Part shown: piece after piece, positions 1 through 64,000 of the stretch
Numbering within the stretch: position 1 is the stretch's first letter
How the letters are laid out: each line of letters begins with the position of its first letter
Assembly: GCA_017613275.1 (NCBI GenBank)
Contig: JAGAED010000003.1
Location: forward strand, 1,501-65,500
Length of the DNA: 64,000 nucleotides
Direction of reading: 5' to 3'
DNA from: Clostridia bacterium
Lineage (GTDB): Bacteria > Bacillota > Clostridia > TANB77 > CAG-508
Notes under the pieces: generated by a model
Seen by the model: the letters and a program-made list of their open reading frames with translations, nothing else
Told to the model about the DNA's origin: nothing
Database searches by the model: none
Program-made: the position numbers and the translations under genes

Positions 1-12
1 AAAAGCAATTTT

Positions 13-384
13 TTGCATAATGAATATTTGGAAATTTGCAAAATGAACAGAGATGAGAAGAAAAAGGGAATAAGAAAATTTCGAAAGTATCATGAAAGAA
101 ATTTAAAAAAGATTGGTTATATTTTGCCTAAAAAATGGGTAGAAAACGTTGATATTTCTCAAGTAAAATGCCGGCCTCCAGGTTTGGATTTGAGAGGAAA
201 AAAATATCATAGAATTGTGGCTTTTTGGGAAGAACATCACAAGCTTCCAAAACCTATAGTTCTTGATAAAAACAATGTTTTAATTGATGGGTATAATATA
301 ATTATCTTTGCTCGGGATTTTAATATTAAAACAATACCAGCTATTAAACTTGAAAATGTCGTAGTTGTAAATTCGGAATTTTAA
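13..384 (+). CDS. hypothetical protein, weak ParB/Srx-like N-terminal domain resemblance
   Basis: 123-aa ORF (TTG start, alternative ATG at 43). The segment VLIDGYNIIIFARDFNIKTIPAIKL weakly resembles a ParB-N fold. Confidence 0.35.
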   Translation: MHNEYLEICKMNRDEKKKGIRKFRKYHERNLKKIGYILPKKWVENVDISQVKCRPPGLDLRGKKYHRIVAFWEEHHKLPKPIVLDKNNVLIDGYNIIIFARDFNIKTIPAIKLENVVVVNSEF

Positions 385-491
385 GAGGAGCAAATGCTCC
401 TCTTTTTTAATGCATATATATTCGTAGCGGAGTACCAAAGTGCTCCATAAAGAAAATCTTTGATTTTTACACAATAAAGGTATGGCTAGAG

Positions 492-935
492 TTATAGGTA
501 TTTCTTCAAAGTCTCAACACTATCTTCTTGCATAACAACAAAGTCATTTAAAATTTGTTCAACATCTGGTTCAATGTCATGGTGCTGGTTTAAAAGTCTA
601 CGACCTTCGATAATTCCCATATTTGTACCTTGCATAAGTAATTCTGATATTTTAGAATTACTTTGATCTGACATAGTTTTCATTTGAATTCCAGACCAGG
701 TCATCATTTTGTTCATAGTATTAGTTTCGTGTGGTTCTTTATCGCTATAATTATCATATAATCTACAAACTCTATTATGAATCTCTTTGTATTTATTATA
801 TTCAACATCTAAAACTTTCTTAAAAGTTTCATCTCCAACCTTGTCAGAAACATAGTGGATAGCGTCCATTCCCATAGTTGCACCTTTGTTTACTTCGTCT
901 AATATGTTTAAATTTTCATTTTCCATAATAATCAC
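492..935 (-). CDS. hypothetical four-helix-bundle (DUF2383/ferritin-like) protein
   Basis: 147-aa ORF on the minus strand with a helical, repeat-of-two pattern. The family assignment is from memory only. Confidence 0.4.
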   Translation of the reverse strand: MIIMENENLNILDEVNKGATMGMDAIHYVSDKVGDETFKKVLDVEYNKYKEIHNRVCRLYDNYSDKEPHETNTMNKMMTWSGIQMKTMSDQSNSKISELLMQGTNMGIIEGRRLLNQHHDIEPDVEQILNDFVVMQEDSVETLKKYL

Positions 936-995
936 ATTCCTTTCGGAATTATTATTTCCATTTATTTGTAAAAATATACTTTGAATTTGGAGAGA

Positions 996-1079
996 CTTTC
1001 AGTTAACATTTTGGGACACTTACAAAAAGTAAGGACATGTCTTTACTTTTTGTAAGTGTCCCAAAATGTTAACTGAAAG
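996..1079. repeat. 84-bp near-perfect palindrome with two inverted copies of the TTTTGGGACACT repeat unit
   Basis: The 42-nt arms are complementary except for one G.T position, with the centre at 1037/1038. Confidence 0.9.
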
Positions 1080-1095
1080 GGGCACAAAAAACATC

Positions 1096-1126
1096 AAAAA
1101 AAGTCGCATTTTGTTGCGACTTTTTA
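1096..1126. terminator. bidirectional rho-independent terminator-like hairpin
   Basis: A-run, GTCGCA / TGCGAC stem, then T-run. Confidence 0.5.
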
Positions 1127-1324
1127 CCCACATAATCTTAAGTTATTTTAACATATTTTTTTTCATTTGTCAAATTCCTAAAATGCTAAAATAGTGAGAA
1201 AAAATTAGAAAAAATGAGTTTAATAAATATAGCATATAATTAAAAATTTTTTTTAGTGTATTATTTATTTGCAAGTGTAAATACTATATGCTAAAATATG
1301 AATAACAATTAAATAAGTTATCAA

Positions 1325-1517
1325 TTTTCCCTGCATAGTGCGTATTGACAGAATTTTTAGAACCTACAAGTTATAAGAGGGACCGAATCTCTGAATATGG
1401 CGTGCATGCTCACCAAATATGATGTGAGAAGCCCATGAGTATTTAGGTAGGAACCCACCTGTTTTTAGGAGCAGGTCCTTAAAAATTCAAAGCATCTACG
1501 GCTACGGCGGGGTTTTT
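1325..1517 (+). ncRNA. ssrS: 6S RNA (ssrS)-like
   Basis: About 190 nt with no ORF. The closing stem is CCCUGC(1329-1334)/GCGGGG(1507-1512) followed by a U-run. An internal GCAUGCUCACC...GUGAGAAGCC hairpin and GGAACCCACCUG resemble the conserved 6S central-bubble flanks as I recall them from E. coli and B. subtilis. Confidence 0.7.
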
Positions 1518-1677
1518 ATAATTTTTTTAAAATCTCAATTTTTATTGGGATTTTTTGCGTGTTCGCTTGTTTTTTTTATATGAATTTTATATAATACTTT
1601 TAGATAAAAGAAGCTGAGAGTGTGGTAATCGTTAATCTTACGAAGATAAGAGACGTAAACAAAGGGTAGGTGATAAT

Positions 1678-2526
1678 ATGTTGATTAAAGATGCACTAGC
1701 AAAAGGGACGGTAATGCTAAAAGGAGAAAATTTAGATAGTCCAAAAATGAAAGCTAGAATATTGTTGCAAGATGTTTTGAATAAGCCAAGGCAATATTTG
1801 ATTGTTCATGACATGGAAAAAATAACTCCAGAGCAGGAGAAAAGATATTTTGAAAACATTGAAAAAGTTAAAAGAGGTACGCCAATAGAACATATTACAC
1901 ACATAAAAGAATTTATGAAAATGAATTTCTTTGTGAATGAAAATGTACTTATTCCAAGGCAAGATACGGAAATATTAGTAGAAGAAGTTATAAAAATTGC
2001 CAAAAGAATAAATGCTAAAAAAATATTAGATTTATGCACAGGTAGTGGAGCAATAGCGGTTTCACTTGCTAAATATATAGAAAATTCTGAAATAACTGCA
2101 ACAGATATAAGTGCAGATGCTCTTAGGGTTGCAAAAAAGAATGCAACTATAAACGGGGGAGAAAATCAGATAACATTTGTTGAGTCTAATTTATTTGAAA
2201 ACATAATTAAAGAAAAATATGACATGATAGTTTCTAACCCACCATATATAAGAAAAGATGTTATAAAAAAATTAGATAAAGAAGTTCAAAAAGAGCCACT
2301 TATAGCACTAGATGGCGGATATGATGGATTGGACTTTTACAGAAAAATAGCAGAAGACGCATATCAATATTTAAAATTTGGTGGATATTTATGCTTTGAA
2401 ATAGGTTATGACCAAAAAGATGATGTAATGCAAATAATAGAAGAGCAAGAAAAATATTGTAAAACATATTGTAAAAAAGATTTATTTGACAATGATAGAG
2501 TAATTGTAACAAAATTGGGAGAATAG
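1678..2526 (+). CDS. prmC: peptide chain release factor N5-glutamine methyltransferase
   Basis: 282 aa with SAM-binding LDLCTGSGAI and the NPPY motif (VSNPPYI). Confidence 0.9.
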   Translation: MLIKDALAKGTVMLKGENLDSPKMKARILLQDVLNKPRQYLIVHDMEKITPEQEKRYFENIEKVKRGTPIEHITHIKEFMKMNFFVNENVLIPRQDTEILVEEVIKIAKRINAKKILDLCTGSGAIAVSLAKYIENSEITATDISADALRVAKKNATINGGENQITFVESNLFENIIKEKYDMIVSNPPYIRKDVIKKLDKEVQKEPLIALDGGYDGLDFYRKIAEDAYQYLKFGGYLCFEIGYDQKDDVMQIIEEQEKYCKTYCKKDLFDNDRVIVTKLGE

Positions 2527-2557
2527 TACTTCTTCGAATTTTAGAAAGGAAATAAAG

Positions 2558-3424
2558 ATGTCTTTTTCTAAAGATTTAAAACAAGAACTAAGTAAATTGA
2601 ATAATTTAGCTAAAAAAGATCAGGTAAAGCAAGAATTGGTAGGTTACTTAATTTCTAGTAATACAACCATTGATAACAAGGGCAATACAAGATATGCAAC
2701 AGAAAATGAGTACAATATCAATAGATTTTCCAAGCTTTTAAGCAATATGAATATTGATTTTAAAATAGAAATAGAAGGCAAAACTTTTGCTATAAAGTTT
2801 AACCTTAAAGAAACAGAAATTGTAACAATAAAAAATTGTGAAATATTTATAAAGGAAGATGACTTGCAAGAAGAACAAAAGAAAGCATTGATTAGAGGTG
2901 TATTTTTAGGCTCTGGGTCAATAAACAATCCAGAGAATAAATATCATTTAGAAATTGTATTTTCAAACAAGCAAAATATGAATGTAGTATTGCAATACCT
3001 AGCTGAATTTGGAATAACATTTAAAACATTAAAAAGCTCAAAGAAAAAATCCATATACATAAAAGATGGGGAAGAAATAGCAAACTTTTTAGCTCTAATT
3101 GGTGCAAACAGTAGTGTTTTAAAATTTGAAGACATACGAGTTCAAAAAGAAATGAGTGGAAAAGTAAATAGACTTGTAAACTGCAAAAGTGCTAATCTAA
3201 ACAAAACATTAAATGCATCAGTTGAACAAATAAATGCAATAAAAAAACTTCAAAAAAATAAAAAATTCAATAAACTAGATGACAACTTAAAAGAAATAGC
3301 AAATCTAAGACTAGAAAATCCAGATATGCCATTATCAGAACTTGGTAAATTACTATCAAACCCTGTTGGCAAATCCGGTGTAAATTACAGGCTTAAGAAA
3401 CTCATTGATTTAGCAAATGAGTAA
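2558..3424 (+). CDS. whiA: DNA-binding protein WhiA
   Basis: 288 aa. N-terminus MSFSKDLKQELS, a LAGLIDADG-like middle region, and a C-terminal HTH (SELGKLLSNPVGKSGVNYRLKKL). Confidence 0.85.
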   Translation: MSFSKDLKQELSKLNNLAKKDQVKQELVGYLISSNTTIDNKGNTRYATENEYNINRFSKLLSNMNIDFKIEIEGKTFAIKFNLKETEIVTIKNCEIFIKEDDLQEEQKKALIRGVFLGSGSINNPENKYHLEIVFSNKQNMNVVLQYLAEFGITFKTLKSSKKKSIYIKDGEEIANFLALIGANSSVLKFEDIRVQKEMSGKVNRLVNCKSANLNKTLNASVEQINAIKKLQKNKKFNKLDDNLKEIANLRLENPDMPLSELGKLLSNPVGKSGVNYRLKKLIDLANE

Positions 3425-3434
3425 GGAGGAAACA

Positions 3435-4587
3435 ATGAAGCAATTAGGAATTTACATACATATTCCATTTTGCAAAAGTAAATGCAAATATTGTGATTTT
3501 ACTTCATTTCAAGGAATAGAAGACAAGCAAGGAAACTACATAAATTGCCTAATAAAAGAAATAGAATCAAAAAACTGGGAAGAAATAAACAAAAATTACG
3601 AAATAACAACCATATACATAGGGGGGCGGAACCCCTTCTTTTATTGACTCAAAACACATTCAGAACTTATTAAAAATTCTAAAAGAAGAAATTCAAACAA
3701 ATTTAAATGAAGAAATAGAGATAACACTAGAAGTAAACCCGGGAACTGCCAATAAGGAAAAACTATTAAGCTATAAAGAAGCGGGAGTAAACAGATTAAG
3801 CATAGGTTTGCAAAGTACAAATAATAAATTATTAAAAGAAATTGGAAGAATTCATACATATGAACAATTTTTAGAAACTTATAATTTAGCAAAAGAAGTA
3901 GGTTTTGAAAATATAAATGTAGATTTAATGTTGGCACTTCCAAACCAATCAATTCAAGATTTAAAGCAGAGTGTAGAAGATGTGATAAAACTAAATTCAA
4001 ACCATATATCAGTATATTCTTTAATATTAGAAGAAGGCACTCCATTTTATGAATTAGACCAAGAAGGAAAGCTGAATTTGCCAAGCGAAGAGCAGGAAAG
4101 ACAAATGTATTGGTATGTAAAAAATAAGTTAGAATTAGCTGGGTATAATCATTATGAAATCTCAAACTTTTCAAAATTTGGAAAAGAATCAAAACATAAT
4201 TTGAACTGCTGGAATCAAGAAGAATACTTAGGTTTCGGGTTGGCAGCACATTCATATTTCGATAACAAAAGATTTAGCAATATTTCTAATTTAGATTTAT
4301 ATATGAAAAATATAGAAGAAAATAGTCAAGAAAAAAATGTGGAAATACACGAAGACCAGAGCTTAGAAGACAAGAAAAAAGAATATATACTTTTAGGATT
4401 AAGAAAAATAGAAGGTGTATCAATTTCAAAATTCAAAGAAAAATTTGTGGATAATCCAATTTATTTATTTAAAAATCAATTATCAAAACTTGTTGAAGAG
4501 GAGTTATTAGAGATTGACGGAGACTATATAAAGCTTACAAATAAAGGGTTAGATTTAGCAAATTTGGTTTGGGAGGAATTTATATAA
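3435..4587 (+). pseudogene. hemW: radical SAM heme chaperone HemW/HemN-like, interrupted by a +1 frameshift in a G6 run
   Basis: CxxxCxxC (FCKSKCKYCDF) lies in the first frame. At GGGGGG (3621-3626) the frame breaks: IGGRNPFFY* is read instead of IGGGTPSFIDSKH. The downstream frame continues to 4587. Confidence 0.85.
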
Positions 4588-4638
4588 AAACTTTAATAAT
4601 ATTTATATGAATTTAACTGAAAAAATGCCGAAAACTAG

Positions 4639-4667
4639 TTGACAGATGGAAAAATTTATGTTAAAAT
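4639..4667 (+). promoter_or_regulatory. sigma-A type promoter for the rplU operon
   Basis: TTGACA (4639-4644), 17-nt spacer, TAAAAT (4662-4667). Confidence 0.6.
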
Positions 4668-4674
4668 ATCTAAT

Positions 4675-4765
4675 TGTAATCCGCTTAGTCAAGGTACATA
4701 AATACTATGAAAAAAGAGTTACCTTTATTTAAGGATTAGCGAGTATACAAATAAGGGAGGTGCAT
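4675..4765 (+). promoter_or_regulatory. possible ribosomal protein L21 leader
   Basis: About 100-nt 5' UTR between the promoter and rplU. An L21 leader is known at this position in Firmicutes. I did not verify the structure. Confidence 0.35.
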
Positions 4766-4770
4766 TTTAG

Positions 4771-5148
4771 ATGTACGCAATAATTGAAAGCTGTGGAAAG
4801 CAATACAAAGTAACAGAAGGAGATGTTGTATTTTTTGAAAAACTAGATGCAGAAGAAGGTAAAAAAGTTACTTTCGATAACGTTGTTCTAGTATCAGAAG
4901 AAGGAAAAGTACAAGTTGGAGCTCCATACGTAAAAGGTGTAAAGGTTGAAGGAAAAGTAGTTGCACATGGTAAAGGTAAAAAAATCTTAGTTTACAAGAT
5001 GAAACCTAAAAAGAACTATAGAAGAATGCAAGGACATAGACAACCATACACAAAAGTTGAAATAACTTCAATTAAAACAGCAGCTGCAAAAACAACAGCA
5101 ACAAAAGCAGCAGCAAGTGCTAAAAAAACAGAAGCTAAAGAAGCTTAA
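4771..5148 (+). CDS. rplU: 50S ribosomal protein L21 with an Ala/Lys-rich C-terminal tail
   Basis: N-terminus [14 protein letters not shown]. The tail reads [24 protein letters not shown]. Confidence 0.95.
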
Positions 5149-5213
5149 TGTTTAGTACAAATTAGAATTTAACAAATAGTAATAAATGAAAATAACCGAA
5201 AGGAGTGAAAGTC

Positions 5214-5483
5214 ATGGCTCATAAAAAAGGTCAAGGTAGCTCTCATAATGGTAGAGAGTCAGAATCAAAACGTCTTGGTGTAAAAAGAGCAGATGGTCAA
5301 TTTGTTTTAGCTGGAAATATCTTAGTTAGACAAAGAGGAACTAAAGTACATCCTGGAACTAATGTTGGTAAAGGTAGCGATGATACATTATTCGCATTAG
5401 TAGATGGAAATGTAAAATTTGAAAGAAAAGGTAGAGATAAAAAACAAGTAAGTGTTTATCCTGTAGAAGAAGCTAAGGCATAA
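5214..5483 (+). CDS. rpmA: 50S ribosomal protein L27 (no N-terminal propeptide)
   Basis: AGGAG RBS, then ATG at 5214. Starts [24 protein letters not shown]. Confidence 0.95.
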
Positions 5484-5493
5484 CATATTACAT

Positions 5494-5523
5494 AAAAAAC
5501 AGCAAGAAATTGCTGTTTTTTTG
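5494..5523 (+). terminator. rho-independent terminator
   Basis: CAGCAA/TTGCTG stem plus a T7 run. Confidence 0.7.
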
Positions 5524-5599
5524 TGTTATAGTTGTTTTTATGTTTAAAATGTAGTATAATTATAATATGTAGTATAAAATCCTAAAGGAGGAATATATT

Positions 5600-7427
<1,828 letters not shown>

Positions 7428-7449
7428 GCAAGAAAGGAAAGATGAAAAT

Positions 7450-9090
7450 ATGAAAATCACATATAAAGATAAAGTTTTGGATATTGAAAAACCAGTAATG
7501 GTAAAGGATTTATTTGCAGAAGAAATTGCAAATAGCAAATATAATGTAATGGGATGTTTGGTAAATAATGAATACCAAACATTAAATTACGAATTAAAAG
7601 AAAATGCAAAAATAGATTTTATAGATATGTCAAATAAAGAAGGAATGAAAATATATAGAAGAACACTTATATATATTTTAGGAAAAGCTTTTGGAGAGGT
7701 ATATCCAGAAGCTTTGTTAACTGTAAATTATCAATTATCACATTCAATGTTTTGCGAAGTAGATAATATGGAAGTTACAGATGAAATGATAGAGAAAATT
7801 TTTCAAAAGATGAAAGAAATAATTGAAAAAGATTTGCAAATTGAAAGAAGAGTAATGAATAGAGAAGAAGCGACAAAATTCTTTGAAGAAACAGGTACAG
7901 TAAGAGGAAGATTGCAATTAGATATTCCAGAAAATAAAGATATTGTAATGTATTTCTGTGAAGATTATTATAACTATTGTTATGGAATGTTAGCTTCAAA
8001 TACAGGAGTTGCTGAACTATTTGAGTTACAAAAATATGATGATGGGTTTTTAATTAAATATCCAAGCTCTAAAACTCCAGATGTTGTAGACGAAAAAGTA
8101 GAAAACAAAAAGTTAGCATTTTGTTTAAATGAATATGATGATTTACACAAAATTTTAAAAGTTGATGCTGTTCACAAATTAAATAGAGCAGTAAAAGAAG
8201 ACAAAATAAAAGATGTAATCATGATAGATGAAGCTTTACACGAAAAGAAAATAGCTCTAATAGCTGACGAAATTGCAAAAAGAGAAAAAGTAAAAATGAT
8301 ACTAATAGCTGGGCCTTCATCATCTGGAAAAACAACATTTGCACAAAGATTAGGAATTCAATTAAAAATAAATGGTATTAAACCAGTTACAATTTCAGTA
8401 GATAACTATTTTGTGGAAAGAGAAGACACACCAAGAGATGAAAAGGGTAACTATAATTTTGAAGATATAGAAGCAATTGATTTGGAATTATTTAATAGTC
8501 ATCTAACAAAATTATTAAATGGTGAAGAAGTTGAAATGCCAGAGTTTGACTTTAAAGTTGGAACAAAGAGATATAATGGAAAAAAACTAAAGTTGGCAGA
8601 AGATGAAGTACTTGTAATAGAAGGAATTCATTGCTTAAATGACAAATTAACAAGTAGTATTCCGAAAGAGGGAAAATTCAAAATTTATATTAGTGATTTA
8701 ACAGTTTTAAACATGGATTATTACAATAGAATTTCTTCAACAGACAATAGATTAGTAAGAAGAATAGTTAGAGATTACCAATTTAGAGGATATTCTGCAT
8801 TACATACATTAAAAACATGGCAAAGTGTAAATGATGGAGAAGAAAAAAACATATTCCCATACCAAGAAACAGCAGATGCGATGTTTAATACATCACTAAT
8901 CTATGAATTAGGTGTATTAAGAACAATTGCATTACCATTATTAGAAGAAATAAAAAACGATGAGCCAGAATATGCAGAAGCTCGCAGAATAATAAACTTC
9001 TTAAAATACATAAAAGAAATCCCAGCAGAATTCGTACCAACAAACTCATTACTAAAAGAATTCATGGGTGGAGGAGATTTTAAATACTAA
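7450..9090 (+). CDS. uridine kinase/PRK-family nucleoside kinase with an N-terminal TGS-like extension
   Basis: P-loop AGPSSSGKTTFAQRL and ISVDNYF. The likely start is the ATG at 7450, after an AAAGGAAAG RBS. Confidence 0.7.
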   Translation: MKITYKDKVLDIEKPVMVKDLFAEEIANSKYNVMGCLVNNEYQTLNYELKENAKIDFIDMSNKEGMKIYRRTLIYILGKAFGEVYPEALLTVNYQLSHSMFCEVDNMEVTDEMIEKIFQKMKEIIEKDLQIERRVMNREEATKFFEETGTVRGRLQLDIPENKDIVMYFCEDYYNYCYGMLASNTGVAELFELQKYDDGFLIKYPSSKTPDVVDEKVENKKLAFCLNEYDDLHKILKVDAVHKLNRAVKEDKIKDVIMIDEALHEKKIALIADEIAKREKVKMILIAGPSSSGKTTFAQRLGIQLKINGIKPVTISVDNYFVEREDTPRDEKGNYNFEDIEAIDLELFNSHLTKLLNGEEVEMPEFDFKVGTKRYNGKKLKLAEDEVLVIEGIHCLNDKLTSSIPKEGKFKIYISDLTVLNMDYYNRISSTDNRLVRRIVRDYQFRGYSALHTLKTWQSVNDGEEKNIFPYQETADAMFNTSLIYELGVLRTIALPLLEEIKNDEPEYAEARRIINFLKYIKEIPAEFVPTNSLLKEFMGGGDFKY

Positions 9091-9154
9091 ACTTTTTGGG
9101 ACACTTTCAAAAAGTCACCTGGTTTTTGGGGACACTCCCTAAAAACCAGGTTTT
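9091..9154. repeat. two tandem GGGACAC-repeat hairpins; the second acts as a terminator
   Basis: ACTTTTTGGGACACTTTCAAAAAGT followed by ACCTGGTTTTTGGGGACACTCCCTAAAAACCAGGTTTT. Confidence 0.85.
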
Positions 9155-9169
9155 ATATAGGAGAAGAAA

Positions 9170-9487
9170 ATGTTAGAAAATAGTAGATTTACAGAGATAG
9201 ATGAAGAATTTATTTGTGAAAATTGTGGAAAAAAAGTGCAACCACTTGGATATTCTTGCCGAAATCATTGTCCATATTGTTTACACTCAAAACATGTAGA
9301 TAAAAATCCAGGAGACAGGGCGGAAACTTGCCATGGAGATCTAGAGCCGGTTAGCTTAGAAATAGACAGCAAAAAGGGTTATGTAATAGTTTTTAAGTGT
9401 AAAAAATGTGGTGACATAAGGAAAAACAAGGCAGCAAAAGATGATAATATGGATCTAATTATAGAATTAAGTAGTAAGCAAATATAG
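9170..9487 (+). CDS. RNHCP domain-containing protein
   Basis: The literal motif CRNHCPYCLHSKH plus additional CxxC pairs. Confidence 0.75.
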   Translation: MLENSRFTEIDEEFICENCGKKVQPLGYSCRNHCPYCLHSKHVDKNPGDRAETCHGDLEPVSLEIDSKKGYVIVFKCKKCGDIRKNKAAKDDNMDLIIELSSKQI

Positions 9488-9637
9488 TTAAAAAATTTAC
9501 AGCCTATTTATATTGTGAATAAAAGATATAAGAATAGGCTGTGAATTATAATATAATTGGAAAAATTTTAAAAATTTTAGAAAAAGTATTGACAAGTGGT
9601 AAAAAATCTTGTATACTAGTTCTTGTCGAAAGGACAT

Positions 9638-9713
9638 GGTCGCTTAGCTCAGCTGGTAGAGCATCTGCCTTACAAGCAGGGGGTCATAGGTTCGAGCCCT
9701 ATAGCGACCACCA
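9638..9713 (+). tRNA. tRNA-Val (anticodon TAC)
   Basis: Cloverleaf read by hand. Anticodon loop CTTACAA, encoded CCA. A TTGACA/TATACT promoter lies at 9589-9617. Confidence 0.9.
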
Positions 9714-9743
9714 TTTATTTAATAACATGGCAATATTTAATAT

Positions 9744-9820
9744 GGCCCGGTAGTTCAGTTGGTTAGAACGCTAGCCTGTCACGCTAGAGGTCGACGGTTC
9801 GAGCCCGTTCCGGGTCGCCA
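9744..9820 (+). tRNA. tRNA-Asp (anticodon GTC)
   Basis: Anticodon loop CTGTCAC, T-loop GTTCGAGC, encoded CCA. Confidence 0.9.
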
Positions 9821-9833
9821 TTTTTTTATATAA

Positions 9834-9909
9834 GCCTCGATAGCTCAGTTGGTAGAGCAAGGGACTGAAAATCCCTGTGTCAGTGGTTCGATTCCACTTC
9901 GAGGCACCA
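9834..9909 (+). tRNA. tRNA-Phe (anticodon GAA)
   Basis: Anticodon loop CTGAAAA, T-arm AGTGGTTCGATTCCACT, encoded CCA. Confidence 0.9.
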
Positions 9910-9913
9910 AACC

Positions 9914-9939
9914 AAAAACCACATTTATGTGGTTTTTTT
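9914..9939 (+). terminator. terminator of the tRNA operon
   Basis: AACCACAT/ATGTGGTT stem plus a T7 run. Confidence 0.75.
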
Positions 9940-9966
9940 GTTTGGATTGGCTTGTTGGAATCGAAA

Positions 9967-10035
9967 GGCGGAATAAGAAAACATTCCACTGGAATGTTTT
10001 CCCGCCGTGGCTCGCCGATTCCACTTCGAGGCACC
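9967..10035 (+). repeat. strong hairpin plus a degenerate T-arm and an exact 20-bp copy of the tRNA-Phe 3' end (att-like scar)
   Basis: CGATTCCACTTCGAGGCACC occurs at 9889-9908 and again at 10016-10035. The hairpin GGCGG..AAAACATTCCA-C-TGGAATGTTTT..CCGCC is at 9967-10006. Confidence 0.8.
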
Positions 10036-10185
10036 GGTTAAAGTAATATTTAGTACTGCTGTATGTATTACAAATATTACAAAAATATTACAAATTTATT
10101 TTTTGTAGTATATATCTTTTTTTTTGAAAAGAAGTATAGTAAAATAATATTGGAATTTTTATAATATTATAAGAGAGGTGAGATT

Positions 10186-10512
10186 ATGTATAATAGTAAT
10201 TTGCCCGAAGTGAAAAGAGAAGGTATTTTTATAAAAATAAAAAATTGGTTTAGGAGAATTTTTAAAGAAAGTAAAAGTAAGGAAACAACAGATATTGATA
10301 TTGATAAATATGAGCAAGAAATAAGAAATGAATTTAAAAATAATATACAGGTTAAAGATGAGAATGCAGTAATTCTTATGAGAAAATTTGAAGCAAATAA
10401 AATAAATATATCAGATTTAACAGATATCGAATTAGACAAGTTAATAGCTTTATATAAAGAAAAAATATCCGAAAAAAAGGAAAGATTAAAGCTTACAAAG
10501 GTAAATTTGTAA
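10186..10512 (+). CDS. hypothetical coiled-coil protein
   Basis: 108-aa ORF with a GAGAGGTGAG RBS. Confidence 0.55.
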   Translation: MYNSNLPEVKREGIFIKIKNWFRRIFKESKSKETTDIDIDKYEQEIRNEFKNNIQVKDENAVILMRKFEANKINISDLTDIELDKLIALYKEKISEKKERLKLTKVNL

Positions 10513-10528
10513 GAAATGGAGGATTATA

Positions 10529-12679
10529 ATGGAAAATTATAAACAAAATTATAATAGATATAAAAATACTATTGATTTTTTAAACTATTTATATAAAAAA
10601 AGGGTAACGTATAGGATATATAATATAAATGATTACATACCTCAAGAATTGTCAAATGATGAAACTTTTTATAAAGGTATAGCTGAAGATAATCCACTTT
10701 TATTTAAGGATTTGAGTAGTGATTGGTTAAGAAATCCGAATAATTTCAAAAAAATAATTGAGGCTAATCCATATGTATACCATTATTGTTCTTATGTTTC
10801 TAAGGATTTTTGGAAAGATTCTGAAATTAGTGATGAGTTTAAAAGAATAACTGGTGATTATAATATTATGATGGAAAAAGTTAAAAATTATGGGCGTTGT
10901 TTACAAGATGTTTCGTATGAATTTATGATGAAAAATAATTGCAAAATGCTTTTAGAAGCAGTAAAAAATGATTATAGAGTTTTTATGGATTTTGCCCCAA
11001 AAGAATTACAAGCTCTTTTGACTAGGAATAAAGAGTTTATACTAGATTCTTTTTTAAACTGTTATTCTGACTTGTTTCAAGTTAAAATGTATGCAGTAAT
11101 GCTAAATAATCTTTCAGATGAATTTAAAAATGATAATGAAGTTATTAAAAAAGCTGTAAGTGAGTGTGGATTAACTTTGAAATATTTACAAGAAGATAAT
11201 AAAAATAATGAAGATTATGTAAAAATAGCGGTAACGCAAAACGGATTAGCGCTAAGATATGCTTCAGAAGAACTAAAAAATAATCCGGAAATAGTTAAAA
11301 GTGCAGTAAGCCAAAATGGATTAGCACTAAGATATGCTTCAGAAGAACTAAAAAATAATCCAGGAATAGTTAAAAGTGCAGTAAGTCAAAATGGATTAGC
11401 ATTAAAATATGCATCAGAAGAATTAAAAAATAATAAAGAAAGTGCTCAATTGGCTGTAGATCAAAATAAATTGGCATTAAAAAGTGCAACTAAAGAGTTA
11501 AGAAATAATTATCAAATAAATGTTCCAATTGAAGCATTAGATTTCTCTTTAAAAGTTTTTTGGGAACTAAAGAAAAATAAAATAAATGATTTATTACAAC
11601 TAATAGAATTTCGAAATGATGAAAAGTTTGGTAAAATGACTAAAAAAAGCCAAAAAGAAATCTTAGAAATACTTGAAAGGTATAAAAATAAAACAGAAAG
11701 CGAAGAAGAATATAAGGATATTACTGATGAAATTGAAGATGAAATAAGTGATGACAGTTCAATAAAAGAAGGTATACGCTTAATTGCAAAGGAATTGGTT
11801 AAACATAATGACAATTATGGTGTAGAATATTGGGATTTGCCTGAAAATTTGAGAGAGGATACAGAGGTTACAACGGAAGCAATAAAATATAATCCGGGTA
11901 TTTTTAGAAGTATACCAGAAGATAGAGAGGATTATTATGATATAGTTTTAGAATCGGTAAAATCAGGGCCATATTTAATGAATCATATACCAGAAGATAT
12001 GCAAAAATCTATTGGAAATGATTATGATACTATGATGACAATGGTAAAAAAATCAGAAATTGCATTACATCATGCATCAGAAGATTTAAAAAACGATAGA
12101 GAATTGGTAATTGAAGCAATTAAAAACTATGGCGGTGCAATAAGATATGCATCAGAAGAACTAAGAAACGACCCAGAAATTGTACTAATGGCTTTAAGAC
12201 AAAATGGAAATGCTTTAGAAGATATACCGGAATATTTTTTAAATAATAAAGAAATTGTAATAGAAGCTGCAAAAAATGGTTTGTCTTTTGAGAAGGTGGA
12301 TTCTTTTCTCAAAAAGAAATTAAAAGAACGTGGATATTTAGATGATCCTGATTTTAAGCTTGAAATGGCTAAAAATGGATATAATGAACCTAGGATATTT
12401 ATAGAGGATCCTTTAATAATTGCTGATGCAAAAAAAATATATCAAAGGAGACGAATAGAAGATTATAAAGAGGTTTTATTAACTACAGAAGAGGAACGTA
12501 ATGATTTTTATCATGGAAAATATAAAGAAATTATTAATAAAAAAATTGCAATTGATAACAGAAGATATAAGGAAGAAACTTTACTAAAATTACAACAAGA
12601 AAATTTTAAATTAAATGAAAAAATTTCAGAAATGAAAAATATACTAGATAACTCAAAAGAAACAGATAATCAAAAATAA
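10529..12679 (+). CDS. DUF4116 repeat-containing protein
   Basis: 716 aa with multiple NGLALRYASEELKNNPEIVKSAVSQ-type 25-aa repeats in two blocks. Confidence 0.75.
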   Translation: MENYKQNYNRYKNTIDFLNYLYKKRVTYRIYNINDYIPQELSNDETFYKGIAEDNPLLFKDLSSDWLRNPNNFKKIIEANPYVYHYCSYVSKDFWKDSEISDEFKRITGDYNIMMEKVKNYGRCLQDVSYEFMMKNNCKMLLEAVKNDYRVFMDFAPKELQALLTRNKEFILDSFLNCYSDLFQVKMYAVMLNNLSDEFKNDNEVIKKAVSECGLTLKYLQEDNKNNEDYVKIAVTQNGLALRYASEELKNNPEIVKSAVSQNGLALRYASEELKNNPGIVKSAVSQNGLALKYASEELKNNKESAQLAVDQNKLALKSATKELRNNYQINVPIEALDFSLKVFWELKKNKINDLLQLIEFRNDEKFGKMTKKSQKEILEILERYKNKTESEEEYKDITDEIEDEISDDSSIKEGIRLIAKELVKHNDNYGVEYWDLPENLREDTEVTTEAIKYNPGIFRSIPEDREDYYDIVLESVKSGPYLMNHIPEDMQKSIGNDYDTMMTMVKKSEIALHHASEDLKNDRELVIEAIKNYGGAIRYASEELRNDPEIVLMALRQNGNALEDIPEYFLNNKEIVIEAAKNGLSFEKVDSFLKKKLKERGYLDDPDFKLEMAKNGYNEPRIFIEDPLIIADAKKIYQRRRIEDYKEVLLTTEEERNDFYHGKYKEIINKKIAIDNRRYKEETLLKLQQENFKLNEKISEMKNILDNSKETDNQK
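11165..11464 (+). repeat. 75-bp tandem coding repeats (DUF4116 units)
   Basis: Units at 11240-11314, 11315-11389 and 11390-11464 are nearly identical at the DNA level. Degenerate units flank them. Confidence 0.9.
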
Positions 12680-12833
12680 ATTATAGTAAAATAGCCATAT
12701 AATTTGGTTCTTTTACCTTTATAGATTAAAAAATTTCACCAAACCTGTAACCAAAAAAAATCCCCCCACATATTATATACCATACAAAGGAACAAAAAAA
12801 CTTAAGGAGTTCTTTTGAAAGGGGGTCTAGACT

Positions 12834-12950
12834 ATGCCAGAAAACAGAGGATGCGGAGGTTTCGGATTTGGTGATGACAACTGCTGCTGGATAATAATCC
12901 TTATATTATTAATATGCTGCTGCTGTGGAAATAACAGAGGTTGTTGCTAA
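12834..12950 (+). CDS. 38-aa Cys-rich small membrane protein (not in the ORF track)
   Basis: AAGGGGG RBS, then ATG. Sequence MPENRGCGGFGFGDDNCCWIIILILLICCCCGNNRGCC. A terminator hairpin follows directly. Confidence 0.6.
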   Translation: MPENRGCGGFGFGDDNCCWIIILILLICCCCGNNRGCC

Positions 12951-12965
12951 TCCATAAAATTATAA

Positions 12966-12995
12966 AAATTCCTGACAATTACGTCAGGAATTTTT
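12966..12995. terminator. bidirectional terminator between convergent genes
   Basis: AAATTCCTGAC/GTCAGGAATTT stem. Confidence 0.75.
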
Positions 12996-13000
12996 AACGT

Positions 13001-13798
13001 TTATTTATATCTTATAAAATCATAATTACAATTTTGAGTAATTGTTAAAGCACCATCATATAATGATTTTTCACCATTTTCAAGAGGTGGTTCTATAAAA
13101 ACAGTACATTTAAATTCTTGGTCCAAATTATTTGTGATAATTATATCAAATGAAATTTTACAATTTAAAGAACTTAGTAAAACACCACATTTTTTAAGTA
13201 AAGAACCATCATAGGTTATTGGAGAACCAGTATCTGTAATTGTATAATCTGTTTTTATATTTTCGTTTATATAGCTTAAAACTATTGGATTTGCACAATT
13301 ATTGTATAAAGTTGGAGTGCTTAAATCTTCTGTATCATTTGAACTAATGCTAAAATTTAAATCATTTTCAAAAATATTTTCTTCCAAAATTGTATTTTTT
13401 GCAAAAGAATTTATATTTTTGTAAGCTAATTTTTGAGTTCCAATTGATGGCTTTTCAGTATATTGTAGATTTTCTAATCTTACACTTTTTAATGTATTTT
13501 CCATATTATTTTCATCATTAGTATTGTTCAAAAATATAGCAATATCAGTATATTGGTATAGATTTTCTATTGTGAAATTACTTGCTGTAGCATTTTTATT
13601 TTGGGCATTACAATTACTAAACAATACAATTTTATTTATGGAAAAAATTGTATTTTCATTTTTTGATGCAAAATCCAGATAATCTTTTTCACAATTTGAT
13701 TTATTTTTAAACATTCCGAAAACGCTTGTACATAGCACTACAAATACAATAACTAATATTATAAAAATTGAAATAAAAATAATTTTCTTCTTATCCAA
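13001..13798 (-). CDS. hypothetical membrane-anchored or secreted protein
   Basis: 265 aa with an N-terminal TM helix (IIFISIFIILVIVFVVL). Confidence 0.6.
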   Translation of the reverse strand: MDKKKIIFISIFIILVIVFVVLCTSVFGMFKNKSNCEKDYLDFASKNENTIFSINKIVLFSNCNAQNKNATASNFTIENLYQYTDIAIFLNNTNDENNMENTLKSVRLENLQYTEKPSIGTQKLAYKNINSFAKNTILEENIFENDLNFSISSNDTEDLSTPTLYNNCANPIVLSYINENIKTDYTITDTGSPITYDGSLLKKCGVLLSSLNCKISFDIIITNNLDQEFKCTVFIEPPLENGEKSLYDGALTITQNCNYDFIRYK

Positions 13799-14072
13799 AA
13801 CTTGTCCTCCTTTGTACGCTATTACTATATTATAAATTTAAATTTTTGGCAATATAAATTTTATAAAATGCTAAATATTATTATTTTCAAGCAACAATCG
13901 TGGGGACCGACAAATTACAGTATGTCAAAATATTTGAAAAATATTTTTTTACATACTGTTATGCAGTTGGGAGTTGCAGAAAATAATAATATTTAGCTAT
14001 AATAATAATTTTTCCAAAAATTTAAATTGACAATTTTCTACATTTTGTTTACAATTATTTTAGGTGATAAAT

Positions 14073-15266
14073 ATGAAAACAAAAGAGAAAATATACATAT
14101 TATTTTTGTTGATAATTTTAGCCATATCATTTTTCATATATATTATATTTACAAAAAATAACACTTATGCAAAAGAGTCAAATTCTGGTGTTCAAAATAC
14201 CAGAATTAGCAATGCAAAACAAGTAGACATATATGAAATAATAAAGAAAAATACTGTAGAAAAGCAAGAAGAAACAATAGAAACAAGAGAAGAACCTTTG
14301 GAATTCATTACCAAATACAAAACCAACAACGAGCTTCCAAAAGGCACAATGCAGGTGATTCAAGAAGGTAGAGAAGGTATTCAACAAATATCAATAAAAA
14401 GAATTTACCAAAATGGTAGTTTAATAGATGAGCAACAAATGGGAACAAAAGTTATAAAAGCTTCTGTTGAAAAAATAGTAGAAATTGGTGGAGCAAAATA
14501 CACAAGCTATTATAAAGTTAAAAAAGGCGACAATGTTTACACAACAGCAGATAGGGTTGAGGTAATGTTGGAACCAGATGGAAATAGCCAAAAACTAACT
14601 ACCATAGGGAAAAACAATGAACTAAAAATATTAGATTTAAATGACAATTGGTACAAAGTATCTGGAACAGCAGGAACTGGCTGGGTAAAGAAAGAAAGTA
14701 CTACTTATATAAATCCAAATGAAGGATTTGATGAAAGTAAATATGGGGCAAAATCAAAGGAACAATTGTTAAAAGAACTAAGCTTTGAAATGAAATTAAA
14801 TAAGCCTAGTGGATTAACTCTTGATCAGTTCAAAAAGATACTTTCAGACCCAAAAGATGTTAACAAAATATTTGAACAAAATGCAGAATATTTTTATTAC
14901 ATAGAAAAACAATATAATATAAATGGAGTGTTTGTAGCTGCAATAGGAATTCATGAAAGTGCATGGGGAACTTCTAAAATTGCAAGAGATAAGAAAAACC
15001 TATTTGGCTACGGAGCATACGATTCTAGCCCTTATAAATCTGCATATTCATTTGAAAACTATTCAGAAAGCATAGATTTAATAGCAAGGGTATTAACAAA
15101 ATATTATTTAAACCCAGCTGGAACATCAATTTACAATTCTGAAAAAGCAACTGGAAGTTATTATAATGGTTCAACATTATCAGGCGTAAATAAAAGATAT
15201 GCAACAGATAAAAACTGGGCAAACGGCGTGTTTAGTCATATGAAATATTTATACAATAAATTATAG
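14073..15266 (+). CDS. cell-wall hydrolase: TM + G5 + SH3b + GH73 N-acetylglucosaminidase
   Basis: G5-like VIQEGREGIQQISIKRIYQNG..EIGG, SH3b-like NWYKVSGTAGTGWVKK, and GH73-like GIHESAWGTSKIARDKKNLFGYGAYD. Confidence 0.75.
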   Translation: MKTKEKIYILFLLIILAISFFIYIIFTKNNTYAKESNSGVQNTRISNAKQVDIYEIIKKNTVEKQEETIETREEPLEFITKYKTNNELPKGTMQVIQEGREGIQQISIKRIYQNGSLIDEQQMGTKVIKASVEKIVEIGGAKYTSYYKVKKGDNVYTTADRVEVMLEPDGNSQKLTTIGKNNELKILDLNDNWYKVSGTAGTGWVKKESTTYINPNEGFDESKYGAKSKEQLLKELSFEMKLNKPSGLTLDQFKKILSDPKDVNKIFEQNAEYFYYIEKQYNINGVFVAAIGIHESAWGTSKIARDKKNLFGYGAYDSSPYKSAYSFENYSESIDLIARVLTKYYLNPAGTSIYNSEKATGSYYNGSTLSGVNKRYATDKNWANGVFSHMKYLYNKL

Positions 15267-15423
15267 AAGAATTAATACATAAAAAATGCTGAAAAATATA
15301 TAAGAATTTAATTTTTTTCTCAAAAATTGTTGCTATTTTTTGAATAATATTGTATCATATATAGGTAAATAGTGTAAAATCTGAATGTACAAAAAAATGT
15401 AATATTTTAATAAATAGAAGGGA

Positions 15424-15840
15424 ATGAAAAAAATGAAAAGTAAAGCAATAATAATATTAGCAATAGTAACAATTTTTGCTATGTTTTTCTGTGCAACACA
15501 TGTATATGCAGAAAACAAAGTCTTAGACTCAAAAATTGAAGGACAATTGGTAGAAATCAAAGAACATGAAACAAAAACAATCGAGGATTACCAAGCAAGA
15601 TATGGCTCTGAAGCCTACGGAACTGTTGCATACATATTAAACTTAGTTAGAATATGGAGTATTCCACTTTGCTTTTTAGGAATAGCTATTGGAGCAGTAC
15701 ATAAATCAATTTTAGGTATTCGTAAATTAGATACACTAGAAAAAGGTAGAGGTATGGTTGTAATGTTCGTTACAATACTAATAATATGCCAAGTCTTACC
15801 ACTAGCATTCACACTAGTTGTAAAATTTGGAAGGGGGTAA
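15424..15840 (+). CDS. small secreted two-TM membrane protein (VirB2/TrbC-like topology)
   Basis: Signal peptide ending VYA-EN, followed by two hydrophobic helices separated by a basic loop. Confidence 0.55.
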   Translation: MKKMKSKAIIILAIVTIFAMFFCATHVYAENKVLDSKIEGQLVEIKEHETKTIEDYQARYGSEAYGTVAYILNLVRIWSIPLCFLGIAIGAVHKSILGIRKLDTLEKGRGMVVMFVTILIICQVLPLAFTLVVKFGRG

Positions 15841-15843
15841 CAA

Positions 15844-17544
15844 ATGAAAGTTTTATTTGCTGTAAGTAATGAGGAGATATCAGAAACAATTGTTAAAAGA
15901 TATCAAAAACAATATAAGGAGATAATATCATACAAAAATGTCTATTACTTTAATGCAATATTAAAAGAAATACAAAAGGACAAAACTTATGATAGAATAG
16001 TAATAAGTGAAGAGTTAGAGGCATTTACAAATACACAGTATGAACAAATAGATAGATTTATATTTGATAAATTAGATAGCATAAGTGATGAAGCAGCTAA
16101 CACCAGAGGAGATAATACACCTATTATCTTAATATGTTCAGATAGAAGAACAAAAGGCGAAGAAATGCTTGTTAAATTATTTGGAATTGGTATTTATGAT
16201 GCTTTAATTGGAAATGATAGAGGAGTAGATGAGGTTTGTAATTTAATTCATAAATCTCGTTCTAAAAAAGAAGCAAAATTATATTATAAAATTGAAGCGG
16301 ACGAAGTAAAATATCAATCTGAAAATGAAAATGATGTTAGTGAGCAAGAGATTCAAAATATTTTGGCACATTATAAAAGACTTGGAAAGAATGAAGATAA
16401 ATATGTTACAAGTTTTGATAATATAGTTGCTCAGTACAATGATGCCCAATTAAGAATTATAAGCAAATTCTTACCATTAAATGTAAGAGCTGTTTTGGAA
16501 GAAAAATCACCAAAATATCAACAAATAATGTCATTTAACAATGCGGTTACAGATAGCATTAGAAAGCCTAAAAAGCCACAAAGTTTAGGACCAAGTGGTA
16601 AATTATTAAGACCAAAAAATAAAGCTGTAATGCCAACAGAACCAATTGTTATACCAAATGCAGTTGATACTGAAAATGTTAAAAAATTAACAAGAAATCG
16701 TGCGAATAAAGTTGATGACGGAATTCAAGGAATAGAAGAAACATTAAGCGGTTTTGACAATAATTCAAATAATGATTTTAATGCTTTTGAACAAGACGAT
16801 AGCAAGCAAGTTCAAAATAGTTATAATCCATTTGAATCAAATAATAATCAAACAGCTTATGATCCTTTTGCACAAGATAATAATCAAAATCAAGACGCTT
16901 TTGATCCTTTTGCACAAAGCAATACACAATTTGAAAACTTTACAAGCTTTAATAGCGATATAACAAATAGTTTCCAAAATGAAATTCCAGAAGAGCCAAA
17001 AAGAAGAGGAAGAAAGCCAAAAAATGTTGAAGAAGAAGAAGAACCAGTTCAACCTCAAGCACCAAAAAGAAGAGGTAGACCAAGAAAAAATCCAGTGGTT
17101 GAGCCACAAGATGATGGTATTCTTCCAGGATTTGAAGCATCATATTCAAACCATCAAGAAGAAGAAAATGATGATGATACAATATTACCGGGATTTGAAG
17201 AAATAGATGATAATGTATTACCAGGATTCGAAGAAAACAATAGTAATGATAATATATTACCAGGTGTTGAAGAAGATAACAGTGAAGATAATGCATTACC
17301 AGGATTCGAAGATTATAATATAAATAATAGTGAACCACAAAGCTTTGATGACAACGAACAATTCAATAATAATCAGTTTGATAATTACCAATTTGAAAAC
17401 AATCCATTTGAAAATAATCAGTTTGATAACAATCAATTTGAAAACAATCCATTTGAAAATAATCAGTTTGATAACAATCAATTCGGAAATAATCAATTTG
17501 GAAACGCTCAATTTAGTAGTAATCAATTTGATAATAGCCAATAA
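15844..17544 (+). CDS. pseudo-receiver domain protein with AT-hooks, LPGFE repeats and NNQF pentapeptide repeats; ends at an in-frame TAA inside the repeat array
   Basis: N-terminal CheY-like alternation without the acidic pocket. KRRGRKPK and KRRGRPRK motifs. Five copies of (I/V/A)LPG(F/V)E(E/D/A). About 11 NNQF(D/E/G) units before the stop. Confidence 0.6.
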   Translation: MKVLFAVSNEEISETIVKRYQKQYKEIISYKNVYYFNAILKEIQKDKTYDRIVISEELEAFTNTQYEQIDRFIFDKLDSISDEAANTRGDNTPIILICSDRRTKGEEMLVKLFGIGIYDALIGNDRGVDEVCNLIHKSRSKKEAKLYYKIEADEVKYQSENENDVSEQEIQNILAHYKRLGKNEDKYVTSFDNIVAQYNDAQLRIISKFLPLNVRAVLEEKSPKYQQIMSFNNAVTDSIRKPKKPQSLGPSGKLLRPKNKAVMPTEPIVIPNAVDTENVKKLTRNRANKVDDGIQGIEETLSGFDNNSNNDFNAFEQDDSKQVQNSYNPFESNNNQTAYDPFAQDNNQNQDAFDPFAQSNTQFENFTSFNSDITNSFQNEIPEEPKRRGRKPKNVEEEEEPVQPQAPKRRGRPRKNPVVEPQDDGILPGFEASYSNHQEEENDDDTILPGFEEIDDNVLPGFEENNSNDNILPGVEEDNSEDNALPGFEDYNINNSEPQSFDDNEQFNNNQFDNYQFENNPFENNQFDNNQFENNPFENNQFDNNQFGNNQFGNAQFSSNQFDNSQ

Positions 17545-17592
17545 GTAAATAATCAATTTAATAATAACCAATATAATAATTATAATCAAGTA
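17356..17592 (+). repeat. 15-bp (pentapeptide NNQF-x) tandem coding repeat spanning the TAA at 17542-17544
   Basis: AATAATCARTTTGAN units. Period and frame are preserved on both sides of the stop. Confidence 0.85.
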
Positions 17593-17724
17593 CCATCATA
17601 TGATGTACAAGCTGGTGATTTCTCAAGACTATTAACAGATAGTAAGAAGATTGCAACATTTGTTGGAACAAGCAAAAATGGAACATCGTTTATAGTAAAT
17701 AATCTTGCAGAATACGCTTCTTCT

Positions 17725-18495
17725 ATGGGAATAAATGTAGCAATATTAGATACAACAAAGAATAAAAATTCATATTATATTTATACTAAAAATGAGGAAG
17801 AATTAAGACAAATAGCAGGAAATTGCTTGCAAAACTTAACAAATGGACAAGCAAAAGGAATTAGTGTAAACAGAAACTTAACAGTTTACACATCTTTACC
17901 AGAAGATAGAGAAGAATTAAACAATGTAAACTCTATACTAGAAACATTAGTAAGAGTACATGATTTAATATTGATAGATTGTGATTTCGATACACCTTAT
18001 GGGTATTTTGCAGATGCACAAGAAATCTATCTAGTACAATCATACGATATTCTTACAATACAACCATTAACAGCGTTTATGAGAGAATTAAAAGCACAAA
18101 ATATATTAGACCAAAGCAAACTAAGAATCTTATTAAATAAACATGTTAAAGTAAGAGGAATATCAGAAAAAACAATAGTTGGAGGAATGTCAAAATACAA
18201 TGATCCAGCAATGTCATTTATGACAGATTTATTTGATGTAAATGCTGTAAAATTTATGACAATACAATTTGAACAAGATATATATACAAGATATTTAGAA
18301 AGTGTAATAAATTGTGATGTATCAATCAAAGGATATTCAAAAACATTTACACAAACATTAAAAGAATTATGCAATTGGGTATATCAAAATTCAATGGGAA
18401 ATAATTCTTATAGACCACAAACAAGTTCATATAGCAATTCAACATTTTCAGCAAATATGAATGATACATTAAATCAAATGAGAAGAAAATATTAA
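17725..18495 (+). CDS. ParA/MinD/CpaE-like ATPase domain, probably the C-terminal part of the interrupted upstream gene
   Basis: Same frame as 15844..17544, with no stop between 17545 and 17725. The degenerate Walker A GTSKNGTS (17665-17688) lies upstream of the first ATG. Walker-B-like HDLILIDCD. Confidence 0.55.
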   Translation: MGINVAILDTTKNKNSYYIYTKNEEELRQIAGNCLQNLTNGQAKGISVNRNLTVYTSLPEDREELNNVNSILETLVRVHDLILIDCDFDTPYGYFADAQEIYLVQSYDILTIQPLTAFMRELKAQNILDQSKLRILLNKHVKVRGISEKTIVGGMSKYNDPAMSFMTDLFDVNAVKFMTIQFEQDIYTRYLESVINCDVSIKGYSKTFTQTLKELCNWVYQNSMGNNSYRPQTSSYSNSTFSANMNDTLNQMRRKY

Positions 18496-18512
18496 AATAG
18501 GGGGAAAAACAA

Positions 18513-19640
18513 GTGGCATTTGCAATAGTAGTAATTCTTGTAATAATAGTCATAGGATTAGTAATATATAATTTAAATATACACAAGAAAATACAAACAT
18601 TTAACAATATAAATCAAAGAATAAACAACTTATCTATTGTTCAAGATTTTATGAGCATAGTTGGTGAAAGAATTTCTGTTGATCAAAAAATTCAAAAAAT
18701 GAACGATACACTAATAGAAAAGTATGAAATAAAATATTCTACAATAGTTGTATTTGATGGCGCAGAATACACAATAAAAGCGTCAAATGTGGATAGAAAA
18801 CACTGGAATTCGTTGAAATCACTACAAAATGTGGATATGTTTAAAGATAGCATTGCTACAGCAACCCCAAAATATGTTACAGTAAATGAAGAGGGAGAAA
18901 GACTTCCTTATCAACAAGTGGAATTTGGTAGAGCAAAATCTGCCATCTTCTTCCCATTATATATAGATAATGTATATATTGGATATTGGATTATAGAAAG
19001 CGGAACACCTCATGACTTCGACAATGTAGATATTACAATTTTAGATGTTGTAAAAGATAACATGGTTTCTGTTTTAAAAAATGTTGTACACCAAAAAACA
19101 TTAGAAGCATTAGATAGAATTGATAAGTTTACAGGGTTAGATTCAGAAGCTTATTTATATGGTGATGGTAAAAAAATAATAGACAAATATACAATGTCAA
19201 CTGTATGTATGTTTAAAATTACAAACCTAGAAGATATAAATATAAAATGTTCAAGAGAACTTGGAAATAAGGTTGTTAAAGAGGTAAGTAATTACTTTAA
19301 ACAAAATTTAACAAGTGAATATATACTTGTTAGATATATGGGACCTAAATTTGCAATAGTATTTTCAGGCGTAGAATTAAATGGAGTTGTAGAATTTTTA
19401 AATGACAATAAAGAAGAAATAGAAAAATTACAAATTTCATTAGAAAATATTAACGAGAAACCAGAAGAAACAAAAACAGCTAAAAAAGGTAGAAAGAAAA
19501 AACAAGTTGTTGTTAGTCCAAGACTAAACTTTGCAGTATCTACATATTATAAAGGAACTGGATTAGAAGAAGTACTTAAAAAACTAGAAAACTATTTAGA
19601 TTCAGCGCCAGTTGGCGAAAATGATATAAATAATATTTAA
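18513..19640 (+). CDS. membrane-anchored GAF-like + degenerate GGDEF domain protein
   Basis: N-terminal TM. DKFTGLDSE and VRYMGPKFAIVF stand in place of D.LTGL.NR and RYGGDEF. No RxxD I-site seen. Confidence 0.6.
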   Translation: MAFAIVVILVIIVIGLVIYNLNIHKKIQTFNNINQRINNLSIVQDFMSIVGERISVDQKIQKMNDTLIEKYEIKYSTIVVFDGAEYTIKASNVDRKHWNSLKSLQNVDMFKDSIATATPKYVTVNEEGERLPYQQVEFGRAKSAIFFPLYIDNVYIGYWIIESGTPHDFDNVDITILDVVKDNMVSVLKNVVHQKTLEALDRIDKFTGLDSEAYLYGDGKKIIDKYTMSTVCMFKITNLEDINIKCSRELGNKVVKEVSNYFKQNLTSEYILVRYMGPKFAIVFSGVELNGVVEFLNDNKEEIEKLQISLENINEKPEETKTAKKGRKKKQVVVSPRLNFAVSTYYKGTGLEEVLKKLENYLDSAPVGENDINNI

Positions 19641-19655
19641 TTTTGGAGGTAAATT

Positions 19656-19907
19656 ATGGAATTTGACAAAACTATGAATTTTAAGGTAGAAAAAGAATCT
19701 ACAAACCAAACAAAAGAAATCCTAAGAGAGGTATATGAAGCTTTAGTTGAAAAAGGATATAATCCAATCAATCAATTAGTAGGATATATTTTATCAGGTG
19801 ACCCAACATACATTACAAGCCATAACAATGCAAGAAACAAGATAAGAACAATTGAAAGAGATGAGTTGTTAGAAAAACTTGTTAAAAATTATATAGGAAT
19901 AGAATAA
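19656..19907 (+). CDS. ireB: IreB family regulatory phosphoprotein (UPF0297)
   Basis: 83 aa with [27 protein letters not shown]. Confidence 0.85.
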
Positions 19908-19908
19908 T

Positions 19909-20322
19909 ATGAGAGTTTTAGGACTAGACTATGGCGAAGCCCGTGTAGGAGTGGCCATAACAGATGAATTAAAAATTACAGCACAAGGATTAGAAACAAT
20001 ACAAAGAAACAATTCAGATAAAATTGTATTAAAAAGAATAGACGAAATTTTATCTGAGTATCAAGTAGATACAATAGTTGTTGGATTACCACTTACTCTT
20101 AAGGGAACAAAGTCAGAAAGAACAATAAAAACAGAAGAATTTATTCATAAATTAAAATGTAAATATAACACTTTAAAAATAGAAACAGTAGATGAGCGTT
20201 TAACAACAGTTCAAGCACATTCAACAATGAACATGCTTGGAGTGAAAAATACAAAAAAACGTGGAATTGTGGATACAATAGCCGCTGTGTATATTTTAGA
20301 GGTTTATATAAATAAAAAATGA
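19909..20322 (+). CDS. ruvX: Holliday junction resolvase-like RuvX/YqgF
   Basis: Starts MRVLGLDYGEARVGVAITD. 137 aa. Confidence 0.9.
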   Translation: MRVLGLDYGEARVGVAITDELKITAQGLETIQRNNSDKIVLKRIDEILSEYQVDTIVVGLPLTLKGTKSERTIKTEEFIHKLKCKYNTLKIETVDERLTTVQAHSTMNMLGVKNTKKRGIVDTIAAVYILEVYINKK

Positions 20323-20394
20323 TTTTTATAAATTTATTGAAAGCATTTTCGATAAATGATAATATAAAAATATAAAATTTGAAAGGAGAATAAA

Positions 20395-20706
20395 ATGGAA
20401 GAAAATTTTGAAGGAGAAGAATTAGATAACATCGTAGTATTAAACGACGAGAACGGAAACGAAGTAAAATTTGAATTCCTAGACTTAATAGAATTAGATG
20501 ATGAAGAATATGTAGTATTACTACCAATGGCAGAAGAAGGAGAAGAAGATGGAGAAGTAGTAATATTAAAATTAGAAGATAATGATGACGAAGATTCAGA
20601 AGAAGAATCATATGTTAGCGTTGATGATGAAGATGTACTAAATAGAGTATTTGAAATATTTAAAGAAAAATTTAAAGATGATTTTGATTTTATAGATGAA
20701 GACTAG
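20395..20706 (+). CDS. DUF1292 domain protein (UPF0473)
   Basis: Acidic 103-aa protein with NGNEVKFEFLDLIELDDEEYVVLLP. It sits in the conserved ireB-ruvX-DUF1292 order. Confidence 0.8.
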   Translation: MEENFEGEELDNIVVLNDENGNEVKFEFLDLIELDDEEYVVLLPMAEEGEEDGEVVILKLEDNDDEDSEEESYVSVDDEDVLNRVFEIFKEKFKDDFDFIDED

Positions 20707-20771
20707 TAAAACAAACGAAAGTGAAAAACTCTGTTTTTCACTTTTATTGAATTTATAAAGGAGGAAAACAA

Positions 20772-21248
20772 ATGAAGAACTTTTCAACATGGATGTTAGT
20801 AATGTTTATGGGAATGTTCTGGTTATTTAGAGTATTAGTTGCTGTTATGCCGGAATTTGGAACAACATTAGGAAGTTTTGTTCCACTAAATAGTCAAATC
20901 GAAATAATACTTTGTTTTATAGTAGTAGTATGTATGCTTCTAGTAGTAAAAAGAAAACTTCTAGGTGGAATAATATACCTAGTTGCTTATGGAATGTATT
21001 TTGGAGTAGATTTATTTAATAATTTTGGTTCAATAATGAATGGAACATTAGCACCAGAAAGCGCATTAAACACATTTGTATCATTTTTAGGAATAGTACT
21101 TCCAATCGCTGTTTTATTAGATTTATTAGTTGATAAAGGAAGAAAAATAAATCCAACAGATAAAAAGACAGATTGGTTCTATAAAAATGAACAATATGAC
21201 AGAAAACTAGATGAAAGAGCAGACAAAAATAATTATAGAACCCTATAA
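20772..21248 (+). CDS. hypothetical integral membrane protein
   Basis: 158 aa with about 4 TM helices. Confidence 0.6.
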   Translation: MKNFSTWMLVMFMGMFWLFRVLVAVMPEFGTTLGSFVPLNSQIEIILCFIVVVCMLLVVKRKLLGGIIYLVAYGMYFGVDLFNNFGSIMNGTLAPESALNTFVSFLGIVLPIAVLLDLLVDKGRKINPTDKKTDWFYKNEQYDRKLDERADKNNYRTL

Positions 21249-21262
21249 AACCTTTTTTGGAG

Positions 21263-21299
21263 CACTTAACTTTTTGAAAGTGTCCCAAAAAGTTAAGTG
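21263..21299. repeat. GGGACAC-repeat hairpin (minus orientation)
   Basis: CACTTAACTTTTTGAAAGTGTCCCAAAAAGTTAAGTG. Confidence 0.85.
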
Positions 21300-21309
21300 G
21301 GAGGAATAA

Positions 21310-22215
21310 ATGAAAACACAAAAAAACATTTTAATAGCATTTATTTTAAATTTATCGTTTTCAATATTTGAATTTTTTGGAGGATTTTTTACAAATTCAG
21401 TTGCAATATTATCAGATTCAATACATGATTTAGGAGATGCCTTATCTATAGGTATTTCTTACTTCTTGGAAAGAAAAAGCAAGAAAAAAGCTGATAAAAA
21501 ATACACCTATGGTTACATCAGATATTCTGTTCTTGGTGGAGTAATAACAACAACAATATTATTAATAGGCTCAATATTAGTGATTATTGGGGCAGTAGAA
21601 AGAATAATAAATCCGGTAGATGTTAATTATAATGGAATGATAATATTTGCAGTTGTAGGTGTTGCCTTAAATTTCTTAGCAGCATATGTAACAAGAGAGG
21701 GAGATTCAATAAATCAAAAATCTGTTAATCTACATATGTTAGAAGATGTTTTAGGTTGGGTAGTTGTGCTTATTGGCGCAATAATAATGAACTTTACAGA
21801 TATAAAAATAATAGATCCAATAATGAGTATAGGTGTTGCAATTTTTATATTATTCAGTTCATTAAGAAACCTTAAGAAGGTATTAGATATATTCTTAGAA
21901 AAAACACCAAATGATGTTGATATAGACGAATTAAAAGAACATCTATTAAAAATAAAAGATGTAGAAGATATACACCATATTCATGTATGGAGTATTGATG
22001 GATTTAATAATTATGCGACAATGCATATAGTTACAAAATCTCAAGATGTAAAAAACGTTAAAAAAGAAATAAGAGAAGAATTGACAGAACACAATATTTG
22101 CCATGCAATATTGGAAACAGAAGATGAAGTGTGTGAAGATGTTGAATGTAATGTAGAATTTCATAATGAAGGTCATCATCATCACCAACATCACCAACAT
22201 CACCATCATCATTAG
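21310..22215 (+). CDS. czcD: cation diffusion facilitator (Zn/Co/Cd efflux) with a His-rich tail
   Basis: SDSIHDLGDALS in TM2, six TM helices, and a C-terminal HNEGHHHHQHHQHHHHH tail. Confidence 0.85.
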   Translation: MKTQKNILIAFILNLSFSIFEFFGGFFTNSVAILSDSIHDLGDALSIGISYFLERKSKKKADKKYTYGYIRYSVLGGVITTTILLIGSILVIIGAVERIINPVDVNYNGMIIFAVVGVALNFLAAYVTREGDSINQKSVNLHMLEDVLGWVVVLIGAIIMNFTDIKIIDPIMSIGVAIFILFSSLRNLKKVLDIFLEKTPNDVDIDELKEHLLKIKDVEDIHHIHVWSIDGFNNYATMHIVTKSQDVKNVKKEIREELTEHNICHAILETEDEVCEDVECNVEFHNEGHHHHQHHQHHHHH

Positions 22216-22395
22216 TTCAAGAATAATTGGAAAAAACTGATTAAAAATATATAAGAAATCAAAGAGTAAAAAGCAAGTGATAAGTTGAAAATCACTTGCT
22301 TTTGTGGTAAAATATAGAAGTATAGAAAAATCATGATTTTAAGAAGTATTTAAAATTTGTGTGGACTATAAAAGTTCAAACTAATAGGAGATATT

Positions 22396-23421
22396 ATGAA
22401 AAAAGATAATAAAAAAAGAAAACCTAGAAAAGAACTATCAACAGGAGTTAGCTTAATACTAGTATTAATGTTTGTTGTAGTTTTCATTTATTTTGGTGTA
22501 TGTATTGGATTTATAATAAATTCATTTATAAATTACTCTATTGATTACATAGCAACACATGCACTTATAACTTTATTAGTTGGTGTTGTATACATGACTT
22601 TATTATTAATACTAATTCGTAATAGCGATAGCAAAAATGTTCAACCATTAAAATGGTATATTAATTGTATACTTATATCATTTACAACAAATCTAATTAT
22701 TTCTGCAATAACCGTATTCACATTAGGAACCCAAGAAGGTAATGATATAAACTTTTTGGTAGGTTTTTGTATTTTCCCTTTCATAGGAATTATAACTACA
22801 CCTAATATAATAAAATATGTAAAAAAAGATACAACAAAATGGAAAAAAATTTTTTATAAAAACGGAAATCTACACAAAATTAAAGCTTCAAAAGATTATT
22901 ATAGAGTACAAACACCAGTGGCATTTGAGAAAAAAATATTATCAGCGGTATATAAAGAACAATTAAAAACTGTGTTATTTGTAATAGCGTATATGGTCAT
23001 GACAATAGTAGCTAGCGTACATTATATGTCTAGAGAACATGATTTTTCAGGAGGAATAGTGAGTGACCTTATTGAATTAAGAGCTAAAAAAGAATTTGGT
23101 TTTGCATTCTTTTTAATGATTATCTTTTTAGCATTTGGTATACCTATAATTGCTTATTATGTTGCTAATGCTTGGAAAAAAATAAGAGTTGTAAAAAATC
23201 ATGAATATATTGCATATCATGCAATTATTCAAGGTGTTCATAATGGGAATATCGGTATTTATGCTGAAAAAAGGCATTATACATATAAATACTGCACTTG
23301 CGTTGGAATAAAAGAAAAAGATGTAAAACAAACTCCAGTGACTTTAATATTTTTACCAGATGATGTATTCTTATTTCCAGATGGTGAAGAGAGTTCAAAC
23401 GAAGTTATTAAAAGCCTTTAG
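22396..23421 (+). CDS. hypothetical multi-pass membrane protein
   Basis: 341 aa with a basic N-terminus, about 6 TM helices and a soluble C-terminal domain. Confidence 0.55.
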   Translation: MKKDNKKRKPRKELSTGVSLILVLMFVVVFIYFGVCIGFIINSFINYSIDYIATHALITLLVGVVYMTLLLILIRNSDSKNVQPLKWYINCILISFTTNLIISAITVFTLGTQEGNDINFLVGFCIFPFIGIITTPNIIKYVKKDTTKWKKIFYKNGNLHKIKASKDYYRVQTPVAFEKKILSAVYKEQLKTVLFVIAYMVMTIVASVHYMSREHDFSGGIVSDLIELRAKKEFGFAFFLMIIFLAFGIPIIAYYVANAWKKIRVVKNHEYIAYHAIIQGVHNGNIGIYAEKRHYTYKYCTCVGIKEKDVKQTPVTLIFLPDDVFLFPDGEESSNEVIKSL

Positions 23422-23470
23422 ATAAATATATAATAAATATTTTATTAGGAGAGGATAGGAAGTGTTAAAA

Positions 23471-23560
23471 ATGGAAGAAAAAAGAGCAAGTTTTAACTGT
23501 GAAAAATGGGCAAAAGCAAAACCCTCTATAAAGGTTGAAAAACAAATAGTTTTTGTATAA
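23471..23560 (+). CDS. 29-aa micro-ORF with the NCEKWAKAK motif
   Basis: MEEKRASFNCEKWAKAKPSIKVEKQIVFV. It is paralogous to the micro-ORF at 23999..24073. Confidence 0.4.
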   Translation: MEEKRASFNCEKWAKAKPSIKVEKQIVFV

Positions 23561-23598
23561 AACATCTTTCATGATTTGATTAAAAGGGGATAAATAAT

Positions 23599-24009
23599 AT
23601 GGAAAAAGTATTAGGATATGATTGTGATGGTAGAGAAATCTATGAATACAGAATTCTACGTGCAATTTTTTCAAATGATATAGATATAGAAGATTTAGAA
23701 GATGCAGACCCTAGAATGTATTGTGCTGTTGTAGCTAATGATGGAAAAGCTTATGCGATTAGCGTATTTGATTGGTGGAATAAAGCTTTGATTAGAAAAA
23801 GAGAAAATATAAAAGAAAATGAAGAAATACCGATAATTATAAAATCAATAGATGAAATGAAAAATTATGAACTAGCAATGTGTGATGGTGGTGAAAAAGA
23901 ATTTTATTATGATTTTGATCGTAATAAGCTTAAAACTCAATTAAACACAGCGCTAAATAAAGACAAAGTAATAAATAAAAATATAGGAGATGACTCATAT
24001 GAACGATAA
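23599..24009 (+). CDS. hypothetical protein
   Basis: 136-aa ORF with an AAAGGGG RBS. Confidence 0.55.
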   Translation: MEKVLGYDCDGREIYEYRILRAIFSNDIDIEDLEDADPRMYCAVVANDGKAYAISVFDWWNKALIRKRENIKENEEIPIIIKSIDEMKNYELAMCDGGEKEFYYDFDRNKLKTQLNTALNKDKVINKNIGDDSYER

Positions 24010-24073
24010 TAAAACTAATATCAACTGTGAAGAATGGGCAAATGCAAAACTTCCTAAAAGAGTTCAAAAATGA
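23999..24073 (+). CDS. 24-aa micro-ORF with the NCEEWANAK motif
   Basis: GGAG lies 9 nt upstream of the ATG. Sequence MNDNKTNINCEEWANAKLPKRVQK. It overlaps the stop of the 136-aa gene. Confidence 0.4.
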   Translation: MNDNKTNINCEEWANAKLPKRVQK

Positions 24074-24122
24074 ACACTTTTTAAAAGAAACAACTTTCGT
24101 AATTCAAGAAATGAGGAGAAAA

Positions 24123-25061
24123 ATGAGCGATTATACTGTTGAAGTAAATATAAAAGATTTAGAGGATGAAATCAAAAAAAATATAGACATAATCATACAT
24201 AATTTACTTAAAAGATTTATTGAAGAAAATAAAATAGAAACTTTATATAAAATAATTTTTACAGATAATTGGGATGAGGAAATTACGGATTTTCAAAAAA
24301 ATAATAATTTACCAGTTGAATATACAGACTCTCAATATGGTTCGGCAGCTGCTAAAACATTGCATATTAAAATAGGAGAAAATATTAAAAATGTAATTTT
24401 TTTTAGAAAAGAGACATTGTTATCTATAGTAAAACAAGAAGGATATGGTATTTTACTTTTATTTCACGAATTATCTCATGTATATTACTTTGAAACAATA
24501 GGAAATAGATTAGATGAATTAAAAAAATCTTATAAAAAGATAAATAATTTATTTGAAAATACTAAAGACTTTGGATTAAATATGTGGGAAGAGTATTTTG
24601 TTTCTAGATATTTATGTAATTATTTATTTGGAAATACTGATTGCTTTGTTGAAATACTAGTAGAACAATATAAAAAAATAGAAGATGATATAAAAAAAGA
24701 AATTGAGAAATATCGCTATAATGGTAACATTAATGAATTATTTGCTCTGGCAAAAGAGCAAACTACTCTTTTATCAACATATTCTGCATATTCTTGTGGG
24801 ATGGTTAAAGCACTTAACGATGAAAAGAATGAATTATATAAAAAAACATGTGACTATATATCTAATGAAACAAAATTATGGGAGATTTGGAACAAAATGT
24901 ATATAATTTACGATGAAATATATGATGATTTTCCACGATTAGAAAATGTTGATACTAAATTAAATGAATTAGTAAAACTTTATATTAGTATTTATAATAT
25001 ATTTGGTATTTATCCAGAACAATTAAAAGATGGACGATTATATGTATCAGTACCATTTTAA
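24123..25061 (+). CDS. hypothetical HExxH (putative zinc metalloprotease-like) protein
   Basis: The FHELSHVYY motif. A strong GAGGAG RBS precedes the ATG at 24123. The ORF track starts at GTG 24027, which has no RBS. Confidence 0.55.
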   Translation: MSDYTVEVNIKDLEDEIKKNIDIIIHNLLKRFIEENKIETLYKIIFTDNWDEEITDFQKNNNLPVEYTDSQYGSAAAKTLHIKIGENIKNVIFFRKETLLSIVKQEGYGILLLFHELSHVYYFETIGNRLDELKKSYKKINNLFENTKDFGLNMWEEYFVSRYLCNYLFGNTDCFVEILVEQYKKIEDDIKKEIEKYRYNGNINELFALAKEQTTLLSTYSAYSCGMVKALNDEKNELYKKTCDYISNETKLWEIWNKMYIIYDEIYDDFPRLENVDTKLNELVKLYISIYNIFGIYPEQLKDGRLYVSVPF

Positions 25062-26280
25062 TTTAAATGTATTGGAGGTGGTTTTAATATTAAAATTGAG
25101 AGTAGCTGCATATATAAGAATTTCAAAGAAAGAAAAAGAAGTAAATAGCATATCAAATCAAAAAGATTTAATAGATTATTACATTAAAGATAAAGAAGAT
25201 ATGAAGATATATAATTACTATGTAGATAATGGCTATAGTGGGACAAACTTTGATAGACCTGAGCTAAAAAGAATGTTAAAAGATATATCAAATAAAAAGG
25301 TTGATATAGTAATTGTTAAGGATTTATCAAGATTAGGAAGAAATTATATTGAAGTAGGAGAATTACTTGACTCGTTATTACCATTATATGATGTAAGGCT
25401 TATTTCAATTAATGATAATATAGATGGATTAAATGATGAAGAAGATAGCTACTTATTAAAAGCATTACTAAATATTTATAATGAAAACTATCCAAGAGAT
25501 ATATCTAATAAAGTAAAAACGGCATTAACTACTAAAAAAGTAAATGGTGAATTTGTAACTTCTTATGCACCATATGGATATAAAAAATCAAGATACGAAA
25601 AGAATAAAATAATTATTGATATAGAAGCGGCTAAAATTGTAAAGATGATATTTGATAATATAGAAAGAGGCTTAAGCAAAAAAGAAATAGTAGATATTTT
25701 AAATAAGAAGAAAATTAGAACTCCAATGGAACATATTAAAAACACTAATGAAGGCAAGAAGTGGGATATCAGTATGATTACTGGAATTATAAAAAATAAA
25801 GTATATACTGGAGACTTAATTCAACAAAAGCGAAAACGAATTAGTTTTAAAAATCATAGATTAATAAAGACAAAAGAAGACGAGTTAATAATTACAAAGA
25901 ATAATCATATGGAGATAATAAGCAAAGAGCAATTTGCAAGAGTGCAAGATATAATTAAACATTCAGTAAAAGTAAATTCAAATAATGAATATGATATTTT
26001 TTCAGGATATTTGAAATGTGCATAATGTGATAGTAATTTGACTATTAGAAAGAGCAAAGAATATACATATTATGCATGCTCATCACATGTAAGGAAAAGA
26101 GGATGCAATAACAAACATACTATAAGAAAAGATATTTTAGAAGAAAAAGTTATTACAGAAATAAATAATAGACAAGATACTAAAATAGATAAGTTGAATA
26201 GAAAGTATATTTTTGATTTAATAAATATGATATATTTAAATCAAGATGGCTCAATAAAAATCGAGTTTAAAAGGAAATAA
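25030..26280 (+). pseudogene. large serine recombinase interrupted by an in-frame TAA (26026-26028)
   Basis: Resolvase domain AAYIRISKKEK..SISNQ and VKDLSRLGRN. The recombinase domain and zinc ribbon are broken as GYLKCA*CDSNL..YYACSSHVRKRGC. Both ORFs are in the same frame. Confidence 0.8.
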
Positions 26281-26290
26281 GGTGAGTAAA

Positions 26291-27121
26291 ATGAGTGAGA
26301 ATATAAGTAAGAAAATTGTTGCAATAGGTGGAGGAGAAAATGGAAGATTAAAATCTGATGGTACAAGATTACCTTATGAATTAGAAAAACAAGATAGAGA
26401 GATAATTAGATTAACAGGCAAAGAAAATCCTAATTTTTTGTTTATAGGACATTCACAATTATTGGAAAATCAAGAAGGCTATTTTCAAGTAATGAAAGCT
26501 GTTTATGAACAGAGATATGGATGTAGTTGTAAAGACTTAAAAAGTAACAAATTAAATGATGTAGAGTATGTAAAAACATTAATCGATTGGGCTGATATTA
26601 TATATGAAGGTGGAGGCAATACTCTAGATATGATTAAAATGTGGAAAGAAACTGGATTCGATAAAACTTTAAGACAAGCATGGGAATCTGGAAAAGTAAT
26701 GTGTGGAGTATCTGCTGGTGCAAATTGCTGGTTTAAAGAATGCTCTTCTGACTCTTTAAAAATTAAGTATGGAGATGACCAGCCATTAATTGGTATGGAA
26801 TGTTTAGGCTTTATTGATGGATTATTTGTACCACATTGTGATGCACCAGGAAGAAGAGAAAACGTAAAAGAATTATTAAGAACAAGTAATCAAGTAGGAT
26901 TATCTATGTCAAATTGTACAGCCTTAGAGATAGTAGATGACAAGTATAGATTAATAATAAGCGATGCCTCGTATCATGGCATTGAAGCATATGGTTTAAA
27001 ATCATATTGGGTTAACGGAAAATATTTAGAGAAAAAAATAGACGATTCAAATGTGTTTAAACCATTAGAAGAATTGCTAAGTAAAAATATAGTAATTAAT
27101 AATGATGAAAGAGAGATATAA
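26291..27121 (+). CDS. peptidase S51 family (dipeptidase E-like)
   Basis: GGGNTLDMIKMW and the nucleophile elbow GVSAGANCW. Confidence 0.75.
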   Translation: MSENISKKIVAIGGGENGRLKSDGTRLPYELEKQDREIIRLTGKENPNFLFIGHSQLLENQEGYFQVMKAVYEQRYGCSCKDLKSNKLNDVEYVKTLIDWADIIYEGGGNTLDMIKMWKETGFDKTLRQAWESGKVMCGVSAGANCWFKECSSDSLKIKYGDDQPLIGMECLGFIDGLFVPHCDAPGRRENVKELLRTSNQVGLSMSNCTALEIVDDKYRLIISDASYHGIEAYGLKSYWVNGKYLEKKIDDSNVFKPLEELLSKNIVINNDEREI

Positions 27122-27122
27122 T

Positions 27123-28043
27123 ATGAGTAATAAAGAAGAAAAAAGTTGTGCAAGTACAAGTATTAACTGGTTTCCTGGCCATATGGCTAAAACCAGAAGA
27201 GAAATAGGAGAAGATTTAAAACTAGTAGATGTAGTAGTAGAATTGCTAGATGCAAGAATACCAATTTCTAGTCAAAATCCAGAAATAGCAAAAATAACAA
27301 AAGGAAAGAAAAAACTAGTAATACTAAATAAATGCGATTTAGCAGACGAAAAAGAAAATCAAAACTGGTTAAAATATTTTGAAAGCAGAAATATACCAGT
27401 TTGTTTAGTTGACTCTAATTCTGGAAAAGGAATAGACCAGGTAATTCGTCAAATAGAAAAAATGATGCAAATAGAAATGGACAGGCTTGCAGAAAAAGGA
27501 AGAATAGGCAGAAAAATCAGAGTAATGATAGTTGGAATCCCGAATGTAGGAAAATCATCATTTATAAATAGAATAGCGAAAAAAGCAACTGCAGGAGTAG
27601 GAAATAAGCCTGGATTTACTAAAAAGAAACAATGGATTAGAATAAATGAAAAAGTCGAATTGCTAGACACACCAGGTGTTTTATGGCCTAAATTTGAAAG
27701 CGAAGAAGTTGCACTAAATCTATCATTTACAGGAACAATAAAAGAAGAAATATTAGATAGGTTAGAAGTTGCATATAATTTGGTAAAATTCTTGCTTGAA
27801 AACCATAGAAACATTATAGTTGAAAAGTACAAATTGTCAAATGACTATATAGAAAATACTTTAAATAGAGATTTACCAGAAAACGAAAATATTTACGAAA
27901 TAATGCTAGAAATTGGCAAAAAACGTGGATGTTTAATTTCTGGGGGAAATGTAGATGATGAAAAAATTTCAAAAATTATTCTTGATGAATTTAAAAATGG
28001 AAAGCTTGGAAAAGTAACTATTGAAAAAGCTAAAAAGGAGTAG
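27123..28043 (+). CDS. rbgA: ribosome biogenesis GTPase A (YlqF/RbgA)
   Basis: INWFPGHMAKTRREI and a circularly permuted GTPase (NKCDL, then GIPNVGKSSFIN). Confidence 0.9.
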   Translation: MSNKEEKSCASTSINWFPGHMAKTRREIGEDLKLVDVVVELLDARIPISSQNPEIAKITKGKKKLVILNKCDLADEKENQNWLKYFESRNIPVCLVDSNSGKGIDQVIRQIEKMMQIEMDRLAEKGRIGRKIRVMIVGIPNVGKSSFINRIAKKATAGVGNKPGFTKKKQWIRINEKVELLDTPGVLWPKFESEEVALNLSFTGTIKEEILDRLEVAYNLVKFLLENHRNIIVEKYKLSNDYIENTLNRDLPENENIYEIMLEIGKKRGCLISGGNVDDEKISKIILDEFKNGKLGKVTIEKAKKE

Positions 28044-28046
28044 TAG

Positions 28047-28436
28047 ATGGAAGAATATATAAAAATAGAAAGAACACCAGAAGAGGTGAATCTAATGTCG
28101 CCACTAACATGGGCATATATTGGTGATTGCGTATATGAATTGTATATTAGAACAAAGCTTGTAAATGAAACAAATCTAAAGCCACATAATTTACATGTGG
28201 AGGCAATAAAATATGTAAAAGCCAAAGCTCAAGCAGAATTGTTAGAAAAAATTATGAATAAATTGACAGAAGAAGAACAAGACATAGTAAGGCGTACAAG
28301 AAACACGCAAAATCATCACTTACCTAAAAACTCAAATGTAACAGAATACATGTATGCAACAGCATTTGAGGGATTAATTGGATATTTGTACCTAACAAAA
28401 CAAGAAAAAAGATTAAAAGAAATTTTTGAAATTTAA
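28047..28436 (+). CDS. mrnC: Mini-ribonuclease 3
   Basis: 129 aa with LTWAYIGDCVYELYIR. Confidence 0.85.
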   Translation: MEEYIKIERTPEEVNLMSPLTWAYIGDCVYELYIRTKLVNETNLKPHNLHVEAIKYVKAKAQAELLEKIMNKLTEEEQDIVRRTRNTQNHHLPKNSNVTEYMYATAFEGLIGYLYLTKQEKRLKEIFEI

Positions 28437-28450
28437 ACTATTAGAGGAAG

Positions 28451-28480
28451 CTTTTTGGGACACTCCCCAAAAACAAGGTT
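28451..28480. repeat. GGGACAC-repeat hairpin
   Basis: CTTTTTGGGACACTCCCCAAAAACAAGGTT. Confidence 0.85.
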
Positions 28481-28582
28481 AATATTACAATTATATTACA
28501 CTTTTATTGAAACCATTGTAAAATTTAATTATATTTGATAAACTAAAATAGTAAATAAACCAAAGAGAAAGAAGGTACAAAT

Positions 28583-29666
28583 ATGATAAAGAATGTAAAC
28601 AAAACACAAAACAAGCGGAATTACGCTAATTGCCCTTGTTATTACAATTATTGTTTTACTAATATTAGCAGGTATAACAATAAGTGCATTAACAGGAAGT
28701 GACTCTGCACCAGCAAAAGCTAATGAAGCAAAACAAGCAAATGATATTGGAGCAATACAAGATCAAATAGCATTGGTTGTGCAAAATGCACAAATGGAAG
28801 GATATGAGGCAGCATATGTTAACAATGATTCAACAATATCACAATCACAAGCAGCAATAACAGTTGGACAAAAAGTTATTGATGATACATTTGCGCAATA
28901 TGGAACTCCAACAGTATCAGGAAACCAAAAAACATTAGAAACAACAAGAGGAGATGTAACAATAAAACTTGAACAAGAAACAGGAAAAAATGCAAAAATC
29001 ACATTAACAACAAGAGATAAGGAAAAAGAAGGGACAATAAATATCAATGGAGGAACATTAAGTTGGGGAATATATACATCCTACACAATGGGACAAACAG
29101 TAACATTAGGAGGAGAAGAATTTTGGGTAATAGAGGATAGTGATGCAAATACAGCAACAGTTAAATTATTAGCAAAATTAAATGTAATAACAACAGAAGG
29201 AGATGCAGACAGATATAAACAAAATGCAAGTGCAAATAAATTAAGATTTGATGATTATAGTAACGTGTATTATGATGATACAACTAATCCAGTAACACAA
29301 GCAGAAATAAAAACACATGTAGATGCATATAAAACAGCAGTTGAAGGAAGATGGAGAACAGCAACAGGAGATAATACAAAAACGATACAAGAAGCAAGAC
29401 TTATGACAGGAACAAATTCAAGTGGAGAAGTTCAAGCAATACTGGGCTCAGCTTTAACAAATAAAAGAGACATAGTATATGGACCTGAAGGAGCTAAACT
29501 AAATTATTGGCTTGGTACTCCTAGTGAATTCGGCTATCACTACGAGTGGCTTGTGTTTGGTAACTACGGATTAGAGTACAACATGGACGTGACGTACGAC
29601 GGTACCGAATATAGCTGCGACGTGGGGCTTCGTCCAGTTTTAGTTGTCCTAAAGTCTAATATCTAA
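28583..29666 (+). pseudogene. prepilin-type N-terminal helix protein with a YWLxxP...GLRPVL C-terminal domain; frameshift near the 5' end
   Basis: The ATG frame gives MIKNVNKTQNKR. The long frame (open from 28599) gives SGITLIALVITIIVLLILAGITISAL. Removing C28616 would join them as ..NKGITLIALV. The C-terminus is anomalously GC-rich. Confidence 0.65.
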
Positions 29667-29743
29667 AAGTGGACTGCACGATGATAACATAATTGTATAA
29701 TAGCGCGGGCGAGGCCAGTGGATCGCCTGTGCGTGGCTTATAA

Positions 29744-29779
29744 CAAATAAAATCTCAGATTTTTCTGAGATTTTATTTG
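29744..29779 (+). terminator. rho-independent terminator
   Basis: Perfect 16-bp stem CAAATAAAATCTCAGA/TCTGAGATTTTATTTG with a TTTT loop. Confidence 0.75.
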
Positions 29780-29830
29780 TTTATTCTTGACTAAATTATC
29801 AAAACATGGTATAACTATATAGTATTAACT

Positions 29831-29905
29831 GGCCCCTTGGTCAAGCGGTTAAGACGCCACCCTCTCAAGGTGGAATCATGGGTTCGATTCCCGTAGGGGT
29901 CACCA
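29831..29905 (+). tRNA. tRNA-Glu (anticodon CTC)
   Basis: Starts GGCCCCTTGGTCAAGCGGTTAAGAC. Anticodon loop CTCTCAA, encoded CCA. Confidence 0.85.
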
Positions 29906-29914
29906 ACTTTATAT

Positions 29915-30046
29915 AAAAGGGAGTAGCTTTTAGTTACTAATCAACAATCGCGATGTGAATAACATCTGGTTAGTAAAGCTATAAAATAGTTAAGCGAGAC
30001 TTTTAAAATGAAACTATATTATAGTTTTATTTTGAAAGTCTTTTTG
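29915..30046 (+). promoter_or_regulatory. yybP-ykoY (Mn2+) riboswitch with a terminator expression platform
   Basis: AAAAGGGAGUAGC at the 5' end and GUUAAGCGAGACUUUU at the 3' end. The four-helix layout is comparable to the L. lactis riboswitch as I recall it. A 22-bp terminator (29997-30041 plus a U-run) shares AGACUUUU with the 3' strand of P1. Confidence 0.7.
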
Positions 30047-30093
30047 TATAAAAAAGACTTAAGGAAAATATAAATTTAAAGGGAGGAAAATTA

Positions 30094-32811
30094 ATGGAAA
30101 ACTGGTTCAACAAAGAAATCAAAGACGTAGAAAACATCTTACAAACAGATGTAGAAAAAGGTTTAACTTCTGAAGAAGTTGCAAAAAGAAGAGAAAAATA
30201 TGGATTAAATCAGCTAGAAGCGGCAAAGAAAAAAACACTATTACAGAGATTTTTAGACCAATTTAAAGACTTCTCAATAATAGTATTGATAATAGCTGCA
30301 ATAGTATCTGGAGTAGTTGGAGTAGCTAATGGAGAAGGAATTACAGATACAATAATCATCTTAATAGTTGTACTTGTAAATGCAATAATTGGTGTATCTC
30401 AAGAAAGTAAGGCAGAAAAATCTTTAGAGGCTTTACAAAAACTTACAGACCATGCTTCAAAAGTTATAAGAAATGGCGAAATAACTGTAGTACCTGCAAA
30501 AGAACTAGTTCCAGGAGATATAGTTGTTTTAGACACAGGTGACTATATACCAGCAGATTTAAGAATTATAGAAGCTATAAATTTAAAAGCCCAAGAAGCT
30601 TCACTTACAGGAGAATCACTTCCAGTTGAAAAAGAAATTGGAAAAATAGATGATCCAGAAACAGGAATTGGCGATAGAATAAACATGGCATTTTCATCTA
30701 GCTTAGTAACTTATGGTAGAGGAAAAGGAATAGTAGTAGAAACAGGAATGACAACTGAAGTTGGTAAAATAGCAGGAATGATAAATTCAACAGAAAAACA
30801 AGAAACACCACTTCAAACAAAATTGAATAAATTAGGAAAAACACTTGGAATTGCAGCATTAGCAATATGTGCATTCATCTTCTTAGTTGGTTTAATACAA
30901 GGAAAAGAAGCAATACACATGTTTATGACAGCTGTAAGCTTAGCAGTTGCAGCAATACCAGAAGGATTAGTTGCGGTATCTACAATAGTTTTAGCAATAG
31001 GAGTTCAAAAAATGGTTAAGAAAAATGCCATTGTAAAAAGACTTCCAGCGGTTGAAACTCTTGGTAGTGCAACAGTTATATGTTCAGATAAAACAGGAAC
31101 ATTAACACAAAACAAAATGACAGTTGAAAAAATCTTTTGGAACAACAATCTAAGAGATTTAACAGATATAAAAGAAAACGAAATAGATGCAGAATTAAAT
31201 AAACTTGTATATGCAAACATGCTTTGTAATGATACAAAAGTATCAAACGATGGAACATTAACAGGTGATCCAACTGAAACAGCATTAGTAGACATGGCTT
31301 TCAAACTTGACTTTGACCCAACAATTTATGATAGGACACCACGTTTAGAAGAAGTTCCATTTGATTCAGACAGAAAATTAATGACAACAGTAAATGAAGT
31401 TAATGGAAAATACATAGTTTACACAAAAGGTGGAATTGATGAGTTATTAAACAGATGTGTAGCTTATGAAGTAAATGGTGAAATAAAAAATGATTTAGCA
31501 TCATATTCAAACACAATCAAACAAGAAAACGAAGGAATGGCAAAAGAAGCTCTAAGAGTTTTAGGATGTGCTTATAAAGAAATAGACCATGTACCAAACA
31601 AACAAGAAATGGAAGAAATTGAAAAAGACTTGATTTTCATTGGTATGGTTGGAATGATAGATCCACCAAGAGAAGAAGCAAAACATGCAGTTGATAAATG
31701 TAAAACAGCTGGAATAAAAACAGTAATGATTACAGGAGACCATAAAATTACTGCAACAGCAATAGCTAAAAAACTTGGAATTCTAGAAAATGAAGATGAA
31801 GCTATAACAGGCCTAGAGCTTGAAAAAATGAGCGATGAAGAACTAGAAAAAAATGTAAGAAAATATTCAGTTTATGCAAGAGTTTCTCCAGAACATAAAG
31901 TAAGAATAGTAAAAGCATGGCAAAAACAAGGCGAAATAGTTGCTATGACAGGTGATGGAGTAAACGATAGCCCTGCGCTAAAAACATCAGATATTGGTTG
32001 TGCAATGGGAATAGTTGGTACAGATGTTGCTAAAGAAGCAGCAGATGTAATCTTAACAGATGATAACTTTGCAACAATAGTTTCAGCAGTTGAAGAAGGA
32101 AGAAGAATATATGACAATATTTTAAAAGTAATTCAATTCTTACTTTCAAGCAATGTTGGAGAAATAATAGTATTATTCTTAGCAACAATGCTAACACCAC
32201 TATTTGCAAGCTGGTTTGGAATAACAGATGTAAATAATTTAGAAATATTATTACCAATACACATCTTATGGATAAACTTAGTAACAGACTCACTTCCAGC
32301 TTTAGCATTAGCATTTGACCCTGCAGACAAAGACATAATGAAACGTAAACCTGCAAAACCAGGTAAAGGCGTATTTACAAGAGGAATGTCTTGGAGAATA
32401 ATATACCAAGGAATGATGATTGGTTTATTAACTTTAGCAGCATTTATGATTGGATTAGCAACAACAACAGAACCAATAAATGGTTTAACATTAGATGCAT
32501 CAAAAATAGAAGTTGGTCAAACAATGGCATTCATAACACTAGCATTATCTGAACTTGTTCATGTATTTAACATTAGAAATAATAAAAAATCAATATTTAG
32601 AACAAGTATATTCAACAATCCAAAACTAATATTAGCAATAATAGCATCAGCAGCCTTAATGTTTGTAATACTATTAGTAGAGCCATTAAGAAACATATTC
32701 AGTATACCAGTATTACCATCACAAAACATATTAGAATTAGTTGGATTAGTATTTGCACCAATTGTAATAGTCGAAATATTTAAATTATTTAGAATAAATG
32801 GAAAAGATTAA
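30094..32811 (+). CDS. P2-type cation-transporting ATPase (Ca2+/Mn2+ family)
   Basis: 905 aa with CSDKTGTLT, IPEGL, TGDGVNDSPALK and 10 TM helices. Confidence 0.9.
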   Translation: MENWFNKEIKDVENILQTDVEKGLTSEEVAKRREKYGLNQLEAAKKKTLLQRFLDQFKDFSIIVLIIAAIVSGVVGVANGEGITDTIIILIVVLVNAIIGVSQESKAEKSLEALQKLTDHASKVIRNGEITVVPAKELVPGDIVVLDTGDYIPADLRIIEAINLKAQEASLTGESLPVEKEIGKIDDPETGIGDRINMAFSSSLVTYGRGKGIVVETGMTTEVGKIAGMINSTEKQETPLQTKLNKLGKTLGIAALAICAFIFLVGLIQGKEAIHMFMTAVSLAVAAIPEGLVAVSTIVLAIGVQKMVKKNAIVKRLPAVETLGSATVICSDKTGTLTQNKMTVEKIFWNNNLRDLTDIKENEIDAELNKLVYANMLCNDTKVSNDGTLTGDPTETALVDMAFKLDFDPTIYDRTPRLEEVPFDSDRKLMTTVNEVNGKYIVYTKGGIDELLNRCVAYEVNGEIKNDLASYSNTIKQENEGMAKEALRVLGCAYKEIDHVPNKQEMEEIEKDLIFIGMVGMIDPPREEAKHAVDKCKTAGIKTVMITGDHKITATAIAKKLGILENEDEAITGLELEKMSDEELEKNVRKYSVYARVSPEHKVRIVKAWQKQGEIVAMTGDGVNDSPALKTSDIGCAMGIVGTDVAKEAADVILTDDNFATIVSAVEEGRRIYDNILKVIQFLLSSNVGEIIVLFLATMLTPLFASWFGITDVNNLEILLPIHILWINLVTDSLPALALAFDPADKDIMKRKPAKPGKGVFTRGMSWRIIYQGMMIGLLTLAAFMIGLATTTEPINGLTLDASKIEVGQTMAFITLALSELVHVFNIRNNKKSIFRTSIFNNPKLILAIIASAALMFVILLVEPLRNIFSIPVLPSQNILELVGLVFAPIVIVEIFKLFRINGKD

Positions 32812-32814
32812 AAT

Positions 32815-32887
32815 CTTTTTAGAACACTTAGAAAACAAGGTTTGAATTAGCTAGACCTTGTTTTTTAAGAGTGTCCCAAAAAGTTTG
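32815..32887. repeat. inverted pair of GGGACAC-repeat units (one degenerate)
   Basis: CTTTTTAGAACACTTAGAAAACAAGGT, a 12-nt spacer, then ACCTTGTTTTTTAAGAGTGTCCCAAAAAG. Confidence 0.8.
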
Positions 32888-32955
32888 ATTTTTTTAAAAA
32901 TTCTATATAATTTTTAAGAAAAATGTAGTATAATGTCTTTGAAAGTAAAAAGAGG

Positions 32956-33945
32956 ATGATGAAGATGAGAAAGAATTACAATATGTATGACTTTACATAT
33001 TATAACCCAGAAGTTTATAATTCTAAAACTAATAAAATAAAAAATATTTTAATAATAATTATAATAATTCTAACTTTAGTAGCTCTAATTGTTTATCAAA
33101 TCTTTTTCAGAAAAGATAAAAAAATGACACCAGTAAGTAGTGTTATCACACAAGAAATAGAAGAACAAAAACAATTACAAGAAGAGGAAAAGGCAGAAAG
33201 AGAAAGACTAGAGAAAGAAAGATTAGAACAAGAAAGGCTAAAAAAAGAAGAGGAAAAAAGATTAGCAAGAGAAGCAAAACTTCCCAAACTAACAGAGGTA
33301 GGAATTCAAAATTTAGATAATATATATAATTCGGAGGAAAAGAGGGTATTTTTAACTTTTGATGATGGCCCATCACCAGTTACAAACCAAATTTTAGATA
33401 CACTAAGAGCAAATAACATAAAAGCAACATTTTTTGTTTTAGGGACAAGCGTACAAAACTTCCCAGAAACAACAAAAAAGATATATGACGAAGGACATTT
33501 TATAGCAAATCATGGCTATTCACATGTTTATTCATCAATTTATTCGTCAAAAGAAGCAGTTTTAGATGAATACAATAGATGTAATGATGTTATAAAACAA
33601 GCATTGGGAGAACCAGAGTATAATTCACATTTATTTAGATTTCCAGGCGGTTTACCAGGCGGAAAATATGAAAATCTAAAACAAGAAGCTAAACAATTAT
33701 TAAACGAAAATGGAATTGTGAATATAGATTGGAATGCATTATCAGGAGATGCAGAAAAACAAAATGCAACACCAGAATATTTAATGGGAAGAATAAAAGA
33801 AACATCAGAAGGAAAAAACAGCATAGTTGTCTTAATGCATGATGCTGCTGCTAAAAAAACAACAGCCGATACCTTACAGGAGATAATAAATTATTATAAA
33901 GAACAAGGCTATGCATTTAAATCTTTTTATGACATTATTAAATAA
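32956..33945 (+). CDS. polysaccharide deacetylase (NodB family), membrane-anchored
   Basis: TM helix, K/E coiled coil, FLTFDDGPSP and ANHGYSH. Confidence 0.85.
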   Translation: MMKMRKNYNMYDFTYYNPEVYNSKTNKIKNILIIIIIILTLVALIVYQIFFRKDKKMTPVSSVITQEIEEQKQLQEEEKAERERLEKERLEQERLKKEEEKRLAREAKLPKLTEVGIQNLDNIYNSEEKRVFLTFDDGPSPVTNQILDTLRANNIKATFFVLGTSVQNFPETTKKIYDEGHFIANHGYSHVYSSIYSSKEAVLDEYNRCNDVIKQALGEPEYNSHLFRFPGGLPGGKYENLKQEAKQLLNENGIVNIDWNALSGDAEKQNATPEYLMGRIKETSEGKNSIVVLMHDAAAKKTTADTLQEIINYYKEQGYAFKSFYDIIK

Positions 33946-34007
33946 TGCTTGTGTTTAGCACACTTTTTATGATATTATATAAACAACCAAAAGAGAGGAG
34001 AACCGAA

Positions 34008-36305
34008 ATGCCTAGTACAAAAAAAGATGATGAAATATTAAAAAAATTAGAATATTTAGGGCTTAATTTAACTAGACCACCAAAGGCATTAAAAGATTTT
34101 CAAGACTTAGAATATAAAGTGCCAAAATTTTATGATGAAAGCCAATACAAACAATATAGATATATAAAAGTAAAAGATATTCAAATAATGTTAACACCTG
34201 CAAATAGATTAGATGAGCTAGAAGAAAAATTTCAAAAAGCATCACCACTTGCAGATTACCTAGATAGCAAAAATGAAGAAAACTTTTTAAAATATACAAC
34301 ATTTTTGAATATGTTAAAAAATGTGAAAATAGAAAAGATAGAAGAAATTGAAAAAGAACAAGAAAAGCTTGCAAAAAATATACCATTTAAAGTCAAATTT
34401 GATTCAAACTATATGTGGCAAATTTACTACTCAAAAAACACAGACAAATACTTTATGCTTGTTCCAACTGAAGATTCAGAATATGAGGCATTTTTCTATT
34501 TATTAAAAAAGAAGTTAGAAAATAAAAGAACAAGTACAATATTCGTTCCAATAAGTGGAGTAGAATATACAACAGAATACTTAAAAAGGTCAGAATATCA
34601 AAATATTGAAAATTATATGTGGTTATTTACTAAAAATTGGCCATTAGTTTACGAAGTATATGATAAAGACGGAAACCTTAGTATTGAAATAGTTGGACAA
34701 ACTTATGTATATGAAAAAATACAAAGTTGGTACAAAATAAAGCTAGATAGTAAAGAACGTGCAGCAAGTTTTTATAAATTATTAAAAGCCATGTTTATAC
34801 TTCAAACAGAATTACCAAATTATTTCGCATTTAAAACAAAAATAAATGCAGTTGGAGAAATAGACTTTTACCAAGAAGGTAAAAAATTTGAATATGAAGA
34901 TATACCAAAATGGTTAAACCAAGAATATGATTTGTGCAATCAAAATATAGAAAAAAATAATCAACTAATTGAAGAAAATGAAAACAAACTATACAAATTA
35001 AAATCAGAATCTGTAATGATGGAAATGGAATACTTGGAAAAGGAAAAACAGATTTCTACATTCTTAGAGTGCAAAAAAACATTTTTTGGTAAAGTTAAAT
35101 ACTTCTTTAAATTTAGCAAAGGCAAAAAAACTAAAACAAAAGAAATGCCAAAAGAGGAAGAGATAGAAGAAGTTGAAGAAGAAAAAATAGATTTAAGTGC
35201 AGAAACAATAAGAGTTCCAGTAATAAAAGATAATTACAACATAGAAGAATTAATACAAAATTATAAGGAATTAGAATCAAAAGAAAACAAACTAAAAAAT
35301 CTAAAAATGGATATAAATGCATTAAAACTAAAAAATAAGAATCTAAGCAAAAAAATAGAAAATGCTAGTATTTTCATAAAAGAAATAGATAGTCATAAAA
35401 AAAGTATATTTGAATTCTGGAAATATAGCAACAAAGATGCTGTAGAAGCACTTCCAGAAGGCGAACAAGAAGAAATAAATGTAGTAAAGAAAATTGAAAA
35501 AATATTTGATTATGAAGATGACTTAGAAGAATTCGGCAAAAAGTATGACAAAATATTAAGAAACAAGTTGTCAGAGGAAGAAACAGATGCTGTATTTATT
35601 ACCAATACTAATATAATAGATGTTTTAAACAAAATAAAAATGAATGAACTTTTACCAAAAGACTTAGACAACAATCTAAAACAACTAAAGAAGGAAGCTT
35701 CAGAAGAAAGTACATTGCTTGAAAATGAAGACTTTGACATATTTGGTGGTTCAGAGGATAGCACAAAAGTAAGCAAAATAAAAAATAAAAAACACAGAGA
35801 AATAGCCAAAGATAAATATAAAATATTAGAAATAAGCAAAAATACAAAACAAATTGGTTACAAATTAGTATTAGAACAAATAATAAACAAGATAAAATCT
35901 TCATTAGAAAAAGTTCAAATTGAAGAAGAATTACCAGTATACAAATTGGTTACAGAAGAAGATTTTAATTCTAATGGCATAAATGTTTATAATATTAATC
36001 CAGTAGATGAAGTTCAAAAAAACATAAATATAAAAGAAGATAGTATAAACTTATTTAAATTAAACATCAAGAAGAAAACAGAAGGAATACCATTTACAAA
36101 CATAATCTTTTATGACAATCAAAACAAAACATTACCAATTGGAATGGATTTATCTTCTAGAATTCTTTTGAATATTAGGCCAGATGACTTTAAAAATGAA
36201 AAGAACTATAAATTCAATGTGATAAATTTTGAAAATGAAGAAGACGAATTTACTAAATCTAAAGTAAAAACAATTAATGTCTTTGAATATGACATTGATC
36301 AATAA
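34008..36305 (+). CDS. hypothetical large coiled-coil protein
   Basis: The ORF is open from 33945, but the AGAGGAG RBS favours the ATG at 34008 (MPSTKKDDE). No catalytic motif recognised. Confidence 0.6.
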   Translation: MPSTKKDDEILKKLEYLGLNLTRPPKALKDFQDLEYKVPKFYDESQYKQYRYIKVKDIQIMLTPANRLDELEEKFQKASPLADYLDSKNEENFLKYTTFLNMLKNVKIEKIEEIEKEQEKLAKNIPFKVKFDSNYMWQIYYSKNTDKYFMLVPTEDSEYEAFFYLLKKKLENKRTSTIFVPISGVEYTTEYLKRSEYQNIENYMWLFTKNWPLVYEVYDKDGNLSIEIVGQTYVYEKIQSWYKIKLDSKERAASFYKLLKAMFILQTELPNYFAFKTKINAVGEIDFYQEGKKFEYEDIPKWLNQEYDLCNQNIEKNNQLIEENENKLYKLKSESVMMEMEYLEKEKQISTFLECKKTFFGKVKYFFKFSKGKKTKTKEMPKEEEIEEVEEEKIDLSAETIRVPVIKDNYNIEELIQNYKELESKENKLKNLKMDINALKLKNKNLSKKIENASIFIKEIDSHKKSIFEFWKYSNKDAVEALPEGEQEEINVVKKIEKIFDYEDDLEEFGKKYDKILRNKLSEEETDAVFITNTNIIDVLNKIKMNELLPKDLDNNLKQLKKEASEESTLLENEDFDIFGGSEDSTKVSKIKNKKHREIAKDKYKILEISKNTKQIGYKLVLEQIINKIKSSLEKVQIEEELPVYKLVTEEDFNSNGINVYNINPVDEVQKNINIKEDSINLFKLNIKKKTEGIPFTNIIFYDNQNKTLPIGMDLSSRILLNIRPDDFKNEKNYKFNVINFENEEDEFTKSKVKTINVFEYDIDQ

Positions 36306-36316
36306 AATCCTAAAGC

Positions 36317-37285
36317 CTAGTGCTTTAGGATTTTTTCTAATATTTGAACAGCATTACTTGCAGCGCCTTTTCTTAAATTATCAGCAACGCACCAAAAATT
36401 TAAGCCATATTTAACACTAAAATCTCTTCTTAATCTACCAACAAAAACTTCGTCATTTCCATCAGCTTTGCGAGCTAAAGGATAAATGCCATTTTCTACA
36501 TCATCAGCTAAAATAATATTTTCACCATTTTGCAATAGTGTTTTAATTTCATAAATATCAATTTCGTTTTCGAACTCGACATTTATAGATTCACTATGAC
36601 AATTTTTTACAGGAACTCTTACACACGTTGCGGTTATTGGGAGATTTGGTTTATTTAAAATCTTTCTAGTTTCATTTATCATTTTATGTTCTTCTTTGGT
36701 GTATCCGTCATCCAAGAATACATCAATATGAGGGACACAATTGTTATAAAATAAACCATCTTCGCCATTTTCCAAATCTTCTAAACCTTTTTTTCCGGCT
36801 CCTGAAACAGCTTGGTATGTAGAATATACAATTCTCTTGATTTTATATTTATTATCTAATAGTTTTAGGGGGAGCATTGCTTGAATTGTTGAGCAATTAG
36901 GATTAGCAATAATTCCATTGTTCTCAAATATTTTTTCTGGATTGACTTCTGGAACAACAAGTGGAACATTTTCATCCATTCTAAATGCACTACTATTATC
37001 AATTACAATACATCCTTTAGAAGCGGCAATTGGCGCATATTTAAGAGAAGTAGAAGCACCAGCAGAAAAAATAGCATAATCAAAACCAGAATCAAAAGAA
37101 TCTTCTTTAAGCTCACAAACAATATACTTTTGACCTAAAAATTCAATTTTTGTTCCGGCAGATTTATTTGATGCAAATAATGTATATTGAATGTTTGGAA
37201 AATTTTTCTCTTCCAAAATTTTTAAAATGGTTCTGCCAACCAATCCTGTTGCTCCAACAATTGCAACTTTATAAATTTTATTCAT
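36317..37285 (-). CDS. asd: aspartate-semialdehyde dehydrogenase
   Basis: VAIVGATGLVG and the active site NPNCSTI. Confidence 0.9.
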   Translation of the reverse strand: MNKIYKVAIVGATGLVGRTILKILEEKNFPNIQYTLFASNKSAGTKIEFLGQKYIVCELKEDSFDSGFDYAIFSAGASTSLKYAPIAASKGCIVIDNSSAFRMDENVPLVVPEVNPEKIFENNGIIANPNCSTIQAMLPLKLLDNKYKIKRIVYSTYQAVSGAGKKGLEDLENGEDGLFYNNCVPHIDVFLDDGYTKEEHKMINETRKILNKPNLPITATCVRVPVKNCHSESINVEFENEIDIYEIKTLLQNGENIILADDVENGIYPLARKADGNDEVFVGRLRRDFSVKYGLNFWCVADNLRKGAASNAVQILEKILKH

Positions 37286-37394
37286 TTAAATCACCCTTTC
37301 ATTTTTTAATTGTATGCATTAGATTCGAAAATATTATTGTTTTCAACATGTAATAATTTTAAAGAAAGTGTGCAAAATAAAAATGGTGATTTAT

Positions 37395-38105
37395 ATGAAA
37401 TATAGAAGTTGGATAATAGTTTTAGTTATAATAGGAATTGCACTGGGAATTGGTGCATATTTTATTGTATATAATGTCGGAAGTAAGAAAAATGAGCAGG
37501 GAAATTATGAGGCAAAAAGAACAGAGGCGAATGTAAACAATATAGAGGAACGCGCAAAACAGGAGGAAAGTAAGGCAGAAGAAAACAAAACTGCGGAAAA
37601 AGAACAAACAGAACAACAAGAAAATCTACAGCCACAACTAGTTGAAACTGAAATAGCATCATTTACAACAAAAATAGTAACAAAAGATGCAAGCAGGCAA
37701 AAAAATATTGGAATTACATGTAATACATTAAATGGAACAATAATAGAGGCAGGCGCAACATTTTCATTTTGTAATACAGTAGGACAAGCAACTACGGCAA
37801 AAGGTTACGAAAAAGCAGATATATTTGATGCAAATGGAAAAAAGAAAAAAGGACTTGGTGGAGGAAATTGTCAAATTAGTTCTACTTTATATAATGCAGT
37901 TTTATCAGTTCCATCTTTAAAAGTAGTAGAAAGACATCCACATAGTAACAAGGTACCTTATGTTGCAACAGGAAAAGATGCAGCAGTAGCATATGGAAGT
38001 TATGACTTTAAATTTCAAAACAATACAGGCTACAAAATAAAAATTTTGGCATCAACAAGCGGGGCAGAAGTTACCACGAAAATAATAACTTTGAAAAACG
38101 GCTAA
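37395..38105 (+). CDS. VanW family protein
   Basis: TM helix and GGGNCQISSTLYNAVL. The start is uncertain (37368, 37383 or 37395). Confidence 0.75.
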   Translation: MKYRSWIIVLVIIGIALGIGAYFIVYNVGSKKNEQGNYEAKRTEANVNNIEERAKQEESKAEENKTAEKEQTEQQENLQPQLVETEIASFTTKIVTKDASRQKNIGITCNTLNGTIIEAGATFSFCNTVGQATTAKGYEKADIFDANGKKKKGLGGGNCQISSTLYNAVLSVPSLKVVERHPHSNKVPYVATGKDAAVAYGSYDFKFQNNTGYKIKILASTSGAEVTTKIITLKNG

Positions 38106-38248
38106 TTACCTATTAAATTAGCCGTATATTGTTGACAATTAAAACATTTGCAGGTATAATAGATATGTACAAATTTGACATTACATATCTATTTTAAATT
38201 TGCACTCTTTAATGAAATAGATTTGTAATAAAAAAGGAGAGAGTTATT

Positions 38249-38470
38249 ATGCTTTCAAAATATTGGAAAAAAATAGGAATGGTTATAGTAATAGTTGCTT
38301 GTGTTTTCAATGTGATGATAAAACTTATCAATAAATTGTCAATGGATAATGAAATGGTTTCATCAGCACAATATGTTCAAGATAATACAAATGAACAGCA
38401 AAAAGATGAAAACAAAAATCAAGAAACTCAAAATACACAAAGTAAAAAAATACAAAAAAATGAAAAATAA
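38249..38470 (+). CDS. hypothetical small membrane protein
   Basis: 73 aa with one TM helix. A consensus TTGACA-17-TATAAT promoter lies upstream. Confidence 0.5.
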   Translation: MLSKYWKKIGMVIVIVACVFNVMIKLINKLSMDNEMVSSAQYVQDNTNEQQKDENKNQETQNTQSKKIQKNEK

Positions 38471-38554
38471 GCAAATAACACTTGAAAAAATTAAAAATAT
38501 ATGTTATTATAAGGAATAGTCAAGTTATTAAATCGGAGAAAGAGGTGAACTTAG

Positions 38555-38752
38555 ATGAAAGAAGGAATACATCCAAACTATGAAACAACAACAATTACAT
38601 GCGCTTGTGGAAACGTATTAGAAGTTGGTTCAACAAAAAAAGATATAAAAGTAGACGTATGCTCAAAATGCCATCCATATTGGACAGGTAACCTAAGACA
38701 AGATAAAGTTGGAGGAAGAGCAGAAAAATTCAAACAAAAATATGGATTATAA
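38555..38752 (+). CDS. rpmE: 50S ribosomal protein L31 (Zn-ribbon type A)
   Basis: MKEGIHPNY and CxC...CxxC. Confidence 0.95.
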
Positions 38753-38848
38753 TATTTATTATAATAAAACCTTATACTTAGCTTTAATGCTAAACACCTA
38801 GGCAAAGGCTCAGTTTAAGGAGAAAAAAGAAAATAGGAGGTGTAAATA

Positions 38849-39112
38849 ATGATTAAAGAAAGAAAACAAGAAATCATTAATACATATAAAAGAGAAGAAA
38901 ACGATACTGGTTCTCCAGAAGTTCAAATCGCTCTTTTAACAGAAAGAATTAATGAATTAACAGAACACTTAAAAGTTCACAAAAAAGATAATCACTCTAG
39001 AAGAGGTCTTTTAAAAATGGTTGGTAAAAGAAGAAATCTTTTAAACTACCTATCAAGAAAAGACTTACAAAGATATAGAGACATAGTAGAAAAATTAGGA
39101 TTAAGAAAATAA
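38849..39112 (+). CDS. rpsO: 30S ribosomal protein S15
   Basis: [35 protein letters not shown]. Confidence 0.95.
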
Positions 39113-39120
39113 TTTTTTAC

Positions 39121-39152
39121 AAAAGCCTGTGCTTTTTAGGCACAGGCTTTTT
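39121..39152 (+). terminator. rpsO terminator/attenuator
   Basis: AAAAGCCTGTGC/GCACAGGCTTTTT. Confidence 0.8.
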
Positions 39153-39291
39153 ACTAAAAATTAATAAGCTTAAATATTAGGTAAGTAGCTTGTATAATGT
39201 TTTAATGAAAGTTAAGATATTATAGAGGTTACAATCTAATTTTTAAGCGGAAAAATTAGGTGTATAATAAATAATAAAGGAGAATGAAATT

Positions 39292-41418
39292 ATGTTTAAA
39301 AGCTATGAAATGGAATTAGCTGGAAGAAAACTAGTAATCGAAACAGGAAAACTAGCAGGACTAGCAAATGGAAGCGTATTAGTAAGATATGGAGATACAG
39401 TAGTAATGGTAAACGTTACTGCATCAAAAGAACCAAGAGAAGGGATAGACTTTTTCCCACTATCTGTAGATTTTGAAGAAAAATTATATTCAGTTGGAAA
39501 AATACCTGGAAGCTTTATGAAAAGAGAAGGAAAACCAAGTGATAAATCAATACTAACATCGAGAGCAATAGATAGACCTTTAAGACCACTATTCCCAAAA
39601 GATTTTAGAAATGATGTAGTAGTTGTTGCAACAGTATTATGTGTTGAACAAGATAACTCACCAGAAGTTGCAGCAATGATAGGAGCTGCAGCAGCTTTAG
39701 CAATATCAGACATCCCATTTGGTGGACCAACAGCAGCAGTTGCAGTAGGTTTAGTTGATGGACAAATCGTTATAAACCCAACAGAAGCACAAAGAGAAGT
39801 ATCAGATTTAACATTAACAGTAGCTGCTACAGAAAACAAAATAACAATGATTGAAGCAGGAGCAAATGAAGTTCCAAACGATGTAATGTTAAATGCAATA
39901 AAAACAGCACATGAAGAAATCAAGAAAATTTGTGAATTTATTACAAACATCCAAAAAGAAATCGGAAAACCAAAATTTGAATACAAATCATTTGAAGTTG
40001 ACCATGATGTTTATGAATTTGTAAACGACAATTTCAAAGAAGAAATGAAACAAGCAGTTCAAGAAGAAGACAAAACTGTAAGAGATAATAATATAGATGA
40101 ATTAACAGCAAAAATAGAAGAAGCATATAAAGAAAAATTTGGAGAAGAAGAATTCGAAGCACACAAATCAGACTTAGGAGAAGCAATCTACAAAGTTGAA
40201 AAAATGTGTGTTAGAGAAATGATATTCAACGAACATAAAAGAGTTGATGGTAGAGCATTAGACGAAATAAGACCATTATCTTGCGAAGTAGGATTATTAC
40301 CAAGAACACATGGTAGTGCATTATTCACAAGAGGACAAACTCAAGTAATGTCAGTTGCAACACTTGGAATGGTATCTGAAGAACAAAAATTAGATGGTAT
40401 AGATGCTGAAGAATCAAAAAGATATATTCACCACTATAATTTCCCAAGCTACAGCGTAGGAGAAGCAAGACCATCAAGAGGACCAGGAAGAAGAGAAGTA
40501 GGACATGGAGCATTAGCAGAAAAAGCTTTAGTTCCAGTAATACCTTCAAAAGAAGAATTCCCATATGCAATAAGAGTTGTTTCAGAAGTATTATCTTCAA
40601 ACGGATCAACATCACAAGCAAGTATATGTGGAAGCACATTAGCACTTATGGATGCTGGGGTCCCAATTAAGAGACCAGTTGCAGGAATTTCAACAGGATT
40701 AATTACAAATCCAAATGATGATAACGACTATGTAATGTTGTTAGATATCCAAGGATTAGAGGACTTCTTTGGAGACATGGATTTCAAGGTTGGTGGAACA
40801 GAAAAAGGTATAACAGCAATCCAAGTTGATATTAAATGTGATGGTTTAACATATGACATAATCGCAGAAGCATTTGAAAGAACAGAAAAAGCAAGAATGC
40901 ACATACTAAATGACATTATGCTACCAGTAATTTCTGAACCAAGAACTGAAATATCAGCTTATGCACCAAAAATAATAAGCACAACAATCAAAGTTGAAAA
41001 AATAAAAGATGTAATTGGTTCTGGCGGAAAAACAATAAACAAAATAATTGATGAAACTGGAGTAAAAATTGATATTGAAGAAGATGGACAAGTATTCATT
41101 TATTCACAAGATAATTTACAAGCAATGAGAGCTTTAGAAATGATAGAAGATATCGTTAGAGAGGTTGAAGTCGATGGAATTTATCTTGGTACAGTATCAA
41201 GAATAATGGCATTTGGAGCATTCATAGACTTAGGAATAGGAGATAAAGAAGGCTTACTTCACATATCAAAAATTTCTAATGAAAGAATAAAAAATGTAGA
41301 GGATGTTCTTCATGTTGGAGATAAAATAACAGTAAAAGTAACAGACATCGACGAACAAGGAAGAATCAACTTAACAGCAAAAGGATTAAATGAATCAAAA
41401 GTATACGAAGAAGACTAA
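39292..41418 (+). CDS. pnp: polyribonucleotide nucleotidyltransferase
   Basis: 708 aa with two RNase PH domains, a KH domain and an S1 domain. Confidence 0.95.
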   Translation: MFKSYEMELAGRKLVIETGKLAGLANGSVLVRYGDTVVMVNVTASKEPREGIDFFPLSVDFEEKLYSVGKIPGSFMKREGKPSDKSILTSRAIDRPLRPLFPKDFRNDVVVVATVLCVEQDNSPEVAAMIGAAAALAISDIPFGGPTAAVAVGLVDGQIVINPTEAQREVSDLTLTVAATENKITMIEAGANEVPNDVMLNAIKTAHEEIKKICEFITNIQKEIGKPKFEYKSFEVDHDVYEFVNDNFKEEMKQAVQEEDKTVRDNNIDELTAKIEEAYKEKFGEEEFEAHKSDLGEAIYKVEKMCVREMIFNEHKRVDGRALDEIRPLSCEVGLLPRTHGSALFTRGQTQVMSVATLGMVSEEQKLDGIDAEESKRYIHHYNFPSYSVGEARPSRGPGRREVGHGALAEKALVPVIPSKEEFPYAIRVVSEVLSSNGSTSQASICGSTLALMDAGVPIKRPVAGISTGLITNPNDDNDYVMLLDIQGLEDFFGDMDFKVGGTEKGITAIQVDIKCDGLTYDIIAEAFERTEKARMHILNDIMLPVISEPRTEISAYAPKIISTTIKVEKIKDVIGSGGKTINKIIDETGVKIDIEEDGQVFIYSQDNLQAMRALEMIEDIVREVEVDGIYLGTVSRIMAFGAFIDLGIGDKEGLLHISKISNERIKNVEDVLHVGDKITVKVTDIDEQGRINLTAKGLNESKVYEED

Positions 41419-41447
41419 AAAAATCTCGGCTTAGCCGAGATTTTTTT
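41417..41447 (+). terminator. pnp terminator
   Basis: AAATCTCGGC/GCCGAGATTT stem plus a T-run. Confidence 0.8.
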
Positions 41448-41520
41448 GGTCAATTACTTGTAAAAATAGTACTTTTAGTATAAAATACATAGTGTAAAAA
41501 ATATAATTAAAGGAGAAAAA

Positions 41521-42642
41521 ATGAAAGCTCTTGTTATAGATAAAGCAGATTTAATACACAATATAGAAAGTGTTAAAAAATATGCAGATAAAACATTGCC
41601 AGATGATAATGGTAATAAATTAAAAATAATAGCAGTGGTAAAAGCAAATGGTTATGGGTTTGGAATAGTGCCATACACACAATTTCTAATTGATAACGGA
41701 ATTGACTTTTTTGCAGTAGCAACAATAGAAGAAGCACTAAAACTTAGAGAAGCAGGCATAAAAGAAAATATTTTAATGCTATCATCTACAGCAATAAGGG
41801 AAGAAGTAGAAAAACTAGTTGAAAACAATATTATATTATGTGTTGGTTCAAAAGAAGCAGCAGAAGTTGCAAATGAAATAGGAAAAGAACAAAATAAAAA
41901 AATAAGATGTCACTTAAAAATAGACACAGGCTTTGGAAGATATGGATTCATTTATTGTGAAAGAGAAAAAATGATAGAAGCCATAAAACCTTTAGAAAAC
42001 ATAAAAATTGAAGGAACATTTACACATTTTTCAATAGCATTTTATAATAAAGACGAATATACAAAATTACAATTTAAAAGATTTATAGATTGTGTGGAAG
42101 TTCTAAAAATGAATGAAATAGAAACAGGAATGTTACATTGTTGTAACTCTTCAGCATTTATAAAATTTCCAGAAATGCACCTAAATGCAGTAAGAATAGG
42201 CTCTTGCTTTACAGGCAAAATGGCATTTACAAACACTTTAGGATTAAAAACAGTAGGAAAATTCAAATCAAATGTTGTGGAAATAAAAACACTTCCAAAA
42301 GGATTTAATGTTGGATATTCAAATTCATACACAACAAAACAGGAAACTAAAGTAGCAATAATACCAGTAGGCAATATGACAGGCGTAAACATGGATTGTG
42401 GAGATGACATGTTTAGAGCTGTGGACAAGCTTAGAAATTTTGTGGGAGCATTTAAAAACTTATTTAAAAACAGAGCTTTATATGTTAATATAAATGGTCA
42501 AAAGTGTAAAATTTTAGGTAGAATAGGAACATATCATGTAACAGTTGATATTTCAGGAAAAAACATAAATATTGGCGATGAAGTTATTATAGATATAAAT
42601 CCTAAATATTTAGATTCTAGTATTCAAAGAATTTATGAATAG
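41521..42642 (+). CDS. alr: alanine racemase
   Basis: PLP-lysine motif AVVKANGYGFG. 373 aa. Confidence 0.85.
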   Translation: MKALVIDKADLIHNIESVKKYADKTLPDDNGNKLKIIAVVKANGYGFGIVPYTQFLIDNGIDFFAVATIEEALKLREAGIKENILMLSSTAIREEVEKLVENNIILCVGSKEAAEVANEIGKEQNKKIRCHLKIDTGFGRYGFIYCEREKMIEAIKPLENIKIEGTFTHFSIAFYNKDEYTKLQFKRFIDCVEVLKMNEIETGMLHCCNSSAFIKFPEMHLNAVRIGSCFTGKMAFTNTLGLKTVGKFKSNVVEIKTLPKGFNVGYSNSYTTKQETKVAIIPVGNMTGVNMDCGDDMFRAVDKLRNFVGAFKNLFKNRALYVNINGQKCKILGRIGTYHVTVDISGKNINIGDEVIIDINPKYLDSSIQRIYE

Positions 42643-42657
42643 TGGGGAGAGAGAAGA

Positions 42658-43680
42658 ATGGAAGATTCAAAAATATTAAAAAAAGGCTTTTTTAAAAAAG
42701 TATGGTATTCAATATTTAAAATAGAAAAATATGGTGAGATGGCTGCAGAAGGAGTTCCAAGGGCAATATTTTATATAATAAAATTAGCTTTAATAATTGC
42801 ACTAATTACAGCGATTGGAGCAATATTCCAAGCAAATAAATTAGTGGAAAAAGGAAAAGACTTTATAGAAAATCAAGTTGGAGAATTCACATATAAAGAA
42901 GGAATATTAAGTGTAGAAAAAGAAGAACAAATAACAGCTCCAAGCTCACAATTTGGTCAAATAATAATAAATACTAGTGTAGAAACTGATGAAGAAATTA
43001 ATGAAATATTAAATTCAATACAAACATCAAAAGGAATAGTATTCTTAAAAGATAGAGCTGTTGCAAAAGGATTTACAACAAAGGGATTATTAGTTTACAA
43101 GTATGCAGATATAATGAGTGGAACAGAGATTGAAGAACTAAACAAACAAGATTTAATAGACTTTTTTGGTGGAGACAACTTATGGAAAATTTATTTAGCA
43201 GTATTAGTTGTAATTACACTATACATGCTATTAAGTTACACATTACAATTCTTATGGTACAACGTAGTATTAAGCTTATTTGGTTTTGTTGTAACATATT
43301 TCTCAAAAATAAAAATGAGATATGCAGCTGTATTTAATATGGCTTGTTATGCATTTACATTATCAATTTTATTGCAAGGAATTTATGTATTAGTAAATAT
43401 ATTCTGGAATTTTGAGATGAAATATTTTCAAGTAATGTATGTGGCAGTTGCAGCAATTTACTTAATTGCAGCAATATTCTTAATAAGAGCAGAATTTATA
43501 AAACAACAAGTTGAAATGGTTAAAATGAGCGAAATTAAGAAACAAGAAGATGATGAAAAAGAGGAAAATAAAGAAGACAACAAAGAAGAGAAAAAACAAG
43601 AAGAACCAAAAGAAAAAGAACAACCAAAAGATAAAAAGAAGGAAAAGAATGGAGCAGAACCAGAAGGTTCACAAGCATAA
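42658..43680 (+). CDS. DUF1189-like membrane protein with a K/E-rich tail
   Basis: Multi-TM. The family call is from memory. Confidence 0.5.
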   Translation: MEDSKILKKGFFKKVWYSIFKIEKYGEMAAEGVPRAIFYIIKLALIIALITAIGAIFQANKLVEKGKDFIENQVGEFTYKEGILSVEKEEQITAPSSQFGQIIINTSVETDEEINEILNSIQTSKGIVFLKDRAVAKGFTTKGLLVYKYADIMSGTEIEELNKQDLIDFFGGDNLWKIYLAVLVVITLYMLLSYTLQFLWYNVVLSLFGFVVTYFSKIKMRYAAVFNMACYAFTLSILLQGIYVLVNIFWNFEMKYFQVMYVAVAAIYLIAAIFLIRAEFIKQQVEMVKMSEIKKQEDDEKEENKEDNKEEKKQEEPKEKEQPKDKKKEKNGAEPEGSQA

Positions 43681-43701
43681 TGAAAAGGAGTAATTAGTTA
43701 A

Positions 43702-45504
43702 ATGAGTAAAAAAGGAAATAATAAAAATAATTCAAACAAAAAGATTTTAGTTGGAATTATTATATTCTTATGTATTGCAATTATTGCAGGGGTTGTAGCA
43801 TATTTCTTGATAAATAAAAATAAAGACCAAAAAGATGACAAAACTCTTGCATATACAGATTTAATTAAAGAAATATCTTATGGAAATGTAGAAAAAGTAG
43901 AAATGACAGTTGGTAGCACTTCTGTTAAAGTTAAAATAAAAAATGAAGAAGAAGAAAAGTCAGCACTAGTGCCAGATACAGAAAGTTTTGTTTCTCTAAT
44001 TCAAGAAAAAGTTGCTCAAGGTAATGAAATTGAGTTAATTCAAAATCCAAAAGGATTTTTCGCACAATTCATGTCTGTGTTAATTTCATTCCTTCCAACA
44101 TTAATAATGCTTGCATTATTTATAATGATATTCAAAATGCAAGGACTTGGAGAAAAAGGCAAAGTATATGACGAAACAGAAAGAAAAACAAAAATAAAAT
44201 TTGACGATGTTGCAGGATTAGAAGAAGAAAAACAAGAAATGATTGAGATTGTAGACTTCTTGAAAAAACCAGAAAAATTCGCAAAAATGGGAGCAAGAGT
44301 TCCAAGAGGAGTTCTATTAAATGGTAAACCTGGAACAGGTAAAACACTTATAGCAAAAGCAATAGCAGGAGAAGCAAATGTGCCATTTATATCTATGAGT
44401 GGTTCAGAATTTATAGAAATGTTTGCAGGTCTAGGAGCTTCAAGAGTTAGAAAACTATTTGAAAAAGCTAGAAAGTTAGCTCCATGTATAGTTTTTATAG
44501 ATGAAATTGATGCAATAGGTGCAAGAAGAACAACAAATAGCGGTGCAGAGTCTGAAAATAATCAAACTCTAAACCAATTATTAGTTGAAATGGACGGATT
44601 CAGTTCTGAAGAAACTATAATAGTTTTAGCAGCAACAAACAGACCAGAAATGCTAGATAAAGCACTTCTAAGAGCTGGGAGATTTGATAGACAAATAACA
44701 ATTCCAGCACCAGACTTAAAAGGAAGATTAGATATTCTTAAAATACATGCAAAAGGTAAAAAACTATCAGATGATGTTAACCTAGAAAGTATTGCAGAAG
44801 ATACAGCTGGTTACACAGGGGCAGAACTTGCAAATATTCTAAATGAAGCTGCAATAATAGCAACAATAAATGGTCATATAGAAATAGAAAATCCAGATAT
44901 AGAAGAAGCTGTTAAAAAAGTAACAGTTGGTCTAGAAAAAAGAACAAGAAAATATTCAGAAAAAGACAAACGCCTAACAGCATATCACGAGGCAGGTCAT
45001 GCAGTTGTAAGCAGATATCTTCCAACTCAAACAGATGTAAAAGAAATATCAATAATTCCAAGAGGTGTAGCAGGTGGTTACACAATGTATAAAGCAGATG
45101 ATGATAAATACTATATTTCTAAAACAGAAATGCAAGAAAAACTAATTGCATTGCTTGGAGGTAGGGCAGCAGAAGAGTTAGTTATAAACGATATTTCAAC
45201 AGGCGCTTCAAACGATATAGAAGTTGCTACAAACATTGCAAGAGATATGGTAACAAAATATGGCATGAGCCAAACACTAGGACCAATTGATTTCCGCGGA
45301 AAAGAACCATACGAAATGCAATTATTTGGTGAGAATATTGGAGATGTAATTGGAGCAGAGGTTAAAAAACTAATTGACACAGCATATAGACAAGCAAAAG
45401 AATTGTTAATAGTTCACAGAGATAAATTAGATCTAATTGCAGAAACATTGATTAGACAAGAAAAAATCAACGAAACACAATTTAATGAATTATTTGGAAA
45501 ATAA
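43702..45504 (+). CDS. ftsH: ATP-dependent zinc metalloprotease FtsH
   Basis: GKPGTGKT, an SRH region and HEAGHA. Confidence 0.95.
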   Translation: MSKKGNNKNNSNKKILVGIIIFLCIAIIAGVVAYFLINKNKDQKDDKTLAYTDLIKEISYGNVEKVEMTVGSTSVKVKIKNEEEEKSALVPDTESFVSLIQEKVAQGNEIELIQNPKGFFAQFMSVLISFLPTLIMLALFIMIFKMQGLGEKGKVYDETERKTKIKFDDVAGLEEEKQEMIEIVDFLKKPEKFAKMGARVPRGVLLNGKPGTGKTLIAKAIAGEANVPFISMSGSEFIEMFAGLGASRVRKLFEKARKLAPCIVFIDEIDAIGARRTTNSGAESENNQTLNQLLVEMDGFSSEETIIVLAATNRPEMLDKALLRAGRFDRQITIPAPDLKGRLDILKIHAKGKKLSDDVNLESIAEDTAGYTGAELANILNEAAIIATINGHIEIENPDIEEAVKKVTVGLEKRTRKYSEKDKRLTAYHEAGHAVVSRYLPTQTDVKEISIIPRGVAGGYTMYKADDDKYYISKTEMQEKLIALLGGRAAEELVINDISTGASNDIEVATNIARDMVTKYGMSQTLGPIDFRGKEPYEMQLFGENIGDVIGAEVKKLIDTAYRQAKELLIVHRDKLDLIAETLIRQEKINETQFNELFGK

Positions 45505-45585
45505 AAAAGGAAATTTTAAAATTTCCTTTTCTTTTTTGCTTTATTTGTATATAATAAGAAAAGAAAAATTGAAAATAAGGAATGA

Positions 45586-47592
<2,007 letters not shown>

Positions 47593-47608
47593 ATGATGGA
47601 GGCAAAAC

Positions 47609-47857
47609 ATGAAAGAATATACATTTGAAATGATGTGGGAAGACCTAAACAATGGTTATCAAATATATTACACATATGTAAGAAATAGATACCTATTATT
47701 TAAAACAGCACCAAATTGCTACACACAAAAATTATTATCAACAAACGACAAAAATCCACAACCAAAGATGAGTATGCTAACATTAAAAAGAATACGCGAG
47801 ATGCATCCGCATATGGAGGATATAGAATTCAAAATAACTAGTGATGGTATTATATAA
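47609..47857 (+). CDS. hypothetical protein
   Basis: 82-aa ORF translationally coupled after ligA. Confidence 0.5.
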   Translation: MKEYTFEMMWEDLNNGYQIYYTYVRNRYLLFKTAPNCYTQKLLSTNDKNPQPKMSMLTLKRIREMHPHMEDIEFKITSDGII

Positions 47858-47875
47858 TATGAGAGGTAATTCAAA

Positions 47876-48991
47876 ATGGAAAATAAAGTTTCAAAATTAG
47901 CATCCAACTTGCTAAATCATTCAGTAAAACTACAAAAAGGTGAAAAAATTCTAATAGAAATGTTAGGAACAGATTGTAGTGATTTAGCAGTAGAATTAAT
48001 TAAACAAGCAAAAGAAATAGGAGCAATACCATTATTTAATATTATAGATTATAAAGTATTAAAAGAAATACTTTTAAATTGCAATGAAGAGCAAATAGAA
48101 GCATATAAAAAAATAGATTTAATAAGAATGCAAGATGCTGATTGTTATATTGGAATTCGTTCAGCAAATCCAAAAGATTTAGAGGGAATTTCAAAAGAAA
48201 GTATGGAAATATTTAATAAAATCTATCAAACCCCAGTGCATTTGGAAGAAAGGGTAAAAAATACAAGATGGTGTATTTTAAGATACCCAAACGAATCAAT
48301 GGCACAAATGGCTAAGATGAGTTTAGAAGAATTTACAGAATTTTTCTATAATGTGTGTACTATTGATTATTCTAAAATGGAAAAAGCAATGGAACCGTTA
48401 AAACAATTGCTATCAAACACGGATAAAGTCCATATTATAGGACCTGAAACAGATTTAACATTTAGTGTAAAAGGAATTCCAGCAGAAAAATACTATGGAA
48501 CTTTCAATATCCCAGATGGAGAAGTGGCATCATGTCCAACAAAATATAGCGCAAACGGGTATATTACATATAATACAGAAACGACTTATAATGGAATAAC
48601 CTTCAAAAAAATATATTTTGAATTAAAAGATGGTAAAATAATAAAGGCAGAAGCGGGAGATAAAACAAAAGAATTAAATGAAATACTAGATACAGACGAA
48701 GGAGCAAGATACATAGGAGAATTTGCTTTGGGATTAAACCCTTATGTAGAAAGACCAATAGGAGATACACTATTTGATGAAAAAGTAAAAGGAAGTTTTC
48801 ATTTCACTCCAGGAACAGCATTAGAGGAGAGTGATAATGGTAATAGATCAAATATACATTGGGACATAGTATGTATCCAAACCCCTGAATATGGTGGAGG
48901 AGAAATATATTTTGATGATGTGCTAATCAGAAAAGATGGTAGATTTGTTTTGTCTGAATTAGAGAGCTTGAATCCAGAAAATTTGATGTAA
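47876..48991 (+). CDS. aminopeptidase, M29 (AmpS/PepS) family
   Basis: 371 aa with YIGEFALGLNP and HFTPG. Confidence 0.75.
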   Translation: MENKVSKLASNLLNHSVKLQKGEKILIEMLGTDCSDLAVELIKQAKEIGAIPLFNIIDYKVLKEILLNCNEEQIEAYKKIDLIRMQDADCYIGIRSANPKDLEGISKESMEIFNKIYQTPVHLEERVKNTRWCILRYPNESMAQMAKMSLEEFTEFFYNVCTIDYSKMEKAMEPLKQLLSNTDKVHIIGPETDLTFSVKGIPAEKYYGTFNIPDGEVASCPTKYSANGYITYNTETTYNGITFKKIYFELKDGKIIKAEAGDKTKELNEILDTDEGARYIGEFALGLNPYVERPIGDTLFDEKVKGSFHFTPGTALEESDNGNRSNIHWDIVCIQTPEYGGGEIYFDDVLIRKDGRFVLSELESLNPENLM

Positions 48992-49134
48992 GAATAAAGA
49001 TTTTAAAACAGCAATAGAGTAGAAATAATTTCTGCTCTATTTTAGTTTTTATTATAGCATAAAAAAATTACAAATCAAGATAAATATGTCATATAAAGAT
49101 TAGAGAAAAATAAAATATACTAGAGGTGAAGTTT

Positions 49135-49590
49135 ATGAACAAAATCTGGATTTATATTAAATCAATATTAATACCAGTAGCAGTTGGAGGAATAGTAGGT
49201 TTTATTACATCAAAATTCATAGATTATGAAACATTAGTAAAACCATTTCTATCGCCACCAGCTGCTGTTTTTCCAATAGTATGGACTATTCTTTACATAC
49301 TAATGGGAGTAAGCTATGGAATACTAAAGAGCAATGGTCAAACAGATTCACAAATTGATTTTATTTATTATTTACAATTAGGGGTAAATGCATTATGGTC
49401 AATATTCTTCTTTGTATTTAAATGGAGATTATTCTCAATATTATGGATTATACTTCTTGCATTACTTGTAATATCTATGATAAGGCTATTCCTAGAAAAG
49501 AATAGACTTGCAGGATTACTGCAATTACCTTATATTGCTTGGGTGCTATTTGCAACATATTTAACAATTGGAGTTTATATTTTAAATTAA
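49135..49590 (+). CDS. tspO: TspO/MBR family tryptophan-rich sensory protein
   Basis: 5 TM helices, with PPAAVFPIVWTILYILMG and NALWSIFFF. Confidence 0.8.
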   Translation: MNKIWIYIKSILIPVAVGGIVGFITSKFIDYETLVKPFLSPPAAVFPIVWTILYILMGVSYGILKSNGQTDSQIDFIYYLQLGVNALWSIFFFVFKWRLFSILWIILLALLVISMIRLFLEKNRLAGLLQLPYIAWVLFATYLTIGVYILN

Positions 49591-49596
49591 ATTAAG

Positions 49597-49633
49597 AACC
49601 TTGTTTTTTGGGAGTGTCCCAAAAAACAAGGTT
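49597..49633. repeat. perfect 37-bp palindromic GGGACAC-repeat terminator
   Basis: AACCTTGTTTTTTGGGAGTGTCCCAAAAAACAAGGTT. Confidence 0.9.
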
Positions 49634-49651
49634 TAAAATTTTGCTTTTTTA

Positions 49652-49696
49652 TTGACTTTTCGGCAAAAACGTGATAAAATTGAAAACGATTTTCAA
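49652..49696 (+). promoter_or_regulatory. promoter (TTGACT-17-TAAAAT) with an overlapping Fur-family box TTGAAAACGATTTTCAA
   Basis: The 8-1-8 inverted repeat (one mismatch) at 49680-49696 sits immediately after the -10 element. Confidence 0.55.
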
Positions 49697-49712
49697 ATTG
49701 GAGGCGATTTTA

Positions 49713-50102
49713 TTGAAAAATAGCTATAAAACAGAACAAAGAAAATTAATAAAAGATTTTTTAATTGAAAATGAAAACAAATTTGTTAATGCAGAACAAA
49801 TCTTAGAATATATGAAAAAAAATAATCAAATAGTTGGTTTAACAACTATTTATAGATTTTTAAAAATATTAGAAGAAAATGATAATGTAAGAACAGAAAT
49901 AATAAATCATACAAAACATTATCAATATATTTCTTCAAAATGTAGCAACCATTTTCACTTAAAGTGCAAAAAATGTGGGAAAACAATACACTTACATTGC
50001 GAAGAGTTTGAAAGTGTTAGTAATCATATCAAAGAAGAGCACAAATTTAATTTGGATAATAACACTATGATTTATGGTTTGTGTGACAAATGCTTAAAAT
50101 AA
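49713..50102 (+). CDS. zur: Fur-family metalloregulator, probably Zur
   Basis: HHFHLKCKKCG..CDKC. TTG start 8 nt after GGAGG. The track start at 49671 lies inside the promoter. Confidence 0.7.
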   Translation: MKNSYKTEQRKLIKDFLIENENKFVNAEQILEYMKKNNQIVGLTTIYRFLKILEENDNVRTEIINHTKHYQYISSKCSNHFHLKCKKCGKTIHLHCEEFESVSNHIKEEHKFNLDNNTMIYGLCDKCLK

Positions 50103-50121
50103 TAAAAGAAAGGTGGATATA

Positions 50122-50412
50122 ATGAATAACAGAGTATTAAGGATTATAATAATAATTACTATATGTATTTCTTTATTGCTAATTTTTATTGTATCACAAG
50201 ATGAATGCCACCTAAATAATTGTCACGAAGAGCACTGCTCAAGATGCGAAATCATTCAGATTTCAAAATGTATTATTAGTTTTATACAAGTAGCTTTGTT
50301 ATTGATTTTCATTGGATTTCTTATATATATTTTGATAGACAAAATGAAAAAAGAGGAAAGAATAATTATACAGAAATCCTTGATATTTGAGAAAGTTCAA
50401 TTAAACGAATAG
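50122..50412 (+). CDS. small two-TM protein with a Cys/His cluster
   Basis: DECHLNNCHEEHCSRCE between the helices, which includes an HxxxCxxC pattern. Confidence 0.5.
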   Translation: MNNRVLRIIIIITICISLLLIFIVSQDECHLNNCHEEHCSRCEIIQISKCIISFIQVALLLIFIGFLIYILIDKMKKEERIIIQKSLIFEKVQLNE

Positions 50413-50463
50413 AAAAAACAAAAAATAAATTAATTAAATATATGATATAAATGGAGGAGAATA

Positions 50464-51522
50464 ATGAAAAAAATAATTTTAATAATTTTAGCTGCTTTAA
50501 TAGTAGTAGGAGCAGGTTTTTTGATTTTTAATACTGGAGATAACAAAAAGAAAGATACAAGTAAAAAACAAGTTGTTGCAAGCAATTTTGCAAGCTATGA
50601 TTTTTTAAGAGCAATAATAGGAGATAATAAAGATGTTGAACTTACATTTTTATTAGGACCAGGAAAAGATGCACATAGTTTTGACCCAACAGCCAAAGAT
50701 TTAACAACAATACAAAATGCAGATTTATTTGTATATATCGGTGGAGAAATGGAAAAATGGTCAGATAAAGTTTTAGAGTCTTTAAAAGAAGAAAAAGATG
50801 TAAAAACAATTTGTATTGCTGATTATGTTGATACAATAGAAGAAAAAGAAGTTGACGGGGCTGAGGAAGAAGAAGAACATGAACATCATCATGGAGAAGA
50901 TGGCGAAGAACACCATGAAGAGGGAGAAGACCACGACCATGACCATGAAGATGGAGAAGAAGAACATCATCATGAACATGAAGAAGGAGCATTTGATGAA
51001 CACATTTGGACATCACCTGAAAATGCAATAAAAATGGTAAATAAATTAGAACAATCAATGGAAGAAATTGACGAAGCAAACAAAGAAAAATACAAAGAAA
51101 ATGCTAAAAACTATATAGCAAAAATACAAGATGTTGATAAAAAAATAAAAGAAATTGTTAATAAAAAAGTTAGAAATAGATTAATATTTGGTGATAAAAT
51201 GCCAATGCAATATTTCTTAGAATATTATAAATTAGAAGCAAGTGCAGCATTTAATGGATGTAGTTCAGAAACAGAACCATCTGCAAAAACAATTGCATAC
51301 CTAGAAAATAAAGCAAAAGAAGAAAAAACACCAGTTATTTTATATATAGAATTAAATAATGGTAGAGTTGCTAAAACTATTGCAGACGAAGTAGGAAACG
51401 GATGTAAAGCTATGCAAATTCAAAGTTTACACAATGTTTCTTTAGATGATTTCAATAATGGAGAAACTTGGGTTTCTTTAATGGAACGTAACATTTCAGT
51501 TTTAAGAAGTGCTTTATTATAA
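50464..51522 (+). CDS. znuA: metal (Zn) ABC transporter substrate-binding protein with a His/Glu-rich loop
   Basis: Cluster A-I SBP features and the EEEEHEHHHGEDGEEHHEEGEDHDHDHEDGEEEHHHEHEE loop. Confidence 0.75.
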   Translation: MKKIILIILAALIVVGAGFLIFNTGDNKKKDTSKKQVVASNFASYDFLRAIIGDNKDVELTFLLGPGKDAHSFDPTAKDLTTIQNADLFVYIGGEMEKWSDKVLESLKEEKDVKTICIADYVDTIEEKEVDGAEEEEEHEHHHGEDGEEHHEEGEDHDHDHEDGEEEHHHEHEEGAFDEHIWTSPENAIKMVNKLEQSMEEIDEANKEKYKENAKNYIAKIQDVDKKIKEIVNKKVRNRLIFGDKMPMQYFLEYYKLEASAAFNGCSSETEPSAKTIAYLENKAKEEKTPVILYIELNNGRVAKTIADEVGNGCKAMQIQSLHNVSLDDFNNGETWVSLMERNISVLRSALL

Positions 51523-51567
51523 GTTTTTTTACTTTAAATATATAATTATAAAAAAAAGAGGTAAAAA

Positions 51568-52281
51568 ATGAATTTAATTGAAATAAAAAATGTAAGTTAT
51601 AGTTATCCAACAAAAAAAGATACTTTAAAAAACATAAATATAAAAGTTGAAAAAGGAAAATTCACATGTATAGTTGGTGAAAACGGTTCAGGAAAAAGTA
51701 CATTACTAAAATGTATTTTAGGCTTAAACAAAGGCTACACAGGTGAGATAGAAAAAGTTGATCATATTGGCTATTTGCCACAAAAGAGCGAAATTCAAGC
51801 TCATTTTCCTGCAACAATTGAAGAAGTTGTACTTTCAGGAACAATTTCAAATAATGTAAGAAGTATCTTTTATAAAAAAGAAGACAAAGAAAATGCTAAA
51901 AATGTAATGCAAAAACTAGGAATATATGATGTTAGAAAAACATGTTTTGCAGATTTATCAGGAGGTCAACAACAAAGAGTATTAATTGCAAGAGCATTAT
52001 GCGCAACAAAAAGCATCATCATTTTAGATGAACCAACAAATGGCTTGGATCCAAGTATTGCAAAGCAAATTTATGAGCTATTAGATAAACTAAAAAAGGA
52101 AGAAGGCATTACAGTTCTAATGGTTTCACATGATATAGAAAGAGCATTAAATTACGCGGATAATGTAATAGAAATTGTAAATGGTGAAGTTGCTTATAAT
52201 GGTAATGTAGAAAAATATCACAATGAACATTGCGATTGTCCTTGTCATCATCATGAAGAAGAAGATGGAGGTGCAAAATAA
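51568..52281 (+). CDS. znuC: metal ABC transporter ATP-binding protein
   Basis: GENGSGKST, LSGGQQQR, and a C-terminal HCDCPCHHHEEE. Confidence 0.8.
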   Translation: MNLIEIKNVSYSYPTKKDTLKNINIKVEKGKFTCIVGENGSGKSTLLKCILGLNKGYTGEIEKVDHIGYLPQKSEIQAHFPATIEEVVLSGTISNNVRSIFYKKEDKENAKNVMQKLGIYDVRKTCFADLSGGQQQRVLIARALCATKSIIILDEPTNGLDPSIAKQIYELLDKLKKEEGITVLMVSHDIERALNYADNVIEIVNGEVAYNGNVEKYHNEHCDCPCHHHEEEDGGAK

Positions 52282-53102
52282 TGGTAGAAAATATAGCAGA
52301 AATGATGCAACATTTATTCATACAAAGAGCAGTATTAGTAGGAGTTTTAATAAGCTTATGTGCAGCACTTCTAGGAGTTAGTTTAGTTTTAAAAAGATAT
52401 AGCATGATAGGAGATGGCTTATCACATGTGGGGTTTGGAATTTTAACAATAGCAACTGCATGTGGTGCAACAACTCCGCTTTATGTTGCAATTCCATGTG
52501 TTACTATTTCGGCAATAGTATTGCTAAAAATAGGTAACAATAGTAGAATAAAAAGCGATAGTGCAATAGCTTTAATTTCAAGCTCAGCGTTGGCAATAGG
52601 CGTAGCAGCCACATCGCTTACAACCGGGATGAATACAGATGTGTGTAACTTTATGTTTGGAAGTATTTTAGCAATGAGCCAAGCAGATGTCATTTTAAGT
52701 ATAATTGTTGGTTTAATTGTTGCAGTTTTATTTATAGTTTATTACAGAAAACTATTTGTAGTAACATTTGACGAAAACTTTGCTAAAGCAAGTGGTTTAA
52801 AAGCTAATAGATATACAAACATAATCGCAGTATTAACAGCATTAATAATAGTAGTTGGAATGAGAATGATGGGAGTTATGCTAATAAGCAGTATAATAAT
52901 CTTCCCAGCACTAACATCAATGAGAATATTTAAGTCATTCAAAAAAGTAATAATAAGCTCAGCAATTATAAGTGTTATTTCATTCCTAATTGGAATATAC
53001 TTATCTTACATATACAACATAAGCACAGGCGCTATGATAGTAATAGTAAATTTAGTTTTATTTATCCTCTTTACAATAATAGAAAAAATAATAAGAGAAT
53101 AA
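52281..53102 (+). CDS. znuB: metal ABC transporter permease
   Basis: 273 aa with about 8 TM helices. Its start overlaps the znuC stop. Confidence 0.8.
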   Translation: MVENIAEMMQHLFIQRAVLVGVLISLCAALLGVSLVLKRYSMIGDGLSHVGFGILTIATACGATTPLYVAIPCVTISAIVLLKIGNNSRIKSDSAIALISSSALAIGVAATSLTTGMNTDVCNFMFGSILAMSQADVILSIIVGLIVAVLFIVYYRKLFVVTFDENFAKASGLKANRYTNIIAVLTALIIVVGMRMMGVMLISSIIIFPALTSMRIFKSFKKVIISSAIISVISFLIGIYLSYIYNISTGAMIVIVNLVLFILFTIIEKIIRE

Positions 53103-53121
53103 AAATGAAAGAAGAGAGAAA

Positions 53122-53700
53122 ATGAAGGTTAAGAAAATTGTTTTAATTTGTTTATTAATCATTTTGATTATAGGGATTGCACTTTTTTTAACAAATACAA
53201 AGGATACATCTGTTGAAAAAGCAAGTGACAAAAATAATAATACAATGAACGAAACAACAAATGAAATTTCTGAAGGAGAAGAAGAACAGGAAACTCCAAA
53301 AGAACCAACTATACGAAAATCAGCTCAGAAAGCACAAGCTGATATGGGCAATATTTTAGAAATAAAAGATAATTTTTTCATTGAACAGACAAATGATGTA
53401 TATTACAATATGAATGATTATTTAGGAAAAACAATAAAAATTGAAGGATTTATCTATAATTACAAAGATAGCAATGGAGATACTTGTTATTGCGTAGTCA
53501 GAAATACTCCAGGATGCTGTGGTAATGATGGATTGGCTGGTTTGGATATAAGATATTATGATGAATATCCAGAAGTAAACACTTGGGTAGAAATAATTGG
53601 AGTTATTGGAGAAGACTATGCTTTTGAACAAAAAATTCCTGCAATTCAAGTCACTTCATTAAAAGAAAAAGAACCAGGAGTAACATTTGTAACAAAATAA
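53122..53700 (+). CDS. DUF1980/TIGR03943-like Cys-motif protein, membrane-anchored
   Basis: CYCVVRNTPGCCGNDGLAGLDI resembles the CCxxD motif of that family. This is from memory. Confidence 0.45.
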   Translation: MKVKKIVLICLLIILIIGIALFLTNTKDTSVEKASDKNNNTMNETTNEISEGEEEQETPKEPTIRKSAQKAQADMGNILEIKDNFFIEQTNDVYYNMNDYLGKTIKIEGFIYNYKDSNGDTCYCVVRNTPGCCGNDGLAGLDIRYYDEYPEVNTWVEIIGVIGEDYAFEQKIPAIQVTSLKEKEPGVTFVTK

Positions 53701-53730
53701 AAATCTCGAACAAAATTCGAGATTTTTTTT
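53701..53730 (+). terminator. operon terminator
   Basis: AAATCTCGAA/TTCGAGATTT stem plus a T8 run. Confidence 0.8.
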
Positions 53731-53789
53731 ATTTGTTTGCTTGCTTTTTTTATTTGTTTAATATATTATATTTTTGAAGGAGATTGAAG

Positions 53790-54632
53790 ATGAGTATATT
53801 AATTGATGGAAAAGAATTAGCTAAAATAACAAGACAAAATTTAAAAATAGATTGTGATGATTTGAAAGAACAAGGAATAATTCCTAAATTAGCAGTTATA
53901 ATGGTTGGAGATAATCCAGCTTCAAAGGTTTATGTAAAAAATAAGAGCAAAGCTTGCGAAGAAGTTGGGATAGAATATGAGGAGTTTTTACTAGAAGAAA
54001 ATACTACTCAAGAAGAACTAATTAACTTAATAAAAGAATTAAACAAAAGAGAAGATATTACTGGAATACTACTACAAAGCCCAATTCCAGCACATTTAGA
54101 TATAAACGAAGCATTTAGAACAATATCACCAGAAAAAGACGTAGATGGATTTCATCCCGTAAATGTTGGAAAATTGACACTAGGTCAAGATACATTTGTA
54201 TCATGCACACCTTATGGTGTAATAAAAATGTTTGAAAAATACAACATAGACTTAGAGGGAAAAAATGTTGTAATAATTGGTAGAAGTAACATTGTTGGAA
54301 AACCGTTAATTCAATGTTGCTTAAATAAAAATGCAACAGTAACAGTTTGCCATTCAAGAACAAAAGATATAGTAGAATATACCAAAAAAGCTGATATAGT
54401 TATAGTTGCAATAGGTAAGGCAAAATTCCTAAAAGCAGATATGGTAAAAGATGGTGCAGTTGTAATTGATGTTGGAATTAACAGAGGAGAAGATGGAAAA
54501 CTTTGTGGAGATGTTGATTTTGAAAATGTATGTGAAAAAGCAAGTTACATTACACCAGTACCAGGTGGTGTTGGACCTATGACAATTGCAATGTTAATGA
54601 ATAATGTAATAAAAGCAGCAAAAAATAAATAA
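53790..54632 (+). CDS. folD: bifunctional methylene-THF dehydrogenase/methenyl-THF cyclohydrolase
   Basis: VGDNPASKVYVKNK and VTPVPGGVGPMT. Confidence 0.95.
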   Translation: MSILIDGKELAKITRQNLKIDCDDLKEQGIIPKLAVIMVGDNPASKVYVKNKSKACEEVGIEYEEFLLEENTTQEELINLIKELNKREDITGILLQSPIPAHLDINEAFRTISPEKDVDGFHPVNVGKLTLGQDTFVSCTPYGVIKMFEKYNIDLEGKNVVIIGRSNIVGKPLIQCCLNKNATVTVCHSRTKDIVEYTKKADIVIVAIGKAKFLKADMVKDGAVVIDVGINRGEDGKLCGDVDFENVCEKASYITPVPGGVGPMTIAMLMNNVIKAAKNK

Positions 54633-54672
54633 AAAATATTGCAAAATACAATATTTTGTGATATTATAATTA

Positions 54673-54887
54673 TGCGATGAGAAAGAAGAAATATATTGTG
54701 AAATTTTTAGAGAGCAAGTGATGGTGGAATACTTGTAATTTTAGGTATATGGTGGAGCTTTTGAGCATAAATTAAATAAATTAAGGTGGATATATTATTA
54801 TATCAATTAGGGTGGAAACGCGGAAATATAACTTTCGTCCCTAGCAAATTTTAATATGCTAGGAATGGGAGTTTTTTTGTTACCTAG
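54673..54887 (+). promoter_or_regulatory. T-box leader (glycine)
   Basis: GCGATGAGAAAG stem I start, an AGAGAG box, the T-box sequence AATTAGGGTGGAAACGCGG (54804-54822), and a terminator CCTAGCA/TGCTAGG plus a T-run. Confidence 0.8.
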
Positions 54888-54908
54888 CAAAGATAGGAGG
54901 AATTTTAT

Positions 54909-56291
54909 ATGGTAGAATCAATGGACAAAATTGTAAGTCTATGTAAAAACAGAGGATTTATATATCCGGGTTCAGAAATTTATGGAGGACTAGCAAATAG
55001 CTGGGATTACGGCCCTTTAGGAGTAGAATTAAAAAACAATGTAAAAAAAGCATGGACAAAAAAATTCATACATGAAAGAAAGGATTCAGTAGGGTTAGAT
55101 GCAGCAATAATAATGAACCCAGAAACTTGGGTAGCAACAGGACACGTATCTACATTTAATGATCCATTAATTGATTGTAAAGCTTGTAAAACAAGACATA
55201 GAGCAGATAAAATAATTGAAAATTGGGCAGCAGAACATGGAATAGATATGTGTGCTGATGGAATGAGCAATGAAGCATTAGTAAAATATATTGATGATAA
55301 TGGAATCAATTGTCCAAACTGTGGAAAACATGACTTCACAGGAATTAGACAATTCAACTTAATGTTCAAAACTTTCCAAGGAGTAACAGAAGATACAACA
55401 TCAACAGTATATTTAAGACCAGAAACTTGCCAAGGTATTTTTGTTAACTTCAAAAATGTAATGAGAACATCAAGAAAAAAAGTTCCAATGGGTATGGGAC
55501 AAATTGGTAAAGCATTTAGAAATGAAATAACACCAGGAAACTTTACATTTAGAACAAGAGAATTCGAACAAATGGAATATGAATTCTTCTGCAAACCAGG
55601 AACAGACCTAGAATGGTTCGAATACTGGGAAAAATATTGCTTAGATTTCTTATTAAGTTTAGGATTAAAAGAAGAAAATGTAAGATATAGAAAACATGAA
55701 AAAGAAGAATTAGTATTTTATAGTAAAGCAACAACAGATATCGAATTCAAGTATCCATTTGGATGGGGAGAATTATGGGGAATTGCAGATAGAACAGACT
55801 ATGATTTAACAAGACATCAAGAACATGCAAAAACAGATATGTCATACTTAGATGTTGAGACAAATGAAAGATACATTCCTTATGTAATTGAACCATCAGT
55901 TGGTGTTGACAGATTAGCTTTAGCATTCTTATGCAATGGTTATGAAGAGCAAGATTTAGGTGAAGGAGATTCAAGAGTTGTACTTCACTTACACCCAGCA
56001 ATAGCACCATTTAAAGTTGCTGTTCTTCCACTATCTAAAAAATTGAGCGAAAAAGCAGAAGAAGTATATGAAGAACTTTCAAAATATTTCCCATGTGATT
56101 ATGATGAAGCTGGTTCAATTGGTAAAAGATATAGAAGAGAAGATGAAATTGGTACTCCATATTGCGTAACTATTGATTTTGATACATTAGAAGATGGTCA
56201 AGTTACTGTTCGAGATAGAGATACAATGGAACAAGAAAGAATTGCAATTACTGATTTAAAAGCTTGGTTAGATTCTAAAATGGATTTTTAA
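54909..56291 (+). CDS. glyQS: glycine--tRNA ligase (alpha2 type)
   Basis: 460 aa with class II motifs, [21 protein letters not shown]. Confidence 0.95.
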
Positions 56292-56469
56292 ATTTGTAAA
56301 TTAATAAAAAATATATAGACTAAATATATATTCTTCCCGGGTCTCCCCATTCACACAGTTCTAACAGGCAAAGCCTGAAAGAACTATGGAACGGTCCCCA
56401 CTTGACCACTCACAGAATATATATTTAGTCTTTTATTCTTGTATTTGGACTTTACAAATTTAAAAATCC
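56282..56469 (+). ncRNA. unclassified structured element, copy A (nested inverted repeats + twin C-rich boxes)
   Basis: Outer 19-bp IR 56282-56300/56451-56469. Inner 18-bp IR 56317-56334/56414-56431. Core TCCCGGGTCTCCCCATTC, hairpin AGTTCT-CAGGC-AAA-GCCTG-AGAACT, then GGAACGGTCCCCAC. Confidence 0.6.
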
Positions 56470-56514
56470 ATGTTATAACTATGTAAATTTTTTAAAGGAG
56501 GTTGAAATAGAAAA

Positions 56515-57156
56515 TTGAATCAAATTAAAGAAATTTCAATTCTTGATGAAAATTATCCAGAATTGTTAAAATCAATTTATGATCCACCAAAGTGTTTATA
56601 TGTTGTTGGAAATATTGAAATTCTTAATTCTCCAGGTATTGCAATAGTTGGTTGTAGAGAAGCAACAGAATATGGGAAAAAGGCGGCTATGTATTTTTCT
56701 TATAATTTGGCAAAGCAAGGTATAACTATTGTAAGTGGCTTGGCAAGGGGAATTGATAGCTATTCACATATTGGAGCTTTACAAGCAAAAGGAAATACAA
56801 TAGCAGTAATAGGAAGCGGATTGGATATAATCTATCCAAAGGAAAATGAACAATTGGCTAAAAAAATAATAGAACAAGGTGGAGCGATTATATCAGAATA
56901 TCCATTAGGAACAAGACCAACACAAGACCATTTTCCAGCTAGAAATCGAATAATAAGCGGACTCAGCAAAGCAGTTTTAGTAGTTGAAGCAAAAGAAAAG
57001 AGTGGTTCTTTAATCACAGCAGATTTTGCAATGGAGCAGGGAAAAGAAGTTTATGCAGTTCCTGGCAATATCAATTCATTAAATTCAGTTGGCACAAACA
57101 ATTTAATCAAAGATGGAGCAATTCCAGTTTCAAATTTTTCCGATATTTTAACATGA
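56515..57156 (+). CDS. dprA: DNA-processing protein DprA (short form)
   Basis: TTG start. GLARGIDSYSHIGAL and FPARNRIISGLS. 213 aa. Confidence 0.8.
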   Translation: MNQIKEISILDENYPELLKSIYDPPKCLYVVGNIEILNSPGIAIVGCREATEYGKKAAMYFSYNLAKQGITIVSGLARGIDSYSHIGALQAKGNTIAVIGSGLDIIYPKENEQLAKKIIEQGGAIISEYPLGTRPTQDHFPARNRIISGLSKAVLVVEAKEKSGSLITADFAMEQGKEVYAVPGNINSLNSVGTNNLIKDGAIPVSNFSDILT

Positions 57157-57405
57157 CTGTATCTTAGTGAAATAGCTACTTACAACGGTATTTGTCGAAA
57201 AATGTCGATGAAAAGTTCTTTACAAAATCCGAATAATATGGTAACATAATCCCAGATAAAGTTTTAAGTATGTTCTTTTCATTCAAAAACTTAAAACAAA
57301 TCTAATTTTTTCGAAAAAATTAAAATCTAAAAATTTCCCCAAAATTAAAATCAAATTAGAATTTTAAAAAACTGTTATTCATAGAAAGTAGGTGAAGCAA
57401 TATGT

Positions 57406-58113
57406 ATGATTAGCTTTGCAAAACGATATGTAAATATTATAAGTATAATTATTTCAATAACAATATTCTGTTTTTTAAACAATCAAATTTTTAATAAAAA
57501 TATTCAAATACAAAATTTTTCAGTATCTAGTAAAATCCAAGAAATAACCAATAATTTAGAAAAAGAAAATAATGCAGTTTCAGATCAAATAATTAATCAA
57601 CAGAGCGAAAACCAACAGAACGAAAATCAGAAACAAGAAGAACAGCCAATTGTTGAAAATACTGATAATCAAGATAGTAAAGAAGAAACATCCAATGGAG
57701 AAAAAAATCAAAATAATAAGCGTGATTTTGTGTGGCAAATTGAGGTTCCTGCAATTAATCTAAAGGCCAGCATAGCAGAAGGAACAACCAAAGAAGTTAT
57801 GGACGAATTTGTAGGTCATTTCGAAGAAACTGCTAAAAACCAAGGAAACATAGGATTAGCAGCACACAATAGAGGTTATATAGTAAATTACTTTCAAAAT
57901 TTGAAAAAGTTAAAAGAAGGTGATGAAATCATTTATAAATATAAAGAATTTGAAAAAAGGTATGTTGTAAAAACTTTAAAGATTATAAGTGATGAAGATT
58001 GGAGTTTGCTAGAAAATACTGAAGACAATAGAATCACACTAATTACGTGTGTAGAGAATGAACCTCAGTATAGGCGCCTTGTTCAAGGCGAGGAGGAATT
58101 CACCAATAATTGA
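57406..58113 (+). CDS. sortase family transpeptidase
   Basis: TM anchor, GLAAHNRG, the TLITC catalytic motif, and a conserved Arg in YRRLV. Confidence 0.85.
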   Translation: MISFAKRYVNIISIIISITIFCFLNNQIFNKNIQIQNFSVSSKIQEITNNLEKENNAVSDQIINQQSENQQNENQKQEEQPIVENTDNQDSKEETSNGEKNQNNKRDFVWQIEVPAINLKASIAEGTTKEVMDEFVGHFEETAKNQGNIGLAAHNRGYIVNYFQNLKKLKEGDEIIYKYKEFEKRYVVKTLKIISDEDWSLLENTEDNRITLITCVENEPQYRRLVQGEEEFTNN

Positions 58114-58256
58114 GTTTTTACTTCGTTAAACTTCACATCGCAAATCCTCAACGTAATTTATGTACGCCTCCGGTTTGCTCGTTCGTTTGCCTTGTAAAAT
58201 TCCCAATTCTTGGCGAATGGGAAATATGAAAAAAATAAAAAAAGGAGTAAAAAAAT

Positions 58257-59276
58257 ATGAAAAGATTTAAAAAAATAGTTTTAACACTAATGACAATGTT
58301 TATAACACTTGCAATGAACTTTCTAGGTCTTGCAAATAGTGTAAATGCTGCAGATTTAGGCAAAAATATTCAATTGCAAAACGAAGGAGATTGCGGAGCC
58401 TTACTAAAATTTAATGGCTCTCAGGTCGTTACAGTATATGTAACTTACAATAGCAGTAATGGTAATATATATCCAGCATATTGCTTAAACAGAGATTTAA
58501 AAGGAGTTGGAAAAGTTGATGCTTATGCAGTTTCAACAAACGATTATGTAACAGATGTAGGATTATGGAGAAGAATTATAAATGGATATCCATATAAAAC
58601 AATAGAAGAACTTGGTTGTGCCAATAGATATGAAGCATTTACAGCAACAAAACAAGCAATTTATTGCTATATTCATGGAAACAATCCAGAAGATTATGAA
58701 GCAATAGGAGAAGCAGGAGAAAGAACACTAAATGCTTTAAAAACAATAGTTGCAAATGCCCAAAATTCAACAGAAACAAAGCTTGAAACAAGTATAAGCA
58801 TAGAAAAGCCAAAAACAGAATGGGTAGAAGATACAATCAATACCGAATATGTATCAAAAACTTATAGCGTAAAAGCAAATGCAGATTTAAAAAAATACCT
58901 TATAAATATAGAAAAATCAGGTGAAAAAGAATTACCAAAAGGAATAAAAATTGTCGATTTAAATAATAAAGAAAAAACAGAATTTAATAAAGGGGAAAAG
59001 TTTAAAATCATAATTCCAATTCAGTCTTTAACAGAAGATGGAGCTTTTAAAATAAATGTAAAATCAGAATTAAAAACAAAACCTATAATCTATGGAACAG
59101 CACCAAATCCAGAATATCAAGACTATGCATTAACTGGTTTTGAATATGAAAATGGCGAAGGAAATGTAGAAGACGATTATAAGAAAATTGAAAAGAAGGA
59201 AGAGAAAAAAGAAGAAGAAAAACCAAAAGAAGAAATAAAACCTGTTGTGAAAAAACTACCTAAAACAGGAATGTAA
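58257..59276 (+). CDS. secreted thioester-domain (TQXA-like) surface protein ending LPKTGM*
   Basis: Signal peptide ..NSVNA-AD, PAYCLNRDLKG, TATKQAIYCY, and a C-terminal KKLPKTGM followed directly by a stop. Confidence 0.65.
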   Translation: MKRFKKIVLTLMTMFITLAMNFLGLANSVNAADLGKNIQLQNEGDCGALLKFNGSQVVTVYVTYNSSNGNIYPAYCLNRDLKGVGKVDAYAVSTNDYVTDVGLWRRIINGYPYKTIEELGCANRYEAFTATKQAIYCYIHGNNPEDYEAIGEAGERTLNALKTIVANAQNSTETKLETSISIEKPKTEWVEDTINTEYVSKTYSVKANADLKKYLINIEKSGEKELPKGIKIVDLNNKEKTEFNKGEKFKIIIPIQSLTEDGAFKINVKSELKTKPIIYGTAPNPEYQDYALTGFEYENGEGNVEDDYKKIEKKEEKKEEEKPKEEIKPVVKKLPKTGM

Positions 59277-59440
59277 AAATACACAAAAAGTTAAAAACTC
59301 TCAAAGCGAGTTTTTAGCTTTTTTATGTTGAATTCATTGACATTTTTGCAATTTCGTTGTATTATAATAACGTAAAAAGCGAAATATAGATATCGTTTTT
59401 AAAATCCTAAAAAAGCATTTTGGATAGAAAGGAAAAAATT

Positions 59441-60235
59441 ATGGGAGAAGTAATTGTTATAACATCAGGTAAAGGTGGAGTAGGAAAAACAACAACAACT
59501 GCAAATCTTGGTTCAAGCTTAGCTGTAGAAGGCAAAAAAGTTTGTCTTGTGGATACAGATATTGGATTAAGAAACCTAGACGTTGTAATGGGACTTGAAA
59601 ACAGAATAGTATATGACATAGTAGATGTTGTAGAAAAAAAATGCAAACTTAGACAAGCCCTAATAAAAGATAAAAGATTCAAAGAATTATATCTACTACC
59701 AGCTGCCCAAACAAGAGATAAAAGTGCTGTAAATGAAGAACAAATGATAGAATTAACAAATACACTAAAAGAAGAATTTGATTATATTTTAATCGATTGC
59801 CCAGCAGGAATAGAACAAGGATTTAAAAACGCAATTGCAGGAGCTAATAGAGCGATAGTAGTTACAACAGCTGAAATATCAGCTATAAGAGATGCAGACA
59901 GAATTATAGGATTATTAGAATCATCAGATTTAAAAAATCCCGAACTAGTAATAAATAGAATTAGACCAAACATGGTAAAAAAAGGTGAAATGATGGATGT
60001 AGACGACATAGTTGACCTTTTATCAATCGACCTTATAGGTGTAGTTCCAGATGATGAATACATAATAACACAAACAAATAAAGGAGAACCTGTAATTCAA
60101 AATAGAAAAGCTCCATCTGGTAAAGCGTACATAGAAATAGCAAAAAGAGTATTGGGAGAAAAAATAGAAGTTACAATACCAGGCAGAGAAAAAGGCTTTT
60201 TTGCAAAATTAAAAAAGATATTCGGTAGAAAATAG
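59441..60235 (+). CDS. minD: septum site-determining ATPase MinD
   Basis: Starts VIVITSGKGGVGKTTTTANL and has a C-terminal amphipathic helix. Confidence 0.95.
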   Translation: MGEVIVITSGKGGVGKTTTTANLGSSLAVEGKKVCLVDTDIGLRNLDVVMGLENRIVYDIVDVVEKKCKLRQALIKDKRFKELYLLPAAQTRDKSAVNEEQMIELTNTLKEEFDYILIDCPAGIEQGFKNAIAGANRAIVVTTAEISAIRDADRIIGLLESSDLKNPELVINRIRPNMVKKGEMMDVDDIVDLLSIDLIGVVPDDEYIITQTNKGEPVIQNRKAPSGKAYIEIAKRVLGEKIEVTIPGREKGFFAKLKKIFGRK

Positions 60236-60263
60236 AAAATTAAAGTCAAAGGAGTAGTGGACA

Positions 60264-60830
60264 ATGTTTGAAAACATATTAAAGTTTTTCAAAAAAGCAA
60301 AAAATGAAGATAAAAAAATTACAGATTCAAAAAGTGCAGCAAAAGAAAGGTTACAATTAGTTTTAATGCAAGATAGAGCTAATGTTTCAGCAGACTTTTT
60401 GGATTTAATGAGACATGAAATAATCGAAGTTATAAAAAAATACATAGATGTAGATGAAAAGTCAATAGATGTTAGATTAACAAATATAGAAAATGAAGAT
60501 GGCACAAATGGTGCACCAGCATTATATGCAAATATTCCTATTTTAAATATAAAAAATGAAGCAAGAAAAGTAGATAGTTCAAAAATAAAAGAAATCAGAG
60601 AAGAGAAAAAAGAAGAAGACGACATGGCAAAAGATAAAGAAAAAGACGAGGCTAAAAAGCCAGAAGAAAAAGAAGCGGAAAATAAAGAAGAGAATAAAAA
60701 AGAAGAGAAAGAAGATACTGCAAAAGAAGAAATTAAAGAAGAAGAAAAAAATGAAAACGAAGAAGATTCAAACAAAGAAGAAGATTCAGAACAAAGCGAA
60801 AAAGAAGAACTTACTACAGAAAATAAATAA
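60264..60830 (+). CDS. minE: cell division topological specificity factor MinE with a ~95-aa K/E-rich extension
   Basis: SAAKERLQLVLMQDR..ADFLDLMRHEIIEVIKKYI is the MinE core. The remainder is a KE-rich tail. Confidence 0.85.
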   Translation: MFENILKFFKKAKNEDKKITDSKSAAKERLQLVLMQDRANVSADFLDLMRHEIIEVIKKYIDVDEKSIDVRLTNIENEDGTNGAPALYANIPILNIKNEARKVDSSKIKEIREEKKEEDDMAKDKEKDEAKKPEEKEAENKEENKKEEKEDTAKEEIKEEEKNENEEDSNKEEDSEQSEKEELTTENK

Positions 60831-60844
60831 AAAGGAATTTTAAA

Positions 60845-61951
60845 ATGAGAAAAAGAGAATTAAAAAATATGGAATGGTGGGTTTTAATAATAGCCCTCAT
60901 TTTATGCGCTATAGGCCTAGTTGCACTATTTTCAGCAACTCAAAATTCAAATTATGACTCATTTTACAAACAATTATTGTGGCTTGGAATAAGCTTAGGT
61001 ATAATGGTTATATTTGCAGTAATAGACTATGAAAAAATAGTAAAAGCATCACCAATATTTTATGTTGTGTTTTTAGTATTACTGGTAGCTGTATTATTTA
61101 CAAAGCCTATAAATGGTGCAAGTAGCTGGTTTGATATAGGATTTTTTTCCTTCCAACCAAGCGAATTTGCAAAAATATTTTTAATACTATTTTTAGCGTA
61201 TGTAATATCTAAAATACAGGCAAAACAAAAAGAAGACATAAATAAAATTTCCAGATTATTGTTAATACTAATCATAATAGGAATACCAATTTTACTAATT
61301 GTAAAAGAGCCAGACTATGGAACTGCAACAGCATTCATAATAGCAACTTTAATGATGCTATTTACAGCTGGAATAGATAAAAAATATATAATAGTTACAG
61401 TATTATTAGTAGCGATAGCAGTACCAGTTTTATATAACTTTGTATTACCAGATCACGCAAAACAAAGAATAGACGTATTCTTAAATCCAGAATCTGACCC
61501 AAGAGGGGCAGGATATAATATATTGCAATCAAAACTTGCGATAGGAGCTGGAGAGTTTACAGGGATGGGAGTATTAAAAGGAAACCAAACACAGCTAGGT
61601 TTCTTATATCCTAAAACCACAGACTTTATATTCTCTGTAATAAGTGAAGAAATGGGATTTGTAGTATCAACTAGTATTATAATTTTATATGTTGTTCTGA
61701 TAACAAAAGCGCTATATATAGCTAAAACTGCAAAAGACACAAAAGGTTCGGTAATTGCAACAGGAATAGCTGGAATATTCCTATTCCATATGCTAGAGAA
61801 TATAGGAATGGTAATGGGATTATTACCAATAACTGGTGTACCGCTATTATTTATCAGCTATGGTGGTAGTTCTCTAATAACAAGCTTTATATGTGTTGGG
61901 CTATTATTAAATATTAGTGGGAAAAGACAAAAAACTATTTTTGTAAAATAG
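60845..61951 (+). CDS. rodA: SEDS family peptidoglycan polymerase (RodA/FtsW)
   Basis: 368 aa with 10 TM helices, PSEFAKI and GVPLLFISYGGSS. It lies downstream of minDE. Confidence 0.8.
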   Translation: MRKRELKNMEWWVLIIALILCAIGLVALFSATQNSNYDSFYKQLLWLGISLGIMVIFAVIDYEKIVKASPIFYVVFLVLLVAVLFTKPINGASSWFDIGFFSFQPSEFAKIFLILFLAYVISKIQAKQKEDINKISRLLLILIIIGIPILLIVKEPDYGTATAFIIATLMMLFTAGIDKKYIIVTVLLVAIAVPVLYNFVLPDHAKQRIDVFLNPESDPRGAGYNILQSKLAIGAGEFTGMGVLKGNQTQLGFLYPKTTDFIFSVISEEMGFVVSTSIIILYVVLITKALYIAKTAKDTKGSVIATGIAGIFLFHMLENIGMVMGLLPITGVPLLFISYGGSSLITSFICVGLLLNISGKRQKTIFVK

Positions 61952-61960
61952 AGATATTTC

Positions 61961-62090
61961 AATTTATACTACAGATATTATATCTTTTTCCGTTATCCCC
62001 ATCCTAAATTTTCTTATGAAAGCAAAGCTTTCAAGAAAATTTGGACGGTCCCCACAATTTCACTTCAAAAGATATAATTTCGGTATTAAA
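61961..62090 (+). ncRNA. unclassified structured element, copy B
   Basis: 12-bp outer stem 61977-61988/62067-62078. Core TTCCGTTATCCCCATCC, hairpin AAATTTTCTT-GAAAGC-AAA-GCTTTC-AAGAAAATTT, then GGACGGTCCCCAC. Confidence 0.6.
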
Positions 62091-62101
62091 AAGAGGAAAA
62101 C

Positions 62102-63076
62102 ATGTTTATAAAAAGATTAAAAATTGGAAATGTAGAATTAGAAAATAATTTAATACTAGCTCCAATGGCAGGTGTAACAGACCTGCCTTTTAGAGTTTTA
62201 TGCAAAGAGCAAGGCGCAGGAATGGTTTGTACAGAAATGGCAAGCAGTAGAGCAATATTTCATAATGATGAAAAAACAAAACAGCTAATAGATACTACTG
62301 GAGAAAAAAGACCAATAAGCTATCAAATATTTGGCAGTGATGAAGAAAGCATGGCATATTCTGCAAAAGAATTTAGCGAATTCGCAGAAATAATAGACAT
62401 AAACATGGGATGCCCGGCACCAAAAGTAGTAAAAAATGGTGATGGAAGCAAATTACTATTAGATTTAGAAAAGGCAGAAAAAATAATAAAATCAGTAGTA
62501 CAAAACTCAACAGTTCCAGTAACTTTAAAAATGAGAAAAGGTTGGGACAAAGATCATATAGTAGCAGTAGAACTTGCTAAAATAGCTGAAAAATGCGGAG
62601 TATCAGCCATTACAATACATGGAAGAACAAGAACAGAATTCTTCAGCGGAAGTGTAGATTTAGAAATAATAAAAAAAGTTAAAGAGGCAGTTAATATTCC
62701 AGTTATAGGGAATGGAAATATAGTAGATGAAGAATCAGCTTTGGAAATGTTTGAAAAAACTGGTGTGGATGGAATAATGATAGGACGTGGAAGTCTTGGA
62801 AATCCATGGATTTTTAGAAATATAAAACATTTTTTAGAAACAGGAGAAAAATTGCCACAACCTACACCAGAAGAGAGAAAACAAGCAATGATAAAGCATA
62901 TAGAGCTTGCAATAAAAAATAAAGGTGAGCAAGTAGCTATTCATGAAATAAGAAAACATGTATCTTGGTATACAAAAAATTTACCAAACGCAAGTGAATT
63001 TAGAAATAAAGTTAATCATACAGAAAATAGCCAAGCTTTGCTAGATTTAATTGAAGAATATTTTAATAATATGTAG
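62102..63076 (+). CDS. dus: tRNA-dihydrouridine synthase
   Basis: LAPMAGVTDLPFR, DINMGCP and HGRTR. Confidence 0.9.
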   Translation: MFIKRLKIGNVELENNLILAPMAGVTDLPFRVLCKEQGAGMVCTEMASSRAIFHNDEKTKQLIDTTGEKRPISYQIFGSDEESMAYSAKEFSEFAEIIDINMGCPAPKVVKNGDGSKLLLDLEKAEKIIKSVVQNSTVPVTLKMRKGWDKDHIVAVELAKIAEKCGVSAITIHGRTRTEFFSGSVDLEIIKKVKEAVNIPVIGNGNIVDEESALEMFEKTGVDGIMIGRGSLGNPWIFRNIKHFLETGEKLPQPTPEERKQAMIKHIELAIKNKGEQVAIHEIRKHVSWYTKNLPNASEFRNKVNHTENSQALLDLIEEYFNNM

Positions 63077-63139
63077 AATAAAAATGTGTTAAGAACATAA
63101 ATGTTTTTAATACATTTTTTATTTTGAAAGGGGTTTAAA

Positions 63140-63805
63140 ATGAATAAAAAGAAAGTTTTTATTTTTTTAATAATTGTAATTTTACTTGTAGGTGGTTTAA
63201 CATTTTTTTTCATAAATAGGAGTAAAACGAAAAAATTTGGGAAGAATAGTAGTAGTCAAGATATTGTAAATTATATTTTAGATATTAGTTCGTATGAGGC
63301 AACAATAGAAGTCGAAACCAAAAGTAATAAAAATTCTAATAAATATGTTTTAAAACAGCAGTACATAAAGGATAATGCATCAACTCAAGAAGTCCTTGAA
63401 CCAAGCAATATTCAAGGCGTGAAAATGGTCAAAAAAGATAAAACATTAAAATTAGAAAATACGTCTTTAAATGTAGTAACAATTTTAGAAAATTACGAAA
63501 GTTTAACAGATAATGCGTTAGATTTGAGTTCTTTTATAGAAAATTATAGACAAAATAGTAATTCAAGTTTTGAAGAAAAAGATAACGAAATAATAATGCA
63601 TACAACAAATAGCAATGAAAATAAATATACCAAAAATAAAACATTATATGTAGATAGAAGTACTGGAAAACCAACAAAAATGGAAGTAACTGATATTAAC
63701 AAAAACATAACAATTAACATATTATATAAAGAAGTAGAGATTGATAATTTAGATGAAAACAATGTATTAGCTTTTAATTTATATAATATGTCTAAACAAA
63801 TATGA
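63140..63805 (+). CDS. hypothetical membrane-anchored protein
   Basis: 221 aa with an N-terminal TM helix. Confidence 0.55.
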   Translation: MNKKKVFIFLIIVILLVGGLTFFFINRSKTKKFGKNSSSQDIVNYILDISSYEATIEVETKSNKNSNKYVLKQQYIKDNASTQEVLEPSNIQGVKMVKKDKTLKLENTSLNVVTILENYESLTDNALDLSSFIENYRQNSNSSFEEKDNEIIMHTTNSNENKYTKNKTLYVDRSTGKPTKMEVTDINKNITINILYKEVEIDNLDENNVLAFNLYNMSKQI

Positions 63806-63892
63806 TTGTATAGTAAAATATAGTTCTTTACTTCATATAAATAGAAAAATATAAATATCCTGACAGATAAAGTAATATTGGGAGTGAAGAAT

Positions 63893-64000
63893 ATGGTAAT
63901 AAAAAGAGGAGATATGTTTTATGCAGATTTGAGTCCAGTAATAGGTTCAGAACAGGGAGGAGTTAGACCTGTTCTTATAATACAAAATGATGTTGGAAAT
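63893..64000 (+). CDS. mazF: type II toxin endoribonuclease MazF/PemK (5' partial, runs off the window)
   Basis: [36 protein letters not shown]. Confidence 0.85.

Follow-up and report, generated by a model that had tools for sequence, protein, structure and literature searches.

Two hairpin repeats, at 9085-9117 and 9116-9152, follow one another between an ORF at 7411-9090 and an ORF at 9170-9487 in the stretch of DNA analyzed here, a window of 64,000 nucleotides that represents C11:1501-65500 in the assembly of the genome under study (G000). The assembly comprises 1.155 Mb (~1.16 Mb) in 17 contigs with 29% GC and is 95% complete. As relatives G000 has uncultured Clostridia sampled from the guts of goat, rabbit and other animals and from human (Hadza) gut samples; among them G137 (= G058 = L001), a MAG from goat omasum, is ~85% identical to G000.

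The two repeats belong to a family with further members in the window. Allowing at most one mismatch, the 13-mer TTTTTGGGACACT yields 8 matches in the window versus 0.11 expected, a number reached by none of 100 shuffles, and the 8-mer GGGACACT likewise yields 8 versus 0.28 expected. The same 8 were recovered with a profile from all genomic copies. In total the window contains 8 intact units and one degenerate unit at six intergenic sites. An earlier note on this DNA, made from the sequence by eye, had described six loci and about nine units, each of them intergenic. All six loci were borne out with coordinates correct to within a few bases, the unit count was right, and every copy in the window does lie between ORFs. 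An Rfam scan of the window at gathering thresholds detected only 6S RNA and four tRNAs and gave no match at the units. We refer to units with TCCC in the 3' apical arm as type A and to those with TTTC (or TTAC) in this position as type B. The units of the window are as follows.

996-1079, REPIN-like doublet of two type B units, 999-1043 (+) and 1035-1077 (-), head to head; nhmmer E 9e-9 and 3e-8
9085-9117, + strand, type B unit, ACTTTTTG / GGACACTTT / CAAAAAGT; fold -5.2 kcal/mol, z -2.7
9116-9152, + strand, type A unit, perfect 16-bp hairpin with CAC triloop and core GGGGACAC; fold -14.9 kcal/mol, z -6.6
21259-21299, - strand, single type B unit with a 12-bp stem; E 1e-9; fold -8.9 kcal/mol, z -4.0
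28443-28486, + strand, chimeric unit (type B left arm and type A right arm); E 9e-10; fold -6.2 kcal/mol, z -1.4
~32812-32840, + strand, degenerate unit (TTTTTAGAACACTTAG...), inverted partner of 32847-32889
32847-32889, - strand, unit whose 3' apical arm reads TCTT, convergent with the degenerate 32812-32840; fold -1.4 kcal/mol, z +0.2
49590-49634, - strand, type A unit, perfect 14-bp hairpin; E 8e-10; fold -13.6 kcal/mol, z -5.7, on either strand

On one side of the doublet is the start of ORF 492-935, which is on the minus strand, and on the other the 6S RNA gene (1325-1517). In two units of the window the stem foot lies on a stop codon: unit 9085-9117 overlaps the stop of ORF 7411-9090 (9088-9090), and unit 49590-49634, between the TspO ORF 49126-49590 and the Fur ORF 49671-50102, reaches the stop at 49588-49590. 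Unit 9116-9152 is followed by TTTT and then by the ribosome-binding site of ORF 9170-9487, and unit 21259-21299 occupies the 61-nt spacer of ORFs 20772-21248 and 21310-22215. The chimeric unit begins 7 nt past ORF 28047-28436, which encodes a Ribonuclease_3 domain, and the degenerate unit begins right at the stop of the P-type ATPase ORF 30094-32811.

Further elements were observed in the window. The sequence ATATTACAATTATATTACACT (28480-28500) follows the chimeric unit and also the units at C1:59273, C9:56192 and C14:33786; a pilin-like gene comes next, at 28564-29666, in which the N-terminal stretch K-G-I-T-L-I-A-L can only be read with a change of frame at AAG CGG A. At 13860-14005 the window contains a second dispersed repeat of ~125-145 nt, composed of GTGGGGACCGACAAATTA, an internal hairpin and AGTTGGGAG and weakly self-complementary. 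It has ~5 copies in G000 and at least 15 matches in G137, with no Rfam match, and a related sequence was found downstream of the ATPase gene in L003.

All units follow a common plan, consisting of a variable outer stem, a T-run, GGGA, a CAC loop, TYYC, an A-run and the outer stem again, and both types are symmetric about the A of CAC. Type A, with ~60 copies in G000, is a perfect hairpin made of an outer arm CCTTG or CCTGG, T5-6, GGGA, CAC, TCCC, A5-6 and the complementary outer arm; with DNA energy parameters the type A units of the window fold at -13.6 to -14.9 kcal/mol (z -5.7 to -6.6). Type B, with ~52 copies, has TTAAC-type arms, and its units in the window fold more weakly, at -5.2 to -8.9 kcal/mol (z -2.7 to -4.0). 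Here GGGA pairs with TTTC as G-C, G.T, G.T and A-T, and because two of these pairs are wobbles, pairing is complete only on the GGGACAC strand, the opposite strand having two A.C mismatches. Between subfamilies the outer stem shows a compensating two-sided change, the same pair being T-A in 21 units and G-C in 12. Placing the conserved part in the loop or upper stem, as had been proposed, needs to be specified by type: in type A it comprises the apical stem and the CAC triloop, and in type B it is a 9-nt loop when DNA energy parameters are used, or the same apical stem once two G.T wobbles are admitted. The flanking stems do differ, as described before, yet they are not unique to each copy, since the arms recur as the subfamilies CCTTG/CAAGG, CCTGG/CCAGG and TTAAC/GTTAA.

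Half of the type B units in G000 are arranged in 13 head-to-head doublets with core starts ~27-45 nt apart, mostly 43. The doublet at 996-1079 forms a 40-bp hairpin, and the DNA fold of 994-1081 reaches -41.5 kcal/mol (z -14.6). Not every copy lies within a hairpin as the earlier note had it. This holds for six of the eight units, and the exceptions, 28446-28480 and 32848-32886, have no complementary left arm, and neither folds better than shuffles (z -1.4 and +0.2). Both combine the left arm of type B with the right arm of type A. Such chimeric half-units could come from a tandem B+A arrangement like that at 9085-9152 by deletion between the cores.

Genome-wide, GGGACACT has 105 matches in G000 where our own base-composition estimate predicts ~7, and nhmmer detects ~121 units at E<0.01. 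This amounts to ~100 copies per Mb, a density comparable to that of REPs in E. coli. Long ORFs make up 90% of the genome, and 88 of the 105 matches (~84%) lie outside them, that is, in the ~10% of G000 that is ORF-free; the remainder is mostly found in over-extended 5' ends of ORFs. The motif is far more frequent than base composition predicts and not equally common inside genes; the reverse of either finding had been named in the earlier note as speaking against the family. Outside the window, six units are in frame within five intact G000 ORFs and encode peptides of the F-W/G-D-T-P-Q-K type such as QTFWDTPQKPG and ETFGDTPQKQG. These ORFs are C16:52809-53738 (MurB), C14:18375-22085 (AddA-like UvrD/PD-(D/E)XK), C5:2920-4446 (GidA/TrmFO-like), C2:72046-73779 and C5:42783-51194 (2804 aa). 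The unit in MurB also occurs in G137, as a larger form.

The family is unevenly distributed among relatives. TTTTKGGGACACT was counted 68 times in G000, 13 times in G022, 0-2 times in each of 23 other genomes of the same genus and not at all in 16 sampled genomes from other families of the order. With the shorter pattern TTKGGGACAS we obtained 173 matches in G137, 99 in G000 and 57 in G022, and TTKGGGACAC has 55 matches in G138 and 22 in G139. The repeat family is lineage-specific; it is not a trait of the whole clade and is missing from most genomes of the genus.

Together with the copy number, the extragenic location, the hairpins and the inverted doublets, this lineage restriction supports the proposal of the earlier note that the motif represents a REP/BOX-type dispersed family. 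An associated RAYT had also been envisaged there. It was not found in G000, but inverted units do bracket a Y1 transposase gene in G137, where it is intact, and in G138, where it is frameshifted. Apart from G000, 100 of 120 sampled genomes of the genus contain PF01797 genes, which are of two sorts: a classical IS200 type (~150 aa, 120-139 bits) and a long, weak-scoring type (~250-310 aa). G137 encodes exactly one, P0001, a protein of 253 aa in which the HUH and Tyr motifs are present. It scores 40.5 bits on PF01797 (cut-off 23) and 77.1 on NCBIfam REP_Tyr_transpos, just under the cut-off of 80. Among PDB entries it matches E. coli TnpA-REP best (4ER8, E 0.046), with an alignment that spans the HUH motif and the catalytic Tyr block (Y-x-H-x-N-P).

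The G137 cassette consists of three units (+, +, -), a MazE/PIN gene pair, the gene for P0001 and two - units directly past its stop, and the flanks of the transposase gene carry TGGGACAC/GGGGACAC. The MazE-type antitoxin and PIN-domain toxin genes (L094 721-1381) lie inside the repeat bracket together with P0001, as if they were cassette cargo. In G138 the homologue contains one frameshift, its two pieces being 71% and 47% identical to P0001, and is bracketed by a type B unit ~120 nt upstream (+) and another right past the stop (-). The next-closest homologues, in G070 (59%) and G082 (54%), are bracketed by the variants GGGGACAG and GGGACACCTACC. Across many genomes of the genus, 24 of the 25 RAYT-like loci examined are bracketed by inverted repeats that contain (G)GGGAC and are otherwise variable. 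The variants at the P0001 homologues and the GGGAC at these 24 loci indicate that the repeat follows the protein. There is no simple relation between copy number and the gene: with 57 core matches, G022 has a homologue of only 31% identity, and G070 and G082, with close homologues, have 9-12 copies.

Two further observations concern the long Y1 genes. Those in L113, L115, L119, L120 and L146 seem to begin with ATT (ATT CCA AGA = I-P-R) where P0001 has ATG (M-P-R), which suggests weak non-ATG starts for the transposase in these relatives. In L112 and L114-L120 a long Y1 gene with ATGATTTTGGGGACGGAGG-type flanks is found at one shared position, where a tex-like gene (MDKIIKTIAEELNIK...) lies immediately downstream, and as judged from this constant position the clade may be inherited vertically.

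In G000 itself, of which ~5% is unassembled, the PF01797 profile search gave no match, and tblastn with P0001 left no trace (best E-value 0.12). A TnpB-type partner was also considered; the only matches to PF07282 were zinc-ribbon matches below threshold, within open frames of 713 and 732 aa, and these were discarded. The orthologue of the gene upstream of the G137 cassette is C2:27017-27319, and downstream of it G000 has a terminator and one unit. G137 is 3.3 kb longer at this locus: a terminator comes first, then units, the MazE/PIN pair and the Y1 gene, with more units and an AAA_14 gene behind it, before the terminator-plus-unit seen in G000 is reached. Since no transposase gene was found in G000, no activity is claimed for the units there.

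To compare individual sites, the flanks of 36 G000 repeat sites were mapped onto 475 kb of G137. Units at C2:15862, C2:72063 and C16:22609 and the doublet at C8:6415 are present in G000 and absent in G137, although some of these 'empty' sites could be deletions, as the two genomes are only ~85% identical. Conversely, additional partners or clusters of unit size are found in G137 at C16:12940, C10:3440, C8:5173 and C16:73905. Such unit-sized differences are indirect signs of movement. Neither a target-site rule nor a target duplication could be derived from the filled and empty sites of G000 and G137.

Within the window, structural differences between species coincide with units at three of the six sites. 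The site of the doublet 996-1079 holds a single degenerate unit in G137 and is an inversion breakpoint in G138. The segment 498-1095, which includes the minus-strand ORF 492-935, is inverted in G138 (C5:20230-20767) relative to G000, with the doublet at one of its breakpoints. Unit 9085-9117 is found at the orthologous site of G137, and unit 9116-9152 has a degenerate counterpart in G138 and none in G137. The G137 junction that matches 21259-21299 contains 4.7 kb of other DNA and no unit. The site of unit 28443-28486 is empty in G137, and the unit forms the left edge of a 1.36-kb segment missing from that genome. The degenerate unit 32812-32840 has an intact orthologous copy in G137 (L001), and its partner 32847-32889 is present in G137 and absent from the same intergenic region of L003 and L002. 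To look for insertion polymorphism within the species, contigs from four public gut-metagenome runs were also aligned to positions 9001-29000 of the window; they were short and ended or mis-joined at units (for example 9115 to 21269, with a shorter side of only 21-24 nt), making them uninformative on mobility.

These data make it probable that the units are non-autonomous hairpin repeats of the REP/REPIN type, belonging to a RAYT/TIRYT-like Y1 (HUH) transposase clade of the genus and orphaned in G000. This reading builds on features that were computed directly, namely the family and its geometry, its confinement to intergenic DNA and a single lineage, the Y1 gene with inverted units on both sides in sister genomes, the absence of that gene in G000 and the presence or absence of units at individual sites. 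The enzyme, encoded once per genome between inverted repeat copies, would recognize the repeat folded into a hairpin in single-stranded DNA, and would cut and rejoin at the GGGAC(AC) tag in the upper stem and loop. Single units and inverted doublets would in this way spread through intergenic DNA, landing mostly right behind stop codons and within or next to terminators. Given that no cassette was found, the ~120 copies in G000 are probably immobile relics, which would decay by point mutation, by deletion between neighboring cores, giving chimeric half-units, and by recombination. Some of them probably serve as transcript-end hairpins as a side effect.

Such a role could also be the primary one. 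The units might be intrinsic terminators or mRNA 3'-end hairpins whose apical sequence is kept by recognition through a host protein or RNA, the link to the transposase being incidental. Several features fit. Sense-oriented units are located at a median of 12-16 nt past stop codons, the type A hairpins are strong (-13.6 to -14.9 kcal/mol) and sometimes followed by TTTT, and at C2:45920, C8:6415 and C16:22609 the repeat hairpin stands where an ordinary terminator hairpin is found in G137. Type B, moreover, pairs fully only on the GGGACAC strand, where the wobbles become G.U pairs in RNA. However, a T-run (at least 3 T within 7 nt past the stem) follows only 15 of 41 sense and 2 of 13 antisense type A units, and for type B the numbers are 6 of 33 sense and 8 of 27 antisense. 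Hairpin plus U-tract, the hallmark of intrinsic terminators, is therefore no property of the family, although some single copies such as 9116-9152 combine the two. As most units lack a T-tract, termination can be no more than a side effect. Many units adjoin a separate canonical terminator, divergent promoter regions contain copies as well, and so do, in frame, the five ORFs, most genomes of the genus terminate transcription without the motif, and in sister genomes the units bracket the Y1 gene. We thus regard a primarily terminator function as improbable. The alternative offered in the earlier note, of terminators sharing a recognition loop, is left with a secondary role at best, given the few T-runs and the ordinary terminators that stand separately beside several units. 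Single copies, 9116-9152 for one, may plausibly terminate transcripts or protect their 3' ends, but this does not define the family.

The orientation of the units bears on the same question. At tandem gene pairs the type A core lies on the coding strand in a ratio of 34:6. It also lies on the leading strand, as inferred from skew, in a ratio of 53:12, and of 19:6 in contexts without a single gene direction. As 86% of the ORFs are co-oriented with GC skew, replication strand and gene direction are inseparable, and the bias may reflect either insertion into the lagging-strand template, as known from IS608, or selection at the RNA level, which cannot be separated here.

A short conserved core in high copy number, often as inverted pairs past genes, is also what would be expected of a DNA uptake sequence (DUS/USS-like) of a naturally competent bacterium, frequently arranged in terminators as an inverted pair. 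Genes, too, commonly contain uptake sequences, whereas ~84% of the core matches lie in the intergenic 10% of G000. Moreover, what is conserved is a hairpin of 30-45 nt with subfamily arms instead of a bare 9-12-mer, and the motif differs between close species, where it follows the Y1 gene variant, and is absent from most genomes of the genus. This makes an uptake sequence very unlikely. We give equally little credence to the idea that the units are MITEs derived from or moved by a DDE-type insertion sequence or another recombinase in place of the Y1 enzyme. The ~80-nt doublets (e.g. 996-1079) do resemble MITEs with long terminal inverted repeats; yet no target-site duplications were seen at filled or empty sites, no larger element was found that has such ends together with a DDE gene, and Y1 is the sole type of gene found between inverted units, as it is at 24 of the 25 RAYT-like loci of the genus. 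A sigma-54 promoter, an integron attC site and a CRISPR repeat were considered and dropped on misfit of spacing and consensus, and because the link to the Y1 gene explains the family.

Starting from REP/REPIN-type repeats of a Y1 clade as the preferred reading, a broader idea can be put forward tentatively, although we consider it rather doubtful. The genus may carry a third class of REP tag beside GTAG and CGTC, consisting of hairpins whose upper stem bears (T)nGGGAC, where every variant would diversify along with a long Y1 enzyme of its own, and the ~100 orphans in G000 may have been taken over as transcript-end elements instead of just decaying. Such a takeover is possible in view of their placement (median 12 nt past stops) and orientation (34:6 with the gene).

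To our knowledge, REP/RAYT systems have been characterized almost only in Proteobacteria, and the family described here adds a dense and clear-cut REP-type example from gut and rumen Clostridia with small genomes. It also provides a natural series on repeats after loss of the transposase, with the gene intact in G137 (173 copies), frameshifted in G138 (55) and not found in G000 (~100-120). In practical terms, the units break short-read assemblies and are liable to be annotated as terminators or regulatory RNAs.

The kind of system is already known, as REP/REPIN-RAYT or TIRtron, and the family with the GGGACAC core is itself undescribed: our literature search found no paper on this motif family, and queries with the core sequence matched only unrelated primer sequences. 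The TIRs that flank TIRYT genes share the motif GGGGWSAS and form families described as 'moderately abundant' (Di Nocera, De Gregorio & Rocco 2013, PMC3733652). The present family resembles TIRtrons in its bracketed Y1/HUH gene and in its dispersal as singles, dimers and clusters (173 copies in G137), and GGGGACAC fits GGGGWSAS exactly (PMC3733652). Most units, however, read TGGGACAC, one mismatch away from this motif, the density of ~100 copies per Mb contrasts with the moderate abundance of the published TIR families, and the hosts are uncultured low-GC gut Clostridia, with G000 lacking a TIRYT gene.

With IS200/IS605 elements (IS608 TnpA) the system shares a Y1 HUH enzyme (PF01797) of the sort that acts on single-stranded DNA hairpins, and classical IS200-type TnpA is found in the genus as well. 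It differs in that the partner gene is long (~250 aa), scores weakly on PF01797, is single-copy in G137 and has no TnpB, and in that the repeats proliferate without the gene. Similar to Rickettsia palindromic elements and intragenic REPs (Di Nocera et al. 2013), a few units are in frame in intact genes and translated, although genes harbor only ~6 of 120 copies, all of them outside the window.

REP/BIME/REPIN-RAYT systems, among them E. coli TnpA-REP (4ER8) and the Pseudomonas REPINs, are also close counterparts. Bertels et al. (2017) reported that 16-mers are abundant in the flanks only in RAYT groups 2 and 3, and listed Clostridia only under group 1 (PMC5581495). Our aligned copies have no GTAG/CGTC at the stem foot and instead an invariant GGGACAC block at the apex, and P0001 differs from RAYTs by a C-terminal extension of ~110 aa and a score just under the REP_Tyr_transpos cut-off. 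The gut Clostridium host and the long form of the Y1 enzyme also set the family apart from classical REPs. In common with these systems, the units are short extragenic palindromes that occur in hundreds per genome, mostly past genes (Bertels & Rainey 2011, PMC3116915; PMC5581495), with inverted doublets as the likely mobile unit and a single-copy Y1 gene flanked by the repeats. As in REP/REPIN-RAYT systems, the gene has been lost in some lineages and the repeats have been left behind.

Follow-up and report, generated by a model that had tools for sequence, protein, structure and literature searches.

Described targets of diversity-generating retroelements and the window locus

Among the targets of diversity-generating retroelements (DGRs), Mtd of Bordetella phage BPP-1 reportedly carries its variable region (VR) in a lectin fold, at the ORF 3' end, together with an IMH (initiation of mutagenic homing site) and a downstream GC-rich inverted repeat. 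The BPP-1 hairpin is said to lie near the IMH, with a loop of only 4 nt and a stem rich in GC. The locus analysed here is a pilin-like gene in a 64-kb stretch of DNA from a Clostridia bacterium (the window, i.e., the whole stretch that was analysed). It is similar to Mtd in having a candidate VR at the ORF 3' end, a lectin-type domain, a conserved 3' boundary and a downstream GC-rich inverted repeat. The hairpin itself is unlike that of BPP-1: it is found ~65 nt past the VR, its loop measures 10 nt and its stem includes G-T pairs, and it is not kept in the nearest relative.

In gut Bacteroides, pilus-associated DGR targets are represented by the tip proteins of type V pili. The idea is the same as that proposed here (a hypervariable lectin-like tip on a pilus), although the pilus is of type V there and type IV-like here, and the phylum and the domain family also differ. 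In this connection, the structure pdb 4EPS is mentioned in PMC10743442.

DUF6273 is a documented C-lectin-type DGR target (PMC10743442). The DUF6273 targets (Faecalibacterium prophage targets, 'tentaclins'; PMC10743442, PMC11792537) share their domain class with the window protein by structure. Their VR encodes a surface hairpin/loop region, and AAC-rich templates lead to NNC codons (PMC10743442, PMC11792537); the NNC codons of the window VR match this pattern. DUF6273 targets are phage tail or Ig-chain proteins, whereas the window domain is fused to the type IV pilin-like N-terminus of a cellular gene. Moreover, the window copy differs from them in having neither significant similarity to Pfam DUF6273 nor an accompanying template repeat (TR) and reverse transcriptase (RT).

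The TvpA paralogs of Treponema denticola (PMC4891356, PMC5758913) resemble the window in that the VR gene lies far from the RT and several paralogous surface-protein targets exist per genome. Each of the remote TvpA VRs matches a known TR with A-to-N differences only, whereas the window VR has no known TR and is static, in a frameshifted gene. Non-phage DGRs are known to have remote targets at distances of >100 kb from the RT, and MutS-like (MSL) accessory genes form a known minor DGR class (PMC5758913).

The pilin-like gene and its 3' segment

The following features of the gene are considered below.

28507..28535, + strand: predicted promoter-like site upstream of the pilin-like gene (TTGAAA-17-TATATT, 10/12 matches in the consensus scan)
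28583..28616, + strand: original start and leader codons (ATG 28583, RBS AGAAGG 8 nt upstream), out of frame with the body
28599..29666, + strand: pilin-like ORF body, 355 codons in frame 0 (hydrophobic N-terminal pilin helix, beta-rich middle, C-terminal lectin-like domain)
28617..28690, + strand: prepilin-type N-terminal helix, GITLIALVITIIVLLILAGITISAL, with Ala and not the canonical Glu at +5
29076..29663, + strand: DUF6273-like (C-type-lectin-like) domain, according to an AlphaFold2 model and Foldseek
29504..29637, + strand: putative DGR-type VR, with its extent taken from homology to the VR/TR overlap (2179-2297) of the homolog L130
29625..29637, + strand: conserved VR 3' end GGGCTTCGTCCAG, candidate IMH-equivalent; TR homology in L130 stops at the equivalent G

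Translation from ATG 28583 (frame 2) gives MIKNVNKTQNKRNYANC... up to the stop, and the pilin body, KTSGITLIALV..., is read in frame 0, after TAA at 28596. Since the ATG and the body (28599-29666) are in different frames, the gene is frameshifted near its 5' end (+1, ~codon 7). The change is a 1-nt insertion located between 28598 and 28616, for which one additional A in the A-run is the simplest reading. This frameshift allele is common to assemblies L001-L003 and to the Logan contigs of X1, X2 and X4, and L003 has a second indel, at 28783. The tract with the frameshift is short and A-rich, and the change may represent a reversible OFF switch rather than decay. TGA recoding as a cause of the truncations seen in paralogs was ruled out, since read-through meets more stops, which indicates frameshifts.

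In the N-terminal part, the leader KTSG is followed by ITLIALVITIIVLLILAG. PF07963 (N_methyl) scores 13.7 bits against a cut-off of 21.2, with Ala replacing Glu5; the family profile matches the PDB pilins MshA and PilE1 (E = 1e-3 to 8e-3), and the N-terminal module is common to 3337 homologs. The gene is surrounded by mini-RNase III, tRNA-Glu and P-type ATPase genes, and pilus assembly genes (prepilin peptidase, PilB/PilT ATPases, platform protein) were not found near it. In the relative L131, the homolog is situated 5-10 kb from an A24 peptidase, two T2SSE genes and T2SSF. Carrying a lectin-like domain on a type IV pilin-like N-terminal module, the protein would presumably act as a pilus-borne adhesin of a Clostridia bacterium that inhabits the rumen or gut.

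The first-pass annotation, made from the sequence before this analysis, placed the segment at the C-terminal, ligand-binding-type end of a domain; the segment is indeed situated C-terminally in a lectin-like binding domain, which is modelled with a DUF6273-like fold and has no significant Pfam match by sequence. For the domain-only AlphaFold2 model (pLDDT 92.1, pTM 0.89), the top Foldseek matches in BFVD are phage DUF6273 proteins (probability 1.00, TM 0.46-0.59, E 7e-4 to 2e-3), with DUF1566 as a weaker match. Foldseek comparison of this model with PDB gave no significant match, so the assignment to the C-lectin fold rests on the literature view of DUF6273. Pfam PF19789 (DUF6273) has no match in the window protein at E <= 0.1 and matches 2 of 14 family members (E = 0.037). 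PF19789 or PF07603 is carried by some N-terminal homologs with other C-termini. The whole-protein AlphaFold model has a pLDDT of 74, and its Foldseek comparison with PDB was uninformative.

Segment 29504-29637 is compositionally the most extreme coding stretch of the window (50% GC vs. 28.8%). The GC jump at the gene 3' end, estimated earlier as ~49% against ~30%, was computed as 0.50 for 29520-29639 against 0.288 for the whole window, and AT skew falls from values of ~+0.3 to +0.6 down to ~0 across the same interval. Codon usage was compared with a background of 14,910 stretches of 37 codons, derived from 45 long ORFs of the window. In the stretches starting at 29511-29529, C-ending codons account for 15 of 37 (background mean 2.99, sd 1.80; the highest count outside the pilin-like gene in the 45 ORFs is 10), and third-position A occurs 4 times (background mean 19.4). 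The NNT:NNC ratio for N/Y/D/H/F/S/C is 4:13 in the segment and 54:9 in the upstream gene (Fisher p = 2e-6), in agreement with the described switch from AAT/TAT/GAT to NNC-type codons; the peptide encoded by the segment is also exactly as had been given. The A content is 0.23 in the segment and 0.46 in the rest of the gene upstream. An adenine-mutagenesis footprint, i.e., NNC/NNT codons and an A-poor scaffold, is therefore present and is restricted to 29504-29637 at the gene 3' end.

The VR/TR overlap in L130 spans TTTTGGCTTGG to CGTCCAG. The motif GGGCTTCGTCCAG at the 3' border is shared without change by L130, L008 and L139, and L009, L010 and L131 have it in near-identical form. Situated within the ORF, it appears by homology to be the IMH-equivalent and could perform the IMH function. 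The last 9 codons and the upstream flank return to normal AT-rich usage and are 88-95% identical to L139.

DGR action in relatives and the search for a template

In related rumen bacteria, DGR acts on homologs of the window gene, at the corresponding binding tip. The homolog L130 has 39% identity to it and the same YWLG.P..EW.V.G...GLRPV scaffold. Its own contig ends within the TR start; contig X22:69490 contains the L130 VR exactly, and 2179-2297 recurs in it ~210 nt past the stop. This second copy (TR) has 23 differences from the L130 VR (80.7% identity), and the change types tabulated for the run all lead to A (G>A 13, T>A 5, C>A 3). More L130 VR variants, with 26-27 differences, were found in X21 and X23.

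VR-confined hypervariability is clear in the sibling groups L009/L138 and L130/P0038, and the bodies of P0005, P0006, P0010, P0011 and P0012 are nearly identical outside the VR block. Between the VRs of L009 and L138, differences at the DNA level are limited to positions 1-2 of NNC/NNT codons. The gene uvrB is located ~390 nt downstream of L009, with no TR there; cassette-less copies of DGR-written VRs thus occur in the pilin family.

In the paralogous pilin family represented by L134, VR (11486-11638) and TR (11776-11928) are 87% identical, and 20/20 mismatches fall at TR adenines. MutS_I-like, bAvd and RVT_1 genes adjoin this VR-TR pair, so that pilin-like target, TR, MutS-like, bAvd and RT are all located within 2.2 kb on a conjugative element, whereas the window has none of the cassette. 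L134 and the window gene have in common a pilin-like N-terminus (55% identity over the N-terminal 44%), a lectin-type C-terminal VR and a GC hairpin past the stop; the C-terminal domain and the VR differ (WLASRCV... in L134, YWLGTP... in the window).

The nearest relative, L139, is ~40% identical to the window in the VR as against 88-95% in the flanks, and its VR is also NNC-rich. In the non-diversified members L010 and L131, similar loops are encoded by ordinary codons (AAT/GAT/GGA). Synteny is seen between L006 and L136, which possess the same N-terminal half with different C-terminal domains, i.e., module swapping takes place. The reading of the segment as a DGR variable-region signature was borne out by its A-depleted NNC/NNT scaffold and by an extent equal to the L130 VR/TR overlap. 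The paralogue comparison proposed with that reading pointed the same way, through the L009/L138 substitutions and the complete cassette of L134.

The statement that the window contains no RT or TR was upheld by repeat, blastn-short, RT-motif and Pfam searches. The repeat search of the window revealed only A-rich noise, and no YxDD-type RT ORF, RVT_1 or Avd was detected among the window ORFs tested. A TR for the window VR was not found by blastn-short or by an adenine-tolerant scan (with L134 as positive control) in the 64 kb and 43 kb more of the genome (L004, L006), ~107 kb in total. The template that the first-pass annotation proposed to look for in the genome is thus missing from this part; TRs are present in the homolog L130 and the paralog family L134.

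In Logan contigs of X1-X4, no TR-like contig for the window VR was found at >=80% identity; three of these metagenomes contain the source organism at 4-14x depth, and the L130 TR was recovered by the same method. This negative result is a weak one, since the 80% identity floor compares with an expected TR identity of ~78-81%. A TR pattern with fixed third-position C had 0 matches in viral contigs and in reference genome contigs (the latter without the source MAG), and a VR/TR scaffold pattern of the L009 type had 0 matches in viral contigs. The fully degenerate TR pattern (A or VR base) matched only poly-A tracts in viral contigs and was rejected. In a blastn comparison with the phage collection only the tRNA matched. 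No RT or Avd was present within 10 kb of the paralogs P0043 and P0014, and the L134 RT used as a query produced 2619 matches, none attributable to the source MAG.

No difference from the window VR occurs in the Logan contigs of X1-X3, and 3 assemblies encode the same protein. The population variability that the first-pass annotation proposed to look for was not observed: the VR is identical in three metagenomes of one study, which may contain one clone and are represented by consensus-level Logan contigs, where within-sample VR heterogeneity is invisible because minority variants are dropped.

Probable origin of the variable region and the elements downstream

Segment 29504-29637 is probably a DGR-type VR that has been orphaned and no longer diversifies in the source genome. 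The window VR itself appears to have been written by a DGR; the support for this is compositional and comes from homology, no cognate TR with A-to-N correspondence having been found. The cognate TR is presumably absent from the rest of the genome as well. A "remote or orphaned" target, as had been proposed, is the right frame for a 64-kb window without TR or RT.

According to this explanation, an AAC/AAT-rich TR would be reverse-transcribed with adenine-specific errors, and the mutated cDNA would replace the 3' end of the target gene. The target would be the surface loop region of the DUF6273/C-type-lectin-like domain on the type IV pilin-like N-terminus. The outcome would be NNC/NNT codons at ligand-contacting positions with an A-free scaffold between them, the scaffold being GC-richer because it is A-free. 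The TR/accessory/RT cassette, directly downstream in relatives, is missing here, and its place is taken by a hairpin, a terminator and tRNA-Glu:

29703..29737, + strand: GC-rich hairpin (10-bp stem 29703-29712/29723-29732, 10-nt loop), followed by TGGCTT at 29734-29739
29742..29781, + strand: intrinsic terminator (18-bp AT-rich stem, then a T-rich tail)
29831..29905, + strand: tRNA-Glu (CTC), detected by ARAGORN and by the Rfam tRNA model (63 bits), at the place where relatives have the TR

Retrohoming could have taken place in an ancestor or in the donor of the 3' module and would not be ongoing. With the cassette absent, the VR static and the gene carrying a +1 frameshift, the GC/codon shift may be regarded as a fossil of past mutagenic retrohoming. 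Nothing points to diversification of the window copy now.

Alternatively, the gene could be a live remote target, whose VR is rewritten in trans by a DGR located elsewhere in the genome or on a conjugative element or prophage; in that case the frameshift would represent a phase-OFF state or have no bearing on homing. The distances of >100 kb known in non-phage DGRs (PMC5758913) allow it, the inspected part of the genome amounts to ~107 kb, and the conserved VR 3' end GGGCTTCGTCCAG is intact in the window gene. The source genome also possesses other pilin-like paralogs with lectin-type C-termini, such as P0042 (WLASRCV-type end, like the L134 VR), and siblings of the L009 type are hypervariable, yet L009 has no adjacent TR. 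This alternative is nevertheless unlikely. The method that recovered the L130 TR found no TR-like contig in the three metagenomes with the source organism at 4-14x, the VR shows no difference in three samples, and the gene carries one frameshift, or two in one sample. In L130 and L134, the two relatives with a located TR, the TR adjoins its target, and the TR type of the L134/P0042 paralog family is unrelated in sequence to the window VR.

The GC-rich hairpin was described in the first-pass annotation as a ~74% GC segment with a GGCGA-N10-TCGCC core and as a possible element of DGR homing. The element is present and its core is confirmed (GGCGA 29708-29712, TCGCC 29723-29727), but its GC content is 27/35 = 77%. 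It begins 36 nt past the stop codon (TAA 29664-29666). The 51-nt stretch 29695-29745, in which the hairpin lies, has an RNA MFE of -19.7 kcal/mol, and the fold z-score for 29660-29800 is -6.6. No Rfam family was assigned to the hairpin, and it aligns positionally with the post-stop hairpin of the pilin family.

The hairpin could be a DGR cis element, either a target-recognition hairpin/cruciform or a 5'-edge stump of a deleted TR cassette, but this is doubtful. Such a role would be consistent with the L134 DGR locus, where a GC-rich hairpin (CAGCCCG-N11-CGGGCTG) is situated 30 nt past the stop and 21 nt before the TR, and with L130, in which a small G/C hairpin (11-nt loop) precedes the TR by ~28 nt. 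The window hairpin is unique within the 64 kb, and the separate canonical terminator downstream means that it is not required for termination. It is directly followed by TGGCTT, the same six bases as 29508-29513 near the VR start, but a match of only 6 nt is weak evidence. The role assigned to it earlier, that of an IMH or DGR hairpin, is not sustained: the corresponding region of L139, the nearest and likewise NNC-rich relative, is AT-rich and has no such hairpin, and the non-diversified L010 and L131 have hairpins at the same post-stop position. In addition, the stem as DNA needs two G-T pairs (G-U in RNA), and the hairpin is ~65 nt past the VR end.

A broader scheme combines several of these elements. 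In rumen Clostridia of the source lineage, DGR-diversified lectin tips would be carried on type IV pilin-like subunits, and one or a few DGRs, some on conjugative elements, would act in trans on dispersed pilin paralogs; among these targets, the window gene would be a remote one that is still live, with its expression gated by a reversible frameshift in the A-rich leader, and the GC hairpin with TGGCTT would be a cis homing or cassette-boundary element. As a whole, this scheme is improbable.

An origin without a retroelement, i.e., a 3' end recombined or acquired from a GC-richer donor, or selection for Tyr/Asp/Asn/Gly-rich loops using C-ending codons, is very improbable, although C-terminal modules are swapped on the conserved pilin N-terminus (L006 vs. 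L136) and TR and RT were not found for the window copy: the shift is limited to 134 nt with the borders of the L130 VR/TR overlap, both flanks are AT-rich and close to L139 where the core is not, the bias is A-avoidance with NNC/NNT rather than general GC enrichment, and L010 and L131 encode similar loops with ordinary codons. Recombination of the 3' end, offered earlier as the simpler alternative, does occur in the pilin family and is compatible with the DGR reading; a module written by a DGR in its donor and then recombined would belong to the preferred explanation, an orphaned VR, and would not compete with it.

The local jump in GC and NNC codons with A-depletion flags DGR VRs with no retroelement in view, and this compositional cue could therefore be used for orphaned or remote targets missed by TR-based tools. 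Loss of the cassette leaving a frozen VR matters for estimating the share of still-active DGR targets in MAGs. For the window locus itself the practical consequence is small, as the gene looks inactivated. The analysis also brings in a class of targets that has received little description, namely a type IV pilin-like protein whose lectin tip is DUF6273-like; this class is widespread in metagenomes of the ruminant gut. The pilin family profile found no relatives in the reference genome-contig and viral-contig collections and one locus, L130, in metagenome contigs; L130 is present, at least in part, in >20 runs from >10 studies.

Codon footprint and variation among relatives

Segment 29504–29637, at the 3′ end of the pilin-like gene, is best explained as a variable region (VR) written by a diversity-generating retroelement (DGR) in a pilin-displayed, DUF6273-like lectin domain.

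Features of the pilin-like locus (window positions)
28599–29666 (+): body of the pilin-like ORF, encoding KTSG|ITLIALVITIIVLLILAG..., with a prepilin-type N-terminal helix
29504–29637 (+): VR
29703–29737: GC-rich element, 77% GC; GGCGA-N10-TCGCC, the full stem being 10 bp long and including two G-T pairs
29742–29781: canonical terminator, separate from the GC hairpin
29831–29905: tRNA-Glu(CTC)

The shift in GC content and codon usage described here by the first-pass annotation is borne out by several measures. GC content is 28.8% for the whole 64-kb window and 0.50 at 29520–29639; AT skew, about +0.3 to +0.6 around the GC-rich stretch, is about 0 across it. A scan of 14,910 windows of 37 codons, drawn from 45 long ORFs, gave 15 C-ending codons in windows starting at 29511–29529 (background mean 2.99, sd 1.80), with a maximum of 10 anywhere outside the pilin-like gene. 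Third-position A numbers 4 in the segment against a mean of 19.4, and the A content of the gene falls from 0.46 upstream to 0.23 within the segment. For N/Y/D/H/F/S/C, the part of the gene upstream has an NNT:NNC ratio of 54:9 and the segment itself one of 4:13 (Fisher p = 2e-6). This signature is not inherent to the domain, since similar loops in L010 and L131, which are not diversified, are written in ordinary AAT/GAT/GGA/AAA codons without a GC rise. The GC-rich interval first delimited in the annotation nearly coincides with the VR, whose extent was mapped from a template repeat (TR)/VR pair in the homolog L130.

L130 shares 39% identity and the same scaffold with the window gene. Logan contigs from four unrelated ruminant metagenomes were aligned to L130:2050–2420. 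Contig X22:69490 contains the exact L130 VR and, about 210 nt past the stop, a second copy of 2179–2297 with 23 differences; the change types tabulated for this run all yield A (13 G>A, 5 T>A and 3 C>A positions). The two copies make up a classic TR/VR pair. L130's own contig terminates in TTTTGGCTTGGC, with which the TR of this pair begins, and other contigs carry further VR alleles with 26–27 differences each. The L130 VR is actively diversified in many metagenomes, despite the replaced leader of its gene: the leader and part of the N-terminal pilin helix are swapped for unrelated sequence, and a transposase-like ORF with no family assigned lies upstream of the gene (L130 143–1006 and 1136–1260 for these features).

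Proteins P0005, P0006, P0010, P0011 and P0012 have near-identical bodies, and their differences are almost confined to the block SP-x-E-xx-T-xx-EW-x-V-x-G-xx-S-x-F-xxxx-V-xxxxx-(Y/F)-GLRP. In the DNA of two sibling loci, L009 and L138, this block differs only at positions 1–2 of NNC/NNT codons, all third-position C and all scaffold codons being unchanged. L139, the closest relative at the 3′ end of the window gene, is 88–95% identical in both flanks and only about 40% in the VR; the L139 VR, likewise rich in NNC codons, has a length difference of 3 nt.

The pilin-like gene and its C-terminal domain

The N_methyl match of the protein is weak; a profile of the family finds MshA and PilE1 among PDB entries. 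The N-terminal module is common to more than 3000 proteins with many different C-terminal domains. A non-diversified homolog (L131) lies near a prepilin peptidase, two T2SSE ATPases and T2SSF, which would favour a pilus context.

The AlphaFold2 model of the C-terminal 196 residues as a lone domain is confident (pLDDT 92.1). In structure it comes closest to DUF6273 proteins of phages (probability 1.00, TM 0.46–0.59), DUF1566 being weaker; it had no significant structural match in PDB, nor did a Pfam sequence search with the protein give a significant match. The literature describes DUF6273 as a DGR target of the C-type-lectin-like kind, with a VR that forms a hairpin on the surface (PMC10743442). 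The window segment works, or once worked, like the classical targets Mtd, TvpA and the DUF6273 phage targets. The kind of system is already known; one survey lists the pilin-type domain only as a scarce VR-holding domain (PMC11661182).

The sole ATG with a ribosome-binding site (28583) is out of frame with the pilin body. MIKNVNK... and ...KTSGITLIAL are parted by a 1-nt insertion within 28598–28616, an A-rich leader, giving a frameshift near codon 7. All assemblies and runs checked (three ENA assemblies and the Logan contigs of three runs) carry this allele, and assembly L003 has an extra 1-nt deletion at 28783. In its present form the gene looks inactivated.

Present state of the window copy

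Neither a reverse transcriptase (RT) nor the accessory protein Avd was found among the window ORFs tested. An adenine-tolerant scan, which recovered the TR of a complete cassette (L134) with 0 non-A mismatches as a control, found no TR-like sequence in the window (64 kb), nor in a further 43 kb taken from two other parts of this genome. The TR lies 100–250 nt past the stop in L130 and L134; the window has the GC hairpin, the terminator and tRNA-Glu there. The window VR shows zero differences in Logan contigs of three samples from one study (4–14x depth). No second, TR-like or variant contig was found in these at ≥80% identity, a negative result that is moderately strong, because the expected TR identity is about 78–81% (80.7% for the control TR of L130), Logan drops minority alleles and a single study is covered.

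The window copy has the footprint, the fold and the homology to proven targets; as a current DGR target in the strict sense it falls short on TR and RT, the two defining features looked for locally. A cognate DGR elsewhere in the genome could still be rewriting the VR, but this seems improbable; the VR is best explained as now orphaned, because there is no adjacent cassette, the sequence is static and the gene is frameshifted. Cassette-less copies of clearly DGR-written VRs do occur in the family. L009 and L138 diverge precisely within the post-stop hairpin: L138 (3200–3225) retains a perfect AGGTGCC...GGCACCT stem, whereas in L009 (2395–2849) the 3′ arm is replaced or lost and is followed by uvrB with no TR, which looks like loss of the cassette by deletion.

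The GC-rich hairpin that had been read as part of a DGR signature is present in the window as a single copy, with no matching Rfam family, and was absent from L139. It aligns positionally with a post-stop hairpin found in all family members, non-diversified ones included, with compensatory changes among L130, L138 and L008. The window hairpin is much GC-richer than these and has no T-tail; between stop and TR, L134 has a GC hairpin that resembles it and has a loop of 11 nt. The window hairpin may be an RNA structure at the 3′ end or what remains of a cassette. Directly 3′ of it, TGGCTT equals the first six bases of VR/TR-type sequence, so that the site is possibly, though with weak support, the scar left when a cassette was deleted.

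Paralogous cassettes and other features

A paralogous pilin family (P0033, loci L133–L135) has a full DGR cassette on a conjugative element.

Features of the L134 cassette
10001–14288: complete DGR (also in L133 and L135), on the conjugative element
11486–11638: VR
between VR and TR: GC hairpin
11776–11928: TR

TR and VR are 87% identical, with 20/20 mismatches at TR adenines. Two MutS_I-like ORFs stand either side of bAvd and the RT (RVT_1), the latter on the strand opposite the TR. DGRs with MutS-like accessory genes are already known as a minor class (PMC5758913). The element carries ParB, a T4SS coupling protein, TrbL, a T4SS pilin and RelB/YafQ. The RT has >2600 relatives at E <= 1e-10, the best 120 being 67–76% identical; those listed come mostly from Logan and ENA assemblies.

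Protein P0042, from the same MAG as the window (NCBI locus tag J5881_05185), has a C-terminus (YFWLASRCVSLYSSSCDFYVRCLEGGYV...) resembling an L134-type VR. The Arg-rich stretch that follows, RRRYLDRRRRRVGGRRRRIRSSCS, suggests that a GC-rich region is translated there in the wrong frame; P0042 is a candidate for a second DGR target in this genome. Two further pilin-like paralogs or orthologs, P0014 (L006 11560–11720, same 295-kb contig as the window) and P0017 (L136 3700–3965), carry a frameshift immediately ahead of the lectin-type C-terminus (FGE-sulfatase-like ...SSRPTLYIK, and WLASRCV...VLPVVSL), so several family members appear inactivated. L006 and L136 are syntenic (glycosyltransferase, RimP, pilin-like gene), with near-identical pilin N-terminal halves and different C-terminal domains, which is evidence of C-terminal module swapping; in L006, insertions upstream add an AAA_14 gene and a phage-type integrase.

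In the window, a large serine recombinase with Resolvase and Recombinase domains (25030–26025) is separated by a stop or frame break from its zinc-ribbon domain (26038–26280), and the ORFs upstream (22396–25061) have no family match. The region, about 2.3 kb upstream of the pilin-like gene, may be what is left of a mobile element that had integrated. At least 8 intergenic palindromes resemble TTTTTGGGACACTCCCCAAAAA, often set within longer inverted repeats; they have the look of a shared terminator or a REP-like repeat, and one is found shortly before the promoter of the pilin gene.

Palindromic elements (window positions)
1013, 1054, 9098, 9129, 21278, 28457, 32869, 49612

Unconnected with the VR finding are 15-nt tandem repeats at 17349–17588, encoding (N/D)NQF(D/E)-type units where ORF 15844–17544 ends, and a 716-aa protein of eight DUF4116 repeats (10529–12679).

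Follow-up and report, generated by a model that had tools for sequence, protein, structure and literature searches.

Between the glyQS and dprA genes of the 64-kb stretch of clostridial DNA that we analyzed (hereafter, the window) lies an intergenic element, copy A, whose parts are collected in Table 1. A first-pass annotation had flagged it as ordered and unclassified, and its folding bears this out: copy A reaches -63 kcal/mol on the + strand (z = -10.4) and -77.6 kcal/mol on the - strand (z = -10.3), with 0 of 200 shuffles matching the native energy, and a second copy, copy B (folded over 61955-62095), gives z = -5.3 on both strands. As that annotation also stated, the element is noncoding; zero ORFs of at least 40 aa lie wholly within it, and the glyQS ORF overlaps its left outer arm only. 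An exact-protein lookup of the window's GlyRS returned no record.

Copy A consists of nested inverted repeats around an asymmetric core. The outer repeat, originally described as a perfect 19 bp, is a subset of a perfect 21-bp stretch (56280-56300 / 56451-56471) within 28-nt arms of 93% complementarity (56273-56300 / 56451-56478); its left arm spans the last three sense codons of glyQS (M-D-F) and the stop codon. The inner repeat, perfect over the 18 bp reported, lies within a 32-nt arm at 81%, and the proximal part of its left strand, ATATATTCT, is common to subfamily A copies, the distal part occurring only in copy A. The GC-richer core is likewise as first described, with TCCCCA at 56344-56349 (box 1) and 56395-56400 and a two-tier hairpin. 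Its 5′ side supplies the helix strands GGTC (56340-56343) and CCATTC (56347-56352). On the 3′ side, GACC (56404-56407) pairs with GGTC, and GAACGG (56389-56394) forms with CCATTC a helix that contains one A·C mismatch. The CCATTC / GAACGG helix closes the variable hairpin, and its flanks are the unpaired C-rich bulges TCCCCA and TCCCCAC, the latter being box 2 (56395-56401 in copy A). Covariation is seen in the core at column pairs 32-112 and 33-111 of the alignment. An apparent direct repeat linking the 5′ junction sequence to the 3′ one could not be reproduced; a 2-bp covarying helix is all that is supported.

Table 1. Features of the glyQS-dprA element and positions of the further copies in the window
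Feature	Position	Strand	Remarks
glyQS ORF, 460 aa	54909-56291	+	End overlapped by left outer arm of the element
Left outer arm (ATGGATTTTTAAATTTGTAAA)	56280-56300	+	Locus-specific; outside the repeat family
A-rich spacer (TTAATAAAAAATATAT)	56301-56316	+	Corresponds to the A-tract that lies ahead of the terminator stem of a relative, L129
Left inner arm, perfect 18 bp	56317-56334	+	Inverted-repeat search, copy comparison
5′ side of conserved asymmetric core	56335-56356	+	Sequence, fold, alignment
Central two-tier hairpin AGTTCT-AA-CAGGC-AAA-GCCTG-AA-AGAACT	56357-56385	+	Sequence differs among copies, pairing kept
3′ side of conserved core	56386-56413	+	Sequence, fold, alignment
Right inner arm	56414-56431	+	Perfect complement of 56317-56334
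T-rich tract (TTTATTCTTGTATTTGGAC)	56432-56450	+	Aligns with T-tail of the plain intrinsic terminator in L129
Right outer arm (TTTACAAATTTAAAAATCCAT)	56451-56471	+	Native dprA upstream sequence
Copy B, short form, subfamily B	61965-62092	+	Covariance model 111.5 bits
Copy C, diverged	13862-14003	-	Covariance model 41.8 bits, E = 3e-7

The window holds three copies in its 64 kb (at 56.3, 62.0, and 13.9 kb). Copy B lies between a rodA/ftsW-like ORF (60845-61951) and a dusB-like ORF (62102-63076), names that represent our reading of the translations rather than a tool result. The first-pass annotation had recognized it as a second copy of the same architecture, and rightly so; ACGGTCCCCAC and TCCCCATYC are identical in A and B, and every helix differs in sequence. 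Copy C, which had been missed, has CTCCCAAC as box 1 and GGTCCCCAC as box 2 and occupies the divergent intergenic region between the ORFs at 13001-13798 (-) and 14064-15266 (+). When the window was searched with a covariance model built from 58 copies, A and B included, the three scored 95 (A), 111 (B), and 42 (C) bits; the matches ranked below them, none above 24 bits, are simple AT-rich hairpins.

The glyQS-dprA site in related genomes

Comparison with related loci shows that the outermost arm of copy A is local dprA upstream sequence mirrored onto the end of glyQS. In L129 (90% identical), AAAAAAAGCACATTGTGCTTTTTTT, a plain intrinsic terminator, stands where the window has the element, and copy A lies between the same A-tract and T-tract that flank this terminator. 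The right outer arm, which had been counted as part of the element, is conserved in L126, L127, and L129 whether the element is present or not. The left outer arm is shared with L126 and, in L129, is absent past the stop codon. L126 (86% identical) carries another palindromic element (z = -8.9) within the same outer arms. The glyQS product ends in MDF* in the window and in MEF* in both L126 and L129, and it is because of this single GAA to GAT change that the 21-bp repeat is perfect. The site provides a worked example of a terminator's place being taken by a repeat, and of quasipalindrome correction reaching into coding sequence, with a change from E to D at the C-terminus of GlyRS.

Promoter and terminator scans of the element returned nothing specific, and copy A was not called as a terminator, its stem lying far beyond the limits of the scan. 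The right outer arm has a promoter-like TTTACA-17-TATAAC; since this does not satisfy the -10 rule of the promoter scan, we do not read the arm as the dprA promoter and report it as conserved upstream sequence only. No U-tract follows copy B or copy C, and terminator replacement is documented for copy A only. Growth of arms by the copying of flanks did not hold up as a general rule, the arms touching an ORF end in only 4 of 56 copies, by 3-7 nt, and we retain it for copy A alone.

One could argue from this site that there is no family function at all: that terminator hairpins have been grown and homogenized by template switching during replication, and that the core they share is a coincidence of composition. 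Copy A does replace a terminator, and template-switch growth and correction of arms is documented (PMC8794818) and visible here in the step from MEF to MDF. Such an origin is nevertheless extremely improbable. An identical 11-nt plus 8-nt GC-rich core, present in the 60 copies listed from genomes of 24-34% GC and joined by a covarying helix between its two boxes, cannot arise independently, and the covariance model separates the copies (42-111 bits) from ordinary hairpins; we regard the shared core as effectively refuting this explanation.

Copies, hosts, and orientation

A scan with the pattern CCCCATYC-N25-55-ACGGTCCCCAC, chosen from copies A and B, matched at least 118 loci. Among the matches listed, 58 copies fall in 55 low-GC loci (24-34% GC) representing at least 23 species-level metagenome-assembled genomes from rabbit, chicken, goat, mouse, and human gut, so that with the two in the window at least 60 copies fit the strict pattern; the remaining matches were rejected as chance occurrences in high-GC genomes. 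CCCCATYC is invariant because the search pattern came from A and B, and the true conservation of the boxes is therefore overstated; variant C has TCCCAAC. The CANPDB01 assembly contains at least 14 copies, and L039, L101, L105, and L109 each have two copies per 8 kb. All 60 copies among the matches listed are intergenic, and their neighbors are housekeeping genes (e.g., metG, murD-like, dtd, holA, and a glycogen debranching enzyme). Copies measure about 105-260 bp and fall into a short and a long size class. The element was absent from the IMG/VR viral contigs scanned, two matches there being attributable to chance on contigs of 63-69% GC. A multicopy sequence dispersed among housekeeping genes is not a one-off RNA gene.

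A search of Rfam 15 with copies A, B, and C gave no match at the gathering threshold, in keeping with the earlier statement that the element resembles no familiar family; in sensitive mode the best hits (E = 0.2-0.4) were to unrelated families, the top one, at E = 0.2, a plasmid pseudoknot. Seven related loci with typical copies gave no Rfam match either, and a full-text literature search for the box sequences retrieved only unrelated eukaryotic and viral papers. The small palindromic repeats to which copy A belongs form a family not described before; its hosts are uncultured low-GC gut Clostridia, bacteria whose small interspersed repeats are essentially uncharted.

Orientation is biased. Between co-directional genes, the copies listed are 28 sense versus 7 antisense (two-sided binomial p of about 5e-4, by our own arithmetic), and relative to local GC skew the split is 41 versus 13; in divergent and convergent contexts only, orientation relative to regional GC skew is 11 versus 4. 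Nine of the copies listed lie in divergent promoter regions. Replication-strand-specific insertion might account for the 4:1 sense bias, as might selection against the G-rich, Shine-Dalgarno-like complement (UGGGGA, AGGAGG) in mRNAs.

Copies have been gained and lost between related species. L048, whose genes are 84% identical, lacks a copy that L010 and L083 possess; its own copy occupies the adjacent intergenic gap. Where L113 and L105 have filled sites, the orthologous positions in the window hold no copy. Base-precise empty sites were sought in the L070/L015 and L113/window comparisons and rejected, the loci being too diverged or holding other hairpins. Between L010 and L083, the orthologous copies show a single difference in 131 nt; the two aligned blocks with the element, mostly genes, are about 6% divergent.

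Arm complementarity and the case for an RNA

Each copy is a long, near-perfect DNA palindrome with a conserved, strand-asymmetric center. The helix covariation reported from the first two copies is real: in the stem alignment, 92.3% of cells are paired versus 72% in shuffles, 315 cells carry double-sided changes, and 28 of the 32 stem pairs have compensatory changes. The character of these changes is what matters. G·U cells number about 19 of 1834 (about 1%); one-sided (wobble) changes amount to 0-1 per pair (pair 47-90 has 3) versus up to 24 double changes; and arm mismatches on the + strand comprise 30 of G·U type versus 36 of A·C type, with wobble bias on neither strand. Covariation that is nearly purely Watson-Crick and free of strand wobble bias marks a DNA palindrome rather than an RNA helix. 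The conclusion first drawn from two copies, that covariation argues for a selected RNA or ssDNA fold rather than a mobile repeat, is therefore not supported for an element that is a dispersed multicopy repeat with G·U nearly absent. That annotation had also proposed that identical stems in other copies would point to a mobile repeat. In this respect the picture is mixed, since most CANPDB01 copies do share near-identical stems, and the helices covary across copies overall.

There is precedent for such behavior in DNA. Compensatory changes are common in the hairpins of mobile REPINs (PMC3116915), and perfect hairpins are created and maintained through template switching (PMC8794818). We suggest that it may be DNA-level processes that keep the arms of this family complementary, namely template-switch (quasipalindrome) correction or else selection favoring hairpin-competent copies; maintenance of that kind would yield apparent covariation without RNA function. 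For motif discovery the lesson is cautionary, in that the two-copy covariation here probably stems from palindrome maintenance and not from an RNA fold, and the absence of G·U pairs together with equal numbers of G·U-type and A·C-type mismatches is a useful diagnostic.

We think it unlikely that the element is a functional structured RNA, whether co-transcribed with its flanking genes or released as a 3′UTR-derived sRNA, whose exposed, C-rich loops (UCCCCA, UCCCA, CCUCC) would target G-rich or Shine-Dalgarno sequences by pairing or bind an RNA-binding protein and whose long stems would act as RNase III or stability determinants. The 28:7 sense orientation, the strong fold z-scores, the unpaired C-rich segments on the same strand in every module and in the variant, the conservation of one orthologous copy well above its flanking sequence, and the position of copy A directly 3′ of the glyQS stop codon are all consistent with an RNA. 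Set against them, along with the scarcity of G·U pairs and the lack of strand bias among mismatches, are the dozens of copies that adjoin unrelated housekeeping genes, including the 7 antisense copies and the 9 in divergent promoter regions, the related genomes with the same sites but no element, and the failure of any Rfam family, C-rich sRNA families included, to match. The first-pass suggestion that the CCCC boxes serve as anti-Shine-Dalgarno seeds is a weak one: the local Shine-Dalgarno sequences are GGAGG rather than UGGGGA, a poor match to UCCCCA, and the spacing between copies and downstream starts varies (from 47 to about 500 nt or more).

Origin of the family and its relation to known repeats

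It is probable, in our estimation, that copy A belongs to a family of small palindromic DNA repeats, non-autonomous and scattered through intergenic regions, similar in kind to REP/REPIN, BOX/SPRITE, or MITE-like sequences, and the reading that we favor, with the same better-than-even confidence, is that of a non-autonomous, REPIN/BOX-like repeat sitting within a hairpin of the terminator type. Because there are no target duplications and no conserved termini, and because orientation is biased, we speculate that the asymmetric core could be the recognition site of a putative trans-acting enzyme that copies the element, likely on an ssDNA hairpin or cruciform. Copies may persist chiefly at positions that tolerate or benefit from a hairpin, namely in terminator stem-loops or in place of them, and the transcribed palindrome could still serve as a terminator or stabilizer hairpin.

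The ends of the element are unusual. Of 56 copies, 36 have no direct repeat abutting the palindrome (0 nt), and in the others it is 1 nt long (16 copies), 2 nt (3), or 3 nt (1). Terminal sequences vary from copy to copy, even inside one genome, with no conserved terminal inverted repeats, and no fixed flanking motif is evident around the copies. Conservation is instead central, asymmetric, and located in the C-rich bulges, the outer arms being most variable. The arms are modular: besides a short form there is a long one, which has a second junction (CGC-TCCCAG / TTCGCG), and the same frame can hold alternative cores, such that the common frame TACTCGCTCCCAG...CTTCGCGCTATT contains either the family core or a different core, AGGCTCCCCCAAG...CCTCC. 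All-versus-all clustering of 453 ORFs, drawn from about 0.5 Mb of sequence surrounding copies plus the window, found no recurrent ORF, and motif regular expressions found no HUH/Y1-like ORF or TnpA in this set. No insertion sequence was seen near copies in the sampled loci, Pfam assigned only housekeeping functions to the genes between paired copies, and none of the compared loci revealed an excision or insertion between identical flanks. A 1.36-kb indel beside the L074 copy, considered as a transposase candidate, turned out to be an HD-domain gene lost in L053 via deletion between 9-bp direct repeats. Mobility is thus deduced from copy number and from presence and absence at loci that are 70-86% identical.

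The architecture reverses that of REPINs and MITEs, with the center conserved and the ends variable, and fits no characterized transposition mechanism. The near-identity of the L010 and L083 copies and the sense bias could equally mean a host-level function, including one at the RNA level. Given a conserved center, variable ends, and no target duplications, a combination that no known transposition chemistry explains, the mobilizing activity seems worth finding. We allow a modest chance, well short of even, that these repeats represent a new class of hairpin-borne mobile DNA, whose central asymmetric C-rich bulge, and not its ends, would be recognized and copied by a putative enzyme acting on ssDNA or cruciforms, with a preference for insertion at the tips of hairpins already present; insertion into terminator loops and into earlier copies would then build nested, modular palindromes.

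Conservation of the core across at least 23 species, the apparent constraint on the orthologous copy, an orientation that tracks regional GC skew also where the neighboring genes diverge or converge, and the lack of a transposase among the sampled loci might instead suggest a host-domesticated DNA site, a palindrome with an asymmetric C-rich bulge bound or processed by a host protein of the nucleoid, gyrase, or recombination type, that was spread and kept for its benefit to the chromosome and not for current mobility, as proposed for REP/BIME. We consider this quite unlikely: presence is patchy between close relatives, a given frame or site can hold any of several unrelated cores, no protein emerged as a candidate binder, and nothing separates such a site from a long-lived, REPIN-like replicator.

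Returning to the repeat reading that we favor, the family can be placed among known systems as follows. Firmicute C-rich sRNAs of the RsaE/RoxS type come from single-copy genes, each equipped with its own promoter and terminator, and are represented by Rfam models. The element resembles them in displaying unpaired CCCC motifs in loops or bulges and differs in being multicopy and present in both orientations, in lacking an Rfam match, in yielding nothing specific in the promoter and terminator scans, and in having stems that behave as DNA palindromes. PATEs of the IS200/IS605 group have two different subterminal hairpins, at the left and right ends, and insert 3′ of a fixed tetra- or pentanucleotide. 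They require neither target duplications nor terminal inverted repeats, are recognized as hairpins on one strand, and would be expected to show strand or replication bias, features in which our element is similar; it is, in contrast, a single global palindrome with a central core, and the sampled loci contain no TnpA. MITEs, derived from DDE insertion sequences (PMC10969869), are likewise small, noncoding, palindromic, multicopy, and intergenic, but the present repeats have no target-site duplication, their termini are the least conserved part, and no parent insertion sequence with matching ends occurs in the sampled loci.

Further parallels are found in the pneumococcal repeats BOX, RUP, and SPRITE, which mirror coding bias, SPRITE being terminator-like (PMC3049150). 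BOX (modular boxA-B-C) and SPRITE share with our family Firmicute hosts, a length below 200-300 bp, AT-rich tight folds, modularity, an orientation that mirrors the coding strand, and the location of some copies at gene 3′ ends, where they resemble oversized terminators. BOX and RUP end in inverted repeats and are flanked by target duplications, whereas the element has neither, its C-rich asymmetric bulges have no counterpart in BOX or SPRITE, and we see no sequence resemblance, a matter of judgement rather than of a tool test. REP/REPIN sequences of Proteobacteria are mobilized by RAYT (TnpA-REP) Y1 HUH transposases (PMC3116915, PMC8266576) and have two conserved inverted REP ends (5′ GTAG-type) around a variable spacer; the repeats described here have a conserved asymmetric center and ends that vary most, reside in Clostridia of 24-34% GC, and have no RAYT gene in the roughly 0.5 Mb of loci or in the window. 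In other respects the repeats resemble REPINs, which are also high-copy, extragenic palindromes that form long hairpins of about 100 bp with compensatory changes, show no target-site duplication, and persist vertically over long periods, with ssDNA hairpins as their presumed substrate.

Copy A and its repeat family

Copy A, the element 3' of glyQS, is a nested palindrome (56280-56471; Table) whose fold, on either strand, beats dinucleotide shuffles by about 10 standard deviations; the glyQS ORF (460 aa) extends into its left outer arm by its last codons and stop. Copy B (61955-62095) has a fold z of -5.3. Coordinates and fold statistics bear out the nested inverted repeats, GC-richer core and second copy described in the first-pass annotation, and direct comparison agrees that the boxes, the C-rich TCCCCA/TCCCCAC segments flanking the central hairpin, are identical in the two copies while every helix differs in sequence. 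That annotation could assign the element to no riboswitch, ribozyme or sRNA family, and Rfam 15 gave no match at the gathering threshold and, in sensitive mode, nothing above noise. The sole Rfam matches in the window are 6S RNA (83 bits) and four tRNA genes (1325-1517, 9638-9906, 29831-29902).

A pattern derived from the two boxes common to A and B, scanned across GTDB with one genome per species, returned at least 118 matching loci. About half of those listed are fortuitous, lying in high-GC genomes or at a coding motif of gapA; among the matches listed, the loci of low GC hold at least 58 copies, or 60 (24-34% GC) with the two from the window. All 60 display the full architecture, and all 60 are intergenic, adjoined by ordinary housekeeping genes. 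The low-GC loci come from at least 23 species-level MAGs, which represent uncultured Clostridia and were recovered from the gut of rabbits, chickens, goats, mice and humans; one MAG assembly, CANPDB01, contributes at least 14 copies, and in several instances two copies lie within one 8-kb locus. A covariance model of 58 copies, A and B included, scores copy B at 111 bits and copy A at 95 bits, and revealed a diverged third window copy, C (13862-14003, minus strand; 42 bits, E = 3e-7), the remaining window matches (≤24 bits) all being plain AT-rich hairpins. In copy C, box 1 reads TCCCAAC and box 2 reads GGTCCCCAC; CANPDB01 has this variant too. The element is absent from the IMG/VR viral contigs scanned. 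Copy A belongs to a repeat family and is not a locus-specific RNA.

In the conserved core, CCATTC...GAACGG closes a variable hairpin; the 5' bulge is small and ends T-CC, the 3' bulge is larger (TCCCCAC-NN), and the internal loop is closed by a covarying helix of 2-5 bp. The variable part of the family is the arms, the inverted-repeat halves around the core. A short form (~105-135 bp) has a single AT-rich arm pair flanking the core, and a long form (~200-260 bp) adds a second junction, CGC-TCCCAG opposite TTCGCG, and another arm pair of 25-37 bp. Since the identical outer frame in CANPDB01 also houses a different core, AGGCTCCCCCAAG...CCTCC, the repeat system is modular or nested; in cores and modules alike, unpaired C-rich segments are found repeatedly on one strand.

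Coordinates of copy A, related palindromes and other features (L numbers are loci of related MAGs)
Feature	Position	Description
Copy A outer arms	56273-56300 / 56451-56478	28 nt at 93%, 21 bp perfect
Copy A inner arms	56317-56334 / 56414-56431	perfect 18 bp, part of 32-nt arm at 81%
Copy A TCCCCA boxes	56344-56349 and 56395-56400	one each side of central hairpin
Copy A two-tier hairpin	56357-56385	between both TCCCCA boxes
L126 palindromic element	L126 2771-2945	~175 bp; 25-bp arms GCAAAATATATTAATTTTTAAACCC, GC-rich core without CCCCA boxes
Outer frame TACTCGCTCCCAGGAG...CTCCTTCGCGCTATT	L038 (- strand, 300); L066 (+3412, -1996); L116 (-5342)	alternative C-rich core AGGCTCCCCCAAGTAATTCCTACTCGTATCCTCC
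Deletion of HD-domain (dGTPase-like) gene and element's left outer arm	L053 1226-1290 vs L074 2777-4140	9-bp direct repeats TTCAAATTT
GTGTCCCAAAAAG hairpin motif	window 1007-1068 (inverted pair), 9092-9138, 21277-21292, 28451-28466, 32868-32883, 49611-49626	

A second dispersed motif, the small hairpin CTTTTTG-RRAGTGTCC-CAAAAAG ('GTGTCCCAAAAAG'), has 8 matches in the window versus 0.5 expected, mostly directly 3' of terminator-like hairpins, and is present in related locus L015 (~7300); it may represent a further small repeat, or else a signal resembling an uptake sequence. Locus L089 has, downstream of an orthologue of window ORF 30094-32811, another long palindrome (3390-3500; TGTGGAGGTAGGGAAATGTGGGGACGCCC...GGGCGTCCCCACATTTCCCTACCTCCACA), whose arms are G-rich and C-rich.

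The glyQS-dprA site and the turnover of copies

Relatives retrieved via DprA supplied two orthologous loci, L129 and L126. L129, 90% identical over glyQS, is without the element: between its stop codon and the dprA SD lie, in this order, a plain intrinsic terminator (AAATAAAAAAA-GCACA-TT-GTGC-TTTTTTTATTTTTG) and ACTTTACAAATTTAAAAATCCGTGTTATAAAT. The window keeps the A-tract (56301-56316) and T-tract (56432-56450) of this terminator, and its inner arms and core sit exactly at the position of the 11-nt terminator stem-loop; the right outer arm is, on sequence comparison, conserved dprA upstream sequence. Copy A occupies the place of a terminator stem-loop, and its outermost arm is local sequence. 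In L126 (86% identical), outer arms like those of the window, TAAATTTGTAAA / TTTACAAATTTA, enclose a different palindromic element (DNA fold z = -8.9) at the exact site of copy A. Among the closest relatives by GlyRS, whose gene order differs, no element was found downstream of glyQS.

The GlyRS C-terminus, K-[ILM]-[EDK]-F in 120 relatives, ends MDF* (GAT) in the window (56286-56291) versus MEF* (GAA) in L126 and L129, and this single GAA to GAT change renders the 21-bp outer repeat perfect. It is likely a template-switch (quasipalindrome) correction from the dprA-side arm, one that would have reached into coding sequence. By mirroring dprA upstream sequence, the left outer arm creates a promoter-like site, TTTACA-17-TAGAAT (10/12 matches; 56272-56300, minus strand), that points antisense into glyQS.

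Species differ by gains and losses of copies. L010 and L083 (93-94% identical) have an orthologous copy in common; L048 (84%) has none at that site and carries one in the next gap, and the window sites orthologous to filled sites of L113 (86%) and L105 (~70%) are empty. This orthologous pair shows one difference in 131 nt, versus ~6% over the surrounding aligned blocks of L010 and L083 (Poisson P ~0.003, hand arithmetic); the element is under constraint, from the host or from its own replication. Between co-directional genes, 28 copies are sense and 7 antisense (p ~5e-4, hand arithmetic), and relative to local GC skew the split is 41 against 13, or 11 against 4 in the subset whose adjacent genes are uninformative, counts that fit a replication-strand or a transcription-strand effect alike, without separating them. 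The orientation of pneumococcal BOX, RUP and SPRITE repeats mirrors coding bias too (PMC3049150).

Covariation of a DNA kind

Within one genome, as in CANPDB01, inner arms are near-identical in most copies; outer arms of copies from one genome are only ~70-80% alike (estimated from the alignment), and left and right arms of each copy stay almost perfectly complementary. When the 58 copies are aligned, 92.3% of cells are paired, versus 72% in shuffles and 39-51% with partners slid, and double-sided changes occur in 28 of 32 pairs (315 cells). Single-sided (wobble) changes number 0-1 per pair, versus up to 24 double changes, with pair 47-90 the exception at 3; G·U cells are only ~19 of 1834. A selected RNA helix can accommodate G·U on its own strand but not A·C. 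When left and right arms of every copy are aligned (2718 matches), transition-type mismatches on the plus strand comprise 30 of G·U type versus 36 of A·C type; neither strand is favoured, so the arms behave as mutual copies in duplex DNA. The helices do covary, as the first-pass annotation proposed, yet arm complementarity across the family is strictly Watson-Crick, and the covariation is of the DNA rather than the RNA kind. Two known processes produce such a pattern: selection for hairpin-competent mobile copies, and replication template switching. Compensatory changes are reported to be frequent in REPINs (PMC3116915), and template switching corrects and extends quasipalindromes (PMC8794818; PMC8604942).

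The same annotation suggested an sRNA with anti-SD boxes, which is possible for those sense copies that are transcribed. Against this reading stand the copy number, the existence of antisense and promoter-region copies, the lack of wobble pairs, the varying distance to downstream genes and SDs that read GGAGG.

Proposed mode of spread and known repeat systems

The copies have no target-site duplications and no conserved termini. Low-GC loci and window together contain no recurrent ORF among 453 clustered and no HUH-type ORF among those of 100-260 aa; a single-copy RAYT-like gene elsewhere in the host genomes, beyond these sequences, is possible. A 1.36-kb indel beside the L074 copy is an ordinary deletion of an HD-domain gene between direct repeats (Table), and involves no transposase. 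L074 also encodes OLE RNA (5251-5852; 334 bits), which places the hosts among OLE-bearing anaerobic Firmicutes.

We suspect that a copying enzyme, acting in trans on hairpin or cruciform DNA, uses the core as its handle. Copies would persist at places that tolerate or use a hairpin, so that in RNA they may also serve as terminator or stabiliser hairpins. Template switching, or selection for mobility, would keep the arms complementary, and the sense bias could arise if one replication strand is targeted, or if mRNAs are kept free of the G-rich, SD-like complement.

What we describe is a family of intergenic DNA palindromes, multi-copy and modular, that share an asymmetric core under conservation at their centre. 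A literature search found no earlier description, and Rfam has no model; the family is real and previously unclassified, with an atypical conserved-centre architecture. It should matter mainly to researchers of mobile DNA, and it is a caution for RNA-motif discovery. The element lacks the single-copy status and the own promoter and terminator of an sRNA, the terminal inverted repeats and target duplications of MITEs, and the two distinct end hairpins of PATEs. REPINs are characterized by conserved ends, which it lacks, and by a RAYT, of which the loci and window searched show none; it nevertheless works most like REPINs or the pneumococcal BOX/SPRITE repeats.
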